Notes: generated from the sequence alone by a model not told the origin. A stretch of DNA of 64,000 nucleotides from an uncultured Spirochaetota bacterium (GCA_963734495.1 CAVTHK010000005.1:96001-160000); one strand, 5' to 3'. Counted from the stretch's first letter, positions 1 to 64,000 are shown. Numbers and translations are program-made.

Positions 1-345
1 CCCGTCGCGCGGGACCTCGGCGAGCAGGCCGTGCTGGTTGATCACGATGCGGGTGGTTTCGGTCTCGGCGATCAACTTCTCCTCGAACCAGGGGCTCATC
101 CACGTCGTGCCGGAGAACACCTCGATCCGGTCGAAGCTGAAGAAGCGGTCCGCCTGCTCGTTGCTCGCGATCCCGTGATCGCTAAAGACCCGCCACGAGC
201 CGAAGTTCTCGTTCCAGTACCCGAACTCCATGTTGAAGCAGCGGTCCACCGGCCTGTGGTGCATCTGCGCCACGAAACGCTCGCGGTCGCTCATCGAGCC
301 CGCCCACTTGGCCCGGATCGGCGTGACCCGCATGACGTCAGGCAT
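1..345 (-). CDS. Uroporphyrinogen decarboxylase (URO-D)/MtaA-like family protein, 3' end outside window
   Basis: Manual translation from ATG at 345: MPDVMRVTPIRAKWAGSMSDRERFVAQMHHRPVDRCFNMEFGYWNEN... The 'MSDRERF...PVDR' start is typical of URO-D-like proteins; the frame is open to the window edge. Confidence 0.65.
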   Translation of the reverse strand, partial: MPDVMRVTPIRAKWAGSMSDRERFVAQMHHRPVDRCFNMEFGYWNENFGSWRVFSDHGIASNEQADRFFSFDRIEVFSGTTWMSPWFEEKLIAETETTRIVINQHGLLAEVPRDG

Positions 346-387
346 GGCCCACACTACTCCGCCCCGACTCGACAGGGCGCAACAGCG

Positions 388-416
388 TTGCGCGGCGCCC
401 CCCGCCCCGCTACACT
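388..416 (+). promoter_or_regulatory. Sigma70-type promoter (TTGCGC-N17-TACACT), 7 nt before the ATG; likely leaderless
   Basis: -35 at 388-393, -10 at 411-416, ATG at 424, no Shine-Dalgarno. Confidence 0.55.
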
Positions 417-423
417 CGCGGCC

Positions 424-2196
424 ATGATCCGCCGTTTTCTCGAGCACGCCCGCCGCCCGGTCCTGGACCTGGGGGGCGTGTGGGATTTCGCGTTCCTCGG
501 CGACGTCGCAGCGGACGCGGTCGACGTCGGCCGCATCGCCTTCGACGACCGCATCGCGGTCCCCGGATGCTTCGACGCCAGCCCGCGCTACGCCGGCCGG
601 CGCGGGCTGACCGCCTACCGCCGAACGGTGCCGCTCGCCGCCGGGCGGCGCGCCCGACTGGTGCTGAGCGGCGTCCACCACTGGTGCCGCGTCTTCGCCG
701 GCGGCCGGGCGCTGGCCGAGCACGTCGGGGGCTACACCGTGTTCGCCGTCGACATCCCGCCGCGGCGGCCGGCCGCGGCCGCGACCGACGTGGTGGTGCT
801 CGTCGACAACCGCCTCGACTACGGGCGCTGCCCCCTTCACCTGGATTATTTCGACTGGTACCACTACGGCGGCATCGCCCGCGGCGCCGAGCTGCACGCG
901 CTGCCGGATCCCTGGATCGAAGAGCTGCGTGTCGTCACGACGGACCTCGCGAGACGCGAGATCGAGGTGACCCTGCGCTACGGGTGCGCAGGCGGCGCCG
1001 CGGCGGAGGCGCCGCTGGAGCTGGCGCTCGACGGCCGCACGATTACCCGCGAGACCGTGCGCCTCACGGCCGGCGGGGGCGCCGTGACGCTGCGGCTGCG
1101 GCTCGACGGGACCGAGCCGTGGACGCCCCGCGCGCCGCGGCTGTACGCCCTCTCCGCGACGCTCGCCGAGGACGACCTGGTCGAGCGCGTCGGGCTGCGC
1201 GAGGTCAGGGTCGACGGCCGCTCGCTGCTGCTCAACGGCGAGCCGCTCGAGCTCCGCGGGTTCAACCGCCACGACGCCCACCCGCAGTTCGGCTGCGGGC
1301 TGCCCGAGGCGCTGCTCGCGGCCGACGTCCAGATCCTGCAGGACCTCGGCGCGAACTTCGTCCGGGGCAGCCACTATCCGCAGGACCCGCGCTTCCTCGA
1401 CCTCTGCGACGAGGCGGGCCTCCTGGTCTGGAGCGAGGCGATCGGCTGGCAGCACACCCCGGCGCACCTGAACGACCCGCGCTTCCTCGACGCGCAGATC
1501 ACGGACATCCGCGAGATGATCGGCTCGGCAGCCAACCATCCGTCCGTGATCCTCTGGGGCCTTCTGAACGAGAGCGCGAGCCAGGACGCCGCGAGCCGGC
1601 CGGGCTACGAGCGGCTCATCGGCGAGATCCGCAGGCTCGACCCGAGCCGGCCCGTCACCTACGCGTCCAACCACTGGCGCGACGACCTCGCCTTCGACCT
1701 CATCGACGTCGTGTCCATCAACACCTATCCCGGCTGGTACGTCGGGGAGCTGGCAACTCTTCCCGCCGAGCTCGATCGCGTGATCGAGCGCCTCGAACAG
1801 CCGGATGTCGCCTCGAAGCCTGCGATCCTCTCGGAGATCGGCGCCGGCGCGGTCCCCGGGTGGCGCGACCAGAACCGCACGCGGTGGAGCGAGGAGTACC
1901 AGGCCGCGCTGCTCGAAACGGTGATCCGCCACGTGTTCCACGACACGAAGCGCTTTGCGGGCCTCGCGATCTGGCAGTTCTCGGACTGCCGCAGCTCCGA
2001 GCTCACGGAGCGGGTGCTCCGCAGGCCGCGCGCCTTCAACAACAAGGGGGTCGTCGACGAATACCGCAGGCCCAAGCTGGCCTTCGACACCGTGAGGCGC
2101 ATGTACCGCGAGCTCGCGGATCGGCCGGCGACCGGGAAGGGCGCGGCGGCTCGGCCGACCCCTCGCCCCCGGTCCACCCAGGGAGGACGAAAATGA
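424..2196 (+). CDS. Glycoside hydrolase family 2 (beta-glucuronidase-like)
   Basis: GH2 motifs GFNRHD, ANFVRGSHYP, NHPSVILWGLLNE (acid/base), SEIGA (nucleophile), NNKG (glucuronidase-type N-K motif). Start taken at ATG 424. Confidence 0.9.
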   Translation: MIRRFLEHARRPVLDLGGVWDFAFLGDVAADAVDVGRIAFDDRIAVPGCFDASPRYAGRRGLTAYRRTVPLAAGRRARLVLSGVHHWCRVFAGGRALAEHVGGYTVFAVDIPPRRPAAAATDVVVLVDNRLDYGRCPLHLDYFDWYHYGGIARGAELHALPDPWIEELRVVTTDLARREIEVTLRYGCAGGAAAEAPLELALDGRTITRETVRLTAGGGAVTLRLRLDGTEPWTPRAPRLYALSATLAEDDLVERVGLREVRVDGRSLLLNGEPLELRGFNRHDAHPQFGCGLPEALLAADVQILQDLGANFVRGSHYPQDPRFLDLCDEAGLLVWSEAIGWQHTPAHLNDPRFLDAQITDIREMIGSAANHPSVILWGLLNESASQDAASRPGYERLIGEIRRLDPSRPVTYASNHWRDDLAFDLIDVVSINTYPGWYVGELATLPAELDRVIERLEQPDVASKPAILSEIGAGAVPGWRDQNRTRWSEEYQAALLETVIRHVFHDTKRFAGLAIWQFSDCRSSELTERVLRRPRAFNNKGVVDEYRRPKLAFDTVRRMYRELADRPATGKGAAARPTPRPRSTQGGRK

Positions 2197-2663
2197 AGGT
2201 AGCCTTCGCCACTGACCACTCGGGCTTCCCGATGAAAGGCGAGGTCCTCGCCATTCTCAAAGACCTCGGCGCGGGGGTCATCGACCACGGGTCGTTCACG
2301 CCCGAGCGGGTCGACTTCCCGGACCTCGCGCGCAAGCTCTGCGCCTCGATCCGCGGCGGCGAAGCCGAGCGGGGGATCATGCTGTGCGGAACCGGCATCG
2401 GCGCCGCGATCGCCGCGAACAAGTTCCCCGGGATCCGCGCATGCGTGTGCCACGACGTGCACAGCGCGCACCAGGGCGTCGAGCACGACGACATGAACGT
2501 GCTGTGTCTCGGCGGCAAGATCATCGGCCCGTGGCTGGCGCGCGACATCATCCAGGCGTTCATCGGGGCGAAATTCTCGACGGATGAGTACTTCCGCAGC
2601 CGCCTCGTGAAGCTCGAGCTGATGGAGGCCGAGGCCGCCCGGCTGGCGCTGGAGCGGAAGTAG
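2193..2663 (+). CDS. rpiB: RpiB/LacA/LacB family sugar-phosphate isomerase
   Basis: MKVAFATDHSG, CGTGIG, ANKFPGIRA, HDDMNVLCLG; ATGA overlap with the GH2 stop; GGAGG RBS. Confidence 0.9.
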   Translation: MKVAFATDHSGFPMKGEVLAILKDLGAGVIDHGSFTPERVDFPDLARKLCASIRGGEAERGIMLCGTGIGAAIAANKFPGIRACVCHDVHSAHQGVEHDDMNVLCLGGKIIGPWLARDIIQAFIGAKFSTDEYFRSRLVKLELMEAEAARLALERK

Positions 2664-2703
2664 GGGCCGCGGCCGGGCTCGCCCAAGGGCGCCTCCCTCG
2701 CAC

Positions 2704-2732
2704 TTGTCAGGCGCGCGACGAATGCGTACCCT
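2704..2732 (+). promoter_or_regulatory. Sigma70-type promoter (TTGTCA-N17-TACCCT), 7 nt before the ATG; likely leaderless
   Basis: -35 at 2704-2709, -10 at 2727-2732, ATG at 2740, no SD. Confidence 0.55.
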
Positions 2733-2739
2733 CTCCTCC

Positions 2740-4023
2740 ATGAGCGCCATCGACGGCATCCTCGACCGCATCCCCCTGCCCCGCGTGGTGCGGATCCGGC
2801 AGACCTTTCCCCGGCCCCGCATCGAAGACCCCGGCGCCGAGCTGATCGCCCGCGTGCAGGCGCGGGGCCTGCTCGCCCGCGTCAAGCCCGGCGCGCGCAT
2901 CGCGATCACCGCGGGAAGCCGCGGCATCAGCAACATGCCCGAGATGGTGAGCCTCCTCGGCAGGGAGATCCGCCGCCTGGGGGGCGAGCCGTTCATCGTG
3001 CCGGCCATGGGGAGCCACGGCGGCGCCACGGCCGAGGGCCAGAAGAAGATGCTGCAGGGCCTCGGGATCAAGGACGACATCCCGATCCGTTCCTCGATGG
3101 AGGTCGTGCGCATCGGCACCTCCGACAACGGCCTCCCCGTTCACATGGACCGCAACGCGTGGGAGTCGGACGGCATCGTCGTCATCAACCGGATCAAGCC
3201 GCACGTCGCCTTCCGCGGGCCCTACGAGAGCGGGCTGATGAAGATGCTCGCCATCGGGCTCGGCAAGCAGTACGGCGCCGAGATCTGCCACAACCTCGGC
3301 TTCGGGCGGATGGCGGACAACGTGCCGGCGATCGGGAAGGTCGTGCTCGCCAGCGGCAAGATCCTCATGGCGGTCGCGCTCCTCGAGAACCCCTACCACG
3401 AGACCTGCCGCATCGAGGTGCTCGCGCCGGACGAGGTGGCCGAAGCCGAGCCCCCGCTGCAGCTCGAGTCGCGCGCGCTCCTGCCCCGCTTCTACTGCGA
3501 ATCCTTCGACGTGCTGGTCATCGACGAGATCGGCAAGAACATCAGCGGCACCGGCTTCGACAACAACGTGGTCGGCCGCTACCACACGCAGTTCATCTCC
3601 GGCGGACCGACCATCACCCGCGTGGCCGCGCTGGACATCACGGACGAGAGCCACGGGAACGCCAACGGGCTGGGGATCCTCGATTTCACGACGCGGCGCG
3701 CCTTTGACAAGTTCGATTTCGAGCAGACCTACCCGAACAGCCTGACTTCCACCGTGCCGACGAGCGTCAAGATCCCGATGGTGCTCCGCAACGACCGGCA
3801 GGCCATCCAGGCCGCGATCAAGACGTGCAACATCGCGCGCTGGGAGGACGTCCGTTTCACGCGCATCCGCAATACGCTTTCCATGAGCGAGATCGAGGTG
3901 AGCGAGAACATCGCCGCCGAGCTCGCGGACAACCCCAACGTGAGCGTCGCGAGCGAGCCCTACGATCTCCCCTTCGACGCCAGCGGTGACCTGCTCGCGC
4001 GCGAGGCCGTCGCGGCGCACTGA
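2740..4023 (+). CDS. Lactate racemase (LarA)-domain / DUF2088-DUF362-like protein
   Basis: AITAGSRG, PAMGSHGGA, NRIKPH, GLMKMLAIGLGKQ, GKNISGTGFD motifs of a divergent LarA-like family. Confidence 0.7.
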   Translation: MSAIDGILDRIPLPRVVRIRQTFPRPRIEDPGAELIARVQARGLLARVKPGARIAITAGSRGISNMPEMVSLLGREIRRLGGEPFIVPAMGSHGGATAEGQKKMLQGLGIKDDIPIRSSMEVVRIGTSDNGLPVHMDRNAWESDGIVVINRIKPHVAFRGPYESGLMKMLAIGLGKQYGAEICHNLGFGRMADNVPAIGKVVLASGKILMAVALLENPYHETCRIEVLAPDEVAEAEPPLQLESRALLPRFYCESFDVLVIDEIGKNISGTGFDNNVVGRYHTQFISGGPTITRVAALDITDESHGNANGLGILDFTTRRAFDKFDFEQTYPNSLTSTVPTSVKIPMVLRNDRQAIQAAIKTCNIARWEDVRFTRIRNTLSMSEIEVSENIAAELADNPNVSVASEPYDLPFDASGDLLAREAVAAH

Positions 4024-4053
4024 CGGGCGCGCGCCTCGAAGCGCTCAGGCGCG

Positions 4054-5316
4054 TCAGGCCGGGCCGAGCTCGCGGGGCGGCCACCCCGCCCTGTAGACCT
4101 GCGTCCCGAACCGCGGGAGGTCGTCGACCACGAAGAACATTCCGCCGCCTCTCCAGCGCTCCCCGCCGGCGAGAAAGTCGGCCACGCCGCGCCGGAGGCT
4201 CGTGTCGCGCGGCGCCGTGGCCGGGTCGATGTCGTTCCGCAGAAAGATGAACCACAGCCCGTCCCGGCCGTTCGAGGCCACGGGATACAGGTAGAGCTCG
4301 CGCTGGAACCGGACCAGGTTGTCGGACGAGAGCGGGATGCGCTCGAACTGCGTATTGAAGATCCAGGAGGAGCAGCCGAACGTGCGGCAGACCTGGTTGG
4401 GGAAGAAGCGCGCGAAAAAGTCCGCGGCGCGCCGCATCGAATCGGCGCACGCCTCGAGCGTCATGCGGCCGCCCTCGGGGATGTGCATGTCCAGAGTCTG
4501 GTCGCCGTCGGCGAGCACGCATTCCCATTCCCGGAGGCTGAGCGTCACGCGGCGCTTCTCCGCGAACCCGGCCGGCGAGATCACGGAGCCCGTCACGCTG
4601 GTCGCGGTCCGGTCGAGCGTCGCGGTCCAGCCCGTCGGGTACGACGGGCCAATGCCCCCGCCCAGCTCCCAGGCCACCTGCCCTTCATCGTCATAGCGGG
4701 TGCCGTCCGGCGCCAGGGCCGCGACGCGGCCGGTCGCGCGGTGCCTGTAGGCCACGGCGCCTCCGCGCGCGGGCCGGATCATGTATTCCATGCGTCCGAG
4801 CCGGAACAGCCGGCATGCCGGGTAATGCCTCGTCCAGTAGATCTGCGTGACGGGGATGCCGATCTCGCCTCCGCTCATGCGCGCGTAGTTCTCTGCGAAG
4901 CACGCGAGCTGGCTGCAGGTCTCGCGGGTGACCGCGTCGGGCACGCCCATGCGCGCGTGAGCCTCGCGCACGCGCGGCACCATGGCCGTGGCCACGAGCA
5001 GGTAGAAGGCGCCCCCCAGCGCCGAAGGCCACTCGCTCACGCGCTCGTAGTCGGCGTGCTCGTAGAGCAGCCGCTGGCAGTGCCAGGCGAGGAGCCGCGC
5101 GGCGGGGTCGCGGGCGATGCGGGACGCCTCGGCCTGGAGCCTCGCCTCGGCCGATTCGGGCAGGCCGCTGTAGCCGCGCGCGGCCCGCACCTCGCCGGGC
5201 TCGAGAAAGGCGGGCTTGCGTTCGCCCAGGCTCGCGACCGACTCCTCCCAGTGGGGCGCGAAGACGTCCGCGGCCTCGGGGACTCCCAGCCTCGAAAGCG
5301 CATCGTGAAGATCCAT
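4054..5316 (-). CDS. Acyltransferase domain-containing protein (GNAT-like, DUF5596-like)
   Basis: C-terminal part of ORF 4054..6738 from MDLHDAL; motifs LFRLGRMEY, LDMHIPEGG, FGCSSW, TSLRR; GGGAGGAG RBS. Confidence 0.75.
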   Translation of the reverse strand: MDLHDALSRLGVPEAADVFAPHWEESVASLGERKPAFLEPGEVRAARGYSGLPESAEARLQAEASRIARDPAARLLAWHCQRLLYEHADYERVSEWPSALGGAFYLLVATAMVPRVREAHARMGVPDAVTRETCSQLACFAENYARMSGGEIGIPVTQIYWTRHYPACRLFRLGRMEYMIRPARGGAVAYRHRATGRVAALAPDGTRYDDEGQVAWELGGGIGPSYPTGWTATLDRTATSVTGSVISPAGFAEKRRVTLSLREWECVLADGDQTLDMHIPEGGRMTLEACADSMRRAADFFARFFPNQVCRTFGCSSWIFNTQFERIPLSSDNLVRFQRELYLYPVASNGRDGLWFIFLRNDIDPATAPRDTSLRRGVADFLAGGERWRGGGMFFVVDDLPRFGTQVYRAGWPPRELGPA

Positions 5317-5336
5317 CGGGCTCCTCCCTGCTCGAG

Positions 5337-6372
5337 CTACTCCAGCGCCGCCCGCGTCATCGCGAAGTAGTGCTCGGGAGGCACGTACTCCGGCACGGAG
5401 TTGCCGGTCCCGAGCGCGTAGCATCCGCGTCCGCGCGAGCGCTCGAGCATCGCGGCCGACCTGCGATACACCTCTTCCGGCGGCCTGCGGATCACGAAAT
5501 CCACGTCGATCCCGCCGAGAACGGCGATGCGGCCGGCCGCAGCGCTCGTAAGCCTCTTCGACCGGCAGGATCGCGTCCTCGAACGAGTGCTTCGCGTCGA
5601 AGCCGAGCTCGTCGATCACCGTGTCCATCCACGGGTAGATCGCGCCGCAGGAGTGCAGGATCGCGGGCTTCCCGCTCGCGTGGATCGCTTCGACGATGCG
5701 CTTGTGCCACGGAAAGACGTAGCGCGCCATCTGCGCCGGGGTGAGCAGCGGCTGCGTCTTGAAGCCCCAGTCGTCGTTCGAGATGGCGGCGCCGACCAGC
5801 GGGTGGGCGCACACGAGCCGGTAGTAGCCCACGAGCGCCGCGCCGATGCGATCGAACACCGCCTGCGCCAGCTCGGCGTCGTCGGCCATCATGTAGCAGA
5901 GCCGGTCGTAGCCCACGATGCGGATCGCGTTCTCCTCGACGCCGCAGGGGCCGTGCGGGATGAGCCTCATGCCCTCGGGCACCCACCGCGCCAGCCGGTC
6001 GATGAGCCCGAGGTCGACGGCGCCGAGGTCCGGCCAGCGGTAGCGCTCAAAGGATTCGCGGTCCGAGATGAGCCCGCCCTCGTTCAGGGAGAGCGAAGCC
6101 TCCTTGCGCCGGGCGGGGACGTCGAAGTCGAAGCCCGGCAGCGGCGCCAGGCACGCGTGATCGTAGCCCGCGCGGTGGAACCCGAGCGCCCGCTCGGCGT
6201 ACGGCCGCAGCGTCTCGTCGTCCGGAAGCCGGACGCCCTCGAGGAGGATGGCGAACAGCGTCGGGTTGAGGAAGAACTCGAAGAGCACGGGCCGCGATGG
6301 CCGGCCCTTGCGCAGCACGGTCTCCAGCTCCCCGAAGTCGCATGCGTAGCGGCGCGGTTTCACGGGCGGCAC
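5337..6372 (-). CDS. URO-D/MtaA-like family protein (frameshift near 5530)
   Basis: SNDDWGFKT, ILHSCG, DAKHSFED; after a +1 shift continues IAVLGGIDVD...YALGTGNSVPEYVPPEHY to TAG at 5337; GTG start preceded by TGnTACAGT. Confidence 0.8.
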
Positions 6373-6468
6373 GCCGCGACTGTAGCATGGCCGCCCCGCC
6401 GTCGCCAGCGCGCGCCCCCTTGAACCGCGCGCTCGCCCGGTGTAGACCGGGCCGGGGGGAGGCCCGCG

Positions 6469-8680
6469 ATGATCACGGTGCACATGATCGGCAACGCCCA
6501 CATCGACCCCGTCTGGCTGTGGCGCTGGCCCGCCGGAGTCGTCGAGGTGCTTTCGACCTGCCGCGCGGCCGCGGACCTGATCGACGCGCAACCCGGACTT
6601 CGTCTTTACCCGCGGCGAGGCGTGGGCATACGAACAGGTCGAGCGGCACGACCCCGCGCTCTTCGAACGCATCCGCGCGCACATCGCCTCGGGCCGCTGG
6701 AAGCCGGTCGGCGGCTGGTACATCCAGAGCGACTGCAACCTCCCTCTCGCCGACTCCTTCCGCAGGCAGATGGAGATCGGGCTGCGCTATTTCGAGAAGC
6801 GGCTGGGCGTCCGGCCCGACGTCGCGTATAACGTCGACAGCTTCGGCCACACCGCGTACCTCCCGAGCCTGCTGCGCGAGCACGGCTTCGCGTCGTACGT
6901 GATGATGCGGCCGGGTCCCCACGAAAAGGAGCTGCCCGGGTCGCTGTTCCGCTGGCGCGCGCCCGACGGCGCCGAGGTCCTCACGTGGCGCATCCCCGTG
7001 AGCTACAACGCGCGGGGCCCCGAGGACCTGGAAAGAAACGTCGAGGCGGCCCTGGCCGCGGCCGCTCCGGGCATCCCGCACGTGATGTGCTTCTACGGCG
7101 TCGGCGACCACGGCGGAGGGCCCACGCAGGCGCACATCGACTGGATCCGCGCCCACGCGCGCGCCTTTCCGGACGCGGTGCTGGAGCCGAGCGACCCGCA
7201 GCGGTTCTTCGCGGCCGTGGCCCCGCAGGCGGACGCCCTCCCCGTCGTCGCGGACGAGCTGCAGTACCACGCGGTCGGCTGCTACTCGGTCGTACGTCAG
7301 ATCAAAGTTGAAGTCAGGCGCGCCGAGCGCGCGCTCGCCCGCGCCGAGACCGCGATCCGGATGGCCGGCGGCAGGCCGCCCGCCCGCGCGTCCGCGGCCC
7401 TCGAGGAGGCGTGGAAGGCCCTGCTCTTCAACCAGTTCCACGACACCTACGGCGGCAGCGCCATCGCCGAAGCGTACGCGGACGCGAGGGACCAGCTCGG
7501 GCGGTCGTGCGCGATCGCGGACGAGCTGGCGCACGCGGCGTTCCTGAAGCGGCTGGTCGCGCTCCCGCCGGACCCGCGGCAGCGGATCGTGGCCTTCAAC
7601 GCGAGCGACCGCGACTTCGACGGCGCGATCGCGCACGAGCCGTGGCTCGACTGGAGCGGCTTCGACGGGGCGCTGCTCGACGAGAGCGGCGAGGAGGTCG
7701 GCTGGCAGCCGGTGCAGCAGTCGGCGATCGTCCGCGGCCGGCGGGCCATGCTGTGGCGCGCGAAGATTCCGGCGCGCGCCGTCGCGATCTACCGCCTCGT
7801 CCCGGGCGCGGCGCAGGCTGCAGCCTCCGGCAGCGCCGGGAGCCCCGGCCCGCGCGCCGTCACCAACGGCTTCGTCACGGTGCGCGCCGGCCGCGGCGGC
7901 ACGCTGTTCGCGGCGACCGACGCCGCCGGCCTCCCGCTGTTCGACTCACCCGGGCCGCAGGTGCGCGTGCTCGAGGACGCGAGCGACACCTGGTCGCACG
8001 GCATCGACCGCTACGCGGGCCGGCGGCTGGGGCTCTTCCGCGTCACGCGCGCGGCGGTCGAGGAGAGCGGCCCGCTGCGCGCGACGCTGCGCGTGGAGGC
8101 CGCGTTCCGCTCGAGCCGCCTCGAGCTGCGCCTGCGGCTCCTCTCCGGCGACCCCGCGATTCACATGGAGGCCGCCCTGTCGTGGGGCGAGCGGCTCGCC
8201 GTCGCGAAGCTCGCCTTCACCTTTCACACTCCCATCGAGGCCCGCATCGACGGCGTGCCCGGCGGCAGCATCCAGCGGCCGCAGGATGGGCGCGAGGTCC
8301 CCTACCGCGACTGGACGCTGGCGCAGCCCGGGCTCGGCGTGGTCGCGCCCGACTGCTGGGCGCTCGACGGCGAGGGGGCCGAGGTCCGCTTCACGCTCGT
8401 GCGGTCGCCGGTCTTCGCCTGGCACGACCCGCAGAAGCTGGACCCCGGCCAGGGCTACCGCTACACGGACCAGGGCGAGCATTTCTACCGGTTCGCGCTG
8501 TTCCCCCGCGCGAGCGCCGAGGCGCTCGAGGCCGCCGTCGCCGCACTGACGCGGCCTCCGCTGTGCCTCGACTGGACGCTGGGGATGGGGGAGCCGCCGC
8601 GCCCGGCGCGCAGCGGCGTTGACAGAAGCAAGCGCGCGCGCAAGAGTGCGCAACGGCCATCGCGCGGAGGTGAAAGTTGA
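6469..8680 (+). CDS. Glycoside hydrolase family 38 (alpha-mannosidase-like), frameshift near 6593
   Basis: GNAHIDPVWLW; removing one C gives GGWYIQSDCN, VDSFGH, GVGDHGGGP, NQFHD. Confidence 0.85.
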
Positions 8681-9938
8681 AGACGACCCTGTCCATCGAC
8701 GGCGAGCGCTTCCGGATCAACGGCAGGCTCGTCTACAGCGAGATCCCCGGAAGCCCCGAGTCGGTCCACGGGCTGCTGATGAACGCCCGCCTCATCCAGG
8801 GGATCTTCGACGACAAGGCGGCTCCCGAACGCTTCGCGCGCTTCGGGTGGGACCGCTGGGACCCGGAGCGGCACACCGACGAGCTGATCGCCGCCCTCCC
8901 CGAATGGTACGCGTACGGGCTGCGCGCGTTTACCGTCGGGCTGCAGGGCGGGATGCCGGTGTTCACCATAGACAACGACACCATCGACTGCAATCCGTTC
9001 AGCGCGGACGGAAGCCGCATCGACGAGCGCACTCTCGCGCGGCTCGACCGGCTGATCCGGGCGGCGGACGCCATCGGGATGGTGGTGATCGTGAGCATCC
9101 TCTACCAGGGGCAGGCGCCGCGCATGGGCGACGGCGCGTGCCTGCGGCGGGCGGTGCGCGCCGCCTCGCGCTGGCTCGCCGGGCAGCGCTTTACCAACGT
9201 CATCATCGAGCCGGCGAACGAGCACACGGTGGGCGCGTTCAAGCGGAGGCCGATGATGGCGAGCCCCGACGCGGTCACCGGGCTGATCGAGATCGCCCGC
9301 GAGGCGTCGGGAGGCATGCCGGTCGGCTGCAGCCAAGGCGGCGTCGAGGGGAGCCGCGAGGTGGCCGAGGCGAGCGACGTGGTGCTCGTCCACGGCAACG
9401 GCTCCCGCCGCCAGCGCTACTACCGCTTTCTCCGCATGGTGCGCGAGCTGGGGGCTCGGCAAGCCGATCGTCTGCAACGAGGATTCCCCCTGCTTCACCC
9501 AGCTCGACGTCGCCTTCGAGACGCGCACGTCGTGGGGCTACTACAACAACCATACCAAGCAGGAGCCGCCGGCGGCCTGGGGGATCGCCAACGCCGAGGA
9601 CCTGTTCTTCGCCAGGCGCATGGCCCGCGGCCTCGGAATCCCGGTCGCCGAGCTGCCCGAGGAGGACCAGTACGTCCTGCTCGGGCTCAACGACCGCTGG
9701 GAGTGGAAGGGCGAGCGCTGGGTCAGGCTCGCGGCGGAGCTCCCCGAAACGGTGCGCTCGGTGGAGTTCTTCCGCAACGGCGACCGCGTGGACGTCGCCT
9801 GGGAGGAGCCGTTCTACGTGAACGAAGAGACCACCTGGATCCAGGGCGGCGTCGCCGACCCGTTCCGGGGACGCCTGGAAGGCCGTCGTCCATCTCGCCG
9901 ACGGCCGCGTCCTGGAGCGGACGGTCGTGCAGAGGTGA
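8677..9938 (+). CDS. Uncharacterised TIM-barrel/glycoside hydrolase-like protein (frameshifts near 9455 and 9860)
   Basis: TTG start overlapping the GH38 stop; GLLMNARLIQG, IEPANEH, VLVHGNG, then KPIVCNEDSP...SWGYYN...KQEPP in a shifted frame; TGA at 9936-9938. Confidence 0.6.
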
Positions 9939-10024
9939 GTTCGAATACTCCCGAATACGGTTTTTGTTGACCCCGAGGTGCGCCCGTGGTACGCTCGGGA
10001 AATCCAAAGGAACGGAGGTATGCG

Positions 10025-11323
10025 GTGAGAAGATCAGCCTTCATCGTTCTTCTCGTCCTGTCGGCCGGCTTGCTGTTTGCCACCGGCGGTCAGGAGTCGT
10101 CGTCAAAGGGGGCCACGATCACCTTCTGGATGCAGAACTACGGCGCGGACCTGAACCAGCAGAAGCAGGCGATCGGCGACCTGGCGGCGAAGTTCGAAAA
10201 GGAGACCGGCATCAAGGTCCAGCTCGAGGTCAACAACTGGACCGAGGCCTCTCAGAAGTGGATGCTCGTCGTCACCGGCGGCGACCATCCGGACGTGGGC
10301 GACATGTTCTGGGCCTGGTCGAACGTCCGTATCGGCAAGGGCAAGTACGGCCCGATGCCGCTGGACAAGTACAAGGACCAGCTCCACCACGAGCGCTTCT
10401 ACGAGAAGGCGCTTGCCGACGTCATCTACGACGGCCACGTCTACGGGATTCCGTGGCGGATCGACGTGCGGCCGATGCTCTACAGAGCCGACCTGGTGGC
10501 CGAAGCCGGGTTCAAGGGCCCGCCGGACACCTGGAACGACCTCGTGACCTACGGTAAGAAGCTGACGGTCAAGGCCGCCGACGGCAAGATGGAGCGGGCT
10601 GGCATCGGCTTCCACTACGGAGTCAAGAGCGACAGCCAGGACTTCCTGCACTGGATATGGCAGGGCGGCGGCGAGGCCACGACGATGGACGGCAAGTCCG
10701 CGACGCTCAACACCAAGGAGGTCATCGACGCGATGCAGTTCGTCCGTGATCTCGTCTACAAGCACGAGGTCGTGGGCAAGGACGTGCTCGATCCTTCGTA
10801 CGACGGGATGCAGCTCTTTATCGCGGGCAAGAACGCCATCCAGCCGCATGGGACGAGCGCCACAAACGTTTTTCCCAAGGAGATGCTCGCCAAGGTCAAG
10901 CCGGCCATTCCGACCATGGGCGTCAGGCGCACATCGTACAGCGGCGCCGGTTTCTTCGGCGTCATGTACGGGACCAAGTACGAGAAAGAGAGCGTGAAGT
11001 GGCTGGACTTCCTGAGCAGGGATGAGAGCATGCTCGCCCTCGCCCAGTTGACCCAGACGTACTCACCGTCCAAAGGCGCAAGCGCCGACAAGTACTTTGC
11101 CGGCGACGACTGGAAGCGCGAGACCATCAAGTGCCTGGACTACGCGCATACCTCCCAGAATCCGAGCACTGCCTGGAGCCAGATCGCGGGCCGCGGCCCC
11201 GGAAGCCCCCTGTACGACTTCTGGGCGGACGTCCTGCTGAACAAGGAGCCGATCCCCGCCCTCGCGGCCAAGTACAACGCGAAGGCGCAGGAGATGATGG
11301 ACAAGGCCAACGCACCCAAGTAG
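10025..11323 (+). CDS. Sugar ABC transporter substrate-binding protein
   Basis: GGAGG RBS then GTG; signal peptide ...LLFATGGQE; YGIPW, PPDTWNDL motifs. Confidence 0.9.
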   Translation: MRRSAFIVLLVLSAGLLFATGGQESSSKGATITFWMQNYGADLNQQKQAIGDLAAKFEKETGIKVQLEVNNWTEASQKWMLVVTGGDHPDVGDMFWAWSNVRIGKGKYGPMPLDKYKDQLHHERFYEKALADVIYDGHVYGIPWRIDVRPMLYRADLVAEAGFKGPPDTWNDLVTYGKKLTVKAADGKMERAGIGFHYGVKSDSQDFLHWIWQGGGEATTMDGKSATLNTKEVIDAMQFVRDLVYKHEVVGKDVLDPSYDGMQLFIAGKNAIQPHGTSATNVFPKEMLAKVKPAIPTMGVRRTSYSGAGFFGVMYGTKYEKESVKWLDFLSRDESMLALAQLTQTYSPSKGASADKYFAGDDWKRETIKCLDYAHTSQNPSTAWSQIAGRGPGSPLYDFWADVLLNKEPIPALAAKYNAKAQEMMDKANAPK

Positions 11324-11369
11324 GCGGCGCGGGCCGCGTGCACTTCGACTGTTCAGAGGGGGACGCAGC

Positions 11370-12282
11370 ATGAAGGCGAGGACAAAGGACAAGCTCTTCC
11401 CTTACCTCATGCTGCTTCCCTCGATGTTCGGCCTGGCCGTGCTGATCCTCTACCCGGTGGTCCGAGGGCTCCTCCTCAGCCTCTACGAGTATACGCTCCT
11501 TTACCCGAGCTACCCTTTCATCGGCCTCGGCAACTACAAGGAGCTCTTCACAAAGGACGACATCTTCTGGGGCACCCTGGGCAACACGGTCTGGTACACG
11601 ATCGGCAACGGCGTGGGCAGCACGATCATCGCGGTCTGGGTCGCCCTGGTGCTCAACAGGGCCGGAAAGGTCCAGGCCGTTCTGCGCGGCTTCACCCTGC
11701 TGCCCTGGCTGGTGCCGTCGGTCGTCATTTCGACCATGTGGCTGTGGATGTACAGCCCGGACTTCAGCCCGATCAATGACCTCCTGCTCAAGGCCGGGAT
11801 CATCAAGGAGCAGATACGCTTTCTCGGCAACGTCGACTTCCGCGTCGGGCCGATCACGCTGCCCGTTCCTGTCGATCCTCGTCGTCCGCATGTGGTTCTC
11901 GTTCTCCTACAAGGCGGTCATCATCCTCGCGGCTCTGGTGAACATCCCGCGTGAGCGCTACGAGGCCGCGGACATCGACGGAGCGGGCGCGTGGGCCCAG
12001 TTCGTGCACGTGAGCCTGCCCGGCATCTATCCGCAGCTCATGATCGTGCTCACCCTGACCCTGATCGGCAACTTCGGCTACTTCGACATCAACTACCTCA
12101 TGACCAGGGGCGGGCCTGCCAACTACACCAACGTGATGGCCGTGCAGATGTACCTCATGGCTTTCCAGCAGTTCCGCCTGGGGTACGCGGCCGCGATGGG
12201 CATCGTGATGCTCCTTTTCACCTCGGTGATCGCCATCGCCTACGTGATCTTCGTGGTCAAGCGCGACCTGGAGGCGGCCTGA
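11370..12282 (+). CDS. Sugar ABC transporter permease (MalF-like), frameshift near 11863
   Basis: FIGLGNY, LLPWLVP; in the shifted frame the EAA loop YEAADIDGA and MTRGGP. Confidence 0.85.
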
Positions 12283-13136
12283 TGGCAGGGATGCAACGCG
12301 ACCCGCTGCCCCTGCGGATCTTGACGTGGTTTCTCGTCGCTCTCCTCGTGGTCTGGGTCGGGTTTCCCTTCTACTGGCTCTTCCTCAGCAGCATCAAGAC
12401 GCCGCTGGAACTGAGCCTGGCGCCTCCCACCTACTGGCCAAAGCAGCCGGTGTTCAAGAACTACGTGGACATCTGGACCGAAGTCACGTTCCTGCAGGCT
12501 CTTTACAATTCGTTCTTCATCACCGCGATGACCGTGTTCGTGTCCCTTGCCCTGACCACGACCACGGGCTACGCTTTGAGCCGCTTCGATTTCAAGGGCA
12601 AGGATTTCTTTGTCGGCGTGCTGCTGTTCGTGCAGCTCGTGCCGCTGGCCATCTACCTGATCCCGCTCTACTTCGTGCTGCTGAGCCTGCACCTGATCAA
12701 CAAGTACCTGGGCCTGATCATCTGCTATGGGACGATCGGCATTCCATTCATGGCGCTGATCATGCGCAGCTACTTCAAGAACGCCTACCCTGCTGAGCTC
12801 GAGGAGGCCGCCATTATCGACGGCTGCTCGCGCTTCGGGACGTTCCTGCGGATCGGCCTGCCGCTCACGCGGACCGGCATGATCGCGGTGGGGACGATGA
12901 CCGCGATCAACACCTGGAAAGAGTTCCTGTTTGCGAGCATCATCATCAACAAGGGGCGGATGCGGCCCGTCGCGGTCGTCATCTTCGACCTGGTCGGCGA
13001 AATGGGCCTCGCCTTTACGCGGATGGGGCTGTTCATGTCCGCTTGCGTGCTGGTCATGGTGCCGCTGATCGTGGCGTTCCTGTTCGTGCAGCGCCTCATC
13101 GTCGAGGGGCTCACGGCGGGGGCGGTCAAGAGCTAG
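12282..13136 (+). CDS. Carbohydrate ABC transporter permease (MalG-like)
   Basis: ELEEAAIIDGCS EAA loop; C-terminus GLTAGAVKS. Confidence 0.9.
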   Translation: MAGMQRDPLPLRILTWFLVALLVVWVGFPFYWLFLSSIKTPLELSLAPPTYWPKQPVFKNYVDIWTEVTFLQALYNSFFITAMTVFVSLALTTTTGYALSRFDFKGKDFFVGVLLFVQLVPLAIYLIPLYFVLLSLHLINKYLGLIICYGTIGIPFMALIMRSYFKNAYPAELEEAAIIDGCSRFGTFLRIGLPLTRTGMIAVGTMTAINTWKEFLFASIIINKGRMRPVAVVIFDLVGEMGLAFTRMGLFMSACVLVMVPLIVAFLFVQRLIVEGLTAGAVKS

Positions 13137-13187
13137 GGCCAGGGATGGCCCTGCCCTCGCCCGTACAGGGACGTACCAGGGCGGGGC
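13134..13187 (+). ncRNA. Structured 3'-UTR element with two CANGGANG (CsrA/RsmA-type) hairpins, copy 1
   Basis: AGGGCCA-GGGA-TGGCCCT, then outer stem GCCC(T)CGCCC/GGGCGGGGC enclosing GTAC-AGGGAC-GTAC; same topology as 39295-39350. Confidence 0.5.
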
Positions 13188-13230
13188 TGAGCCGAGCGCG
13201 GCGCGGCTCGCCGCGGGGAACCTTCAACCT

Positions 13231-13965
13231 TTGGTCATCGAGATCGACAGCGTCAGCAAGAGCTTCGGATCCTTCAAGGCCGTCGACGGCGTGAGCCTCT
13301 CCGTGGAACAGGGAGAGTTCTTCGGCCTGCTGGGTCCCAACGGGGCGGGCAAGTCCACGCTGATCCAGATGATGCTGGGGCTGCTGTCGCCCGACGCCGC
13401 GGGGGCGATCCGCCTCTTCGGCGAGCAGGTCACGCCCGGCAGCGCGCGGGCCCTCCGCAGCCGCGTCGGCGTCGTGGGCGAGGCGCCGCAGCTCCGCGAC
13501 GACCGCACCGCGGCGGAGTACCTCGTGTTCTTCGGCCGCCTCTACGGGCTCGCGGACGCCGCCGCCCGCGCGCTGGCCCGTCTCGCGGACGTCGGGCTCG
13601 CGGAGGCCGCGCACAAGCGCATCCGCACCTTTTCGCACGGCATGAAGCAGCGTCTCTCGCTGGCGCGCGCGCTCCTGCACGACCCGGAGCTGCTCATCCT
13701 CGACGAGCCGACGAGCGGGCTCGACCCGCGCGGCGTGCACGAGGTCCGTGAGCTGCTGCAGGCGCGCCGCGGCGGAGGGACCGCCGTGTTCCTCTGCTCG
13801 CACCTGCTGTCCGAGGTCGAGAAGAGCTGCGCCCGCGTGGCCATCATCCAGCGCGGCCGCATCCGCGCCCTGGGAAGGACCGAAGAGGTCGCCCAGGGTG
13901 ACCTGGAGGCGAGCTTTCTGCGCCTGACCTCCGAAGAGCCCGGCGGATCGCCGGAGGAGGCGTGA
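13231..13965 (+). CDS. ABC transporter ATP-binding protein (ABC-2 type)
   Basis: GPNGAGKST, FSHGMKQR, LILDEPTSGLD, CSH. Confidence 0.9.
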   Translation: MVIEIDSVSKSFGSFKAVDGVSLSVEQGEFFGLLGPNGAGKSTLIQMMLGLLSPDAAGAIRLFGEQVTPGSARALRSRVGVVGEAPQLRDDRTAAEYLVFFGRLYGLADAAARALARLADVGLAEAAHKRIRTFSHGMKQRLSLARALLHDPELLILDEPTSGLDPRGVHEVRELLQARRGGGTAVFLCSHLLSEVEKSCARVAIIQRGRIRALGRTEEVAQGDLEASFLRLTSEEPGGSPEEA

Positions 13966-14786
13966 TGACTCCCGGCGCGGCGAGGGTCTACCGGGTGCTG
14001 GCCGGGCGGCGCGTGCGGGAGCTCTGCCTCGGCACGCCTTTCGTCCTGCTGCTCGCCGCCCAGCAAGCGGTCCTCTACTTTCTGCAGAGGAACGCCCTCG
14101 CGTCGCTGGACAACAACGGGCTCATGGTCGCCCTGCACCCCGCCGAGTACGGCCTCCTCGCCGCGGTCGTCCTGCTGGCGGTCTTCGCGGTCGTGTACGC
14201 CGCGCTCGGACCGGCGAGAGAGCGCGAGAGCGGCGCGCTCGAGACGCTCTTCTACGGCCCCGTGTCGCCGGCCGCTTACGTCCTGGCGGAGATGACCGCG
14301 ATCGCGGCTGCCGCGCTCGTCGCGCTGGGGTTCCTGCTCCTCGCGCTGCTCATCGGCCAGGCGGCGACCGCCTACGACGTGCCGCTCTCGCTGCTCGCGC
14401 TGCTGCCGCTGTGCCTCCTCTGCGTCTTCGCCGTGAGCGCCGCGGGCGTGTGCGCAGCCCTCTTCTTCCGGCAGGAGCGCGCTGCGACCATCGTTGCGGT
14501 GGCGCTGCTCCTCTGCTCCCTCGCCGCGTTCGCCGGCGACTTGATACTGTCCAAGGTCGAGTGGGGGGCCTCCTTCTTCATCGTGTTCCTGCGCTCGCTC
14601 CTGTCCGGGTTCAACTCCGTCTTCCGATTCGTGTTTCCGGTCGGGCTCTTCCTCGACGACCTCGTGCGCTACGAGAGCTATGGCGCGGTCCCGGCGGCGC
14701 ACCTGGCCTGGTATGCGCTCTACGGCGCCGCGTTCATCGCGGGCGCCGTTGCGGCGCTGCGGCAAAGGGGGGTGTCGGTCCGATGA
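13962..14786 (+). CDS. ABC-2 type transporter permease
   Basis: Multiple TM segments; ARERESGALETLFYGP motif. Confidence 0.8.
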   Translation: MMTPGAARVYRVLAGRRVRELCLGTPFVLLLAAQQAVLYFLQRNALASLDNNGLMVALHPAEYGLLAAVVLLAVFAVVYAALGPARERESGALETLFYGPVSPAAYVLAEMTAIAAAALVALGFLLLALLIGQAATAYDVPLSLLALLPLCLLCVFAVSAAGVCAALFFRQERAATIVAVALLLCSLAAFAGDLILSKVEWGASFFIVFLRSLLSGFNSVFRFVFPVGLFLDDLVRYESYGAVPAAHLAWYALYGAAFIAGAVAALRQRGVSVR

Positions 14787-15961
14787 GAAAGCCGGCGCTC
14801 ATGGCCCTGGCGCTCGCGTGCGCGGTGACGGCCCCGGCCCAGCAGGCGACGCCGCGCGCGTCGACCCAGATCGTGTTCGGCGTCGCGCCGTTCGACGGCG
14901 GACACTACCTGTCCGGCTTCGTGCCGGAGCAGCGGCACACGATGTACCTCACCGCCGACGCCGACAACGCCATCACCGTCAACATGACGGACGTGTACTA
15001 CTGGCCGATCACCGCGGAGTACCGGGCGGATTTCGAAGGCGCCAACATGCCGCTCCCGGGAGAGCTCAGGGTCTACCGGGGCCGGGAGCTGCTCTCGACG
15101 CTGCTGCCGAGCGAGTACATCTACGTCTACCCGCTCGGCCTCGAGGGCGAGGCCTCCCGCCTCGCGTTCGCCGACGAGATGAAGCGCATCATCGAGACCC
15201 GCGCGAAGGCGGTGGTGGACTACGGCGCCGGAAAGACCAAGGAGCCGCCGCGCGCCGCCTACCAGGGGCCATTCAGGGGATTCGTGCTGCGCCTGCCCCG
15301 GGGCCGCTACCGCCTGGAATACCACGTCGAAAACCAGGGCCGCTCGTTCTCGCTCGCCAAGTCGCTCGTGGTGTTCCCCGCGCTGCGGCGCGGCGTCCGC
15401 TACGAGATCATCCCGGCGGAGAAATGGACCGTCTCGTCGGACAGCGACTCGCCGCGCGCCCACCTCTACCTCAAGCCGGGCGAGGTGGTCTTTCTCAAGA
15501 CCTTCCCCACCCTCCTCTACAACGCGGCCCTGTATGACCTGATGGCTTCGCCTAACAGGCCGACGGCGGGGCTCGGTCTCGCGAGCTCCGCGCTGTGGGT
15601 CCGGACCGAGGAGTCGCTGGAGGAGAAGCCGGGAGCCTCCCTCGGGCTGCAAGCCGCCGGCCGCAGTGCCGCGATCCAGCCCCGCGACTACCTGGTGCGC
15701 CAGATCCCCGGCTCGGCTCTCGGCTACGACATCGTCGAGCACACGCCCGAGGCGTTTCCCGGCGTGCGCCCGAGCTTCCGCGCCTACCGGATCACGGCGC
15801 CGCCTCCCGGCTACGACGTGCGCCTCGCCCTGGCGGGGCAGGCGGATTCCGGCCGCGTCCTGCGCGCAGTCGATCCGCGCGGCGGCGGCTGGACAGCGCT
15901 CGCCCTGCTGCTGCCGCTCTTGCCGCTGGGCGTGAGGGTCGTGCTCAGGCGCCGGCTCTAG
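14783..15961 (+). CDS. Hypothetical exported protein with C-terminal membrane anchor
   Basis: ATGA overlap with the permease stop; signal peptide MRKPALMALALACAVTAPA; C-terminal hydrophobic helix followed by RRRL. Confidence 0.7.
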   Translation: MRKPALMALALACAVTAPAQQATPRASTQIVFGVAPFDGGHYLSGFVPEQRHTMYLTADADNAITVNMTDVYYWPITAEYRADFEGANMPLPGELRVYRGRELLSTLLPSEYIYVYPLGLEGEASRLAFADEMKRIIETRAKAVVDYGAGKTKEPPRAAYQGPFRGFVLRLPRGRYRLEYHVENQGRSFSLAKSLVVFPALRRGVRYEIIPAEKWTVSSDSDSPRAHLYLKPGEVVFLKTFPTLLYNAALYDLMASPNRPTAGLGLASSALWVRTEESLEEKPGASLGLQAAGRSAAIQPRDYLVRQIPGSALGYDIVEHTPEAFPGVRPSFRAYRITAPPPGYDVRLALAGQADSGRVLRAVDPRGGGWTALALLLPLLPLGVRVVLRRRL

Positions 15962-15963
15962 GG

Positions 15964-16039
15964 GCCTGTCGGACTTGCGGCTGACCGCCGTTCCCGCCGC
16001 TTCCGCGGGTCTGGGCACGGCGGACCGTGCCCGATCTAG
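15964..16039 (-). repeat. 76-bp dispersed structured repeat, copy 1
   Basis: Reverse complement matches 33817-33892 at 73/76 positions. Confidence 0.9.
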
Positions 16040-16521
16040 GCGCCCGCGAGGCGGGCGCAGTCTGCCGCGGCGCGCGCCCCGCAGAGGTCGGCGCAGCCGA
16101 GCGCCGGAACGTGCTTCCGCCGGGCGCTGCGCTTGTAGTGGTCGACGAAGCGGACGAGCCTGCAGAGGACCGCCGGCGGCAGGTGATGCTCGATCTTCTC
16201 CGCGACCTCGCGCGCCTGGCTCCCGGCCACCCCGAGCACGCTCGAGAGGAAGTCCTCCGTCGCGCGCCGGCGCAGGACGAGATCCTCCCCCGCGCGGCGG
16301 CCCCGCGCCGTCAGCGTGATCGCGCCGTAGCGCTCGTAGACCACCAGGCCCTTAGCCGCGAGCACGCGCATGACGAGCGTGACCGACGGCGCCTTGACGC
16401 CGAGCGCCCGCGTGATGTCCCGCACCCTCGCGAAGCGGCGCTCGGCCTCCAGCAGGTAGGCGGCCTCCAGGTAGGACTCCTGCGTGTCGGTGAGCCCTTC
16501 GACGACGCTCATCGCGCTCAC
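16036..16521 (-). CDS. DtxR/MntR family metal-dependent transcriptional regulator
   Basis: ESYLEAAY, ARVRDITRALGVKAPSVT, YERYGAITLTARG, AEKIEHHL. Confidence 0.85.
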   Translation of the reverse strand: MSAMSVVEGLTDTQESYLEAAYLLEAERRFARVRDITRALGVKAPSVTLVMRVLAAKGLVVYERYGAITLTARGRRAGEDLVLRRRATEDFLSSVLGVAGSQAREVAEKIEHHLPPAVLCRLVRFVDHYKRSARRKHVPALGCADLCGARAAADCARLAGA

Positions 16522-18025
16522 GCCCCGTTCGACGCCGGGGCGTTCCGGGCCGCCCTGCGATGCCGCAGCTCCGTGAGCAGCAGCTCAGCGAGCACGAGCA
16601 GGGCGACGAGGGCCTGCGGCACGAACGTCTCCCAGCTCGAGTACATCCCCAGCGGCGGAAGCGCGGGCAGGTCGCGCCTCGCGTGGACCGAAACGAAGCC
16701 GGCCATCTGCAGCGCGTGTATGCTCTGGCCCAGGATCTTGAAGGCGAGATAGTAAATGAGAAGGGTGGCGCCCAGGAACAGCTGCCGCAGCGGGAGGCGG
16801 ACACTGTAGCGCAAGAGGACGTAGCCCAGCCCCGCCAGCGGAAGGAGAGCTCCCAGGATTCCGAGCGCCATCTGCCCCGGGGCGATCGAAGGCGCGATCC
16901 CGATGTAGAAGACGACGGTCTCGGCTCCCTCGCGGGCGATCGCGAGGAACGCGATGGACGCGAGCGACCAGGTGCCGCCCGCGGCGAGAGCCCCGCCCGC
17001 CTTCTCCTTGATAAAGGCGTTCCACGCCTGGATGCTCGACTTGCCGTGCAGCCATGCTCCCACGGTGAGCATGAGGATCACCGCTGCCAGGCCGACCAGG
17101 CCCTCGATGGCCTCGCGCGCCGAGCCCGCGGCCGCGAGGGCCGTCGCCAGGCTCAGGGCGATTCCGAGCGCGGCGCTCGCGGCCACTCCCGCCCCGGCGC
17201 CCGCCCACACCCACGACTGCTTGTCGGCGTGCCCGGTCCTGCGCAGGAGGACGAGCAGCGACGCGATGGCGAGCATGGCCTCGAGCCCTTCGCGCAGCAG
17301 GATGAGCGCGGCGTCCCAGGCCGTGTAGCGCGCCTCCTCGGTGAGCGGCTCGAGCAGGCCGACGATACGCGCCGAGAGGTCCGCGGCGCGACGCGCGTCG
17401 GGAGCCGGGGAAAGCAGGACGGATGAGATCCCACCCAGAGCGTCTTCGATCTCCTCGTATGCCCGCGGCGAGCGAGCCTTGACCTCGCCTTCGGCCGCGG
17501 TCCACGCGCTCTCGAGCCGGCGCAGGATTGCCGCGCCCCCCGCGAGATCTCCCGCCTCGAAGGAACGTTGCGCGTCCCCGGCAACCTCGAGGAGGCCGGG
17601 CAGAGAGACGCGCTCGGCCTCCCTCGCCGGCGCTCCCTTCGGGGAGCTTTCGAACGCCAAGGCGAGGTCGGCGAGCGATCGGCGAGCCCGCTCCGCGTCG
17701 GGCGGCTCCGCCTGCAGCGCGGCCCGGGCGGCCGCGACCCCGTCTTCGATCTTCTCGTAGGCCTGCGGGTTCACCGCGCGAACCGAGTCCTCGATCGAAG
17801 GCCAGGCTGCGGCAAAGGACTGCAGCTCCTCACGGGCCGCCGCCCACCGGGCGCCCGAAGCCGCGTCGAGCGCGCGCTCGAGGGACGCGCCCGCCTGCGG
17901 CGGCGGGCCGGCCGGGCGCGCGCAGCCGTCGAACAGCAGGGCGCACAGCAGCGCGCAGGCCGCGGCACCGCATCGGGTGCCGGCGAATGCCGCCAGGAAA
18001 GCGGCAGGTGTCGCGTGCTCGTCAC
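16518..18025 (-). CDS. FTR1 family iron permease with N-terminal extracytoplasmic domain (start uncertain)
   Basis: Two REGxE motifs (LLREGLEA, AREGAET). The SD-preceded GTG at 18025 is out of frame with the body, suggesting an indel near the start. Confidence 0.8.
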
Positions 18026-18163
18026 AGGACGTGCTCCTCCCGGCAAAAACGGAACATCCTGCCGGGGCGCGCGCGGCCGGCAGACCGATCAGCGGCCGGC
18101 CGCGACCCGGGGACGCGCCGCCGGGGGGCGCGGCCACCGGGCGCCGCCCAGCATGGACCGAGC

Positions 18164-18214
18164 TAAGATGACTTATTCAGTAATCTTTTGTCAAGAAGTT
18201 AGGCCGGCGTAACT
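18164..18214 (-). promoter_or_regulatory. Promoter (-35 TTGACA at 18194-18189) flanked by palindromic DtxR/SirR-type operator candidates
   Basis: AGTTAGGCCGGCGTAACT (18197-18214, near-perfect palindrome) and TAAG-ATGA-CTTA (18164-18175) in an AT-rich patch upstream of FTR1-dtxR. Confidence 0.55.
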
Positions 18215-18228
18215 CTTTTCGGTCGCCC

Positions 18229-18594
18229 TTAGTCCGGCGTCCGCCTGCCGGTCGATCCGGGGCGCCGCCTCTGCGCACCATCAGCACGCCGCGCGGGCTT
18301 CCACTGGAAGCGCTCGAGGTCGACCTTCTCGTCGCGGAACGCGACACGCTCGGCTTCGAGCAGGGCGCGCTGCAGCTCGTACCCTCCTCCCTGCGGCAGG
18401 GAGACGCGGCCCGACGCGCCGATCACCCTGTGCCACGGCAGCTGCCGCTTCCGCGACGAGGAGTGCAGCAGCCAGGCCACGCGCCTGGCCGCGCCGGGGG
18501 CGCCGGCCAGCGTCGCGATCTGACCGTAGGTGGCGACCCGCCCGCGAGGGATCGCGCGGATCGCCTCGACGATCCGCCCGCTCAGCTCCTCCAG
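18229..18594 (-). CDS. atl: Alkyltransferase-like protein (ATL/YbaZ, MGMT family); start uncertain
   Basis: IPRGRVATYGQIA, ARRVAW, PWHRV (Trp in place of the catalytic Cys). Confidence 0.85.
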   Translation of the reverse strand: MEELSGRIVEAIRAIPRGRVATYGQIATLAGAPGAARRVAWLLHSSSRKRQLPWHRVIGASGRVSLPQGGGYELQRALLEAERVAFRDEKVDLERFQWKPARRADGAQRRRPGSTGRRTPD

Positions 18595-18620
18595 GTGTCC
18601 CGACGGTCCGGGCGGCCGCC

Positions 18621-21026
18621 CTAGAACAGCCACAGCTGCCTCGCCCCGTCGAAGAGGTGCTCGATGTCGGTCCCGAAGGCCTCCACGAAGATCGAGGCGA
18701 TCGGCTTGAGCTGCCGCTCGATGTAGTGCTCGTAGTCCAGGGCCCCCGTGCGGCGGTCCGCGGGCTCGGGCCCCTTGGCCGTCATGACGTAGCTCACAAA
18801 AGCGCCCGGCTCCTCGTCGCCCATCTGCGCCGCGGCCCTCACGTGGGGCGGCACCGCGGAGGTGTAGGAGGCGACGGGCTTGCGCAGCCTCTTCCGGTAG
18901 ACGAGCTCGTCGTCGAGCTCGCCCGCCCGCATCTTCTTGACGATCCCGGCGACGAGCTCGCGCGCCTCCTCCGCGCCCCGGCCCTGGAACAGCAGGTCGA
19001 GCAGCGTGACCTGGAACCGCCTCGCGAGCGGGGTCCAGTCGGTGCGGGCCGCTTCCATTCCCTTGACCTCGACCCGACCCTCGTCGCTCCCCGAACCGAT
19101 GCGGCCCGCGTAGCCTTTGGCGCGGCCGCGGGCCGTGGGGCCGCCGCGCACCCGCGGGAGGAAGAAGTGGCTGTAGAACCTGTCGAGCTCGAGCTCGAGA
19201 CGCGAATCGACGGCGTAGCGCATGCGGCAGTAGCGGCCGAGCTCCGTGTTGACCAGGCGCAGCACCTCGTCGGCGGACAGGCTCGCCCGCTCCGAGGTCA
19301 CGAACAGCGAATCGGTATCGCCGTAGAGGACGCGCAGCCCGTGGCGCTGCAGGAGGTCGCGGCACCAGCCGAGGAGGTGCTGGCCGAGGCTCGTGACCGC
19401 TCCCGCCAGGGGCGCCCCCGCGAAGCGGCAGCCGCTCGCGCCGAGCACTCCGTAAAAGGAGTTCATGAGGATCTTGTAGACGTAGGACGCGATCTCGTCT
19501 CCGCGCTTCTGCGCCGCGGCCCGGCTGGCGAAGAACCGATCGAGCAGCTCGGGCAGGACCCCCGGCTCCCTGCGGAAGCAAGCGCCGTTCGGCGCGCAGA
19601 TCAGGCCGGGGGCGGCGGGATGGGCGCTCGCCGCCGGCGCCGCACCCGCATACGAGAGAGGATCGATATTGAAGGTGCGCATGACCGACGGGTAGAGGCT
19701 TCGGAAATCGAAGACCAGCACGTCGCGGTGCAGGCCCGGAACCGGATCGAGGATCGCGCCGCCGGGCGCGGTGCCCTCCGGCAGCGCATCGACGCCGCGC
19801 GTCGGGGCGACGCGGCCGCGGCCGTGGAGGGCCTCGATGTAGAGGTGCTCGAACGTCGAGATGCTGGTCCAGGCGCGATCGAGCGACACGCCCGTGAGCT
19901 CGCAGCGCCGCAGCGTCAGGTCGTACAGCCCGGTCCGCTCGAGGATGCGCAGGACCAGCTCCGCGTCGCGCAGGCAGTACAGGCAGAAGGCGCGCGGGTC
20001 TTCGCGCGCCGTCCGCTCGAGCGCGTCGATGCGCCGCTCGCCGGGCGCGGGCGCGAGCGATTTGCCTTCGCCGAGCACCGCCTGCGCGACCGTCTCCAGC
20101 GTGTAGTCCTCGTAGCGCTCGCCCGAGCCGCGCACGAAGCGCGCGGCGTCCCAGACCTGGCGGCCGCGGACCAGGACGCGGCCCGCAAGCGCCCGCCCCT
20201 CTGCCATCCTGAGGCGCTCCAGGTAGACGGCCGCCTCGTCCGAGCGGCCGAGGTCCACGGGAACGCCGCAGGCGCGGAAGCGCCGGATCAGGACCGCCAT
20301 GTCGAAGTCGACGACGTTCCATCCGGTGATCACGTCGGGATCCAGGGCGAGCAGCCTCTCGCGCAGGGCGGCGAGAAGCGCGCGCTCGTCAGGGAACGCG
20401 CGCACCGGCGGCTCGTCGGGGAGATCGCCCGCGAACAGCACTTCGCGCGCCGCGACCTCGCCGCCGGGGGCGCGGACCACCAGACCCGCGGCGCGGACCT
20501 GGCTCGTCCGCACGTCGGTCTCGATGTCGAGCGAGCAGACCGCCAGGCCGGGGTGCCAGTCGTCGGGAGCCGCATCGGGGTTGTGGTACACGCGAGCCAC
20601 GCGGCGGCCGGGCCGCCACGAGCCTTCGATGCGCACGGCTGCGTGGATCCGACGCTCGAGGCGCCAGGCATCCTCGGGCCTCAGGTCCGCCTCGTAGGTC
20701 CGCACGCCGGCCGCGGCCAGCCCGGCGGCGGCCCTGCTGCGCTCCGCGGTCGAGGCCCAGCTGAAGCGGTAGCACGGCTCACCGCCGAAGGTCAGGTAAG
20801 TGCTTTCGTGCCAGCGGCCGTCGCCGGCCGCGGCGATCGCCCGCTCGCGCTCGCTCCGCGGGACGAAGAAGCCGGGCCGCTCGCGGTCGTCGACCACGGC
20901 GAACGTGGCGCCGTCGCGCAGCCTGCCGATGAGGCACATCTCCGTGCGCGAAGAGCCTTCGGCCGGCGGCGCCGACCGCCTGAGGTCCCTGCAGAAGCTG
21001 TCGACGATGAAGCCGACGTCGGCCAC
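18621..21026 (-). CDS. polB: DNA polymerase II (family B)
   Basis: Exonuclease motifs SLDIET, ITGWNVVDFD, YCLRDA; polymerase motifs DFRSLYPS, KILMNSFYG, YGDTDS; GTG start 6 nt after TATGCT. Confidence 0.92.
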   Translation of the reverse strand: MADVGFIVDSFCRDLRRSAPPAEGSSRTEMCLIGRLRDGATFAVVDDRERPGFFVPRSERERAIAAAGDGRWHESTYLTFGGEPCYRFSWASTAERSRAAAGLAAAGVRTYEADLRPEDAWRLERRIHAAVRIEGSWRPGRRVARVYHNPDAAPDDWHPGLAVCSLDIETDVRTSQVRAAGLVVRAPGGEVAAREVLFAGDLPDEPPVRAFPDERALLAALRERLLALDPDVITGWNVVDFDMAVLIRRFRACGVPVDLGRSDEAAVYLERLRMAEGRALAGRVLVRGRQVWDAARFVRGSGERYEDYTLETVAQAVLGEGKSLAPAPGERRIDALERTAREDPRAFCLYCLRDAELVLRILERTGLYDLTLRRCELTGVSLDRAWTSISTFEHLYIEALHGRGRVAPTRGVDALPEGTAPGGAILDPVPGLHRDVLVFDFRSLYPSVMRTFNIDPLSYAGAAPAASAHPAAPGLICAPNGACFRREPGVLPELLDRFFASRAAAQKRGDEIASYVYKILMNSFYGVLGASGCRFAGAPLAGAVTSLGQHLLGWCRDLLQRHGLRVLYGDTDSLFVTSERASLSADEVLRLVNTELGRYCRMRYAVDSRLELELDRFYSHFFLPRVRGGPTARGRAKGYAGRIGSGSDEGRVEVKGMEAARTDWTPLARRFQVTLLDLLFQGRGAEEARELVAGIVKKMRAGELDDELVYRKRLRKPVASYTSAVPPHVRAAAQMGDEEPGAFVSYVMTAKGPEPADRRTGALDYEHYIERQLKPIASIFVEAFGTDIEHLFDGARQLWLF

Positions 21027-21078
21027 GGCTCGAGCATAATGCGCGGGAACCCCCGCCGTCGACCGCGGCGTCGGACCT

Positions 21079-21825
21079 CTAGAACACGCCGAAGAGCTTG
21101 AGAGCGCTCGCCACGACGGCGGCCGCGATGATCCAGCGGATCGCCGCCTGCCCGCGCTTGAGCGCGAACCGCACGCCGAGCATCGCGCCCGCCACGTTGC
21201 CCGCGGCCAGGACCAGGCCGGGGACCCACCTGACTTCGCCATGCCCGATGAACACCAGCAGGGAGACCACGGCAAAGCCGAACGCGACGGCCATCTTGAG
21301 GGCGTTCGTGCGCACCAGGTCATGCCCGAGCCCCCACGTGATCGCGGCGATCAGCAGGAAGCCGACCCCGGCCTGGATGAAGCCGCCGTAGAACCCGATG
21401 GCCACGAAGATGAGGATCATGACCGCGCGCGGGACCCGCGGCGCCGCCTCTTCGCGCCGGGCCGGCTTGATAAAGAGAGTCGCCAGGATGACGAGCAGCA
21501 GCGCGCCGAGGATGGGGTCGAAAACCCGCGCGGGAATGCGGGCTGCGACGAGGGCCCCGGCCAGCGCGCCGAACAGCGAAGGCACCCCGAGCTGCGCGGC
21601 CTCGCGTATCCGCAGCTGCCGCTCGCGGTAGAAGCCCGCGGACGCCGCCAGCGACTGCAGCACGATCGCGACGCGGTTGGTTGCGTTCGCGATCGTCGAC
21701 GGGAGGCCCACGAAGATCAGGGCCGGGATCGTGAGGAGCGATCCGCCGCCCGCGAGCGTGTTGACGAACCCGGCCACGAATCCCGCGGCCAGGAGAAGCG
21801 CGAGCTGCGGAAAACTCATCGGCAT
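21079..21825 (-). CDS. Sulfite exporter TauE/SafE family protein
   Basis: AGFVNTLAGGGSL, ANATNR, GFYGGFIQAGVG. Confidence 0.88.
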   Translation of the reverse strand: MPMSFPQLALLLAAGFVAGFVNTLAGGGSLLTIPALIFVGLPSTIANATNRVAIVLQSLAASAGFYRERQLRIREAAQLGVPSLFGALAGALVAARIPARVFDPILGALLLVILATLFIKPARREEAAPRVPRAVMILIFVAIGFYGGFIQAGVGFLLIAAITWGLGHDLVRTNALKMAVAFGFAVVSLLVFIGHGEVRWVPGLVLAAGNVAGAMLGVRFALKRGQAAIRWIIAAAVVASALKLFGVF

Positions 21826-21918
21826 GGTCGACCTCCTGCACCCAAACGGATGTCCCGATTCCGCGGGGCTGTCAAGCCGCCTTGACAGGCACGGGGCGCT
21901 CCGCTTTGCTGGACCCGC

Positions 21919-23724
21919 GTGAGCACCCTCTGGTTCATCTTCCGCTACGCCCGGGGCTATGTCGTGCCTCTCTTCGTCACGGTGGCGAGCATGCTGCTGC
22001 TCGTCGCCGCCGAGCTGGCGGCGCCGCTGATCGTGCGCGACATGATCGCCGCGGTCCAGGGCGGCCCGTTCGGGCCCGCCGCCGCCGCCCTGCTGGCGCG
22101 CCTCTCGCTGCTCGCGGTCGGGATCTACATCGTGCGGGGGGCGCTGCATTTTCTGCGCAGCTACATGGCGCACGTCGCGGGCTGGGGCGTCGTGGCCGAC
22201 GTGCGCGAGCACCTCTACCGCCACCTGCAGAAGCTCTCGCTCGGCTTCTACGCCGACCGGCAGACCGGGCAGCTGCTGTCGCGCGTGGTCAACGACTCCG
22301 ACCTGTTCGAGCGCCTGATCTCGCACGCGGCCCCCGACATCGCCGTGAACGTGCTCACGCTGGCCGGCGTCAGCATCGTCCTCGCGGTGCTGAACTGGCA
22401 GCTCCTGCTCCTCAGCCTGGTCCCGATCCCGCTTATCCTCCTCGCGATGCGGGTGCTCGCGCGCCGCGTGCGCCCGGCATTCCGCGAGAGACAGCGAGAG
22501 CTCGGAGATCTCAACGCGACTCTCAACGACAACATCTCGGGGATCAGGGAGATCCAGTCGTTCACGCGGGAGGACATCGAGGCACACCGCGTCCGCACGC
22601 ACATCCGCCGCTACCGTGACTCGATGCTGCGGGCGCTGCGCCTGATGGCCACGTTCCAGCCGTTCGTCGAGCTGACGTCCTCGCTGGGCATGGTGCTCCT
22701 CATCTACTTCGGGGGCAGGCTGGCCTGGCAGCACGTGCTGCCCCTCGAGGATCTGGTGGCCTTCTTCCTTTACCTCAACATCTTCTACCAGCCCGTCCGG
22801 GCGCTGGGCGGCGCCTGGGAAGCGTTCCAGGAATCGCTCGCCGGCGCGGACCGCGTGGCGGAGCTGCTGCGCGAAGAGCCCGACATAGCGCAGGCGCCGG
22901 GCGCCGTGGAGCTCGCGGCCGACGCGGCCGGCGAGATCCGTTTCCGGGGCGTCACGTTCCGCTATGCCCGCGGAGACAGCGTGCTGGAGGACATCGACCT
23001 GCACATCCCGGCCCGCAGCGTCACGGCGCTCGTCGGCCCCACGGGGGTCGGCAAGACGACGCTCGTGAGCCTGATCCCGCGGTTCTACGACCCGCAGTGC
23101 GGGTCCATCACCATCGACGGGACGGACGTCCGCGGCTTGCGCCTGCGCAGCCTCAGGCTGAGGATCAGCATCGTGAGCCAGGACGTGTTCCTCTTCCACG
23201 GCACGGTGCGCGACAACATCCTGTTCGGGAGGCCGGACGCGACCGAGGACGAGATCGAGCGGGCCGCGAGAATCGCCAACGCCGAAGAGTTCATCGTGCG
23301 CCTCGCCGACGGGTACGACACGCTGATCGGAGAGCGCGGGGTCAAGCTGTCCGGCGGCCAGAAGCAGAGGCTCGCGATCGCCCGGGCGGTGCTCAAGGAC
23401 GCGCCGATCCTGATCCTCGACGAGGCGACTTCCTCGGTGGACACCGAGACGGAGCTCCTGATCCAGGAGGCGCTCGAACGGCTGATGGCGGACCGCACGG
23501 CGATCGTCATCGCTCACCGGCTCTCCACGATCCGGCACGCGGACCAGATCGTCGTCCTCGAGGGCAGCCGGATCAGTCAGATCGGGACGCACGCGGAGCT
23601 CGTGGCGCGCGAGGGCCTCTACCGCGCCCTCAACCGGGCGAGGACGGCCGGCCGCGGCGGCCGAGCCGCGGCGGCGCGGCGGCGGCGCGCGGCGCGCGCG
23701 CCGCATGCGCGCCCGGGCGTCTGA
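21919..23724 (+). CDS. ABC transporter fused permease/ATP-binding protein (MsbA-like exporter)
   Basis: TMD followed by GPTGVGKTT, LSGGQKQR, ILDEATS, IAHRLST. Confidence 0.92.
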   Translation: MSTLWFIFRYARGYVVPLFVTVASMLLLVAAELAAPLIVRDMIAAVQGGPFGPAAAALLARLSLLAVGIYIVRGALHFLRSYMAHVAGWGVVADVREHLYRHLQKLSLGFYADRQTGQLLSRVVNDSDLFERLISHAAPDIAVNVLTLAGVSIVLAVLNWQLLLLSLVPIPLILLAMRVLARRVRPAFRERQRELGDLNATLNDNISGIREIQSFTREDIEAHRVRTHIRRYRDSMLRALRLMATFQPFVELTSSLGMVLLIYFGGRLAWQHVLPLEDLVAFFLYLNIFYQPVRALGGAWEAFQESLAGADRVAELLREEPDIAQAPGAVELAADAAGEIRFRGVTFRYARGDSVLEDIDLHIPARSVTALVGPTGVGKTTLVSLIPRFYDPQCGSITIDGTDVRGLRLRSLRLRISIVSQDVFLFHGTVRDNILFGRPDATEDEIERAARIANAEEFIVRLADGYDTLIGERGVKLSGGQKQRLAIARAVLKDAPILILDEATSSVDTETELLIQEALERLMADRTAIVIAHRLSTIRHADQIVVLEGSRISQIGTHAELVAREGLYRALNRARTAGRGGRAAAARRRRAARAPHARPGV

Positions 23725-23732
23725 GACGCGTT

Positions 23733-24614
23733 ATGCGGTCAGGCTATCTCCTTGTGCTCGCGGCGTACGCGGTCTGGGGGCTGCTGCCGGTCTACTGGAA
23801 GCAGCTCGGCGGCGTCTCCCCGTCGGAGATCCTGATGCACCGCATCCTCTGGGCGTGCGCCCTGTTCTGGATCGCGATCGCGGTCCGGCGCGGGGGCCGG
23901 GGCGCCCTGGAGACGCTCCGCGAGCCGCGCGTGCTGCGCGCGACCGCGGCCTCGGCCGCCCTCCTCGGCGTGAACTGGCACATCTACGTGTCGGCGGTGG
24001 CGGCGGGCAGGATCGTCGAGGCGAGCCTGGGCTACTACATCACGCCGCTGGTGAGCATCGTGCTGGGCCTGCTGTTCCTGCGCGAGCGGATGACCCGGCT
24101 CCAGGCGGGGGCCGCCGCCATGGCGGCGGCAGCAGTCGTCACTCTCACGGCGGCGCACGGCAGCTTCCCGTGGATCTCGGTGAGCCTGGCCGTGACGTTC
24201 GGGCTGTACGCGCTCGCGAAGAAGACCTCGCCGCTGGACTCGGTGACGGGGCTGGCCCTGGAGTCGCTCTTCCTGCTGCCGCTCGCCGGCGGCTACGTCG
24301 TCACCCTGGCCGCCGCGGGCGGCGGAGCCTTCGGGCGCGACGCCGGCCGCACCGCGCTCCTGGTCGGCGCCGGCGTCGTGACCGCCATCCCGCTGTGGGT
24401 TTTTGCCGAGGGGGCGCAACGGATCCCGCTCAAGACCGTCGGGTTCCTGCAGTACCTGCTTCCGACGCTGATGCTGGTCGTGGGGACCGTGGTCTACGGC
24501 GAGCCATTCGACCGCACGCGGGGTCTCGCCTTTGGCATGATCTGGCTCGCCCTCGGGCTCTACAGCGCGACCCTGGTCGCGCGCCGCGCCCCCGAAGCCG
24601 TCCGCCGCGGGTAG
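23733..24614 (+). CDS. rarD: EamA family transporter RarD
   Basis: AYAVWGLLPVYWK, EILMHRILW, EASLGYYITPLV, GFLQYLLPT. Confidence 0.9.
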   Translation: MRSGYLLVLAAYAVWGLLPVYWKQLGGVSPSEILMHRILWACALFWIAIAVRRGGRGALETLREPRVLRATAASAALLGVNWHIYVSAVAAGRIVEASLGYYITPLVSIVLGLLFLRERMTRLQAGAAAMAAAAVVTLTAAHGSFPWISVSLAVTFGLYALAKKTSPLDSVTGLALESLFLLPLAGGYVVTLAAAGGGAFGRDAGRTALLVGAGVVTAIPLWVFAEGAQRIPLKTVGFLQYLLPTLMLVVGTVVYGEPFDRTRGLAFGMIWLALGLYSATLVARRAPEAVRRG

Positions 24615-24636
24615 AGAGAGCGCCGGCCGCGGCCGA

Positions 24637-25740
24637 TCAGCCGCGCGCGACCCCCGCCGCCACCTTGAGCACCTGGTCGATGTGCGCGCGCGTGATGTGA
24701 CGGTGGGTGACGAAACGCACCCCCGTCGGCGGGAGGCCCGACGCCTTGATCCCGTAGGCCGCGAGCTTCTCCAGGAACACCGCCGCTGGGATCCCGAGCC
24801 CCGAGATATCGGCGCGCACCATGTTCGTCTGCACGGTCTCGAGGTCGACGCGGTAGCCCTTGAGCCCGGCGAGCCCTTCGGCGAGCGTGCGGGCGTTGGC
24901 GTGGTCCTCCGCGAGCCGGTCGACCATCTCGTTGAGCGCGATGATGCCCGCGGCCGCGAGGACGCCCGCCTGCCTCATCCCGCCGCCGAGCCTCTTGCGC
25001 ATGCGGCGGGCCTCGGTCACGAACCCGGTCGAGCCCGCGAGCATCGAGCCCACGGGCGCGCTCAGGCCCTTGGACAGGCAGAACATGACGGAGTCGAAGA
25101 AGACGGTGATCTCGCGGACGTTGACCCCCAGCGCGACCGCGGCGTTGAAGACCCGGGCGCCGTCGAGGTGCATCACGAGCCGACGCTCGTCGGCGAGGGC
25201 GCGAAGGGCGCGCAGGCTGTCCAGGGGCACGACGGTGCCCCCGCCGCGGTTGTGGGTGTTCTCCACGCAGAGCAGGCGCGTCCGCGGGTAGTGGATGTTC
25301 GGCTCGCGCAGCAGGGGCCGCACGTCGTCGGCGCCGAAGATGCCGTTGCGCCCCTGCACGAGGCGGGGCATCAGGCCCGCGATGGCGGCGACGCTCCCGG
25401 CCTCGTAGTAGTACATGTGAGCCTCGGACTCGAGGATGACCTCCTGCCCGTGGCGGCAGTGGACCATCGCCGCGATCAGGTTGCCCATGTGCCCGCTGGG
25501 CACGAAGAGCGCGGCCCGCTTGCCCACCTTTTCCGCGGCCAGGCGCTCCAGCTCGTTGACGGTCGGGTCGGCCTCGTTCACGTCATCGCCCACGACCGCG
25601 TCGCGCATGGCGTCGCGCATGCGCGGCGTCGGCAGCGTATGCGTGTCCGAATAGAGGTCTATGCCTTCCATCTCCTGGTTCAATGGGTGCTCCTCGGGGT
25701 GCTCTTCGCGTTTCGGTCGGGCGGTGCTTCCGGCTTTCAT
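24637..25740 (-). CDS. ltaE: Low-specificity L-threonine aldolase (alternative start 25671)
   Basis: DLYSDT, ENTHN, HLDGAR, CLSKGLSAPVGS (PLP Lys), GGGMRQAG; ATG at 25740 overlaps the uxaC stop. Confidence 0.88.
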   Translation of the reverse strand: MKAGSTARPKREEHPEEHPLNQEMEGIDLYSDTHTLPTPRMRDAMRDAVVGDDVNEADPTVNELERLAAEKVGKRAALFVPSGHMGNLIAAMVHCRHGQEVILESEAHMYYYEAGSVAAIAGLMPRLVQGRNGIFGADDVRPLLREPNIHYPRTRLLCVENTHNRGGGTVVPLDSLRALRALADERRLVMHLDGARVFNAAVALGVNVREITVFFDSVMFCLSKGLSAPVGSMLAGSTGFVTEARRMRKRLGGGMRQAGVLAAAGIIALNEMVDRLAEDHANARTLAEGLAGLKGYRVDLETVQTNMVRADISGLGIPAAVFLEKLAAYGIKASGLPPTGVRFVTHRHITRAHIDQVLKVAAGVARG

Positions 25741-27146
25741 TTCAGGTTGAACCCGAAGAACCGGACCGCATTGTTGTAGCTCACGTCCTGCACGATCCTG
25801 CCGAGCAGACCGATGTCGGCCGGCAGCTCGCCGTGCTCCACGTCGGCGCCGATGAGGTTGCAGAGGATCCTGCGGAAGTACTCGTGGCGCGGGTAAGAGA
25901 GGAAGCTGCGGGAGTCCGTGATCATGCCCACGAACTGCGAGAGCAGCCCCACCTCCGAGAGGATGTTCATCTGCTCTTCCATCCCGCGCCTGGTGTCGTT
26001 GAACCACCACGCCGCGCCGAACTGCATCTTGCCGGGCACCTTGCCGTCCTGGAAATTGCCGACCATGCTGGCGGCCATCGGGAAGTCGCGGGGATTCAGC
26101 GGGTAGATGATGCTCTTGGGGAGCTTTTCCTCCGAGTCCAGCCTGTCGTAGAAGCGGGCGAGCGAGCGGGCCATCTGGAAGTCGCCCATGGAGTCGTAGC
26201 CCGTGTCCGGGCCGAGGCGCTTCGCGCCGCGCGTGTTGGTGTTGCGCAGCGCCCCGAGGTGCAGCTGCATGGTCCAGTTGCGCTCCGCGTTGAGCACCGC
26301 GAACTGGTGCAGCATCGCGCTCTTGAACTTGCGCGTCTCGGCGGGATCGAGGCTCTTGCCGCTGCGGACCTTGTGGAAGATGTAGATGATCTCGCTCTCC
26401 ACGTAGTCGTCGGCGTAGGGCTCCTCGATCCCGTGGTCGGAGAGCCGGCACCCCATGTTGTGGAAGTACTCGTGGCGCTTGCGGACGGCCTCGAGAAAGG
26501 CGGCGTAGTCCTTGATCTCGATGTTGGTGGCCGCCTCGAGCCTGGTCACCCACTCGTTGAACACCTCCGGCCTGTCGACCGCCATGCCCTTGTCGGGGCG
26601 GAAGCCGGGGAGCACCCTGACCGGGAAGGCGGGGTCCTTGCGGATCTCGCTGTGGTGCTCGAGGCTGTCGATCGGGTCGTCCGTGGTGCACACGACCTTG
26701 ACGTTCATCATGGTCATGAGGCCGCGGACCCGGAACTCCTCGCGCTTGAGCGCTTCGTTGCACTGGGCGTAGATGTCCTTGGCGCTGTCCTCGTTCAGGA
26801 GCTTGGCGACCCCGAACGGGTTCCGCAGCTCCATGTGCGTCCAGTGGTAAAGGGGGTTGCGGATCGTGAGCGGAACCACCTTCGCCCACGCCTTGAACTT
26901 CTCGAAGTCGTTCGCGTCCCCCGTGATGAACCGCTCCTGCACGCCGGCCGCGCGCATCGCGCGCCACTTGTAGTGGTCGCCGCCGAGCCAGATCTCGGTC
27001 ATGTTCTTGAACTGACGGTTTTCCGCGATGTCCTTGGGCGACAGGTGGCAGTGGTAGTCGAAGATCGGCATCTTGCGCGCGTACTCGTGGTACAGCCGCC
27101 GCGCCGTCTCGGTGCTCAGCAGGAAATCCTCACCCATGAACTCCAC
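25737..27146 (-). CDS. uxaC: Uronate (glucuronate/galacturonate) isomerase
   Basis: IFDYHCHL, GDHYKWRAMR, NPLYHWTH, GAAWWFND, TDSRSFLSYPRHEYFRR; GAGGAGG RBS before GTG 27146. Confidence 0.95.
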   Translation of the reverse strand: MEFMGEDFLLSTETARRLYHEYARKMPIFDYHCHLSPKDIAENRQFKNMTEIWLGGDHYKWRAMRAAGVQERFITGDANDFEKFKAWAKVVPLTIRNPLYHWTHMELRNPFGVAKLLNEDSAKDIYAQCNEALKREEFRVRGLMTMMNVKVVCTTDDPIDSLEHHSEIRKDPAFPVRVLPGFRPDKGMAVDRPEVFNEWVTRLEAATNIEIKDYAAFLEAVRKRHEYFHNMGCRLSDHGIEEPYADDYVESEIIYIFHKVRSGKSLDPAETRKFKSAMLHQFAVLNAERNWTMQLHLGALRNTNTRGAKRLGPDTGYDSMGDFQMARSLARFYDRLDSEEKLPKSIIYPLNPRDFPMAASMVGNFQDGKVPGKMQFGAAWWFNDTRRGMEEQMNILSEVGLLSQFVGMITDSRSFLSYPRHEYFRRILCNLIGADVEHGELPADIGLLGRIVQDVSYNNAVRFFGFNLK

Positions 27147-27241
27147 GGTCGTCCTCCTCGACGCGCCGCCATCGGGCTTCGGGGCGCCCGGCGTCGTCCC
27201 GACCGGCACTCCAGCCCCGGCCGCCTCCGCCATCCTGTCGC

Positions 27242-28787
27242 TCATGCCTTGCCCACCCCCAGCAGGTCCAGATGCTTCCTGATGTGCCGCTCCACCGACT
27301 TCCAGTAGGCCTCGATGTGGGTTTCGAGCACGCCGTAGATCTTCTTGTTGATCTGCGGGTTGCGCAGCATCTCGCCGTAGGTCACGTGAAGCACCTGGCG
27401 CGTGTCCGAATTGGCCAGCAGCCCCGCCAGATCCTTCAGGCCCTCCGCCTGCGGCACGTTCGCCATGTTCGGCGTGATGTGGTAGTACTTGCGCGCCGCC
27501 GGGAACGTCTCGAGGGCGTACGCGTAGAGCTCGCGGAAGAACGCCGGCTCCTTTTCGCAGATCACTTCGAGCGCCTGCAGCCAGTTGGTGCCGGCGGTCT
27601 TGACGTGGAAATAGCTCTTCGTCTCGCGGCCCACCGTCGGGAAGACCGTGAACTTGTCGCTGCCCGAATGCACGGAGATCCGGTAGCCGAACTGCCTGGC
27701 GATGGCGGCGTGGGTGCGGAAGCTCCTGTCGAACTCCGCGGGATTGCCGATGTAGTCGATGCCCTTCTGGAACTCGCCGATAAAGCGCGGCGCCACCGAG
27801 AACAGCGGGACGCCCCGCGTCTTCATCTCCGTGGCGGCGAACACGTGCGCGGCGGGCATCGTCGGCGTCGCCGTTTCGTCGATGGAGAGCTCGAAATCAA
27901 AGCGCGCCGCGCCGCCGCCCGCGCGCACTCCCGCCCGGTACATCCGCTCCGCGGCATCCAGGGCCTCGAGGTAGACGAGCGCGATGCGCGCCAGGTCCGG
28001 CGCGGGTAAAGCCGATCTTCTCGCCCGTGTCGAGAGCGATCGAGAGCGGCAGGTAGCGGCTCTCGAGCTCGGCCCGCCGGGCGGAAGGGAGCTTCGCGTA
28101 CGCCTCGAGCACCGTCTGCTCGGGCGCGCCGTCGAACTCCTTGTGGATGTGGTCCGAGACGTCGGCGGTGATCATGGAGAAGCCGAGCTTGACGGCCTTC
28201 CTGACCCAGTCGGCGGTCTTGAGGTGGTCCCCGTCGGCGCCCCACGGCCTGCGGAAGCCCTCCTGGAACACCGCCCACGTGGCCGCGTCGAGCACGTCCT
28301 CGTAGGTGCGGCTCGTGAGGTCGAGCTCCCGCACGGACTGCTGCGCGAGCACCGGCGCCGCGGCGCGGCCGGCGACCAGGCGCAGGTGCCCCGGCGACGC
28401 GAGCCCGAGCCGGTCGCCCAGGCCGATGGTCACCGGCTCGCCGCCGAGCCGGCTCGGGCCCGTGAAGGGCAGCAGCTTCCGCAGCCGGTTGGCGTTGCCG
28501 TGATCGAGCGGGCAGAACCGCGCCGCGGCGCCGGCCGCCTTGACGAGGGTCCCGGCGAAGCGCCCGCGATTCGACCCGAAGACGACGAGGCAGGGGTTCG
28601 CCGGCGAGCCGCCGAGCGCGGCCATCACCAGCGTGTCCTGCCCCACCGTCGCGAGCGAATGGGTGAAAAAGAACTCGCCGGCGCTCCCGGCCCCCGCGGC
28701 CGGGATGTTGTTGACCACCACGCCGCGCTCGACGGCGCGCCCGAGCCAGGCGGCGGCTGCCTGCGTGTCGACCTTCTTCATTTTCAC
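27242..28787 (-). CDS. uxaE: Tagaturonate/fructuronate epimerase UxaE (frameshift near 28005)
   Basis: GLGDRLG, AQQSVREL, GADGDH, then in the shifted frame FELSIDET, GEFQKGIDY, HSGSDKF, HVKTAGTNWL. Confidence 0.88.
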
Positions 28788-28803
28788 TTCCGTTCTCTTT
28801 GGC

Positions 28804-29622
28804 CTATATGTTGTCGATCAGGTAGCCGCCGTCCACGGGGACGCTCACCCCGGTCACGAAGCTCGCGGCCTTGTCGCTCAGCAGGAACAGCAGCGTGCCG
28901 GCCAGCTCCTCGGCCTGCGCGAAGCGGCCGAAGGGCGTGTGCGCGATGATCGCCTTGCCGCGGTCGGTGAGCTCGCCGGTGGCCTCGTTCTTGATCAGCA
29001 GGTCCTTGTTCTGCTTGCCGATGACAAAGCCAGGCGCGATCGCGTTCACGCGGATCCCGTAGGGGGCGAACTCCTTGGCGGTGGCCTGCGTCAGGTTGAG
29101 CACGCCGGCCTTGGCCGCGCTGTAGGCCCAGATCCCCGACAGCGGCATGTAGCTGTTCATGGACGCCATGTTGACGATCGTGCCCTTGATCTTGCGGTCG
29201 ATCCAGTACTTGGCCACGACCTTGGTCGGCACCATGAGGCCGGCCACGATGTTCAGCTTCATGATGAAATCGAACTGCTTCATGTCGGTCTCGACGAACG
29301 GGCCTTTGCCCCGGTTGCCTCCCGCGGCGTTGATGAGCGCGTTCGGCGTTCCGAGCCCCTTTTCCGTCTCGGCCACCGCGGCGGCCACCGACACCTCGTC
29401 CATCGCGTCGACCTTGACGCACTGGATCGCGGCGCCCTTGCCCGTGAGCTCGGTGAGCCGCTTCTTCGCCGCGTCGAGCGCGTCCGGCGCAATGTCCCAG
29501 AGCGCCACCTTCGCTCCGGCCTTGAGCAGAGCCTCCGAGAACCCGCCGGCGATCGCGCCGCCGCCTCCGGTGATGATCACGATCTTCTTCGAGACGTCGA
29601 ACATCTGCTCCACGAAACTCAT
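28804..29622 (-). CDS. SDR oxidoreductase, probable fructuronate reductase / D-mannonate oxidoreductase
   Basis: TGGGGAIA, INAAGGN, YSAAK, RVNAIAPGF, TPFGRF; directly upstream of uxaE. Confidence 0.8.
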   Translation of the reverse strand: MSFVEQMFDVSKKIVIITGGGGAIAGGFSEALLKAGAKVALWDIAPDALDAAKKRLTELTGKGAAIQCVKVDAMDEVSVAAAVAETEKGLGTPNALINAAGGNRGKGPFVETDMKQFDFIMKLNIVAGLMVPTKVVAKYWIDRKIKGTIVNMASMNSYMPLSGIWAYSAAKAGVLNLTQATAKEFAPYGIRVNAIAPGFVIGKQNKDLLIKNEATGELTDRGKAIIAHTPFGRFAQAEELAGTLLFLLSDKAASFVTGVSVPVDGGYLIDNI

Positions 29623-29767
29623 GTTGCTCCTCCCGAGGGCCGGCGCACGCGCCGCGCAGGCGCGCCTGAGCGCCAACGGTCGCCCATTATATCGGCCGCG
29701 CGATCGAGCGGCCAGTGGTGCGCCGGCGCACCCGTCGGGCCGTCCGTTCCCGGGCCGATCCGTCTCC

Positions 29768-30994
29768 TTACTTGACCCAGACCTTGCGGAAGCGCACGAA
29801 ACGCGGCAGGCCGCCTTCGATCACCGGCTTGACCTCGCCCTGGATGAGGGGCCGCGCGTAGCGGTCGAAGTCGGCCGTGAGCGAGAAGCCGTCCGCGGCG
29901 ATCCACTCTTTCGGCAGCTTCTTCTCCCCGTTGGCCACCTTGGCCAGGTCCACCGTTCCGGTCTCGCAGCGGTAGGGATCGTCCGAGGAGCGCTCGAGGC
30001 TCACCATCTTGCCGCTCACTCCCTTGAGGGCGAGCTGCACCGCGCGCTGGCCCACCAGGTAGGCCTCTTTCGAATCCGTGAGCGAGGCGAAGTGGATGCC
30101 GGTGCGCTGGATGGTCGACGGGATCGCGAAGCGGGCCTTGACCTTGACCTCTCGCTCGACGAGATCCTTGATGAAGAAGGCGGCCCCGCCGAGCTGCGTG
30201 TGGCCGAAAGCGTCCTTCGCGAAGTCGCCCTTCTGCTCGGCGATGTAGCTGCCGTCAGGGTTCTGCGTGCCCTCGGAAACGACGATCACGCAGCGGCCGA
30301 TCTTGCGCAGGTAGTAGTCGACGCGCGCCTTGAACTTCTCCTTGTCGAACGGGGCCTCGGGGAGCAGGATCATGTGGGGCGCGTCCTCCTCGTCCCGGCG
30401 CGCCAGGGCCGTGCCCGCGGCGATCCAGCCGGCGTTGCGCCCCATGGCCTCGATCACGTTCACGGTGTCGGAGGTGTAGAGGGCTTCCGTGTCGCGGCCC
30501 GCCTCCATGGTCATCGTGGCCAGGTACTTGATCACGCTCCCGTACCCGGGGCAGTGGTCGGTGTACGCGAGGTCGTTGTCGATGGTCTTGGGGACGCCGA
30601 CGCAGACGAGCTCGTAGCCCTGGCTGAGGGCGAGCTTGTTGACCTTGTCCGCGGTGTCCTGGGAGTCGTTGCCGCCGGCGTAGAAGAAGTAGCGGATGTT
30701 GTGCTTCTTGAACACCTCCAGGATGCGGCCGAACTCCTCGTCCTTCTTGACCTTGTGGCGGCAGGAGCCGAGCGCGGACGCGGGGCTGGTCATGAGCCCC
30801 TGGATGTCGCGGGCATCCTCCTTGCCCAGGTCGTAGATCTCGTCGTTCAGGACCCCGAGGATGCCGTTGTGCCCGGCGTAGACGCCCGTGATCTCCTTGT
30901 GCTTCAACGCCTCCTGGATCACGCCGCAGGCGCTGGCGTTGATCACCGCCGTCGGCCCGCCGCTCTGCGCCACGATGCAGTTGCCCTTCACCAT
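29768..30994 (-). CDS. pfp: Phosphofructokinase, predicted pyrophosphate-dependent
   Basis: AQSGGPTAVIN, GGNDS (Asp at the donor-specificity position), PKTIDND, EAMGR. Confidence 0.85.
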   Translation of the reverse strand: MVKGNCIVAQSGGPTAVINASACGVIQEALKHKEITGVYAGHNGILGVLNDEIYDLGKEDARDIQGLMTSPASALGSCRHKVKKDEEFGRILEVFKKHNIRYFFYAGGNDSQDTADKVNKLALSQGYELVCVGVPKTIDNDLAYTDHCPGYGSVIKYLATMTMEAGRDTEALYTSDTVNVIEAMGRNAGWIAAGTALARRDEEDAPHMILLPEAPFDKEKFKARVDYYLRKIGRCVIVVSEGTQNPDGSYIAEQKGDFAKDAFGHTQLGGAAFFIKDLVEREVKVKARFAIPSTIQRTGIHFASLTDSKEAYLVGQRAVQLALKGVSGKMVSLERSSDDPYRCETGTVDLAKVANGEKKLPKEWIAADGFSLTADFDRYARPLIQGEVKPVIEGGLPRFVRFRKVWVK

Positions 30995-31071
30995 TGACTC
31001 TCCTCCCTTCTTCTCGCGCATTCAAAGCGGGTGCCGGCCGCCGCGCACGGCGCGGTGGCGGCCGCCGCCCG

Positions 31072-31828
31072 TCACACCGCCTTGAGAACCTCGATCCCCA
31101 GCGCCTCCAGGCTCCGTGCCTCCGCGAAATGGCGGTCGGTGACCAGGACGTCGACGCGTTCGGCCGTGGCGAAAACGCTGAAGGCGGTCACGCCGAACTT
31201 CGTATGGTCGGCCAGCACCACGCAGCGTCGCGAGCACTCGATCGCGGTCCGCTTGAGCTGCGCCTCGATCAGGTTCTGCGACGAGAACCGGCCGTCCCGC
31301 GAGATCCCGGTCGCTCCCAGGAAGCAGGTCCCGATCTGGAAATTACGCAGCGCCTGCACGGCCAGCGGGCCGATGAACGAGCCCGCCTCGGCCCGGAAGC
31401 TCCCGCCGATCGCAACGAGCGCACACGTGCGGCGCATCCGCGAGCGCGAGGATCACGTCGATCGAGTTGGTGACGACGCGCAGGCTCATGCGCCCGATCT
31501 CCCTCGCGAGCGCGGCGCACGTGCTCCCGGCGTCCAGGTAGATCGTGTCGTCCTCGCGCACGAGCTCGCGTGCGCGCGACGCGATCGCCTCCTTGAGGCG
31601 GGTGTTCTCCCTGCGGCGCTCGGGAACCGGGCGCACCCGCTCCGTGTCCTCCGAGAGCACCGCGCCGCCGTGCGTCCGCGAGAGCCTCCCCTGCTCTTCG
31701 AGGAGGCTCAGGTCCTTCCGGATCGTCACCTCGGACACGCCGAGCCGCTCCGTCAGGGTTTGCACGGAGACGCTCTTCAGGCGCTGCAGGATCCGCAGGA
31801 TCTCTGTGTGTCGCTCCTTGAAGGCCAT
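31072..31828 (-). CDS. DeoR/GlpR family transcriptional regulator (frameshift near 31436)
   Basis: VSEVTIRKDL, RTHGGA, YLDAGST, VVTNS; then GGSFR, FLGATG, ADHTKF. Confidence 0.88.
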
Positions 31829-31880
31829 GGCCGTCCGGCGCGGCCCACGCACGCCCGCGCGCCCCTGCGGGCTGCGGGGC

Positions 31881-31932
31881 GTTCGATTCCTTTCTGAAAA
31901 GGAACCCTAACGAAAGCCCTCCGCCCTGTCAA
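31881..31932 (-). promoter_or_regulatory. Promoter TTGACA-N17-TAGGGT overlapped by operator CTTTC-N17-GAAAGGAATCGAAC
   Basis: -35 at 31932-31927; the operator at 31916-31881 recurs at 35484-35519. Confidence 0.7.
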
Positions 31933-31961
31933 CGCCAGGCGCCCTGGTCCCCGGAGGTCCC

Positions 31962-32045
31962 GCGTACTCGCGGAGTGCGTACTCGCCGGAGATGGCGTTG
32001 CCCGGCGCGTGCACGCGCTTTGGCCCGGCGTACTCGCCGGGGATG
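31962..32045 (+). repeat. Cluster of three REP-like GCGTACTCGC(C)GG units
   Basis: Copies begin at 31962, 31977 and 32025/32028; an inverted copy lies at 35414-35436. Confidence 0.65.
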
Positions 32046-32181
32046 CACAAGCGCCGGGCTGACGCTGCCGGCGCGGCTGCGACGCGGAGCGACGCCGCGG
32101 GCCGCTGGAATCCGCGCCTGACTTCGCCTATCATCGTGAGGCAGGGACGGCGCCGCGCGCCGGGCTTCCAAGGAGGCCGCT

Positions 32182-32711
32182 ATGCAGATCAAAGTGGACT
32201 ACGAGAAGGCGGCGGCCCGCCGGTACCCCGAGCAGGTCGTGATCGCGCTGGCCCGCGACACGCGGGCCGTGTCGATCCGGTGGCGATCGGCTGGACGATG
32301 ATCGCCTCGCGGCGGCCGCCGATGATCGCCATCGCCGTGGAAAAAACGCGGTACTTCCTCGAGGCCGCGCGCGCGAGCCGGGGGTTCGTGGTCGCGCTCC
32401 CGTCGACGGCGATGGCGATGGAGACCCGCTTCTTCGGCACGCGAAGCGGCCGCGACACGGACAAGCTCGTCGAGTGCCCGATCCGGACTCAGCCGGCTCA
32501 CGCGGTGGACGGTGTGATCGCGCGCGACGCCCTCGCCAACTTCGAGTGCACGCTCGAGCAGGAGATCGCCTCGGGCGACCACGTGATCCTGCTCGGGACG
32601 GTGGCGGCCGCGCATGTGAACGAGGACGAATCGCTCGTGCGGCTCTTCAATCTCGGCCCCGGCTACCGCCTCGGTTCGGTCGCGCCGCAGCCCGCGGACG
32701 GGACCGGCTGA
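32182..32711 (+). CDS. Flavin reductase family protein (frameshift near 32263)
   Basis: AGGAGG RBS; MQIKVDYEK...YPEQVVIA then AIGWTM, FGTRSGRDTDK, FEC, GDHVILLG. Confidence 0.8.
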
Positions 32712-32722
32712 ATCCGCAGACG

Positions 32723-33820
32723 ATGCCAGGCGACCCGCTCCCGCCGCCCCCGCAGACGACGCACCGTCTTCTCTACGGCTCGCCGATGGCGCTGACGTCT
32801 CTCGCTCCCGCCAGCATCGCGCTGGTGGTCACATCTCCTCCCTACCCCATGATCGAGATGTGGGACAGCGCGTTCTCCGAGGCGGACCCCGTGATCGCGG
32901 CCGCGCTCGCCTCGGGCGACGGCCGCGGCGCCTTCGACCTGATGCACCGGACGCTGGAGCCGACCTGGCGCGAAATGGAGCGCGTCCTCGTGCCGGGCGG
33001 GATCGCGTGCATCAACATCGGCGATGCGGTGCGCAGCGTCGGAGGGGATTTCCAGCTCTTCAACAACCACGCCCGAATCCTCGAGACCTGCCAGCGGCTC
33101 GGCTTTGTCTCCCTGCCCTGCCTGATCTGGCGCAAACCCACCAACGCGCCCAACAAGTTCATGGGGTCCGGGATGCTCCCGGCGGGCTCCTACGTCACCC
33201 TGGAGCACGAGTACATCCTGATCCTGCGAAAAGGCGGTCGCAGGCGATTCGACGACGAGGCGGCAGCCGCGCGCAGGCGCAGCGCCTTCTTCTGGGAGGA
33301 GCGCAATCACTGGTTCAGCGACCAGTGGGACCTCAGGGGCGCGCGGCAGAAGCTGGAGGCCGGCAGCGAGAGGGCCCGCAGCGCCGCCTTCCCTCTGCTG
33401 ATCCCCTACCGACTCGTGCTTATGTTCTCGATATACGGCGACAGCGTGCTCGATCCTTTCTGCGGCACGGGCACCACGGTGCTCGCGGCTCTTGCGGCCG
33501 CCCGGAACTCCATCGGCGTGGAAATCGAGGCCGGGCTGCTGGCCAGCGTCGAGAAAGGCATGTCCGCGATCCGGGCGCGGGCCAACGAGCTGGCTTATTC
33601 CCGCCTGCAGAGGCACCTGGAGCTCGTCGACTCCGGCGAGCAGCGCGGCCGGAAAATGCGCCACTGGAACGCGCCCCACGGTTTCCCCGTGACCACGAGC
33701 CAGGAGCGAGAGATGGAGATCCTGACTGTGAGCTCGGTCGAGCAGGTGGAGCCGGGAGTCTACCGTGCGCAGTACGAGCACGCGGACCTGACGCGGTTCG
33801 CCCAGGGCGAGCTCTTCTAG
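32723..33820 (+). CDS. Site-specific DNA methyltransferase, beta class (N4-C/N6-A)
   Basis: Catalytic TSPPY precedes the SAM-binding DPFCGTGTT; also IWRKPTN, HEYIL, AAFP. Confidence 0.9.
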   Translation: MPGDPLPPPPQTTHRLLYGSPMALTSLAPASIALVVTSPPYPMIEMWDSAFSEADPVIAAALASGDGRGAFDLMHRTLEPTWREMERVLVPGGIACINIGDAVRSVGGDFQLFNNHARILETCQRLGFVSLPCLIWRKPTNAPNKFMGSGMLPAGSYVTLEHEYILILRKGGRRRFDDEAAAARRRSAFFWEERNHWFSDQWDLRGARQKLEAGSERARSAAFPLLIPYRLVLMFSIYGDSVLDPFCGTGTTVLAALAAARNSIGVEIEAGLLASVEKGMSAIRARANELAYSRLQRHLELVDSGEQRGRKMRHWNAPHGFPVTTSQEREMEILTVSSVEQVEPGVYRAQYEHADLTRFAQGELF

Positions 33821-33892
33821 ATCGGGCGCGGTCCGCCGCGCCCTGACCCGCGGAAGCGGCGGGAACGGCGGTCAGCCGCAAGTCCGACAGGC
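33817..33892 (+). repeat. 76-bp dispersed structured repeat, copy 2
   Basis: 73/76 identical to the reverse complement of 15964-16039. Confidence 0.9.
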
Positions 33893-33969
33893 TCCCAGAC
33901 GCGCGGACCGGCGAACCCGCGGGCCGCGGCATGGCGTATCGGGTGCGCGCCGGCACGCTTACAAATAGG

Positions 33970-33997
33970 TTGCATAACCGCCGCGGTCGGGTATACT
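33970..33997 (+). promoter_or_regulatory. Sigma70-type promoter TTGCAT-N16-TATACT
   Basis: Upstream of the CBS gene, which has an AAGGAGG RBS. Confidence 0.55.
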
Positions 33998-34032
33998 TGG
34001 GCCGTAGCGCGAGCCTGCGCAAGGAGGCCGGG

Positions 34033-34476
34033 ATGACCGTTGCCGACATCCTCAAGGAAAAAGGTTCGACCGTCTACTCGATCGACTCCGAGAGCTCGGT
34101 GATGCAGGCGGTCAAGGAGATGAACCGCCTCCGCATCGGAGCCCTGCTGGTCACGCGCGAGGACCGCACGCTCGGCGGAATCGTGACGGAGCGCGACGTG
34201 ATGATCCACCTTCCCGCGGGCATCCGCAACAAGAAGGTTCGCGACATCATGACCCCGCGCGAGAAGCTGATCATCGCAAACGGGAACGACAACCTCGACT
34301 ACGCGATGTCGGCGTTCACGGAGAGACGGGTCCGGCATCTGCCCGTGTTCGACGGCGACCGGCTGGTTGGGCTTGTCTCGATCGGGGACATTGTAAAGGC
34401 GCAGCTCAAGGACGCCGACTTCGAGAACAAGGCGCTGCGCGACTACATCCTGGGCTCGTACCCGATCGTAAGCTGA
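34033..34476 (+). CDS. CBS domain-containing protein
   Basis: MTVADILKEKG, IGALLV, GIVTERD, RHLPV, GLVSIGDIVK. Confidence 0.92.
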   Translation: MTVADILKEKGSTVYSIDSESSVMQAVKEMNRLRIGALLVTREDRTLGGIVTERDVMIHLPAGIRNKKVRDIMTPREKLIIANGNDNLDYAMSAFTERRVRHLPVFDGDRLVGLVSIGDIVKAQLKDADFENKALRDYILGSYPIVS

Positions 34477-34516
34477 TCGGGCCTCCGATCGACCCCGAGG
34501 GCGTCGACCCAGGCGG

Positions 34517-35272
34517 CTATCCGTCCAGCAGCATCGCGAGCATCTCGGGCCTGAGCACGCCCGCGAGGTCGCCCAGCGGGAGATCCGCTTCGTACGTCCC
34601 GTCGGAATAGGGCCCGACCTCGTAGGGAGCGAACAGGAACGTGAGCGCCCGAGGGGTCGCGGTGAATGCGCGAAGCTGCTCGATCGAAAACGCCTTGATC
34701 GCGCCGCTCGTCACAAGCGCGGCTCCTTTTCTGCGGAGCGCATCCAGCAGCAACTGCGACAGTCGGTCGAGAGACCCGGGCTCCGGCAGGAGCAGGTCCT
34801 GCAGCGACGCCTCCCGCCAGACGGACGCGAAACGCACGAAAAGGAAGGTGTGGTACTGCGTGTTGCCGTGCGCGCCGCCGGTAAAGAGATAGTCGGTAAA
34901 GGCCAGGCTCAGGTAGTCCCGGCCCGCGTGGGCAATCCGGTAGTCGACCTTCCGCTGCCACGCCGCGAACGACGCGCCCGCCCTGGCGTCCCCGGAGACA
35001 GGGAGAGCCTCCAGCGTGGTCACCGTCGTTTCGTGCAGAAGCGACAGTAAGAACCCGGCCAGCCACGTGCCCAGCCGGGCGTCCACTCCATCCAGCAGCA
35101 GCGTCGGGAAGCGGCCCGACAGCTTCGCGCCGCCGGCGAGATCGATCTCGATGGACGACGGCGCGATCCTGCCCGGCACGAGCTCTGGAGGTGTTTCCTG
35201 CGGGGCGACTCGCGTCGCGCCCGCGGCGAGCAGCAAGGCTGCGGCCATGCGCCCGGCGGCCCTGTTCGTCAT
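34517..35272 (-). CDS. Exported DUF3298/RsiV-like protein
   Basis: Signal peptide; YLFTGGAHG and FAPYEVGPYSDG motifs. Confidence 0.75.
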   Translation of the reverse strand: MTNRAAGRMAAALLLAAGATRVAPQETPPELVPGRIAPSSIEIDLAGGAKLSGRFPTLLLDGVDARLGTWLAGFLLSLLHETTVTTLEALPVSGDARAGASFAAWQRKVDYRIAHAGRDYLSLAFTDYLFTGGAHGNTQYHTFLFVRFASVWREASLQDLLLPEPGSLDRLSQLLLDALRRKGAALVTSGAIKAFSIEQLRAFTATPRALTFLFAPYEVGPYSDGTYEADLPLGDLAGVLRPEMLAMLLDG

Positions 35273-35413
35273 CGTCGACTCCTATGACCTGGCGTCTCGT
35301 AGACCGCCTCGTCCTCGGAGGCTTGCCAGGTCCCAAGTCCCGAGTCCTCGCGGGGCCCCGCTCCACAGCAGCCCCAATGTAATCCTCGGCAGTCGGTGCC
35401 GGGGGTCGCCCTG

Positions 35414-35436
35414 GCCATCTCCGGCGAGTACGCCGG
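35414..35436 (-). repeat. REP-like unit CCGGCGTACTCGCCGGAGATGGC
   Basis: 20/20 match to 31977-31996; 20/21 match to 32025-32045. Confidence 0.65.
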
Positions 35437-35453
35437 ACCAGAGCGCATGGCCC

Positions 35454-35519
35454 TTGACGGCGCGGGGCGACCCCGCTATCGTTCTTTCACCTCATTACTG
35501 TAATCGAAAGGAATTGAAC
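35454..35519 (+). promoter_or_regulatory. Promoter TTGACG-N17-TATCGT followed by operator CTTTC-N17-GAAAGGAATTGAAC
   Basis: -35 at 35454-35459, -10 at 35477-35482; the operator at 35484-35519 matches the one upstream of deoR. Confidence 0.7.
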
Positions 35520-35521
35520 CC

Positions 35522-36412
35522 ATGTCGGACCCGACGCGCATCCTCAAGGACATGAAGCCGGAGCACGAGTTCTTCGTCGGCATCGACTCCGACGGCTGCA
35601 TCTTCGACACGATGGAGATCAAGCACAAGGAGTGCTTCTGCCCCAACTACGTCTACCACTTCGGTCTGCAGCCGGTCTCCAAGTACGCGCGCGAGGCATG
35701 GGACTTCGTCAACCTGTACTCGAAGAGCCGCGGCTGCAACCGCTTCCACGCGGTCACGAGCGCGCTCGAGCTGCTCGAGCGCCGCGCCGAAGTCAAGGCG
35801 CGCGGAGCGAAGATCCCGCGCCTGCAGGGCGTGCGCGACTGGACCAAGCGCGAGACCAAGCTCGGCAACCCCGCGCTCAAGGCGGAGGTCGAGAGGACGG
35901 GCGACCCGGACCTCAAGATGGCGTACGCGTGGAGCGTCGACGTCAACGCCACGATCGAGAAGATCGTCAAGAACGTCCCTCCCTTCCCGCTGGTCCGGGA
36001 GAGCCTTGAGAAAATGAAGTCGAAGGCCGACATGCTGGTCGTGTCGCAGACCCCGACCGAGGCGCTGGTGCGCGAGTGGGAGGAGCACCATATCGACACG
36101 TACGCGCGCGCGATCGCCGGCCAGGAGCTCGGCACGAAGACCGAGCACATCGCCATGGCCGCGAGCGGCAAGTACCCCGTCGAGAAGATGCTGATGATCG
36201 GCGACGCGCCCGGCGACTTCCAGGCCGCGAGAAAGAACAAAGCGCTCTTCTATCCCATCACCCCGGGGCACGAGGAGGAGAGCTGGAAGCGCTTCTACGA
36301 AGAGGCGATGGACCGCTTTCTCAAGGGCACTTACGCGGGCGCGTACGAGAAGAAGCTGATCGACGAGTTCGACAGATACCTGCCCGAGCATCCCGCCTGG
36401 GAAAAGAAGTAG
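35522..36412 (+). CDS. HAD superfamily protein
   Basis: Motif I DSDGC, motif II VVSQT, motif III K (GTKTEH), motif IV GDAPGD. Confidence 0.85.
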   Translation: MSDPTRILKDMKPEHEFFVGIDSDGCIFDTMEIKHKECFCPNYVYHFGLQPVSKYAREAWDFVNLYSKSRGCNRFHAVTSALELLERRAEVKARGAKIPRLQGVRDWTKRETKLGNPALKAEVERTGDPDLKMAYAWSVDVNATIEKIVKNVPPFPLVRESLEKMKSKADMLVVSQTPTEALVREWEEHHIDTYARAIAGQELGTKTEHIAMAASGKYPVEKMLMIGDAPGDFQAARKNKALFYPITPGHEEESWKRFYEEAMDRFLKGTYAGAYEKKLIDEFDRYLPEHPAWEKK

Positions 36413-36473
36413 CCCGGCGAGCACGCCGGGCCATGGAAGAAGGCCGCGCGCCGGGCGGCAGGGAGGCAGACCG

Positions 36474-37745
36474 ATGATGTATTTCAGCCGCGGCAGCGCC
36501 ACGGATTCGCTGGACCGGAACGCCCTGCGCGAAGGCCTCTACGCCGCGCTCGACAAGCTCGGCCCGCGGAAAAAAGTGCTCGCGATCCCCCCCGATTTCA
36601 CGCGCTTCCACTCGCAGGCCGGCGTGCTGACGGAGCTCTCGTGGGAGCGCTTCGGCGAGCGCCTCACGGACGTGCTGCCGGCCATCGGGACGCACTTTCC
36701 GGTGAGCGACCACGAGATCGCCACGATGTTCGGGCGGACGCCGAAAAGCCTCTTCCGGGTGCACGACTGGAAGAACGGCCTGGAGACCCTCGGCCGCGTG
36801 CCCGCCGATTTCGTACGGAAAGTGAGCGAAGGCAAGCTCGACTGGGACTGGCCGGCGCAGGTCGACCGGCTGCTCGTCAAGGGCGGCTTCGACCTGATCC
36901 TGTCGATCGGCCAGGTCGTGCCCCACGAAGTCATCGGCATGGCCAACTTCAACAAGAACATCTTTGTAGGCACCGGCGGCTCGGAGGGCATCAACAAGAG
37001 CCACTTTCTCGGCGCCGTCTACGGCATGGAGCGCATGATGGGGCGGGCCGACACGCCGGTGCGGCGGGTCCTCAACTACGCGTCCGAGCATTTCGCGCGC
37101 AGCCTTCCCATTGTCTATGTCCAGACGGTCGTCTCGCGCGGAGCCGATGGGAAGCTCGCGGTCCGCGGCCTGTACATCGGCGACGACGTGGAATGCTTTC
37201 ACCGCGCCGCGGAGCTGTCGCTCGAGGTCAACTTCGAGATGCTCGAGCGGCCGCTGAGGAAAGTCGTCGTGTTCCTCGATCCCGAGGAGTTCAAGAGCAC
37301 CTGGCTCGGCAACAAGAGCGTCTACCGGACCCGCATGGCGATCGCCGACGGCGGCGAGCTCATCGTGCTCGCGCCCGGCGTGCGCGAGTTCGGCGAGGAC
37401 AAGGGCATCGACAGGCTGATCCGCAAGTACGGATACGTCGGCACGCCCAAGGTGCTGGAAGCGGTCGCGCGAGAGAAGGAGCTGCAGGAAAGCCTCGGCG
37501 CGGCGGCGCACCTGATCCACGGCTCTTCCGAGGGCCGCTTCGTCATCACGTACTGCCCGGGCAAGCTCAGCAGGCAGGAGATCGAGAGCGTCAATTTCGG
37601 GTACGGCGATCTCGCCGCGATGACGAAGAAGTACGATCCGGCGAAGCTCAGGGACGGCATGAACACGGTGGGCGGCGAGGAAGTCTTCTACATCTCCAAC
37701 CCTGCGCTGGGGCTGTGGGCATACAGGGAGCGCTTTGCGTCGTAG
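36474..37745 (+). CDS. LarA-family nickel-pincer enzyme, probable D-mannonate/D-gluconate 2-epimerase (GntE-like)
   Basis: PDFTR, AIGTH, VHDW, VPHE, NKNIFVG, KSHF, GNKS match LarA active-site motifs; context is gnd, uxaE and larBCE. Confidence 0.8.
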   Translation: MMYFSRGSATDSLDRNALREGLYAALDKLGPRKKVLAIPPDFTRFHSQAGVLTELSWERFGERLTDVLPAIGTHFPVSDHEIATMFGRTPKSLFRVHDWKNGLETLGRVPADFVRKVSEGKLDWDWPAQVDRLLVKGGFDLILSIGQVVPHEVIGMANFNKNIFVGTGGSEGINKSHFLGAVYGMERMMGRADTPVRRVLNYASEHFARSLPIVYVQTVVSRGADGKLAVRGLYIGDDVECFHRAAELSLEVNFEMLERPLRKVVVFLDPEEFKSTWLGNKSVYRTRMAIADGGELIVLAPGVREFGEDKGIDRLIRKYGYVGTPKVLEAVAREKELQESLGAAAHLIHGSSEGRFVITYCPGKLSRQEIESVNFGYGDLAAMTKKYDPAKLRDGMNTVGGEEVFYISNPALGLWAYRERFAS

Positions 37746-37837
37746 GGGCGGCCCCACGCGGCGCGGAAATAAAGAGGGCCCGCCGGGCACGGCGGGCTTG
37801 GGACGCGGCGCAGACGCCGCATCATAGGAGAAAACAG

Positions 37838-39294
<1,457 letters not shown>

Positions 39295-39298
<4 letters not shown>

Positions 39299-39350
39299 GC
39301 ACATGGATGTGCCTACCCGTGGGCGACACGGATGTCAAAGCCCACGGGTA
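39295..39350 (+). ncRNA. Structured 3'-UTR element with two ACANGGANGT (CsrA/RsmA-type) hairpins, copy 2
   Basis: GTAGGCAC-ATGGAT-GTGCCTAC, then outer stem CCGTGGGC/GCCCACGG enclosing GAC-ACGGAT-GTC. Confidence 0.55.
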
Positions 39351-39372
39351 CCCCCGCATTATGATGCCTCCG

Positions 39373-39401
39373 AGCCCCGGCCCGCGCCGGGGCTTTTCTT
39401 T
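39373..39401 (+). terminator. Intrinsic terminator of the HAD-larA-gnd operon
   Basis: AGCCCCGGC-CCGC-GCCGGGGCT followed by TTTCTTT. Confidence 0.8.
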
Positions 39402-39472
39402 GCCTTGCGGGGGCAGCGGCGCCCGCATTGCATTCGCGTTCGAGCAGGCGTATGTTCAACGGCGGAGTCGAC

Positions 39473-40069
39473 ATGAACCAAGGGGACCCCGGCGGAGTGC
39501 GTGCCGCGCTGTCGAGGCTCTCGGATGAGGAACTGCTCTCCCGCGTGGCAGCCGGCGAAATGGCCGCGCTGCGGGAGATCTACGAACGCTACAAGCGCCT
39601 CGTCTACGGCTTCGCGGTGCGCAGCCTGGGCGATCGCGAGTCCGCGGAGGAGGTCGCCCTCGACGTCTTCACGCAGGTGTGGAAGAACGCCTCGCGGTAC
39701 ACCGCGGGCCGCGCCAAGGTCGGAACCTGGATCCTCAGCATCTGCCGTCACCGCTCGATCGACGCGTTCCGGCGCAGCTCCGCCCGGGCTCACCACCGGT
39801 CGCTCGGCTGGGACGACCTGCCGCCGGAGGCCTTTCCCGTCACGGAGGAGACACCCGAAGGAACCTTTGTCAGCAACGAAGCGCGCACGCGCGTCAGGCA
39901 GGCGGTCGGCGATCTGCCGCCGGAGCAGGCGCAGGTGCTCTCCCTGGCGTTTTTCGAGGGCATGACCCACAAGGAAATCGCGGCCTCGCTCGGTCAGCCG
40001 CTGGGCACGGTCAAGACCAGGATCCGGCTGGCACTTGCCAAACTCGCGCGGGTGCTCGACGATGGATGA
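39473..40069 (+). CDS. ECF sigma-70 factor (SigK-like)
   Basis: AEEVALDVFTQVW, WILSICRHRSID, THKEIA, PLGTVKTRIRLAL. Confidence 0.9.
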   Translation: MNQGDPGGVRAALSRLSDEELLSRVAAGEMAALREIYERYKRLVYGFAVRSLGDRESAEEVALDVFTQVWKNASRYTAGRAKVGTWILSICRHRSIDAFRRSSARAHHRSLGWDDLPPEAFPVTEETPEGTFVSNEARTRVRQAVGDLPPEQAQVLSLAFFEGMTHKEIAASLGQPLGTVKTRIRLALAKLARVLDDG

Positions 40070-40121
40070 GATGCGGCAATCCAAAGACCGCGCCGGTCCG
40101 AAGAGTAGTATGGGGACCGCC

Positions 40122-40853
40122 ATGAATGATGGTGACCACGTAGGGGAGCTGGTTTCCGGATACGTCCTCGGCGCGCTCGACGACCGGGAGACTCTGCGGG
40201 TTGCCCGGCATCTCGCCTCGTGCCCCCTGTGCCGGCAGGAAATCGACGCCTGTTCCCGCGTGCTCGATGAGCTGGGGATGGCCGGGCCCGAGGTGACTCC
40301 CCCCGACGACCTGTGGGATCGCCTGCAGCAGCGCATCGCCGCCGACAAGCGGGAGGAGCCCGCCGCGGAAGAAGCCGTCGTCGAGCGGCGCCGCGGCGGC
40401 CTCTTCGGCCTCTTCTCGGGCCGGGCCTTGATCGCCGCCAGTCTCGCGGCGTCCATCCTCGTCGTCGCCGGCCTCACGGCCGTTGCGGTCGTGCTCCGCC
40501 AGCAGCGGGGCGTGGAAGCGCTTCGCAGCCTGGAGATGCCCGTCTTCAAGCTCTCGGGGACGCAGGAGATGCCGGGCGCGACCGCGCTCGTGGTCAGCAA
40601 CTCCAACGGCGAGCGCGGCACCCTCGTGGTCGACGGCCTGCCGGCGTTGAAGGGCGGCAAGGTCTACCAGCTGTGGCTGACGCGCGACGGCGAGAGCGTG
40701 GACGGGGCCAACTTTATCGTCGACGATGAAGGATATGCCACCGTCATTGTCCATGCGCCCCGGCCGTTGACCGACTACACCGGCTTCAGCGTCACGATGG
40801 AGCCCGAAGGGGGCAGCCTCGCGCCGACCGGCCCCCCTCTCCTGCGGAAGTAG
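40122..40853 (+). CDS. Anti-sigma factor with zinc finger (ZAS) and RskA domain (alternative start 40062)
   Basis: YVLGALD, HLASCPLC (HxxxCxxC), one TM helix, YQLWL, VTMEPEGGSLAPTG. Confidence 0.88.
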   Translation: MNDGDHVGELVSGYVLGALDDRETLRVARHLASCPLCRQEIDACSRVLDELGMAGPEVTPPDDLWDRLQQRIAADKREEPAAEEAVVERRRGGLFGLFSGRALIAASLAASILVVAGLTAVAVVLRQQRGVEALRSLEMPVFKLSGTQEMPGATALVVSNSNGERGTLVVDGLPALKGGKVYQLWLTRDGESVDGANFIVDDEGYATVIVHAPRPLTDYTGFSVTMEPEGGSLAPTGPPLLRK

Positions 40854-40872
40854 TCCATCCCCGCACTCCCAT

Positions 40873-40898
40873 GAATCCAACATCCCGGTCGCTGCGAA
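40873..40898 (+). promoter_or_regulatory. Candidate SigK-type ECF promoter (ATCC-N16-CGAA)
   Basis: GAATCC...CGAA directly downstream of the sigma/anti-sigma pair and upstream of typical target genes. Confidence 0.45.
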
Positions 40899-40975
40899 GA
40901 TAGGGAGCGTATGCGATCGCAGGGCGGCTCGTCGAGCCGCGCGGGAAAATGATTCGGACTGCGGGAGGGTTTCCA

Positions 40976-41515
40976 ATGAATTTCCGATTCATGGCTACGG
41001 TGGTGATCATCGTGGCGGTCAGCCTCGGCGTTCCGGCGATTGTCGCCGCGCGCGGCGCCGCCGAGTCGCGCGACGCCACCGTGAACGTGGCAACGAGCGA
41101 TCGGTTCGGCCCGATCCTCGTCGACTCGAAAGGCATGACGCTCTACGTCTACGAGAAGGACTCCCCGGGGGTGAGCAACTGCTACGGCGGATGCGCCGGC
41201 GCATGGCCGCCGCTGACCGTCGCGGACGAAGACCAGGCGAAGGCCGGGGCGCGGGCCAAGGGCAAGGTCGCCGTGATCGACCGCACCGACGGTTCCTACC
41301 AGGTGACCTACAACGGCATGCCGCTCTACACCTTCGCCTCGGACAAGAAGCCGGGCGACGTGACCGGGCAGGACGTCGGGAAGGAAGGCGCGAAGTGGTA
41401 CGTGGTGCCGCCGAGGGCGACCAGCGTCGCCAAGGCGGAGGCGCTTTCGGAGGCGGCGGGAGAGCAGCAGAACAGCGCCGGGATGCGGGCGTCGTCTTCG
41501 AGCTCGAGCTACTGA
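40976..41515 (+). CDS. Secreted repeat protein with Y-X4-D motif (COG4315)
   Basis: GMTLYVYEKD, CYGGCAGAWPP, QVTYNGMPLYTFASD, GDVTGQ. Confidence 0.88.
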   Translation: MNFRFMATVVIIVAVSLGVPAIVAARGAAESRDATVNVATSDRFGPILVDSKGMTLYVYEKDSPGVSNCYGGCAGAWPPLTVADEDQAKAGARAKGKVAVIDRTDGSYQVTYNGMPLYTFASDKKPGDVTGQDVGKEGAKWYVVPPRATSVAKAEALSEAAGEQQNSAGMRASSSSSSY

Positions 41516-41592
41516 TGCGGCTTGCCGTGACTCCCCCGGCCTCCGGGCCGCGGGAGCCGCGGCACCGCCAGATGATGGAAGAGAGGTACAAA

Positions 41593-41988
41593 ATGAGAAA
41601 GCTTTCTGGCATCCGCAGCCTGCACGTGCTGCCGCTGCTCGCCGCGCTGGCGTTTGCCGGCTGCGCCACGAGCGGCCCGGCGACCAGAGTCGCGGTCGGG
41701 AGCGGCCCGATCGCCATGCGAGCCGGGGACTTCATGTTCGAGCCTCGCGACTTGCAGGTCAAGGGTACGGGCACGCTGACCCTTCGGATTACCAACGAGT
41801 CGGGCACGCCGCACGACTTCACTCTCAAAGACCCCGCGGGCAGGGTAATCACCAAGGTCGAGCTCCCGGCGAACCAGACAACCACGGCAACCGTCGATCT
41901 TCCCGCCCCCGGGATCTACAAGTTCGACTGCACCAAGCCTCTGCATGCTGCGCTCGGGATGACGGGCCGGATCGTGGTGACCAGTTAG
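41593..41988 (+). CDS. Cupredoxin-domain lipoprotein
   Basis: Lipobox FAGC; PHDF and C-T-K-P-L-H-A-A-L-G-M type 1 copper ligands. Confidence 0.85.
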   Translation: MRKLSGIRSLHVLPLLAALAFAGCATSGPATRVAVGSGPIAMRAGDFMFEPRDLQVKGTGTLTLRITNESGTPHDFTLKDPAGRVITKVELPANQTTTATVDLPAPGIYKFDCTKPLHAALGMTGRIVVTS

Positions 41989-42788
41989 GGCGCGCGAGCC
42001 GGCGCGCCCTCAGCCGTTCGACCGGAGAGCAGGATCCGGTGCGCCACCACGGCCGCTCCGAACCCGTTGTCTATGTTGACGACGCAGACGCCGGCGGCGC
42101 ACGAGTTGAGCATCGCCAGCAGCGCCGCGAGGCCGCCGAAGCTGGCCCCGTAGCCGACCCGCGTCGGCACACCGATGACGGGGCAGCGGGCGAGGCCGCC
42201 GATGACGCTGGTGAGCGCGCCTTCCATCCCCGCGACGCTGATGATGACCGATGCCCCGGCGATCGCGCTCAGGCTGCCGAGCAGCCGGTGGAGGCCTGCC
42301 ACGCCCACGTCGTACGCGCGCTCCACGCGGGAGCCGAGAAACTCGACGGTCTGCGCCGCTTCCTCGGCGACCGGCAGGTCGGCGGTCCCCGCCGCCGCGA
42401 CCAGCACGGCACGCGCGTCCCGCGGCGCCGGGTGCTCGGCGCGCGCGAGCGTAACCAGGCGGGAGACGGGGTCGTAGCGCGCCTCGGGAATCTCCTTCTG
42501 TACGGCGGCGGCCATGTCCGCGGCGGCGCGAGTCCCCATCACCCGGTCGTGGTGCTGCCACAGCCTCTTCAGGATCGCGATCGTCTGATCCGCGGTCTTG
42601 CCCTCGCAGTAGACGACCTCCGGCATCCCGGTGCGCAGCTCGCGGTGCAGGTCGAGGCGGGCGTGGCCGAGGTCCTCGAACGGAAGCAGGCGCAGCCGCT
42701 CGAGCGCCTGATCCGGCGTGACCCGGCCGCGGCCCACGTCCTCGAGCAGCCGGCGCAGTCTCTCGCTGTCCATCTCTCCGGGCTCCAT
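41985..42788 (-). CDS. larB: Nickel-pincer cofactor biosynthesis protein LarB
   Basis: [54 protein letters not shown]. Confidence 0.93.
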
Positions 42789-42790
42789 AG

Positions 42791-43600
42791 CTACCCCGCC
42801 GGCTCCCTCAGGGCCTCGTTCATGCTCCCGCTGCGGAAGCCGGCCAGGTCCAGGGTGACAAAGGCGTAGCCGATCGACTTGAGCCCCGCCACCACCTCCG
42901 AACGGCGCTCGAGCAGCCGGGCGAAGTCTCCGGGCTCGACTTCGATGCGGGCTACGCGGTCGTGGGCGCGCACCCGAAGCTGCCTCAGGCCGAGGCCCCG
43001 CAGCAGCGCCTCGGCGCGCTCCACCTGCGAAAGCGCCGTCAGGGTGATCGTCGTACCGTAAGGGATGCGCGACGACAGGCAGGCCGCGGCCGGCTTGTCC
43101 CAGTTGGGAAGCCCGAGCTCGCGCGCCAGCGCGCGCACGTCGGCCTTGGTCAGCCCGGCCTCCAGCAGCGGGCTGTGCACACCGTGCTGCCGCGCGGCCT
43201 GCCGGCCGGGACGGTAGTCGCCGGCGTCATCGGCGTTCGTGCCGTCGACCACCGCGGAGTAGCCGTGCTCGCGGGCGTACGCCGCCAGCCTCCCGTAGGT
43301 CTCCTTGCGGCAGAAGAAGCAGCGGTTGGGCGTGTTCGCGAGGTACAGCGGGTCCGAGGTCTCTTCGCTTTCGATCAGAACGTGCCTCGCCCCGATGCGC
43401 CTCGCGACCTGCTCCGACTCGGCGCGGTCCGCGGACGCCAGGCTGGCGGACACGGCCGTGACGGCCACGGCCTTGTCGCCCAGCGCGTCGTGCGCGACCT
43501 TGAGCACGAGCGTGCTGTCGGTCCCTCCGGAGTAGGCGACCACGACGCTGCCGAGCCGGGCGAGGATCGCCTTGAGCCGGTCGTACTCGTCACCGCTCAT
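42791..43600 (-). CDS. larE: ATP-dependent sulfur transferase LarE
   Basis: PP-loop YSGGTDS, RCFFC, DGTNADD, RPG, ACLSSRIPYG, LRVR, GFRSGSMN. Confidence 0.93.
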   Translation of the reverse strand: MSGDEYDRLKAILARLGSVVVAYSGGTDSTLVLKVAHDALGDKAVAVTAVSASLASADRAESEQVARRIGARHVLIESEETSDPLYLANTPNRCFFCRKETYGRLAAYAREHGYSAVVDGTNADDAGDYRPGRQAARQHGVHSPLLEAGLTKADVRALARELGLPNWDKPAAACLSSRIPYGTTITLTALSQVERAEALLRGLGLRQLRVRAHDRVARIEVEPGDFARLLERRSEVVAGLKSIGYAFVTLDLAGFRSGSMNEALREPAG

Positions 43601-44868
43601 TCCGGGGCTCCCCCTCGGCCCGCAGCGACTCCACGATCCGGTCGACGGGCACGCCGTGCTCGAGCGCGAGCTTCCGCACGTCTTCGTACTCCGGCTTGGA
43701 TCTGAGGACCCGGCCCTTGAACAGCGCCTGCTTGACTCGCACCTCGCCGTACGGCGAGCTTACCTTCACCTCGTTTCTTTCGAGCATCCGCTTCCAGACG
43801 GAGGCCTCCCGGATCCCCAGCGTCGTCGTGTGCACGAACAGGATCTCGCGCACCGCCGGCAGCTCCGCGCGCCCGCAGAGCACGCCGAGGGTCACCGCGG
43901 GACGCGACTTCTTCATCACGATGGGCGTGAGGAACACGTCCATCGCCCCCGCGCGGAAGAGGAGCTCCATGGCGTGGTCGTATCGCTCAGGGCTCATGTC
44001 GTCGAGGTTGCACTCGACGAGCACCGCCTCTTCGGTCGCGGTGCCGTCGGAGCCGATCGGCGTCTCCTCTTCGTCGGTCTCGGCGAGAAAGACGCGCAGC
44101 GCGTCGGGGACGGGCCCATCCTTCCCGCCGAGGCCGTAGCCGACCTTTTCTATCTTGAAATTGAAGGAAGATACGAACCTGTCCGCGAGCGTGGCCAGGA
44201 TCGCAGCGCCCGTCGGCGTCGTCGCCTCGAAGGGAACGCCGCCGGTCCTCGCCGGGATGCCCTTGAGGATCTCGGCTGTGGCGGGGGCAGGGACCGGGAA
44301 AGTCCCGTGCGCGCATTTGACGAACCCGCTGCCGAGCTCCACCGGCCCGGCCACTACGCGGTCCACCCCGAGCGCCTCGCGGCACACGGCGGCCCCGACG
44401 ATGTCGACGATCGAGTCGACCGCCCCTACCTCGTGAAAGTGAACCCGCTCCCGCGGCACACCGTGGATCTTCGCCTCGGCGTCGGCGATCCTGGCGAAGA
44501 TCCCCAGGCTGAGATCCTTGACCGCGGGCGACAGGCTGCTCTCCTCGATCAGCCCGCGGATGTCCGCGTAGCTCCTGCTCTCCGCGTGGTGGTGCTCGTG
44601 CTCGTGGTGCTCGTGCTCGTGGCCGTGCTCGTGGCTCGTGCTCGTGGCTGCTGTGCTCGTGGCCCGCGTCGCCAGCGAGCACGACGTCGACCTTGGTGCC
44701 CTCGACGCCGCGGCGTTTGTCCCTGCGTACGCGGATCTCGTACCCGTCCAGCCTCAGCCGGCCAAGCTCCCGCCTGAGGTGGTCCGGATCGACTCCCAGG
44801 TCGATCATCGCCGCCAGGTTCATGTCGCCGCTGATGCCGGAGAAGCAGTCGTAATAGAGGATCTTCAT
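43590..44868 (-). CDS. larC: Nickel insertase LarC (full-length, +1 indel in His-rich repeat near 44634)
   Basis: YDCFSGISGDM, His-rich tract, HFHEVGAVDS, HGTFPVPAPAT, TPTGAA, ECNLDDM, MKKSRP, KPEYED. Confidence 0.9.
44586..44663 (-). repeat. (CACGAG)n tandem repeat encoding the LarC His/Glu tract
   Basis: Repeated CTCGTG units on the + strand. Confidence 0.85.
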
Positions 44869-45096
44869 GCGCGATCCTTCCAGGCCGGCTCGCCGCGGTC
44901 GTCTCTCGCCATCAGATGACGGCGGCCGTGCGATACGGCCCCTGTTGTCGGGAGATTTCCTTCGAGGAAGAGAACGGGAGCCTTCGAGACTCCAGCGTTA
45001 CGGAATAGTTAATACGCAGCCGCGGCCATCGTCAATGAACGGGCATCGCTCTGGCCCCCGCCTCGGCTGGCGCCCGCGCGGCCGCAACGGCGCGGT

Positions 45097-45511
45097 CTAT
45101 CCGTGCAGCCGCCGCGCGACCATCTCGGCGGCCTGCGCGATGAGCGCGCCGACCGGCCTGGGCTCGAATCCCACGAGGACGAAGTGGTGCTGAGCGATGG
45201 GGATGAGGAGCTTTTCAGCCCGGCACGCCAGGACCGCCGCCGCGATGCCGGCGCTGATCTCCCCCATCATCGCGTCCGGGAGCACGACGCCTATGCGGAG
45301 CTACGACGATGTCGGCCTGCGCCACAGACACGCGGATGGCGTTCTCGCCGGTCGCGCCCCGGGTGGCGCCCGCCCGGACCATCCGGTCGGTGGCGACGGC
45401 GTTCGACCCCAGGGCGATGATCTCGGCCCGCTCTCCCACCGCGTCCTTGAGCTGCGTGACGATCTGCGTCCCGATGCCGCCGCCCAGGCCGTCGATCACT
45501 GCTACTTGCAT
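45097..45511 (-). CDS. DUF3842 family protein (frameshift near 45296)
   Basis: VAVIDGLGGGIG, ALGSNAVAT, GATGENAI, then AMMGEIS...KLLIP. Confidence 0.8.
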
Positions 45512-45553
45512 CACGGCTTGAATATCCGCGCCCGATGCCCCTGCCGGCAAGGC

Positions 45554-46474
45554 TCAGCGCGGCGCGGTGCCGGCCGCGCGGGTGCGCGCGAACAGGGCCC
45601 ACGCGGCGGCGACGAACGCCAGCGCCGACGCTGCCGCAACGATGAACGGGGAGTCCACGGCGGGGTCGGTGATCCACTCGGGGAGCCACGAGGCCCGCGC
45701 GTTCGCGAGCCCGATCGCGGTCAGGTTGTAGGCGAAGTGAGCCGTCATCGACGAGTAGAGAGAGCCGGTGCGCTGGTAGACGAAGCCGAGGTAACAGCCG
45801 ACAAGGGCGAGCCCCAAGAGCGCGAAGGGGCTCCGGTGGAAGAGGGCGAACACGGTGCCGGCTATCACGATGGAAGTCGCGGGCGCCAGCCTGCGCTGGA
45901 GCGTGGCCTGGAAATAGCCGCGGAAGAGCGCCTCCTCGCAGACGGCTGGAGTGACCGCGACCGCCAGCACGACCGCCGCGAGGCGGACCGGCGTGGGGGC
46001 CTCGAGCAGGAGCGCGGCCGCCCGATCGAGCCGCCGGAGCACCGGGAAGAAGTGGTAGACCCAGCCGCTCAGAAGGGCGGCCACGGGCACGGCGGCCACA
46101 GCGCCCACGGCGGCGAGACCCAGGTCGAGGGCGCGCGGAGCGCGGAATCCGAAATACGGAGCCACCTGCCGCGTGTGCCAGCGGCGGAAGAGGGCAAGAG
46201 GCAAGGCGAGGAAGAGGGAAAACTGCGCAACCGTGAGGGACGCGAGGGTCGGGAGCTGGAACCTGCGGTAGTACGCTTCGAGGGTGGCAACAAGGTCGCC
46301 GGTCACCCCCCACGTGTCACCCAGAAGAATCGCGCCGATGGTCACGGCGACCATGGCCACGGTCGTCGCGGCGTAGTACAGGCTGCCGCAGATGAGTATC
46401 AGGGAGACGGCGGCTGCCAGGGGGCTCTTTCCCGGTCGCTCCCAGGAGCCTTCCAGCGACCCGGCGGGGATCAT
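45554..46474 (-). CDS. CPBP/CAAX (Abi) intramembrane metalloprotease
   Basis: PAVCEEALFRG, FALFH, AHFAYN. Confidence 0.88.
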   Translation of the reverse strand: MIPAGSLEGSWERPGKSPLAAAVSLILICGSLYYAATTVAMVAVTIGAILLGDTWGVTGDLVATLEAYYRRFQLPTLASLTVAQFSLFLALPLALFRRWHTRQVAPYFGFRAPRALDLGLAAVGAVAAVPVAALLSGWVYHFFPVLRRLDRAAALLLEAPTPVRLAAVVLAVAVTPAVCEEALFRGYFQATLQRRLAPATSIVIAGTVFALFHRSPFALLGLALVGCYLGFVYQRTGSLYSSMTAHFAYNLTAIGLANARASWLPEWITDPAVDSPFIVAAASALAFVAAAWALFARTRAAGTAPR

Positions 46475-47534
46475 GCCGGCGCCGAGTTGCCCGGGTCGCC
46501 GGACTGCGGCGACTGCGGCGACTGGCCGGCGACTCCGGCGACGCCGCGGGCACCGCGGCCGGCTCCGCAGCCGCCAGCGCGGGTGCCGCGGACTCATGGG
46601 CCGCCCTCAGGTCGAGGTACATCAGGGTCATGAACCCGGGGACCGCAAAGGCGGACAGCACGCTGCTCAGGTACGAAGCCAGGGCAATCTGGCCGCTCAA
46701 GCCCGCGAGGGACTCGAGGAGGTTCGCGTATTGGTCGCCGACATCCGCCAGGCCGGCGAGAAGGGACTGGAAGAAGTCCACGTAGGTCCGCAGCAGCGAG
46801 AAAAGCAGCACCGGCGCGGTGACGATCGAGGTGGCGAACCCCACGATGAGACCGATCAGCAGCGTGCGCCAGAGCACCCGCCACCAGTTGCCCCGCACGA
46901 CGCGGACGCTCTCGTCGAGGCTCGCGTCCACGCCCAGGCCGCCGATGACCTGCGCCTCCAGCGCCAGCCCGAAGCGCACGCTCAGCCACAGCATCGCGCC
47001 GAGGCCGGCGGCCATGAAGGCGACGAACAGCGCGATGGCGAGCGCGGGAACATCGAGAACGGTGAATACGATCATGCCCACCATGGCGGGGACCATCGCC
47101 GCGGCCATCACCGCCCCGCCGATGGCCGCCAGCAGGAGCCGCTGGCCGACGAGGCGCAGCAGGCTCCGCCGCGCCGCGTCGAGGAGGATGTCGCCGAGCG
47201 CGACCGCGCGCCCGTTCGCGGCGTGCCAGGTCTGAAGCGTCACGCAGGCGCGCACGAACAGCGACACGAGCCCCAGCAGGAGGGCCGCGCCCACGCTCCA
47301 GGCGTACACGCCAAGGAGCGTGCGCACGAACAGCCACGAATCGAGGCTCTCGCCGTGCGCCGTGAGCGACGTGATCTGGGCCAGCGACCCGAACATCCGC
47401 GCGTAGGCTTCTCCGAGCGCCCAGGCAGCGGGGGCGAACAGCACGCCGCCCGCGGCGAGGGCGGTCTTCCACGTGGACCCCATCGACTTGATGGTGGCGT
47501 CCAGCAGGTCCGATAGCGACTGTCTCGCCTGCAA
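46471..47534 (-). CDS. Integral membrane protein (GDPD membrane-domain-like); 3' end inferred across an indel
   Basis: GGGAGG RBS then TTG; multiple TMs; SLDESVRVVRGNWWRV and MYLDLR. The uncorrected frame runs on to 46317. Confidence 0.6.
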
Positions 47535-47605
47535 GTCTTCCTCCCTTTCGTGAAGGATTGTAGCGCGGTCGCCGCTTCCGGACCGGACTTCGCCCGCGCG
47601 CCGCG

Positions 47606-48937
47606 CTAAGACGGCATGGCGGCCTCGCGGTCGAGCGCGGCCCAGGCCGCGGAGTAGAGCGCGCCGGGCCGCGCGCGCGCCGGCTCGGCCGCCGCCCGGT
47701 CCGCCCACCCCCGTTCGGCCGCGTCGGCCAGGGCGAAGCACTCCCGGGAGAGCTCGAGGCGTTCGTCCGCCGGCGCGGCCGCCCGCTGCAGAGCGTCGTC
47801 GACGAAACGCCGTTCCAGCGCTTCCCGCTCCGCGCGCGACAGGCTCGCGCGCGCCTCGTAGTCGCGGAGGACCGTCCGGTGGAAACGCTCGTGCCTCCAG
47901 AACAGGGTATCGTCGCTGTAGGTCCCCGACGGCGCCGGCCCCAGGTCGGGCAGGCCCGAGTCGACCCAGACGGGCTTGAAGACGCTCAGACAGGGCGCCG
48001 CGGTCCCCGTCGCGAAGCTCACGGGGCCGCGGGCATCCAGGCGGCAAACCAGGGAGCCGGCGGTCCCGCTCGCTCGGACGGGACCGGCTGCCGCATGCAT
48101 GCACACGGTGGAGCCGACCAGCCCGCGGTCGGGCCGCCAGGATGCGCCGGGCTCGACGCCGTGGTCGCGCAGCGCGGACATCACGTCGGCGGCGCCGACG
48201 CCGCCCGCCGCGCGCTCGAGGAGCCGGCGGGAGCGCGCCTCGCGCGAACGGCAGCTGCTGAGCCGCGTGTAGAGGCGGTCGGAGTAGGAGCGCGCGAAGC
48301 TGAAGTCCGAGCCCTTGCGGCACCAGGCTCTCTTGACCGCGTAGTCCACGAGCCCGGGCGAAGCCGCGTCCCACTGCCTGCCGATCGTGAGCCCGTTGGA
48401 GATGCTGTAAACACCCTTGACCCGCCTGGCGGCCCAGACCCGCCCGGCGGTCTCGAGGACCCAGGCCTCGCTCGGGTCCGCGATCAGGAAGCTGTTGTGG
48501 TAGTACTTGCGGCCGCGGGAGGCGCAGTTGCCGCCCTGGCCGTACCTCGCGAGCAGCGACGTGATCACCTCGACCGCCGCGGGAGCGGCGGCCGCGCGCT
48601 CGAGCGCCAGTCGCAGCAGGTCCATCCCGATGAGCCCGGGGCCCCGGTCGTAAGGCATCCGCGTGAACACGGCTTCGTTGCCGATCGCGACGCCGTGCTC
48701 GTTGACTCCCATCTCGGCGCCCCAGATCCAGAAGGGCCGGGACAGGAGGGTCGCGTGGGTATGCGCCACCTGGTCGATCTTGACGTAGGTGCACATCACC
48801 CGGCTGCCAGGGTCGTGGTCCGCGGCAGGAACGTATGCCAGGTACTGGGCCTCGTTGGGGGGGCGGTCGGAGTTCTTGCCGAACAGCATCACCCGGTCGG
48901 CGGATGCTTCGGGCGTGACCACGAGTGTGTCGCACAC
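47606..48937 (-). CDS. C69 family dipeptidase (secernin-like, Ntn hydrolase)
   Basis: N-terminal (M)CDT, GKNSDR, WGAEMGVNEHGVAIGNE, GMDLLRLALER. Confidence 0.9.
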   Translation of the reverse strand: MCDTLVVTPEASADRVMLFGKNSDRPPNEAQYLAYVPAADHDPGSRVMCTYVKIDQVAHTHATLLSRPFWIWGAEMGVNEHGVAIGNEAVFTRMPYDRGPGLIGMDLLRLALERAAAAPAAVEVITSLLARYGQGGNCASRGRKYYHNSFLIADPSEAWVLETAGRVWAARRVKGVYSISNGLTIGRQWDAASPGLVDYAVKRAWCRKGSDFSFARSYSDRLYTRLSSCRSREARSRRLLERAAGGVGAADVMSALRDHGVEPGASWRPDRGLVGSTVCMHAAAGPVRASGTAGSLVCRLDARGPVSFATGTAAPCLSVFKPVWVDSGLPDLGPAPSGTYSDDTLFWRHERFHRTVLRDYEARASLSRAEREALERRFVDDALQRAAAPADERLELSRECFALADAAERGWADRAAAEPARARPGALYSAAWAALDREAAMPS

Positions 48938-49130
48938 GGCCTGGCCTCCTTTCCATCATCGTAGCGTCGGGGCGCGCGAGGCGCAAACCGATCTCCCGGC
49001 CGCAGCAAGCGCGGCCGCGGCGACGCGGCCGCGCCCGCAGAGAGGCGCTGTCCGGCAGGGTCTCTGAACCATTACTATTGGGGCGCACGGGCTGCGGACA
49101 GTGCGGCCCGGGTGCCAGGAGGGAAATGTC

Positions 49131-49559
49131 ATGCCGAAGCGAATCTCGAGCGCGGTCTGGAACGGTGACCTCAAGAGCGGCAAGGGCACGATGCGCGTCG
49201 GCCGCACCGGTTACGAAGGGCCGTACTCGTTCGTCTCCCGTTTCGAAGAAGGGCCCGGCACCAACCCCGAGGAGCTGATCGCCGCGGCTCACGCGGGCTG
49301 CTTCTCGATGGCCCTTTCGGCCGACCTCGGCGGCGCCGGCCACTCCCCGCGCAGCGTCAGCACGCGCGCGACGGTCACCGTCGAAAAGCATGGCGCCGGC
49401 TTCAAGATCACCCTGATCGAGCTCGAGGCCGAGGCCGATGTGCCCGGGATCGACCAGGCGGCGTTTCAGAAAATAGCCGAAGGCACCAAGACAGGCTGTC
49501 CCGTTTCGCAGGCCCTGTCGGCTGTGCCGATCAGGCTCAAAGCGACGCTCAAGAGATAG
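49131..49559 (+). CDS. osmC: OsmC family peroxiredoxin
   Basis: SRFEEGPGTNPEELIAAAHAGCFSMA, CPVSQAL. Confidence 0.93.
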   Translation: MPKRISSAVWNGDLKSGKGTMRVGRTGYEGPYSFVSRFEEGPGTNPEELIAAAHAGCFSMALSADLGGAGHSPRSVSTRATVTVEKHGAGFKITLIELEAEADVPGIDQAAFQKIAEGTKTGCPVSQALSAVPIRLKATLKR

Positions 49560-49807
49560 ACCGGGCGCGCCCGGAGGCCGGCCTCCGGCCTGAATCTCGA
49601 GTCCGGGACCGCAGGACCGGGCCGCCGGGCGCCGCCACCCCCTGCTCACCGCCACCCCCGCCTGCCGCGCGCGAAGCAGCGCTCGGCGGGAGGGCCGTCT
49701 TTTGTTTGACAACCGGGATTCCGGCGGTTAGCCTCGAGCAGCCGACGGATGGGCACGCGACCTCATGGGAGCCTCGCGTCCGACGGACGGCGTCGAAAGG
49801 GGGATCC

Positions 49808-51722
49808 ATGGACAACTCGGTAGTCAAGGTGATGCAGTCGGTTGCCCGCGCGTACCCGGACAATGCGGCCCTGATGAGCCGGGACGGCCAGGGCAAGTGG
49901 GGCTCGATCACCTTCAGCGAGTTCGCGGCCCGTTTCGAGCGCGCCGGCGCCGGCCTCCTGGACTTCGGCGTCAAGCGGGGCGACCACGTCGGCATCATCT
50001 CGGACAACCGCAGGGACTGGATCATCGTCAACCTCGGCATCCTCGGCATCGGCGCGGCCGACGTGCCTCGCGGCTCGGACACGATGCCCGACGAGGCCCG
50101 CTACATCCTCAAGCACGCGGACTGCGCGATCACCTTCGCGGAGAACGCGGACCAGGTGCGCAAGATCCTCTCGCGGAAGGCCGACCTTCCCCTTCTCAAG
50201 TCCATCATCGTCTTCGACCCGGCCTTCCGGCCCGAGGCCTTCACGGAGCCGACGCTCGGCGTCAAGCTCTTCACGTTCGAGAGCATCATGGAGCGCGGAA
50301 AGGCGCTGCTCGCTCGCGACCCCGCGGCCTACCAGCGCGAGGTGGACAAGGGCCGGCCCGAGGACCTCGCCACGATCATCTACACCTCCGGCACCACGGG
50401 CGAGCCCAAGGGCGTCATGCTGACCCACGGCAACTTCCTCCACAACCTCCGCACGATCCCGAAGGCGATCCACGTCGGCCCGGGCGACGTCTTCCTCTCC
50501 GTTCTGCCGGTCTGGCACTCCTTCGAGCGCATCATCGAGAACTTCGAGCTGTCGCGGGGATGCACGCTGGCCTACTCCAAGCCCATCGGCAAGATCATGC
50601 TGGCCGACATGGCCGAGGTCAGGCCGACGATCATGGCCTCGGTGCCCCGGATCTGGGAAGGCGTCCGCTCCGCGATCTACCGCAACGTCAACGAAGAGGG
50701 CGGCATCAAGAAGGCCCTCTTCAATTTCTTCGTGTGGGTCGGCGGAGCGCACGCCACGGCGACGACCCTCGTGCGAGGCCTGTATCCGCAGTTCAGCCGC
50801 AGGTTCGCCGCGGTCGACTTTGCCCTCGGCATCCTCCCCTTCCTGCTGCTCTACCCGCTGCGGCTGCTGGGGAACCTGCTGGTCTTCAGCAAGATCAAGG
50901 CCCGCCTCGGCGGGAGGTTCCGGTTCACGGTCTCGGGCGGCGGCGCGCTGCCGGCTTACGTCGACCGTTTCTTCCAGGCGGTCGGCGTCCTGCTGCTCGA
51001 GGGCTACGGCCTGACCGAGACGACCCCCGTCGTGTCGGTGCGGCTCCAGGACCGTCCCGTTCCCGGGACCATCGGCCCCGCCCTCGACGAGCTGGAGGTC
51101 AAGCTCCTCGACCCGGAGACCGGCGCGCCCGTGCCTCCCGGCCGCAAGGGCGTCATCCACATCAAGGGACCCAACGTGATGAAGGGCTACTACAAGCGGC
51201 CCGACAAGACCGCCGAGGTGCTCACGCCCGACGGGTGGCTCAACACCGGCGACCTGGCGATGATGACGCACAAGGGCGAGATCAAGATCATCGGCCGCGT
51301 CAAGGAGACGATCGTGCTCCTCGGCGGCGAGAACGTGGAGCCCGTGCCCATCGAGGACACGATCCTGGAGAGCGATTACATCGACCAGGTCATGGTCGTC
51401 GGCCAGGACCAGAAGTTCCTCGCGGCCCTCGTCGTCGCCAACGACGAGGCGCTGGAGAAGTACGCCGCAGGCGAACGGGATCGCGTACCTGGGCATGGAC
51501 GACCTGCTGGACAACCCGCAGATCCAGGAGCTCATCTCCGACGAGATCAACTCGCGCGTCTGCGCAAAGCGGGGCTTCCGCGAGTTCGAGCGCGTGTTCC
51601 GCTTCAGGCTGCTGCGCAAGCGCTTCGAGCCGGGGGTCGAGCTCAGCGCCAAACAGTCCATCAAGCGCGACGTGATCGCCCGCATCTACGAGAAGGAGAT
51701 CGCAGCGCTCTTTGCCAGGTGA
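49808..51722 (+). CDS. Long-chain fatty acid-CoA ligase (frameshift near 51465)
   Basis: IYTSGTTGEPKG, EGYGLTET, GWLNTGD, GENVEP; C-terminus in a shifted frame. Confidence 0.88.
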
Positions 51723-51778
51723 AGGCGGGGGCCGGGGGCGCCGGCTCCGGCGCCGCCGGCCCGGCGGCCGCGGCGGCG

Positions 51779-54492
51779 CTACGTCGCCGCGGCGCGGAGC
51801 TCGGCCTCGATCCGCGCCACCCGCGACGCATCGACGGGGCCGCGGGCCTCGGCCTCGAAACGGTCCCTCACGTACCATCCCGTCGTGTCGATCACCGCGC
51901 CGCGCACGTCGCAGTCGAGCGAGGCGAGGCGCTTGGTGACGTCGTAGAGCAGCGCCGGCCTGTCCGTGCAGGACAGGTCGATCCGCAGGCCCCGCTCGCC
52001 GCTGCGCGCGACCGAGACGCTCGTCTCGCGGGCAAACGCGGCCGGGGGCCGGCGGCCGGGCTCTCTGAGGCTTCGCTCGATCTCGGTGACGACCCGGTCG
52101 AGCTCGGCCGGCCGAGCGATGTAGGCCTCGAAGGAGCGCCTGAGGTCGTCGATCCACTGCGACAGCTCCTTCTCCATGCGGCGCTCCAGGATGTCGTAGC
52201 CGTGCACGCCGGTGATCACGAACTCGTCGATCGCGGTGTCGCGGTAGGTGTGGATGTCGGCCCTGACGATGTCGGCGCCGCTCAGCAGGAGGATGCCGCT
52301 CATCAGGGCAAAGAGCCCGATCCGGTCGGGTGCGAGGATCTTCACCTTGAGGTGGTCGTTGAAGACGATGACTCTCAGGGCGAACCCCGGGCCGGACGAC
52401 CCGGCCGCGACGAGATCCGTGAAGCCCTGGTAATCGTCGACGATCTCCCTGGGCGCGTTGGTGGCGCAGTAGCGCGGCCCCAGGGCCCTGACGAAGTCGC
52501 CGACGCCGTCGTGCTGACCGGAGAGGGACGCGACAAGCTCCTCGACCCTGGCCCGCGCGTCGGCCGGGTCGGTCGGCCGGCGCGCCGCCCCGCCCCCGGC
52601 GCCCACGCCCGCGCCGCGGCCGACCGCCCTGGCCGCGCGCAGGAAGAGCGCCGCGAGCATCGTCGCCGCGTAGCCCGAGTAGGCGCGGGGGTTGGTGGCC
52701 GAGACGTCGGCGCAGGTCATCAGGTACAGGAACTCGAGGCTCTCTTCGGGGAACGGCGACAGTATGAACTCGCCCGCCAGGTGATCGATCACGCTCTGGT
52801 CGTCGGCGCCGCCCCGCCGGGCGAGATTGGAGAGCAGCAGGTGGTTCTCCACGAGGAAGACGATCATGTCCTTGAAGAGGCTTTCGGTAGGCAGGGAGCG
52901 CAGGAACCCCCTCGCCAGCTCCGCGCCGTTCTTCGCGTGGTCGCCGGGGTAGGCCTTGCCGGCATCGTGCAGCAGCAGGGCCAGCTTGACGACCCAGAGG
53001 TTGTCCCGGTACCTGGCGCACAGCTCCCCGGCGAGGCGGTGCTTCCCGGGATCGCTTTGCGGCCAGCGCGGGGAAGGCCTCGAGCGCCCGCACCGCCTCG
53101 ATGGAGTGCTGGTCCACGGTGTACTGGTGGAACGAGTTGTGGACGATCCGGTGCCTCACGAGGCGCAGGGGCCCGACATACACGTAGAGGAACCCCGAGA
53201 GCTCGAGGGCGTCCAGCGCGGCCGACGAATCGGGAAGCGAGAGGATCTCGCGGAACCTGAGGAACAGCTCCCGCGAGTCGGCGGGCAGCGCGCCGCCGGC
53301 CACGCCCGCGGCTAGCGCCCGCCGGCGGCGCCCCGGGGCGCTGCCCGCGCCGGGCGAGCTCGCGCGCCGCGCGCGCCAGCAGCGAGAGCAGCGAGCTGGA
53401 AGGCTCGGCCCGCTCCCGCGCGCACTCGAGCAGCGCGTCGAGCGCGCCGGACGACCGGGTCCGCCGCGTCGGCGGCACGCGACACGTGCAGCTTGCCATC
53501 GGCGATGAAGCAGCCCGGCGTTGCCGCCGGGCGGCGGCGCGGCGCCAGGTGCTCGAGCGTCAGGCGGTCGACCGCCTGGAGGAGCAGGACCAGGATGTCG
53601 GTGGCCTTCTCGTAGTAGCGTCGCATCAGCCGCGTCGCCTTCTCCTGGTCGTCCCCGCGGATGCCGAACGCGTCCGCCGCCAGGGGCTGGTAGCCGATGT
53701 GCAGGACGTCCTCGCGGCGGCCGGTGTGGAAGTGCAGCCGGTTCCTGTTGAACAGGACAAAGTCGTAGGCCCCGATGAGCCGCCTGAGCTCGGGGGGCTC
53801 GAAGAGCCGCGCGAGGCCGGCGCGGCCGCTCTCGCCCGCGAACGCGTAGGCGAGCCACATGAGCAGGTGGACGCTGCGCAGGCCGCCGGGGTTCGTCTTG
53901 AGGTTCGGCTCCTTGACGAGCACCTCGCCCGCGCGGTTGCGCATCACCGCGCGCAGCTCCGCGGCCCGCTCCCGCAGGAACCGCCGCCGGCTCCGCGCCA
54001 CGTCGCGCGCGAGCGCCGCGGTCATGCGCTCCGGCCGTCTCCGCGCCGCCGATGACGAGGCGGGCCGTAAAGAGCGAAGTGAGGAGATGGACGTCCTCAC
54101 GTGCGTCGGCGATGACCTCGCGGACGCTCCTCACGCTCGAGCCCAGCCGGTACCCGAGGTCCCACAAGCGTGTAGAGCAGGCCGGATATCAGCGCTGCCG
54201 TCTTCGCGTCGGGGGAGCGGGAGCCCAGCATCATCAGGTCGACGTCGGAAAACGGCGAGAGCTCGCCCCTCCCGTAGCCGCCGACCGCCATGACCGCCAG
54301 GTCCCCCGACGCGGCGAGGCCGCCCAGGCGGCCGATCACGGCGCGGATGACGGCATCCTTCCAGTCGGAAAGCCAGGTCGAGACGGCGAGCCCGCCGCCT
54401 GGCTGCCACTTCCCCAGGCTCTCGGTTGCGAGCCGCGCCGCGGCCTCCCGCTCGAGGGAGCGCACCGCGTCGACAAAACCGCCCCGCGGCAT
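51779..54492 (-). CDS. glnD: [Protein-PII] uridylyltransferase/uridylyl-removing enzyme GlnD (several frameshifts; start uncertain)
   Basis: Fragments in successive frames: AVGGYGRGELSPFSDVD, WDLG, EPNLKTNPGGLR, HQYTVDQH, LLHDAGK, two ACT domains (DRIGLF, DRPALL). Confidence 0.82.
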
Positions 54493-54561
54493 CTCCCGGG
54501 GGAGAGCCGCGAGGCGATCGATGTGTTCCCGCAGCGGAAGGGCCGACGGCCGGCGCGCGGC

Positions 54562-54901
54562 CTAGATGGCCAGGTCGCCGCGCTCGCCCGTGCGCACGCG
54601 GATCGCATCCGTCCACGTCGCTGATAAAGATCTTGCCGTCGCCGATCTGGCCGGTCTTCGCGATCGAGATGATGGTCGCCGCCGCCTTCTCGATGAGGTC
54701 GTCCTTGAGGACGATCTCGACCTTGACCTTGGGGATAAAGCGGACCTCGTACTCGCGGCCGCGGAAGAGCTCCTTCATCCCCTTCTGCCGCCCGTGGCCG
54801 CGGACGTCGGTGACGTTCATGCCCGCGTGACCGATCGCCTCCAGCGCCTCGACGACGGGCTCGAGCTTCTCGGGCCTGATGATCGCTTCGATTCTCTTCA
54901 C
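54562..54901 (-). CDS. glnK: PII nitrogen regulator GlnK (+1 indel near 54610)
   Basis: AIIRPEKL, GHGRQKG, T-loop Tyr51 (FRGREY), TGQIGDGKIF; corrected end AIRVRTGERG. Confidence 0.9.
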
Positions 54902-54917
54902 GGTATCCTCCCCTCCC

Positions 54918-56288
54918 TCACGCGTTCGACTCGAGCTGCTCGCCGTGCTGGCTGAGGTCGAGGCCCGAGCTCTGTTCGTCGTCGAGCGCCTTGACGCGGT
55001 TGCCCGTGATCACCTTTGTGAGAAGGTAGCAGACCACGGTGCCCACGACGGCGATCGCGACCGCGGCCACCACCGAGAGCAGCTGGATGCCGAGCTGCGC
55101 CCAGTTGCCGTACCACGCCCCCACGACGCTGTTCGCCACGGTCCCGGTCGCGAAGATGCCGGTGGCGATCGCGCCCCACATCCCGCCGAGGCCGTGAACG
55201 CTGAACACGTCGAGCGCGTCGTCGTATCTCATCCTCGACCTCACGAAGGCCATGAACGAGAACGATATGATGCTCACGACCGCGCCGATCGCAAGCGCCC
55301 CGCCGATCCCGACGTACCCGGAAGCCGGGGTGATCGCGACGAGCCCCGCCACGACTCCGGTCGAAGCCCCGACGACCGTCGGCTTCCCGTGCGAGATCCA
55401 CTCCAGGAACATCCAGGTGAGCGCGGCAAAGGCGGCCGCCGTGTTGGTGACGAGGAACGCGCTCCCCGCCACGCCGTTGGCTGCCACCGCGCTGCCGGCG
55501 TTAAAGCCGAACCAGCCGACCCACAGCAGCGCGGCGCCCACGAACACGAAGCCGATGTTGGCCGGCGGCTTGATCGGCTCCTTGCGGAACCCGAGCCTCG
55601 GGCCGAGGAGCAGGACCAGCACGAGAGCCGAGACTCCGGACGAGGTGTGGACCACCAGGCCTCCGGCAAAGTCGAGGGCGCCTTTGTTCCAGAGCCACCC
55701 TTCGGGGTTCCAGACCCAGTGCGCCAGCGGCGTGTACACGAGCAGCGACCAGAGGATGGAGAACACGAACCAGCCCCCGAAGGTCATCCGCTCGACGATC
55801 GCCCCCGAGATCAGCGCGACGGTGATGACGGCGAACATCATCTGGAACATGGAGTACACGCTTTCAGGGACGGTCGCCGCGTTGGGGTGCACGGAGGAGA
55901 CCCCGATCCCGTTGAGCATGGCGTATGTGAGGTCTCCGATCCAGGCCCGCACCCCGGCCTCGTGCGCCGGGTCGGGCGACGTCACGCCGAAGATCAGGCT
56001 GTACATTCCGATCACCCACAGGAGGCTCACGATGATGGCCGAGGCGAAGCTGTAGTAGATCGTCGAGAGCACGTTCTTCTTTCGCACGAGGCCGCCGTAG
56101 AACAGCGCCAGGGCCGGCACCGTCATCAGGAGCACGAGCGCCGCGGAGGTGAGGACCCAGGCCGTGTCCCCCGCGTTGATCGCCGCGGGAGCGGCTGCCT
56201 GGGCGGACGCTCCCATGGGGAGGAAGGCCAGGAACAGAGCCACGACCGGCAGGGCCGCGGCCCGCCGCAGATGGGACGGTCGTTTCAT
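54918..56288 (-). CDS. amtB: Ammonium transporter
   Basis: GDTAW, FQMMFA, DFAGGLVVH, GWFGFNAGS, DDALDVFSVHG; AAGGAG RBS. Confidence 0.95.
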   Translation of the reverse strand: MKRPSHLRRAAALPVVALFLAFLPMGASAQAAAPAAINAGDTAWVLTSAALVLLMTVPALALFYGGLVRKKNVLSTIYYSFASAIIVSLLWVIGMYSLIFGVTSPDPAHEAGVRAWIGDLTYAMLNGIGVSSVHPNAATVPESVYSMFQMMFAVITVALISGAIVERMTFGGWFVFSILWSLLVYTPLAHWVWNPEGWLWNKGALDFAGGLVVHTSSGVSALVLVLLLGPRLGFRKEPIKPPANIGFVFVGAALLWVGWFGFNAGSAVAANGVAGSAFLVTNTAAAFAALTWMFLEWISHGKPTVVGASTGVVAGLVAITPASGYVGIGGALAIGAVVSIISFSFMAFVRSRMRYDDALDVFSVHGLGGMWGAIATGIFATGTVANSVVGAWYGNWAQLGIQLLSVVAAVAIAVVGTVVCYLLTKVITGNRVKALDDEQSSGLDLSQHGEQLESNA

Positions 56289-56323
56289 GACTACTCCTTG
56301 GTTCATGTGATGCGTCCTTGAAT

Positions 56324-56339
56324 AGCAGGAATTGTGCCA
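56324..56339 (-). promoter_or_regulatory. Sigma54 (-24/-12) promoter TGGCAC-AATTC-CTGCT
   Basis: Matches TGGCAC-N5-TTGC(A/T) with one mismatch and correct GG/GC spacing, 35 nt upstream of amtB. Confidence 0.75.
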
Positions 56340-56511
56340 TTCATGGGAAGGGCAAAATTGAAGGGGCCCGTATCGCCGTTATCTGTCTTTCCCGGAGACG
56401 ATTAGCAGAATCGGAGCAGCGACGGCGCCCGGCCGCCGGGAAGATCGCCGCGAGCAGCGAGCCCACCGCCGCGTGGGAAGCAAAAGGGCGAGCTACGTCT
56501 TTGTAGCCTCT

Positions 56512-57810
56512 TCAGGCGCGCGGGTGAGCCATCGCCCGGCTCATGCGGTGCTCGCGGACGGTAGGCGACGCGAAGAAGACGATCACCGCGATCGCCGCGG
56601 CCGCGCTGCAGAGGACGAGCGTGACGGCGCGCGGGCCCGCGAGGTCGGCGCCCGCCCCCGCGATCACCGCGCCGACCGGCGACAGGCCCGCGTTCAGGGT
56701 CACGATGCCCATCACGCGGCCGCGCATCTCGTCGGGGATCGAGAGCTGCAGCAGCGTCTGGTTCGTCGTGAGGTAGATCATCTCGAAAAAGCCCGCGAGC
56801 GCGAGCAGCGGCAGCGCGGCGACGAGCTCCGTGGCGAACGAGAACGCGATGAGGGAGAGGCTCACCAGCAGGAGCGCCGCGAGCTGGATCATGCCGCGGC
56901 GCTCGAACCGGTCGAGCGACGCGCTGACGAGACCGCCGACGATCCCGCCGACCCCCACCGCCGACATCAGCACCCCGAGCACCTCGGGGCCGCCGTCGAA
57001 GACCACCTTGGCGTAGATCGGGGGGAGCGCCGAAAAGTTCGGGATGATGAAGAGGGGGAGGATCCATCCCATCAGGACAAAGGCCCGCGTGCCGCGGTGC
57101 GCCACCACGTGGCGCAGCCCGTCGCGGAGGCCGCCGCGCACGGCGGCCGCGCGCGCGTCGCCCGCCGACCGCGGCGGAAAGCTGATCCGCACGATCGTCG
57201 CCGCGATCAGCGCGTAGGCCGCGGCCTGCACGAGAAAGTTGCCGCCGGGCCCGAACCAGAGGATGAGGAAGCCGCCGAGGCCCGGCCCGAGCGAGCGCAT
57301 CACGGCCCACCCCGTCTGCACCAGCGCCACGGCGTTAGGCGCCAGGGCGCGCGGCACGAGCGAGAACACCATGGTCTGCCGCAGCGGCATGTCCACGGCC
57401 TGCGCGAGCCCGCCGAGGAACGAGAAGGCGAACAGCCACCAGATGTCGATCCGCCCGCGGAGGATGAGGAGCCCGAAGCCCAGGCTGAGCGCGAGGAGCC
57501 AGCCGTTGACGGCGACCATCAGGGGACGGCGCGAGACGCGGTCGATGGCGAGGCCCGCCGCGGGCGCGAGGCCGACCGTCGCGGCGGAGCGGACCAGGTT
57601 GACCGAGCCGAGCATCGTCCCCGAAGCGGTGATGTCATAGACGAGCCAGCTGAGCGTGACCTGCTGGATCCACTGGGCCGCGTTGGAGAGCGTCGTGCCG
57701 GTGAGGAGCAGGCGGAAATCGCGCAGGCCGAGGGACGCGAACGTCCGGCCCCGTTCGGCCGGCGCCGTGGCCGCCGAGCCCTCCGCTGCCTCCCGCGTCG
57801 TGATGCGCAC
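56512..57810 (-). CDS. MFS transporter
   Basis: RDFRLL, GLAIDRVSRR, DMPLRQ, RGRVMG; about 12 TMs. Confidence 0.88.
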   Translation of the reverse strand: MRITTREAAEGSAATAPAERGRTFASLGLRDFRLLLTGTTLSNAAQWIQQVTLSWLVYDITASGTMLGSVNLVRSAATVGLAPAAGLAIDRVSRRPLMVAVNGWLLALSLGFGLLILRGRIDIWWLFAFSFLGGLAQAVDMPLRQTMVFSLVPRALAPNAVALVQTGWAVMRSLGPGLGGFLILWFGPGGNFLVQAAAYALIAATIVRISFPPRSAGDARAAAVRGGLRDGLRHVVAHRGTRAFVLMGWILPLFIIPNFSALPPIYAKVVFDGGPEVLGVLMSAVGVGGIVGGLVSASLDRFERRGMIQLAALLLVSLSLIAFSFATELVAALPLLALAGFFEMIYLTTNQTLLQLSIPDEMRGRVMGIVTLNAGLSPVGAVIAGAGADLAGPRAVTLVLCSAAAAIAVIVFFASPTVREHRMSRAMAHPRA

Positions 57811-57959
57811 GCTAGTTGCCTTTCGGACCTCAGCGCGAAGCCTATACCGGACCGCCGGCACGCTCAAGGCACGCCGGGGCGATCGCGGCCGGGGATGCAC
57901 GAACGCCTTCAACTGGTTTATGCTCACGAACAACCGGCGCCGCCGGGGAAAGGAAACTC

Positions 57960-58700
57960 ATGATCGTCACTCCGGACATCGAACGACCCGCCAGGGACCT
58001 GGTGGAGGGCCTCTCGCACGTCGGCAGCGCGACCACGAGCGGCGAGCTGAGCCGGCTCGGGATCAGGGACCCGCACCTGCGCGGCCTCGTGGCGTGGACG
58101 CCGGGCAAGGCGGTGGTCGGACCCGCGCTGACGCTGCAGTTCATGCCGAAGCGGGAGGACCAGTACGGGCAGGACGAGTACGCGGACCCCGAGAGGCAGC
58201 TCCACCGTCACGCCCTCTACCACACGCAGCCCGGCGACATCATCGTCGTCGACGCGAGGGGCCACATGGGCAGCGGCGTCTTCGGCGACATGATGCTCAC
58301 CTACTTCAAGGGCCGCGGGGGGATCGCCGCGGTCGTCGACGGCTGCATCCGGGACTACCCGCGCGTCAAGAGGCTCGGGCTCGGGCTCTGGCTGCGCGGC
58401 GTGACCCCGAACTTCCACACGCAGACGGACCTCATGCCTTTTGCCGTGAACGTGCCCATCGCTTGCGGCGACACCCTCGTCATGCCCGGCGACCTCATCG
58501 TCGCGGACGAGGACGGCGCGGTGGTGGTCCCCATCAAGCTCGCTCCCCAGATCCTGGAGAAGGCGAGCACGCACGCGGAGTGGGAGGAGTTCTCGCGCAT
58601 GAGGCTCGGCGAGGGCGGCGACCTGCGCAGGTACTACCCGCTCTCCGACGCGGCGCGGCCGGAATACGAGGAGTGGAAAAAGAAGGCTCAGGGCCGGTAG
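57960..58700 (+). CDS. RraA family / HMG aldolase-like protein
   Basis: GPALTL, PGDIIVVDA, GVFGDMM, DGCIRD, PGDLIVADEDG. Confidence 0.85.
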   Translation: MIVTPDIERPARDLVEGLSHVGSATTSGELSRLGIRDPHLRGLVAWTPGKAVVGPALTLQFMPKREDQYGQDEYADPERQLHRHALYHTQPGDIIVVDARGHMGSGVFGDMMLTYFKGRGGIAAVVDGCIRDYPRVKRLGLGLWLRGVTPNFHTQTDLMPFAVNVPIACGDTLVMPGDLIVADEDGAVVVPIKLAPQILEKASTHAEWEEFSRMRLGEGGDLRRYYPLSDAARPEYEEWKKKAQGR

Positions 58701-58705
58701 AGCGC

Positions 58706-60346
58706 TCACTCACCCAGGCGGACCACGCGGTCCGCGACGGCGAGGTCCCGGCTGCGGTGGCTGATGACGACGAGCGTGCGGCCCCGCAGCCGTCTTTCGA
58801 CCGCGGCGAGGAGCCTGTCCGCCGCCCCGTCGTCAAGCCCCTCGGTCGGCTCGTCGAGGATGCAGATCGGCGCGTTCCTGAGCAGCGCGCGGGCCACGGC
58901 GATGCGCCGGACCTGGCCCGCCGACATCTCGGCGCCGCGCTCGCCCACGAGCGTGGCGAGGCCTTCGGGAAGCCCCCGCGCGAAATCAGCGAGCTGCGCG
59001 GTCTCCAGCGCGGACCAGAGCTCCTCGTCGGGCGCTGGGGCCGCGATCAGCAGGTTGTCCCGTATGCTCGCGTGGAACAGCCAGGGCGTCTGCGGCACGA
59101 CCGAGAAATGCCCGCGCGCGTCGTCGGAGAGCAACGAGCGAAGCTCGCGCCCGCCGATCCTGATGCTGCCCCGCTGGTAGTCCCAGAAGCGCAGCAGGAC
59201 TCCGACGAGCGAGCTCTTCCCCGCTCCCGTCGGTCCGACCACGGCGAGGCGGCTTGCCGCCGGCGCGTCGAGCGACAGGCCGCGGAGGACCCAGGGCAGC
59301 TCAGGGGCGTAGCGGAACCACAGGTCCCGGATCTCGAGTCCCGCGGCCGGCGCGACTCGCCCTCCGCCCCGCGGCTCCGCGACGGCGGGCTCCCGGTCGA
59401 TGATCTCGAACAGCCGCCGGGCCGCTGCGGCCGTTTCCCCCGACCTCTGGATGACGGACGGGAGCGGCATGATCGTCTCGAAGCTCGCCAGCACGAACAC
59501 CGTGAGCATCGCCATCGCGGCGGGCTCAAGCCCGCGCTCGACCGCGCCCGCCAGCAGCAGGGCCGCGGCCCACGCCGCGAGAGAGCCCGCAGCGACGATC
59601 CCCGCGTCGCCGGCGCCCTGCAGCGACGCGAGGCGGCGCTGCGCGCCGTCCAGGTCCCGGCCGGCGGCAGCGAGGAGGCCTTCGTGGGCGTCCGCGGCGC
59701 CGAGCGCGGTCAGCTCCGCCATCCCCTGGACCCCCTCGACGATCGAGGCGCGCAGGTCCGCGGCGCATGCGACCCGCCGCGCTCCCGGCCGCGCCGCGAG
59801 GCGCTGCAGGACGGCCGGCAGCAGGACCCCGCTCGCCGCGAGCGCGGCGAGATCGATCGCCGCGAGCCGGGCATCGAAGCGCAGGAGGAAGGCCGCGATG
59901 CACGCCGCGGCGAGCAGCGCGACCGCCGAGGGGACGACCCCGCGCACGTAGAAGTCGTCCAGCGTGTCGACGTCGGCGCGGAGGCGGCTCAGCAGGTCGC
60001 CCGCGCGGTGCCGCGAGAGCGCGGCCGGGGCGAGCGGCACCAGGCGCTCGTAGAACCAGGCTTTCAGATCGGAGAGGATCCTGAGCGTGGTCTCGTGGTT
60101 GACGAGACGCTCGGCGTACCGGCCCGCCGCGCGCGCGAGAGCGAGGGCGCGCACCCCGGCCGCGGGCAGCGCGTAAGCCACGACGATCCCCGTGGATCCC
60201 GCGATCGCCATGGTCGCGATGAACCAGCTCGAAAGCGCGAGCAGCCCGATGTTCGCGAGCAGCGTGAGCAGCGACAGGGCGACGCCCAGGAGCACCCAGC
60301 GCCAGCGGGCGAGGACGAGGAGCGCGAGGCGAAGGAGGTCCTTCAC
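58706..60346 (-). CDS. cydC: Thiol reductant ABC exporter subunit CydC
   Basis: LLALSSWFI, RYAERLVNH, GDLLSRLRADVD, GPTGAGKS, LDEPTEGLD. Confidence 0.92.
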   Translation of the reverse strand: MKDLLRLALLVLARWRWVLLGVALSLLTLLANIGLLALSSWFIATMAIAGSTGIVVAYALPAAGVRALALARAAGRYAERLVNHETTLRILSDLKAWFYERLVPLAPAALSRHRAGDLLSRLRADVDTLDDFYVRGVVPSAVALLAAACIAAFLLRFDARLAAIDLAALAASGVLLPAVLQRLAARPGARRVACAADLRASIVEGVQGMAELTALGAADAHEGLLAAAGRDLDGAQRRLASLQGAGDAGIVAAGSLAAWAAALLLAGAVERGLEPAAMAMLTVFVLASFETIMPLPSVIQRSGETAAAARRLFEIIDREPAVAEPRGGGRVAPAAGLEIRDLWFRYAPELPWVLRGLSLDAPAASRLAVVGPTGAGKSSLVGVLLRFWDYQRGSIRIGGRELRSLLSDDARGHFSVVPQTPWLFHASIRDNLLIAAPAPDEELWSALETAQLADFARGLPEGLATLVGERGAEMSAGQVRRIAVARALLRNAPICILDEPTEGLDDGAADRLLAAVERRLRGRTLVVISHRSRDLAVADRVVRLGE

Positions 60347-62004
60347 GTCGCCTCCCTCACCCGGCCGCCTTCCAGCAGCAGGATCCGGTCCGCCGCCTCC
60401 GCGGTGGCGGACCGGTGCGTCGCGACGATCACCGTGCGGCCCTCGGAGAGCCTGCGGATGCCGCGGCCGACCAGGCGCGCGCTCTCGGCGTCCAGATGCG
60501 CCGTCGGCTCATCGAGCAGCACCAGGTCGGGCGACCGCAGGAACAGCCTTGCCAGCGCCACGCGCTGGACCTGGCCCGCCGACAGTCCCTGTCCGCCCTC
60601 GCCGACGCGCGTCTCGAGGCGCGAGGGCAGCCCTGCGGCGATCTCGTCGACGCCTGCCAGGCGCGCCGCCTCCTCGACCTCGCGATCGCTCGCGGAGAGG
60701 CGGCCGAGGCGGATGTTCTCGCGGAGCGTGCCGTGGAAGAGGGTCGGCGCCTGCGGGAGCCACGCCACCCGCTCGAGCCACCGGGCGCGGTCGAGGGCCG
60801 CCAGCGGGAGAGCGTCGATCATGACCGCGCCCTCCTGAGGGGACACGAAGCCGAGCAGCAGGCTCAAGATCGTCGACTTGCCGGCCCCGCTCGGGCCGCA
60901 CAAGGCGACGTGCTCGCCCGCGTCCACGGCGAACGCGGCCCCGTCGAGCACCGTTCCCCTCGCGGTGGAGAACGACACGCGGTCGAACACAACCCTGGGC
61001 GCGCCCGGCGGCTGCGGCCGGCCCGCCGGCGCGACCGCGTGAACGGGCCGCGGAGCCGCGCCGCCGGCTTCGAGCAGGTTCCGGATGTGCTCGGCCGCGC
61101 TCGCCGCCTCCATGCGCGAATGGTAAAGAGCGCCCAGCGAGCGGAGCGTCAGGAAGTACTCCGGCGCGGCCAGCAGGACGAAGTAGCCCGGCGCGAACCG
61201 CATGGAGCCGGCGAGCAGGCGCAGCCCGCACGCCACGGCGACGACGGCGATGCTGACCGTGGAGATCAGCTCGAGCATGAACGAGGAGACAAAGGCGATC
61301 CTGAGGGCGGACATCGCGGTCCTCCGGTACTCGTCGGAGCTCCGCGCGATCTCCGCGGCCTCGCGCCTGGCCGCGCCGAACATTTTGAGGGTTGGCAGGC
61401 CCTGAAGGGCGTCGAGAAAGCGGCCGCTCATGTCCGCGAGCCTGGCCCAGACGCGCCGGTAGCGCGCGTGCGATTCCTCGCCGACGACGATCATGCTGAG
61501 CGGCAGGAAGACCGCCGTGAGCACCAGCACGAGCCCGGACAGCCAGTCGAGGGGAAACACGACCGCGAGGATGGTAAAGGGAAGCAGCGTCGCGATGGCC
61601 CGCTGGGGCAGGTACTTCGCGTAGTAGGGCTCGAGCGCCTCGACCCCGTCGACGACGGTATTGGCGATCTCGCCCGCGTGCATGGCCGACAGCGCGACGG
61701 GGCCCAGGTCCCGAAGGTGCGCCGCCAGCTCGGCGCGCAGCGCGCGCTTCGCGCCCGACGCGCACTCGAAGGCCGCCCGCCGCGAGCCCCACGTGACCGC
61801 CGCGCGGGCGGCGACCACCGCGACGAAGGCGGCAAAGAACGGCGTCAGGACGGAGAGGCTGTCGCCCGCGAACATCACGCCGTCGCCGATGCGCACCAGG
61901 AGCCCCGTCTGCAGGATCATGAGGATCCCCGACGCCTCGCCGAGGGCGACGGCGGACACGAGCGTTCCGCGCCCGGCTCGCCGCCGAAGCCACGTGTCTT
62001 TCAT
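60343..62004 (-). CDS. cydD: Thiol reductant ABC exporter subunit CydD
   Basis: YYAKYLPQ, FLDALQGLPTLK, LRIAFVSS, APEYF, LDEPTAHLD. Confidence 0.92.
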   Translation of the reverse strand: MKDTWLRRRAGRGTLVSAVALGEASGILMILQTGLLVRIGDGVMFAGDSLSVLTPFFAAFVAVVAARAAVTWGSRRAAFECASGAKRALRAELAAHLRDLGPVALSAMHAGEIANTVVDGVEALEPYYAKYLPQRAIATLLPFTILAVVFPLDWLSGLVLVLTAVFLPLSMIVVGEESHARYRRVWARLADMSGRFLDALQGLPTLKMFGAARREAAEIARSSDEYRRTAMSALRIAFVSSFMLELISTVSIAVVAVACGLRLLAGSMRFAPGYFVLLAAPEYFLTLRSLGALYHSRMEAASAAEHIRNLLEAGGAAPRPVHAVAPAGRPQPPGAPRVVFDRVSFSTARGTVLDGAAFAVDAGEHVALCGPSGAGKSTILSLLLGFVSPQEGAVMIDALPLAALDRARWLERVAWLPQAPTLFHGTLRENIRLGRLSASDREVEEAARLAGVDEIAAGLPSRLETRVGEGGQGLSAGQVQRVALARLFLRSPDLVLLDEPTAHLDAESARLVGRGIRRLSEGRTVIVATHRSATAEAADRILLLEGGRVREAT

Positions 62005-62084
62005 CCCGGTGAACGAGTCTATCGCCGTTGGTTGACAACGGGAAGCCTGGCGTGCTACCGGAATCGAAAAACGGGGAGGCAACA

Positions 62085-63392
62085 ATGAACGTGGCCGCGC
62101 TCTCCCGCATCCAGTTCGCGACCGTTGCCCTCTTTCATTTCCTCTTCGTGCCCCTCACCCTCGGACTCACGGTCATGGTCGCCTTTATGGAGACGCGATT
62201 CGCGCGCACGGGCGATGAGACCTGGGCCCGGATGGCCTCGTACTGGGGCAGGCTGCTCCTCGTGAATTTCGCCGTGGGCGTCGTGACGGGGATCACGCTG
62301 GAGTTCCAGTTCGGCATGAACTGGGCGGAGTACTCCAAATTCGTGGGCGACATCTTCGGCGCCCCCCTCGCGATCGAAGCCGTCGTCGCCTTCTTCCTCG
62401 AGTCGACCTTTATCGGGCTGTGGATGTTCAGCCGCAGCCGGGTGTCCAAGGGGGTGCACGCCGCGATCATGTGGGTGGTGGCCACGGCGAGCTCACTCTC
62501 CGCGGTCTGGATCCTGGTCGCCAACGGCTGGATGCAGAACCCGCGCGGGTACGTCATCGCCGGAGGCAGGGCGCAGCTCGCGAGCTTCGGCGCGCTCCTC
62601 GCCAGCCCCTACTCGTGGATCAAGGTCTTCCACGTGCTCTCGGCCGCCTACACGCTCACGGGCTTCTTCATCATGGGGATCTCCTCGATCAATATCCTGC
62701 GCCGCCGGGGGCCGGAGCTCTTTCGCAGGTCCTTCAAGATCGGCGCCACGTTCGCCCTGGGCTTCTCGGTTCTCACGGTCTTCTCGGGCGACCTGTCGGG
62801 GCGGCAGGTCGCGAAGTACCAGCCGACCAAGCTCGCCGCGATCGAATCGCAGTGGAAGACCGAGGCCCGCGCCCCGTTCCACATCGTGCAGTGGCCGGAC
62901 GTAAAGCGGGAGCGCAACGCGGTCGAGGCGCTCGCGATCCCCGGAGCGCTCAGCTGGCTCGCCTACGGCAACGTGAACGCGACGGTCAAGGGGCTCTCGG
63001 ACTTCCCGCCCGACGAGCGGCCGCCCATCATCGCGCCGTTCCTCGCTTTCAGGGCCATGGTGGCGCTCGGCTTCCTCTTCGCGCTGCTCGCCCTCGTCGC
63101 CGCGTTCCTCGCGTGGCGCGGGGACCTCGCGCCCCATCGCTGGTTCCTGCGGATCATGACGGTTGCCATGGCGCTGCCGTACCTCAGCTGCGAGATCGGC
63201 TGGGTCGTGGCCGAGCTCGGCAGGCAGCCCTGGATCGTCTACGGGCTCCTGCGCACGCAGGATGCCGTGTCCCGCTCCCTCACCCCCGCGGATCTGCTGA
63301 TCTCGCTCATCGGCTTCCTTGTCGTCTACGGAACGCTCGCGGCCGTGGACGTCTTTCTGCTCGCCAGGTACGCCCGGCGAACCGAGGAGTAG
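62085..63392 (+). CDS. cydA: Cytochrome bd oxidase subunit I
   Basis: FHFLFVP, FQFGMNW, AFFLES, QPTKLAAIE, ELGRQPW. Confidence 0.95.
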   Translation: MNVAALSRIQFATVALFHFLFVPLTLGLTVMVAFMETRFARTGDETWARMASYWGRLLLVNFAVGVVTGITLEFQFGMNWAEYSKFVGDIFGAPLAIEAVVAFFLESTFIGLWMFSRSRVSKGVHAAIMWVVATASSLSAVWILVANGWMQNPRGYVIAGGRAQLASFGALLASPYSWIKVFHVLSAAYTLTGFFIMGISSINILRRRGPELFRRSFKIGATFALGFSVLTVFSGDLSGRQVAKYQPTKLAAIESQWKTEARAPFHIVQWPDVKRERNAVEALAIPGALSWLAYGNVNATVKGLSDFPPDERPPIIAPFLAFRAMVALGFLFALLALVAAFLAWRGDLAPHRWFLRIMTVAMALPYLSCEIGWVVAELGRQPWIVYGLLRTQDAVSRSLTPADLLISLIGFLVVYGTLAAVDVFLLARYARRTEE

Positions 63393-63404
63393 GAGGCGGT
63401 TGCC

Positions 63405-64000
63405 ATGACCCTGCAGGTGCTGTGGTTCGTGCTCTGGGCGCTCCTCTGGGCCGTCTACTTCACGCTCGACGGCTTCGACTTCGGCGTCTCGATGCTGCGC
63501 AACTTCGTGGCGAGGGACGAGAGGGAGCGCGGCATCGCCTTGAACGCGATCGGCCCCGTCTGGAACGGCAACGAGGTCTGGCTGATCACCGCCGGCGGCG
63601 CGACGTTCGCGGCGTTCCCGGCGGCCTACGCCTCGATGTTCAGCTTTCTCTACCTCCCGATGCTGCTCATCCTGTTCTCCCTCATCGCGCGCGGGGTCGC
63701 GATGGAGTTCCGCGGAAAGCACGACGCGCCGCGATGGCGGGCGGTCTGGGACCGGGTGCTCGCCGTCTCCAGCCTGGGGGCGCCGCTCGTCCTCGGCCTG
63801 GGCTTCGGCAACATATTCCAGGGGCTGCCGTTCGACAGCTCCGGCTACCGCGGCGGCTTCTGGATGCTGTTCAACCCCTACGGCCTCCTCACGGCCGCGC
63901 TCTTCGTGCTGCTGTTCCTGCAGCACGGCGCGCTGTGGCTCGCTCTCAAGAGCGAAGGCGATCTGTCCGCGCGCTGCCGCAGGGTCGCCGCGGTCCTGTG
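63405..64000 (+). CDS. cydB: Cytochrome bd oxidase subunit II, 3' end outside window
   Basis: Manual translation MTLQVLWF...LDGFDFG...IGPVWNGNEVWLITAGGATFAAFP. Confidence 0.93.
   Translation, partial: MTLQVLWFVLWALLWAVYFTLDGFDFGVSMLRNFVARDERERGIALNAIGPVWNGNEVWLITAGGATFAAFPAAYASMFSFLYLPMLLILFSLIARGVAMEFRGKHDAPRWRAVWDRVLAVSSLGAPLVLGLGFGNIFQGLPFDSSGYRGGFWMLFNPYGLLTAALFVLLFLQHGALWLALKSEGDLSARCRRVAAVL

Follow-up and report, generated by a model that had tools for sequence, protein, structure and literature searches.

Genomic context of the two elements

The window (the whole 64-kb stretch of DNA analyzed here) carries two compact twin-hairpin RNA elements, copy 1 and copy 2, each attached to the end of a gene (Table 1). 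Both had been described in an earlier note on this DNA, and reading and folding of the sequence confirmed that they lie at the claimed places, on the plus strand, each starting at a TAG stop codon. The gene context given there is upheld by Pfam and NCBIfam matches: copy 1 follows a mannosidase/sugar ABC cluster with genes for a GH38 alpha-mannosidase, a solute-binding protein and a pair of permeases (Pfam), and copy 2 lies behind gnd, with which a HAD-like / LarA-type nickel-dependent hexonate epimerase / gnd operon ends. The permease gene that runs into copy 1 also matches MalG/UgpE/GlcU-type permease models of NCBIfam, all at sub-threshold scores. The orientation relative to transcription, to which the note had also pointed, is the same in the two cases, both elements being sense-oriented relative to the upstream gene.

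Copy 1 lies at the boundary between the sugar cluster and an ABC-2 exporter gene unrelated to sugar uptake, which starts 95 nt past the stop codon and ~45 nt past the end of the element, and the terminator scan listed no site between 13076 and 14055, i.e. none after copy 1. It is possible that copy 1 acts as a leader of this downstream ABC-2 gene. For copy 2 a leader role is excluded by the intervening terminator, a canonical intrinsic one that begins 22 nt past the element and makes copy 2 unambiguously a 3'-UTR element. A readthrough or extension peptide was also rejected, the in-frame extensions past the TAG being 17 and 22 codons long and without similarity.

Table 1. Coordinates of the two elements, their predicted hairpins and the neighboring features in the window.
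Feature	Coordinates	Strand	Description
Last permease gene, sugar ABC cluster	12282-13136	+	Pfam BPD_transp_1; TAG stop is T13134-A-G13136
Copy 1, twin-hairpin RNA element	13134-13187	+	First 3 bases are the TAG stop of the last permease gene
Copy 1 hairpin 1	13135-13152	+	Predicted 7-bp stem AGGGCCA/UGGCCCU (13135-13141 with 13146-13152), loop GGGA (13142-13145); shows CAGGGAUG
Copy 1 hairpin 2	13153-13187	+	Predicted 9-bp outer stem (13153-13162, U13157 bulged, with 13179-13187), inner 4-bp stem GUAC/GUAC (13163-13166 with 13173-13176), loop AGGGAC; includes ACAGGGACGT
Third GC-rich hairpin	13188-13210	+	Predicted; immediately 3' of copy 1, without a U-run
DrrA-like ABC-2 exporter ATPase gene	13231-13965	+	NCBIfam/Pfam; next gene after copy 1
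gnd (6-phosphogluconate dehydrogenase)	37838-39298	+	Pfam 6PGD, NAD_binding_2; TIGR00873, 754 bits; TAG at 39296-39298
Copy 2, twin-hairpin RNA element	39296-39349	+	First 3 bases are the TAG stop of gnd
Copy 2 hairpin 1	39297-39314	+	Predicted 7-bp stem AGGCACA/UGUGCCU (39297-39303 with 39308-39314), loop UGGA (39304-39307); shows ACAUGGAUGU
Copy 2 hairpin 2	39315-39349	+	Predicted 10-bp outer stem (39315-39324 with 39340-39349), inner stem GACA/UGUC (39325-39328 with 39333-39336), loop CGGA, 3' bulge AAA; includes ACACGGATGT
Stretch competing with copy 2 hairpin 1	39355-39369	+	Can pair with 39297-39311; the long-range helix encloses hairpin 2
gnd intrinsic terminator	39372-39402	+	10-bp GC-rich stem followed by UUUUCUUU (terminator scan)

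Conserved structure

In both elements the T of the TAG is followed by AGG, the first bases of a 7-bp hairpin whose loop is NGGA. A second helix adjoins this hairpin without a spacer; its outer stem of 9-10 bp surrounds a 4-bp GGA-loop hairpin and, 3' of the latter, a bulge of 2-3 nt. The earlier note had claimed one fold for both copies, and the MFE folds are indeed nearly superimposable, their dot-bracket strings being identical except for one bulged base and for the sizes of the inner loop and the 3' bulge; the 2-nt 3' bulge that it placed in hairpin 2 of copy 1 is the CA at 13177-13178. Frameshifts seem to split five or more genes of the window; the assembly may therefore contain single-base indel errors, which could affect details such as the one-base bulge of copy 1.

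The MFE of the 57-58-nt pieces is -35.5 kcal/mol for copy 1 and -33.8 kcal/mol for copy 2 (z -3.2 and -5.9), and in neither case did any of 200 shuffles fold as stably. The reverse strands of both elements fold about equally well and, since palindromes fold on both strands, stability alone does not give the strand; the sense strand is identified by the GGA, which lies on it in all four loops. In a 97-nt context hairpin 1 of copy 1, whose stem takes in the AG of the stop codon, has a pairing probability of 0.94. When the 107-nt 3' UTR of copy 2 is folded as a whole, the predicted MFE structure (-60.4 kcal/mol) contains a long-range helix in place of the twin-hairpin fold (-55.2 kcal/mol), a gap of 5.2 kcal/mol, and the alternative pairs have probabilities of 0.85-0.99, with the first GGA buried and hairpin 1 lost in the prediction. 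Copy 1 has no counterpart of this competing helix. The long-range helix of copy 2 may be a switch, a relic or an artefact of prediction, the last because co-transcriptional folding favors the local hairpin.

The two copies are ~60% identical (34 invariant positions over 57-58 nt), and in their alignment 6 of 21 pairs are changed on both sides and still pair, 12 of the 21 are invariant and 95% of the cells pair; shifting the partners by 1-3 columns reduced pairing to 25-39%. The stem differences can therefore be called compensatory, as had been claimed, on a basis of two sequences. Since a covariance model trained on both copies would retrieve either of them by construction, a separate one was made from copy 1 alone. 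This model returned copy 2 as its best non-self match, at full length, with 25.9 bits and an E-value of ~1e-3 (128 kb of strand), and the next match in the window reached only 18 bits.

The loop sequences were compared with the background of the window, which has a G+C content of ~70%. The 10-mer ACANGGAYGT occurs three times, in each case within the two elements, against an expectation of 0.51, and three or more occurrences were seen in 1 of 100 shuffles; the looser 8-mer CANGGAYG is not enriched (24 found, 22.3 expected). Among hairpins with 4-nt loops in the window 1.4-3% have the loop NGGA (45/3201 with stems of at least 4 bp, 12/602 with at least 6 bp), and loops of this kind are found in both first hairpins and in the inner hairpin of copy 2, the inner loop of copy 1 being the 6-nt AGGGAC. 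A scan of the window and 77 loci (1.27 Mb together) for two ANGGAY-loop hairpins 14-45 nt apart gave three pairs, of which two are the elements described here. Pairing is predicted from the first or second base of the stop codon at 15 of 51 roughly delimited gene ends, so an overlap with the stop is not rare in itself. The twin-hairpin structure that the two elements share is not due to chance.

Putative CsrA sites in the loops

All four loops read CA-NGGA-YG. SELEX gave RUACARGGAUGU as the CsrA consensus, with invariant ACA and GGA and with the GGA placed in a hairpin loop (PMC4347634). Counted by hand, the four sites match 9, 11, 10 and 9 of its 12 positions, GGA being kept in 4/4 and ACA in 3/4, in line with the earlier reading of the loops as CsrA-type sites. 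Copy 2 carries the AYGGAY-type loops AUGGAU and ACGGAU, and in copy 1 the second base is G (AGGGAU and AGGGAC). The distance from GGA to GGA is 26 and 25 nt in the two copies. Bridging by one CsrA dimer is limited by the spacing of the two sites.

CLIP data have CsrA bound to AUGGA in apical loops, with enrichment of the Salmonella peaks in 5' and not in 3' UTRs (PMC5207318). For the spirochaetes, one paper (PMC8668096) reports that Leptospira CsrA binds a GGA hexaloop in a GGA-dependent manner and that csrA-fliW operons, conserved in the phylum, are syntenic across Leptospira, Borrelia and Treponema. Among the 110 ORF translations of the 64-kb window no Pfam match to the CsrA or FliW families was found.

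Occurrence in related genomes

The spirochaetal lineage named beforehand agrees with a public genome scan, in which the closest gnd relatives belong to uncultured Spirochaetales/Spirochaetaceae MAGs with 82-91% amino-acid identity. The closest of these (locus L025) has a gnd of 91% identity and two syntenic genes upstream, at 89% identity each. In this relative the gnd coding end aligns and the terminator stem is conserved, but the twin hairpin is absent after gnd, with a gap of ~50 nt immediately past the TA of the stop. Behind its stop codon comes the 8-mer GCCCACGG, which in the window serves as the 3' arm of the outer stem; either the element was inserted beside this arm and built on it, or the relative lost most of the element. 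Being absent there, the element is dispensable for gnd expression in that lineage. In the other nine spirochaete loci inspected no element follows gnd, and none of the 11 spirochaete loci contains a twin ANGGAY site. This presence/absence comparison is possible for copy 2 only, because a tblastn search of the fetched loci for an orthologue of the sugar permease returned distant paralogues only (28-34% identity).

The further copies sought with a covariance model, on which the earlier note had made its family depend, did not appear. With filters off, the two-copy model found no third copy in the window, its next match being the reverse strand of copy 2 (17 bits), and over 39 loci of relatives (681 kb) it gave no credible copy, the best match (19 bits, in the closest relative) having a first loop without GGA. 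These 39 loci, out of 77 fetched, comprise all 11 from spirochaetes together with Acidobacteriota, Fibrobacterota and others; the remaining 38, mostly from Bacteroidota, Chlamydiota and Bacillota, lay outside the search. A loose scan for pairs of GGA hairpins was discarded as a copy finder since it was too permissive, giving dozens of pairs per strand, and two extra sites from dot-bracket threading, at 48187 (+) and 23706 (-), proved to be ordinary GC-rich coding sequence with z ~0.

Given its absence in the closest relative, in the other spirochaete loci and in the 681-kb model search, the element is, as judged from these comparisons, lineage-specific and was gained or lost recently, and its origin is possibly mobile or recent. 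Two copies are the basis of the putative family at sugar-operon ends, which is not confirmed.

Discussion

We favor the reading, to which we assign a probability of roughly 0.45, that the elements are TwoAYGGAY-like docking modules for a CsrA dimer in 3' UTRs, and we infer that CsrA is the ligand. The element would be transcribed as part of the 3' UTR of the upstream mRNA and would present two predicted high-affinity CsrA/Rsm-type sites, 25-26 nt apart, which would allow a single CsrA dimer to span the two loops, docking either on the mRNA 3' end or on a processed 3' fragment. CsrA might then protect or mark the 3' end of a sugar-catabolic mRNA; alternatively, it might be soaked up in proportion to the transcription of the operon by an mRNA-embedded or 3'-UTR-derived sponge, an option that would connect carbon supply to the CsrA-FliW circuit. 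Since the AG of the stop codon lies inside hairpin 1, a terminating ribosome must melt this hairpin, and full display would be expected only on a processed 3' fragment or on mRNA whose end is not being translated. Stabilization, marking or titration would each be a conceivable effect of binding, and display would presumably be gated by the ribosome.

A selfish or recently acquired structured insertion is unlikely. Here the elements would be miniature mobile elements of the REP/TwoAYGGAY type, adjacent to TAG/CTAG, with hairpins that serve their own spread and no regulatory role in the host. The ~50-nt gap straight after the TA(G) in the closest relative, where the coding end and the terminator align, speaks for an insertion, and so does the outer-stem arm GCCCACGG directly behind the stop codon of that relative. 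The window also holds another structured repeat, an 83-nt pair 94% alike, flanked by CTAGA in one copy and abutting TAG stops, and TwoAYGGAY in Pseudomonas is described in a preprint as multi-copy and mobile-element-like with very variable copy number (bioRxiv 10.64898/2026.09.22.753630). Yet at ~60% identity every helix (through six double changes) and all four loops have been kept, which neutral decay would not do; neither a target-site duplication nor terminal inverted repeats could be clearly made out on inspection, and no transposase family, including the REP-associated Y1 type, was found among the 110 scanned ORFs. Insertion is moreover compatible with, and not exclusive of, docking by CsrA.

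The features conserved between the copies are loops and fold, which any loop-specific ligand could select, and the GGA loops might therefore serve another RNA-binding protein or an RNA containing UCC, for example an sRNA or 16S rRNA with its anti-Shine-Dalgarno end. A CCUCC does lie behind copy 2, just ahead of the terminator. We consider such a ligand distinctly unlikely, in that conservation reaches past the GGA to the closing CA...YG, a context specific to CsrA, and no complementary partner was identified.

That the elements are plain 3'-end hairpins, blocking exonucleases or aiding termination in the manner of REP stabilizers, with GGA loops by chance, is improbable. Their GC-rich stems are very stable (-34 to -36 kcal/mol), each element stands where a transcription unit ends (copy 1 at the ABC-2 exporter boundary, copy 2 before the terminator), and hairpins overlapping the stop are common here, as noted above. 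Against this, CA-NGGA-YG recurs in 4/4 loops when NGGA occupies 1.4-3% of comparable hairpins, the detailed architecture common to both exceeds what stability needs, and the terminator scan gave neither element the U-tract of its own that an intrinsic terminator has. Palindromic operators at the DNA level for a dimeric transcription factor, for which the 8+4+8 near-perfect palindrome of copy 2 hairpin 1 might speak, are very improbable indeed, as the GGA conserved in 4/4 loops has no symmetry and always lies on the sense strand, the nested hairpin with its bulge makes no operator sense, and the elements lie at gene ends, not at promoters.

Docking of CsrA at these 3' UTRs, if it occurs, would mean that mRNA ends of catabolic operons can serve as CsrA docks or sponges in FliW lineages, would carry the TwoAYGGAY design into another phylum and into a new position, fused with the stop codon, and would give the TwoAYGGAY/CsrA hypothesis a compact 57-nt test object. 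A more far-reaching version, which we regard as quite doubtful, is that these are the first two members of a spirochaete 3'-UTR family, conserved in structure and divergent in sequence, that docks a CsrA dimer and, by titration from sugar operons, feeds the FliW-CsrA flagellar checkpoint. If true, there would be a layer of RNA antagonists in a lineage whose supposed CsrA antagonist is the protein FliW, and the fusion with the stop codon would tie the display of the sites to ribosome termination. To our knowledge, RNA antagonists of CsrA are largely unknown in FliW-using bacteria (spirochaetes, Bacillus, Campylobacter). If there were no binding, the elements would still be a clear instance of two unrelated 3' UTRs that have converged on, or acquired, one fold.

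Comparison with known RNA families

A check against Rfam, proposed in the earlier note, gave no family reaching threshold for either element, and none at its gathering score in the whole window. At E-values up to 10, four sub-regions gave chance-level matches to miRNA precursors, Ysr224, the rnk leader, Spot 42 and Guanidine-II (8.2 bits), and hairpin 1 of copy 2 gave a weak, sub-threshold local match to RsmV (clan CL00106), with 12.7 bits against a cut-off of 100; two further families of the Csr/Rsm clan at the same hairpin were suppressed as overlapping with RsmV.

REP and BIME sequences are stable palindromic hairpins right after stop codons that can stabilize the upstream mRNA and vary between relatives, and REPs occur in many near-identical copies. 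The elements resemble them as stable hairpins adjoining a stop codon, with differences in presence and absence between relatives, and are unlike them in that there are two copies, ~60% alike, whose stems have changed in a compensatory way and whose loops are conserved. The features of REP/RAYT systems are not seen, there being only two copies, with the head GTAG in copy 2 and CTAG in copy 1. Termite-flg (RF01729) RNAs, from termite-hindgut metagenomes, are 5' leaders of flagellar genes whose hosts are presumably spirochaetes. Their rows end in GGCA-UGGA-UGGCC ahead of the SD/start codon, which is near to GGCCA-GGGA-UGGCC in hairpin 1 of copy 1; they differ from the elements in having a single GGA hairpin beside the ribosome-binding site and an otherwise different structure, and they gave no Rfam match here.

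The Csr/Rsm sponges (CsrB/CsrC, RsmX/Y/Z, RsmV) consist of serial GGA-loop hairpins, as do the two copies, and copy 2 is then followed by an intrinsic terminator. The copies differ from these sponges in that they have two sites only, score far below every family threshold and do not form a stand-alone gene with a recognizable promoter (0 promoter-like sites in the scans). RsmW derives from a 3' UTR. It can be grouped (PMC4950607) with the mRNA-borne titrators of CsrA, and work on the C. jejuni flaA mRNA (PMC4894983) is the source of the idea that CsrA may be titrated by an mRNA itself in a FliW-type organism. In the spirochaetes, RNA partners of CsrA are not unheard of, since a CsrA-like ncRNA is mentioned for L. 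biflexa (PMC8668096), and to that extent the earlier statement that no such RNA had been described in spirochaetes calls for qualification.

The closest likeness is to TwoAYGGAY (RF01731; Weinberg et al., 2010, PMC2864571). In this family, as in both copies, a simple AYGGAY-type hairpin is followed by a composite one that has an outer stem, a mostly 3' internal loop or bulge and an inner AYGGAY-type hairpin. In a by-eye comparison with seed rows of supplement file 5, hairpin 1 is represented by rows with ACAUGGAUGU or ACACGGAUGU, and the outer stem with its 3' internal loop surrounds GUACAGGGACGUA, GACACGGAUGUC, GCACAUGGAUGUGC or GGGACACGGAUGUCCC. Over 10-13 nt the loop modules of the window copies (ACAUGGAUGU, GUACAGGGACGUA, GACACGGAUGUC) agree fully with such rows, and the G at the second AYGGAY position of copy 1 is present in published rows as well. 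TwoAYGGAY was proposed as a CsrA-binding sRNA in 2014 (Gardner and Eldai, PMC4333381), and this family of the same design likewise qualifies the earlier claim of novelty. The idea of a Csr/Rsm sponge is repeated for TwoAYGGAY in the preprint cited above, in the available part of which Spirochaetota are not mentioned for that family.

Several differences stand beside this likeness. Both hairpins of TwoAYGGAY rise from a common basal stem, which the copies do not have: no enclosing helix appears in the folds of copy 1, and the sole enclosing helix of copy 2 uses up hairpin 1. The external stem of TwoAYGGAY is itself described as poorly conserved, and one of its stems as containing tandem G.A pairs (PMC4333381); by inspection, the copies contain no GA/GA juxtapositions. 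The copies also have no linker between the hairpins and have GC-rich stems, and they are fused to a stop codon within a 3' UTR, whereas TwoAYGGAY is marked as not cis-regulatory in the table of Weinberg et al. (2010). TwoAYGGAY is recorded from the human gut, Gammaproteobacteria, Clostridiales, Pseudomonadota and Bacillota, and the copies come from Spirochaetota. RF01731 gave no match at gathering score in the window and was not listed at E-values up to 10 for pieces of 81-181 nt. Because of the missing basal stem, linker and tandem G.A pairs, the GC-richness, the fusion with the stop codon and the lack of an RF01731 match, we describe the elements as a TwoAYGGAY-like variant and do not file them as members of TwoAYGGAY; they could equally have arisen by convergence, since the hairpins are near the optimal CsrA ligand. 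What is new here is the presence of twin GGA hairpins of the TwoAYGGAY-like, Csr/Rsm type in a new phylum and in a new position.

Predicted Alternative Folding and Surroundings of the gnd-Linked Element

Folding predictions for copy 2, the twin GGA-loop hairpin element that follows gnd, also returned a long-range helix (39297-39311 with 39355-39369) which encloses hairpin 2 and competes with hairpin 1, and whose predicted stability exceeds that of the twin-hairpin fold by 5.2 kcal/mol. No counterpart of this helix was present in the predicted folds of copy 1, the equivalent element downstream of the sugar ABC cluster.

Three sites of a motif of ~16 nt (GTACTCGCCGGRGATG), all in the same direction, lie between the divergent genes for a DeoR-family regulator and a flavin-reductase-like protein; a fourth, inverted, lies upstream of the HAD-like/hexonate epimerase/gnd operon. 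The motif is a candidate operator that would tie the DeoR-family regulator to the gnd operon.

Coordinates of features in the window
Feature	Positions	Context or evidence
GTACTCGCCGGRGATG motif sites	31964-32045 and 35416-35449	
LarA-type nickel-dependent putative hexonate epimerase	36474-37745	directly upstream of gnd; NF052594, 653 bits
LarB-like (AIR carboxylase) and LarC-like (nickel insertion) genes	41985-44459	3-5 kb downstream
83-nt repeat, copy A	15957-16039	between convergent genes; direct CTAGA...CTAGA on flanks
83-nt repeat, copy B	33817-33899	adjoins TAG of DNA methylase gene
Split UxaE	27242-28787	
Split ABC permease 1	11370-12282	
Split DeoR regulator	31072-31852	
Split DUF3842	45097-45550	
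Split GH38 N-terminus	6469-8680	

Other Features of the Window

Two copies of a separate 83-nt repeat, 94% alike and inverted relative to each other, carry a GGGCRCGG-CGGA-CCGYGCCC hairpin on one strand, and the pair looks like a small MITE/REP-like insertion. Given the direct CTAGA flanks of copy A, this copy supplies the TAG stops of both adjoining genes.

Five genes are apparently split, the overlapping ORFs of each holding complementary halves of one Pfam family; they are either pseudogenes or the product of indel errors in the assembly. At 18621-21026, a gene for a family-B DNA polymerase, with DNA_pol_B and exonuclease domains, adjoins a methylguanine methyltransferase-like gene, an arrangement unusual enough to be noteworthy for a spirochaete chromosome. 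Among the 77 loci of relatives fetched through gnd, the epimerase-gnd pairing is kept in distant phyla.
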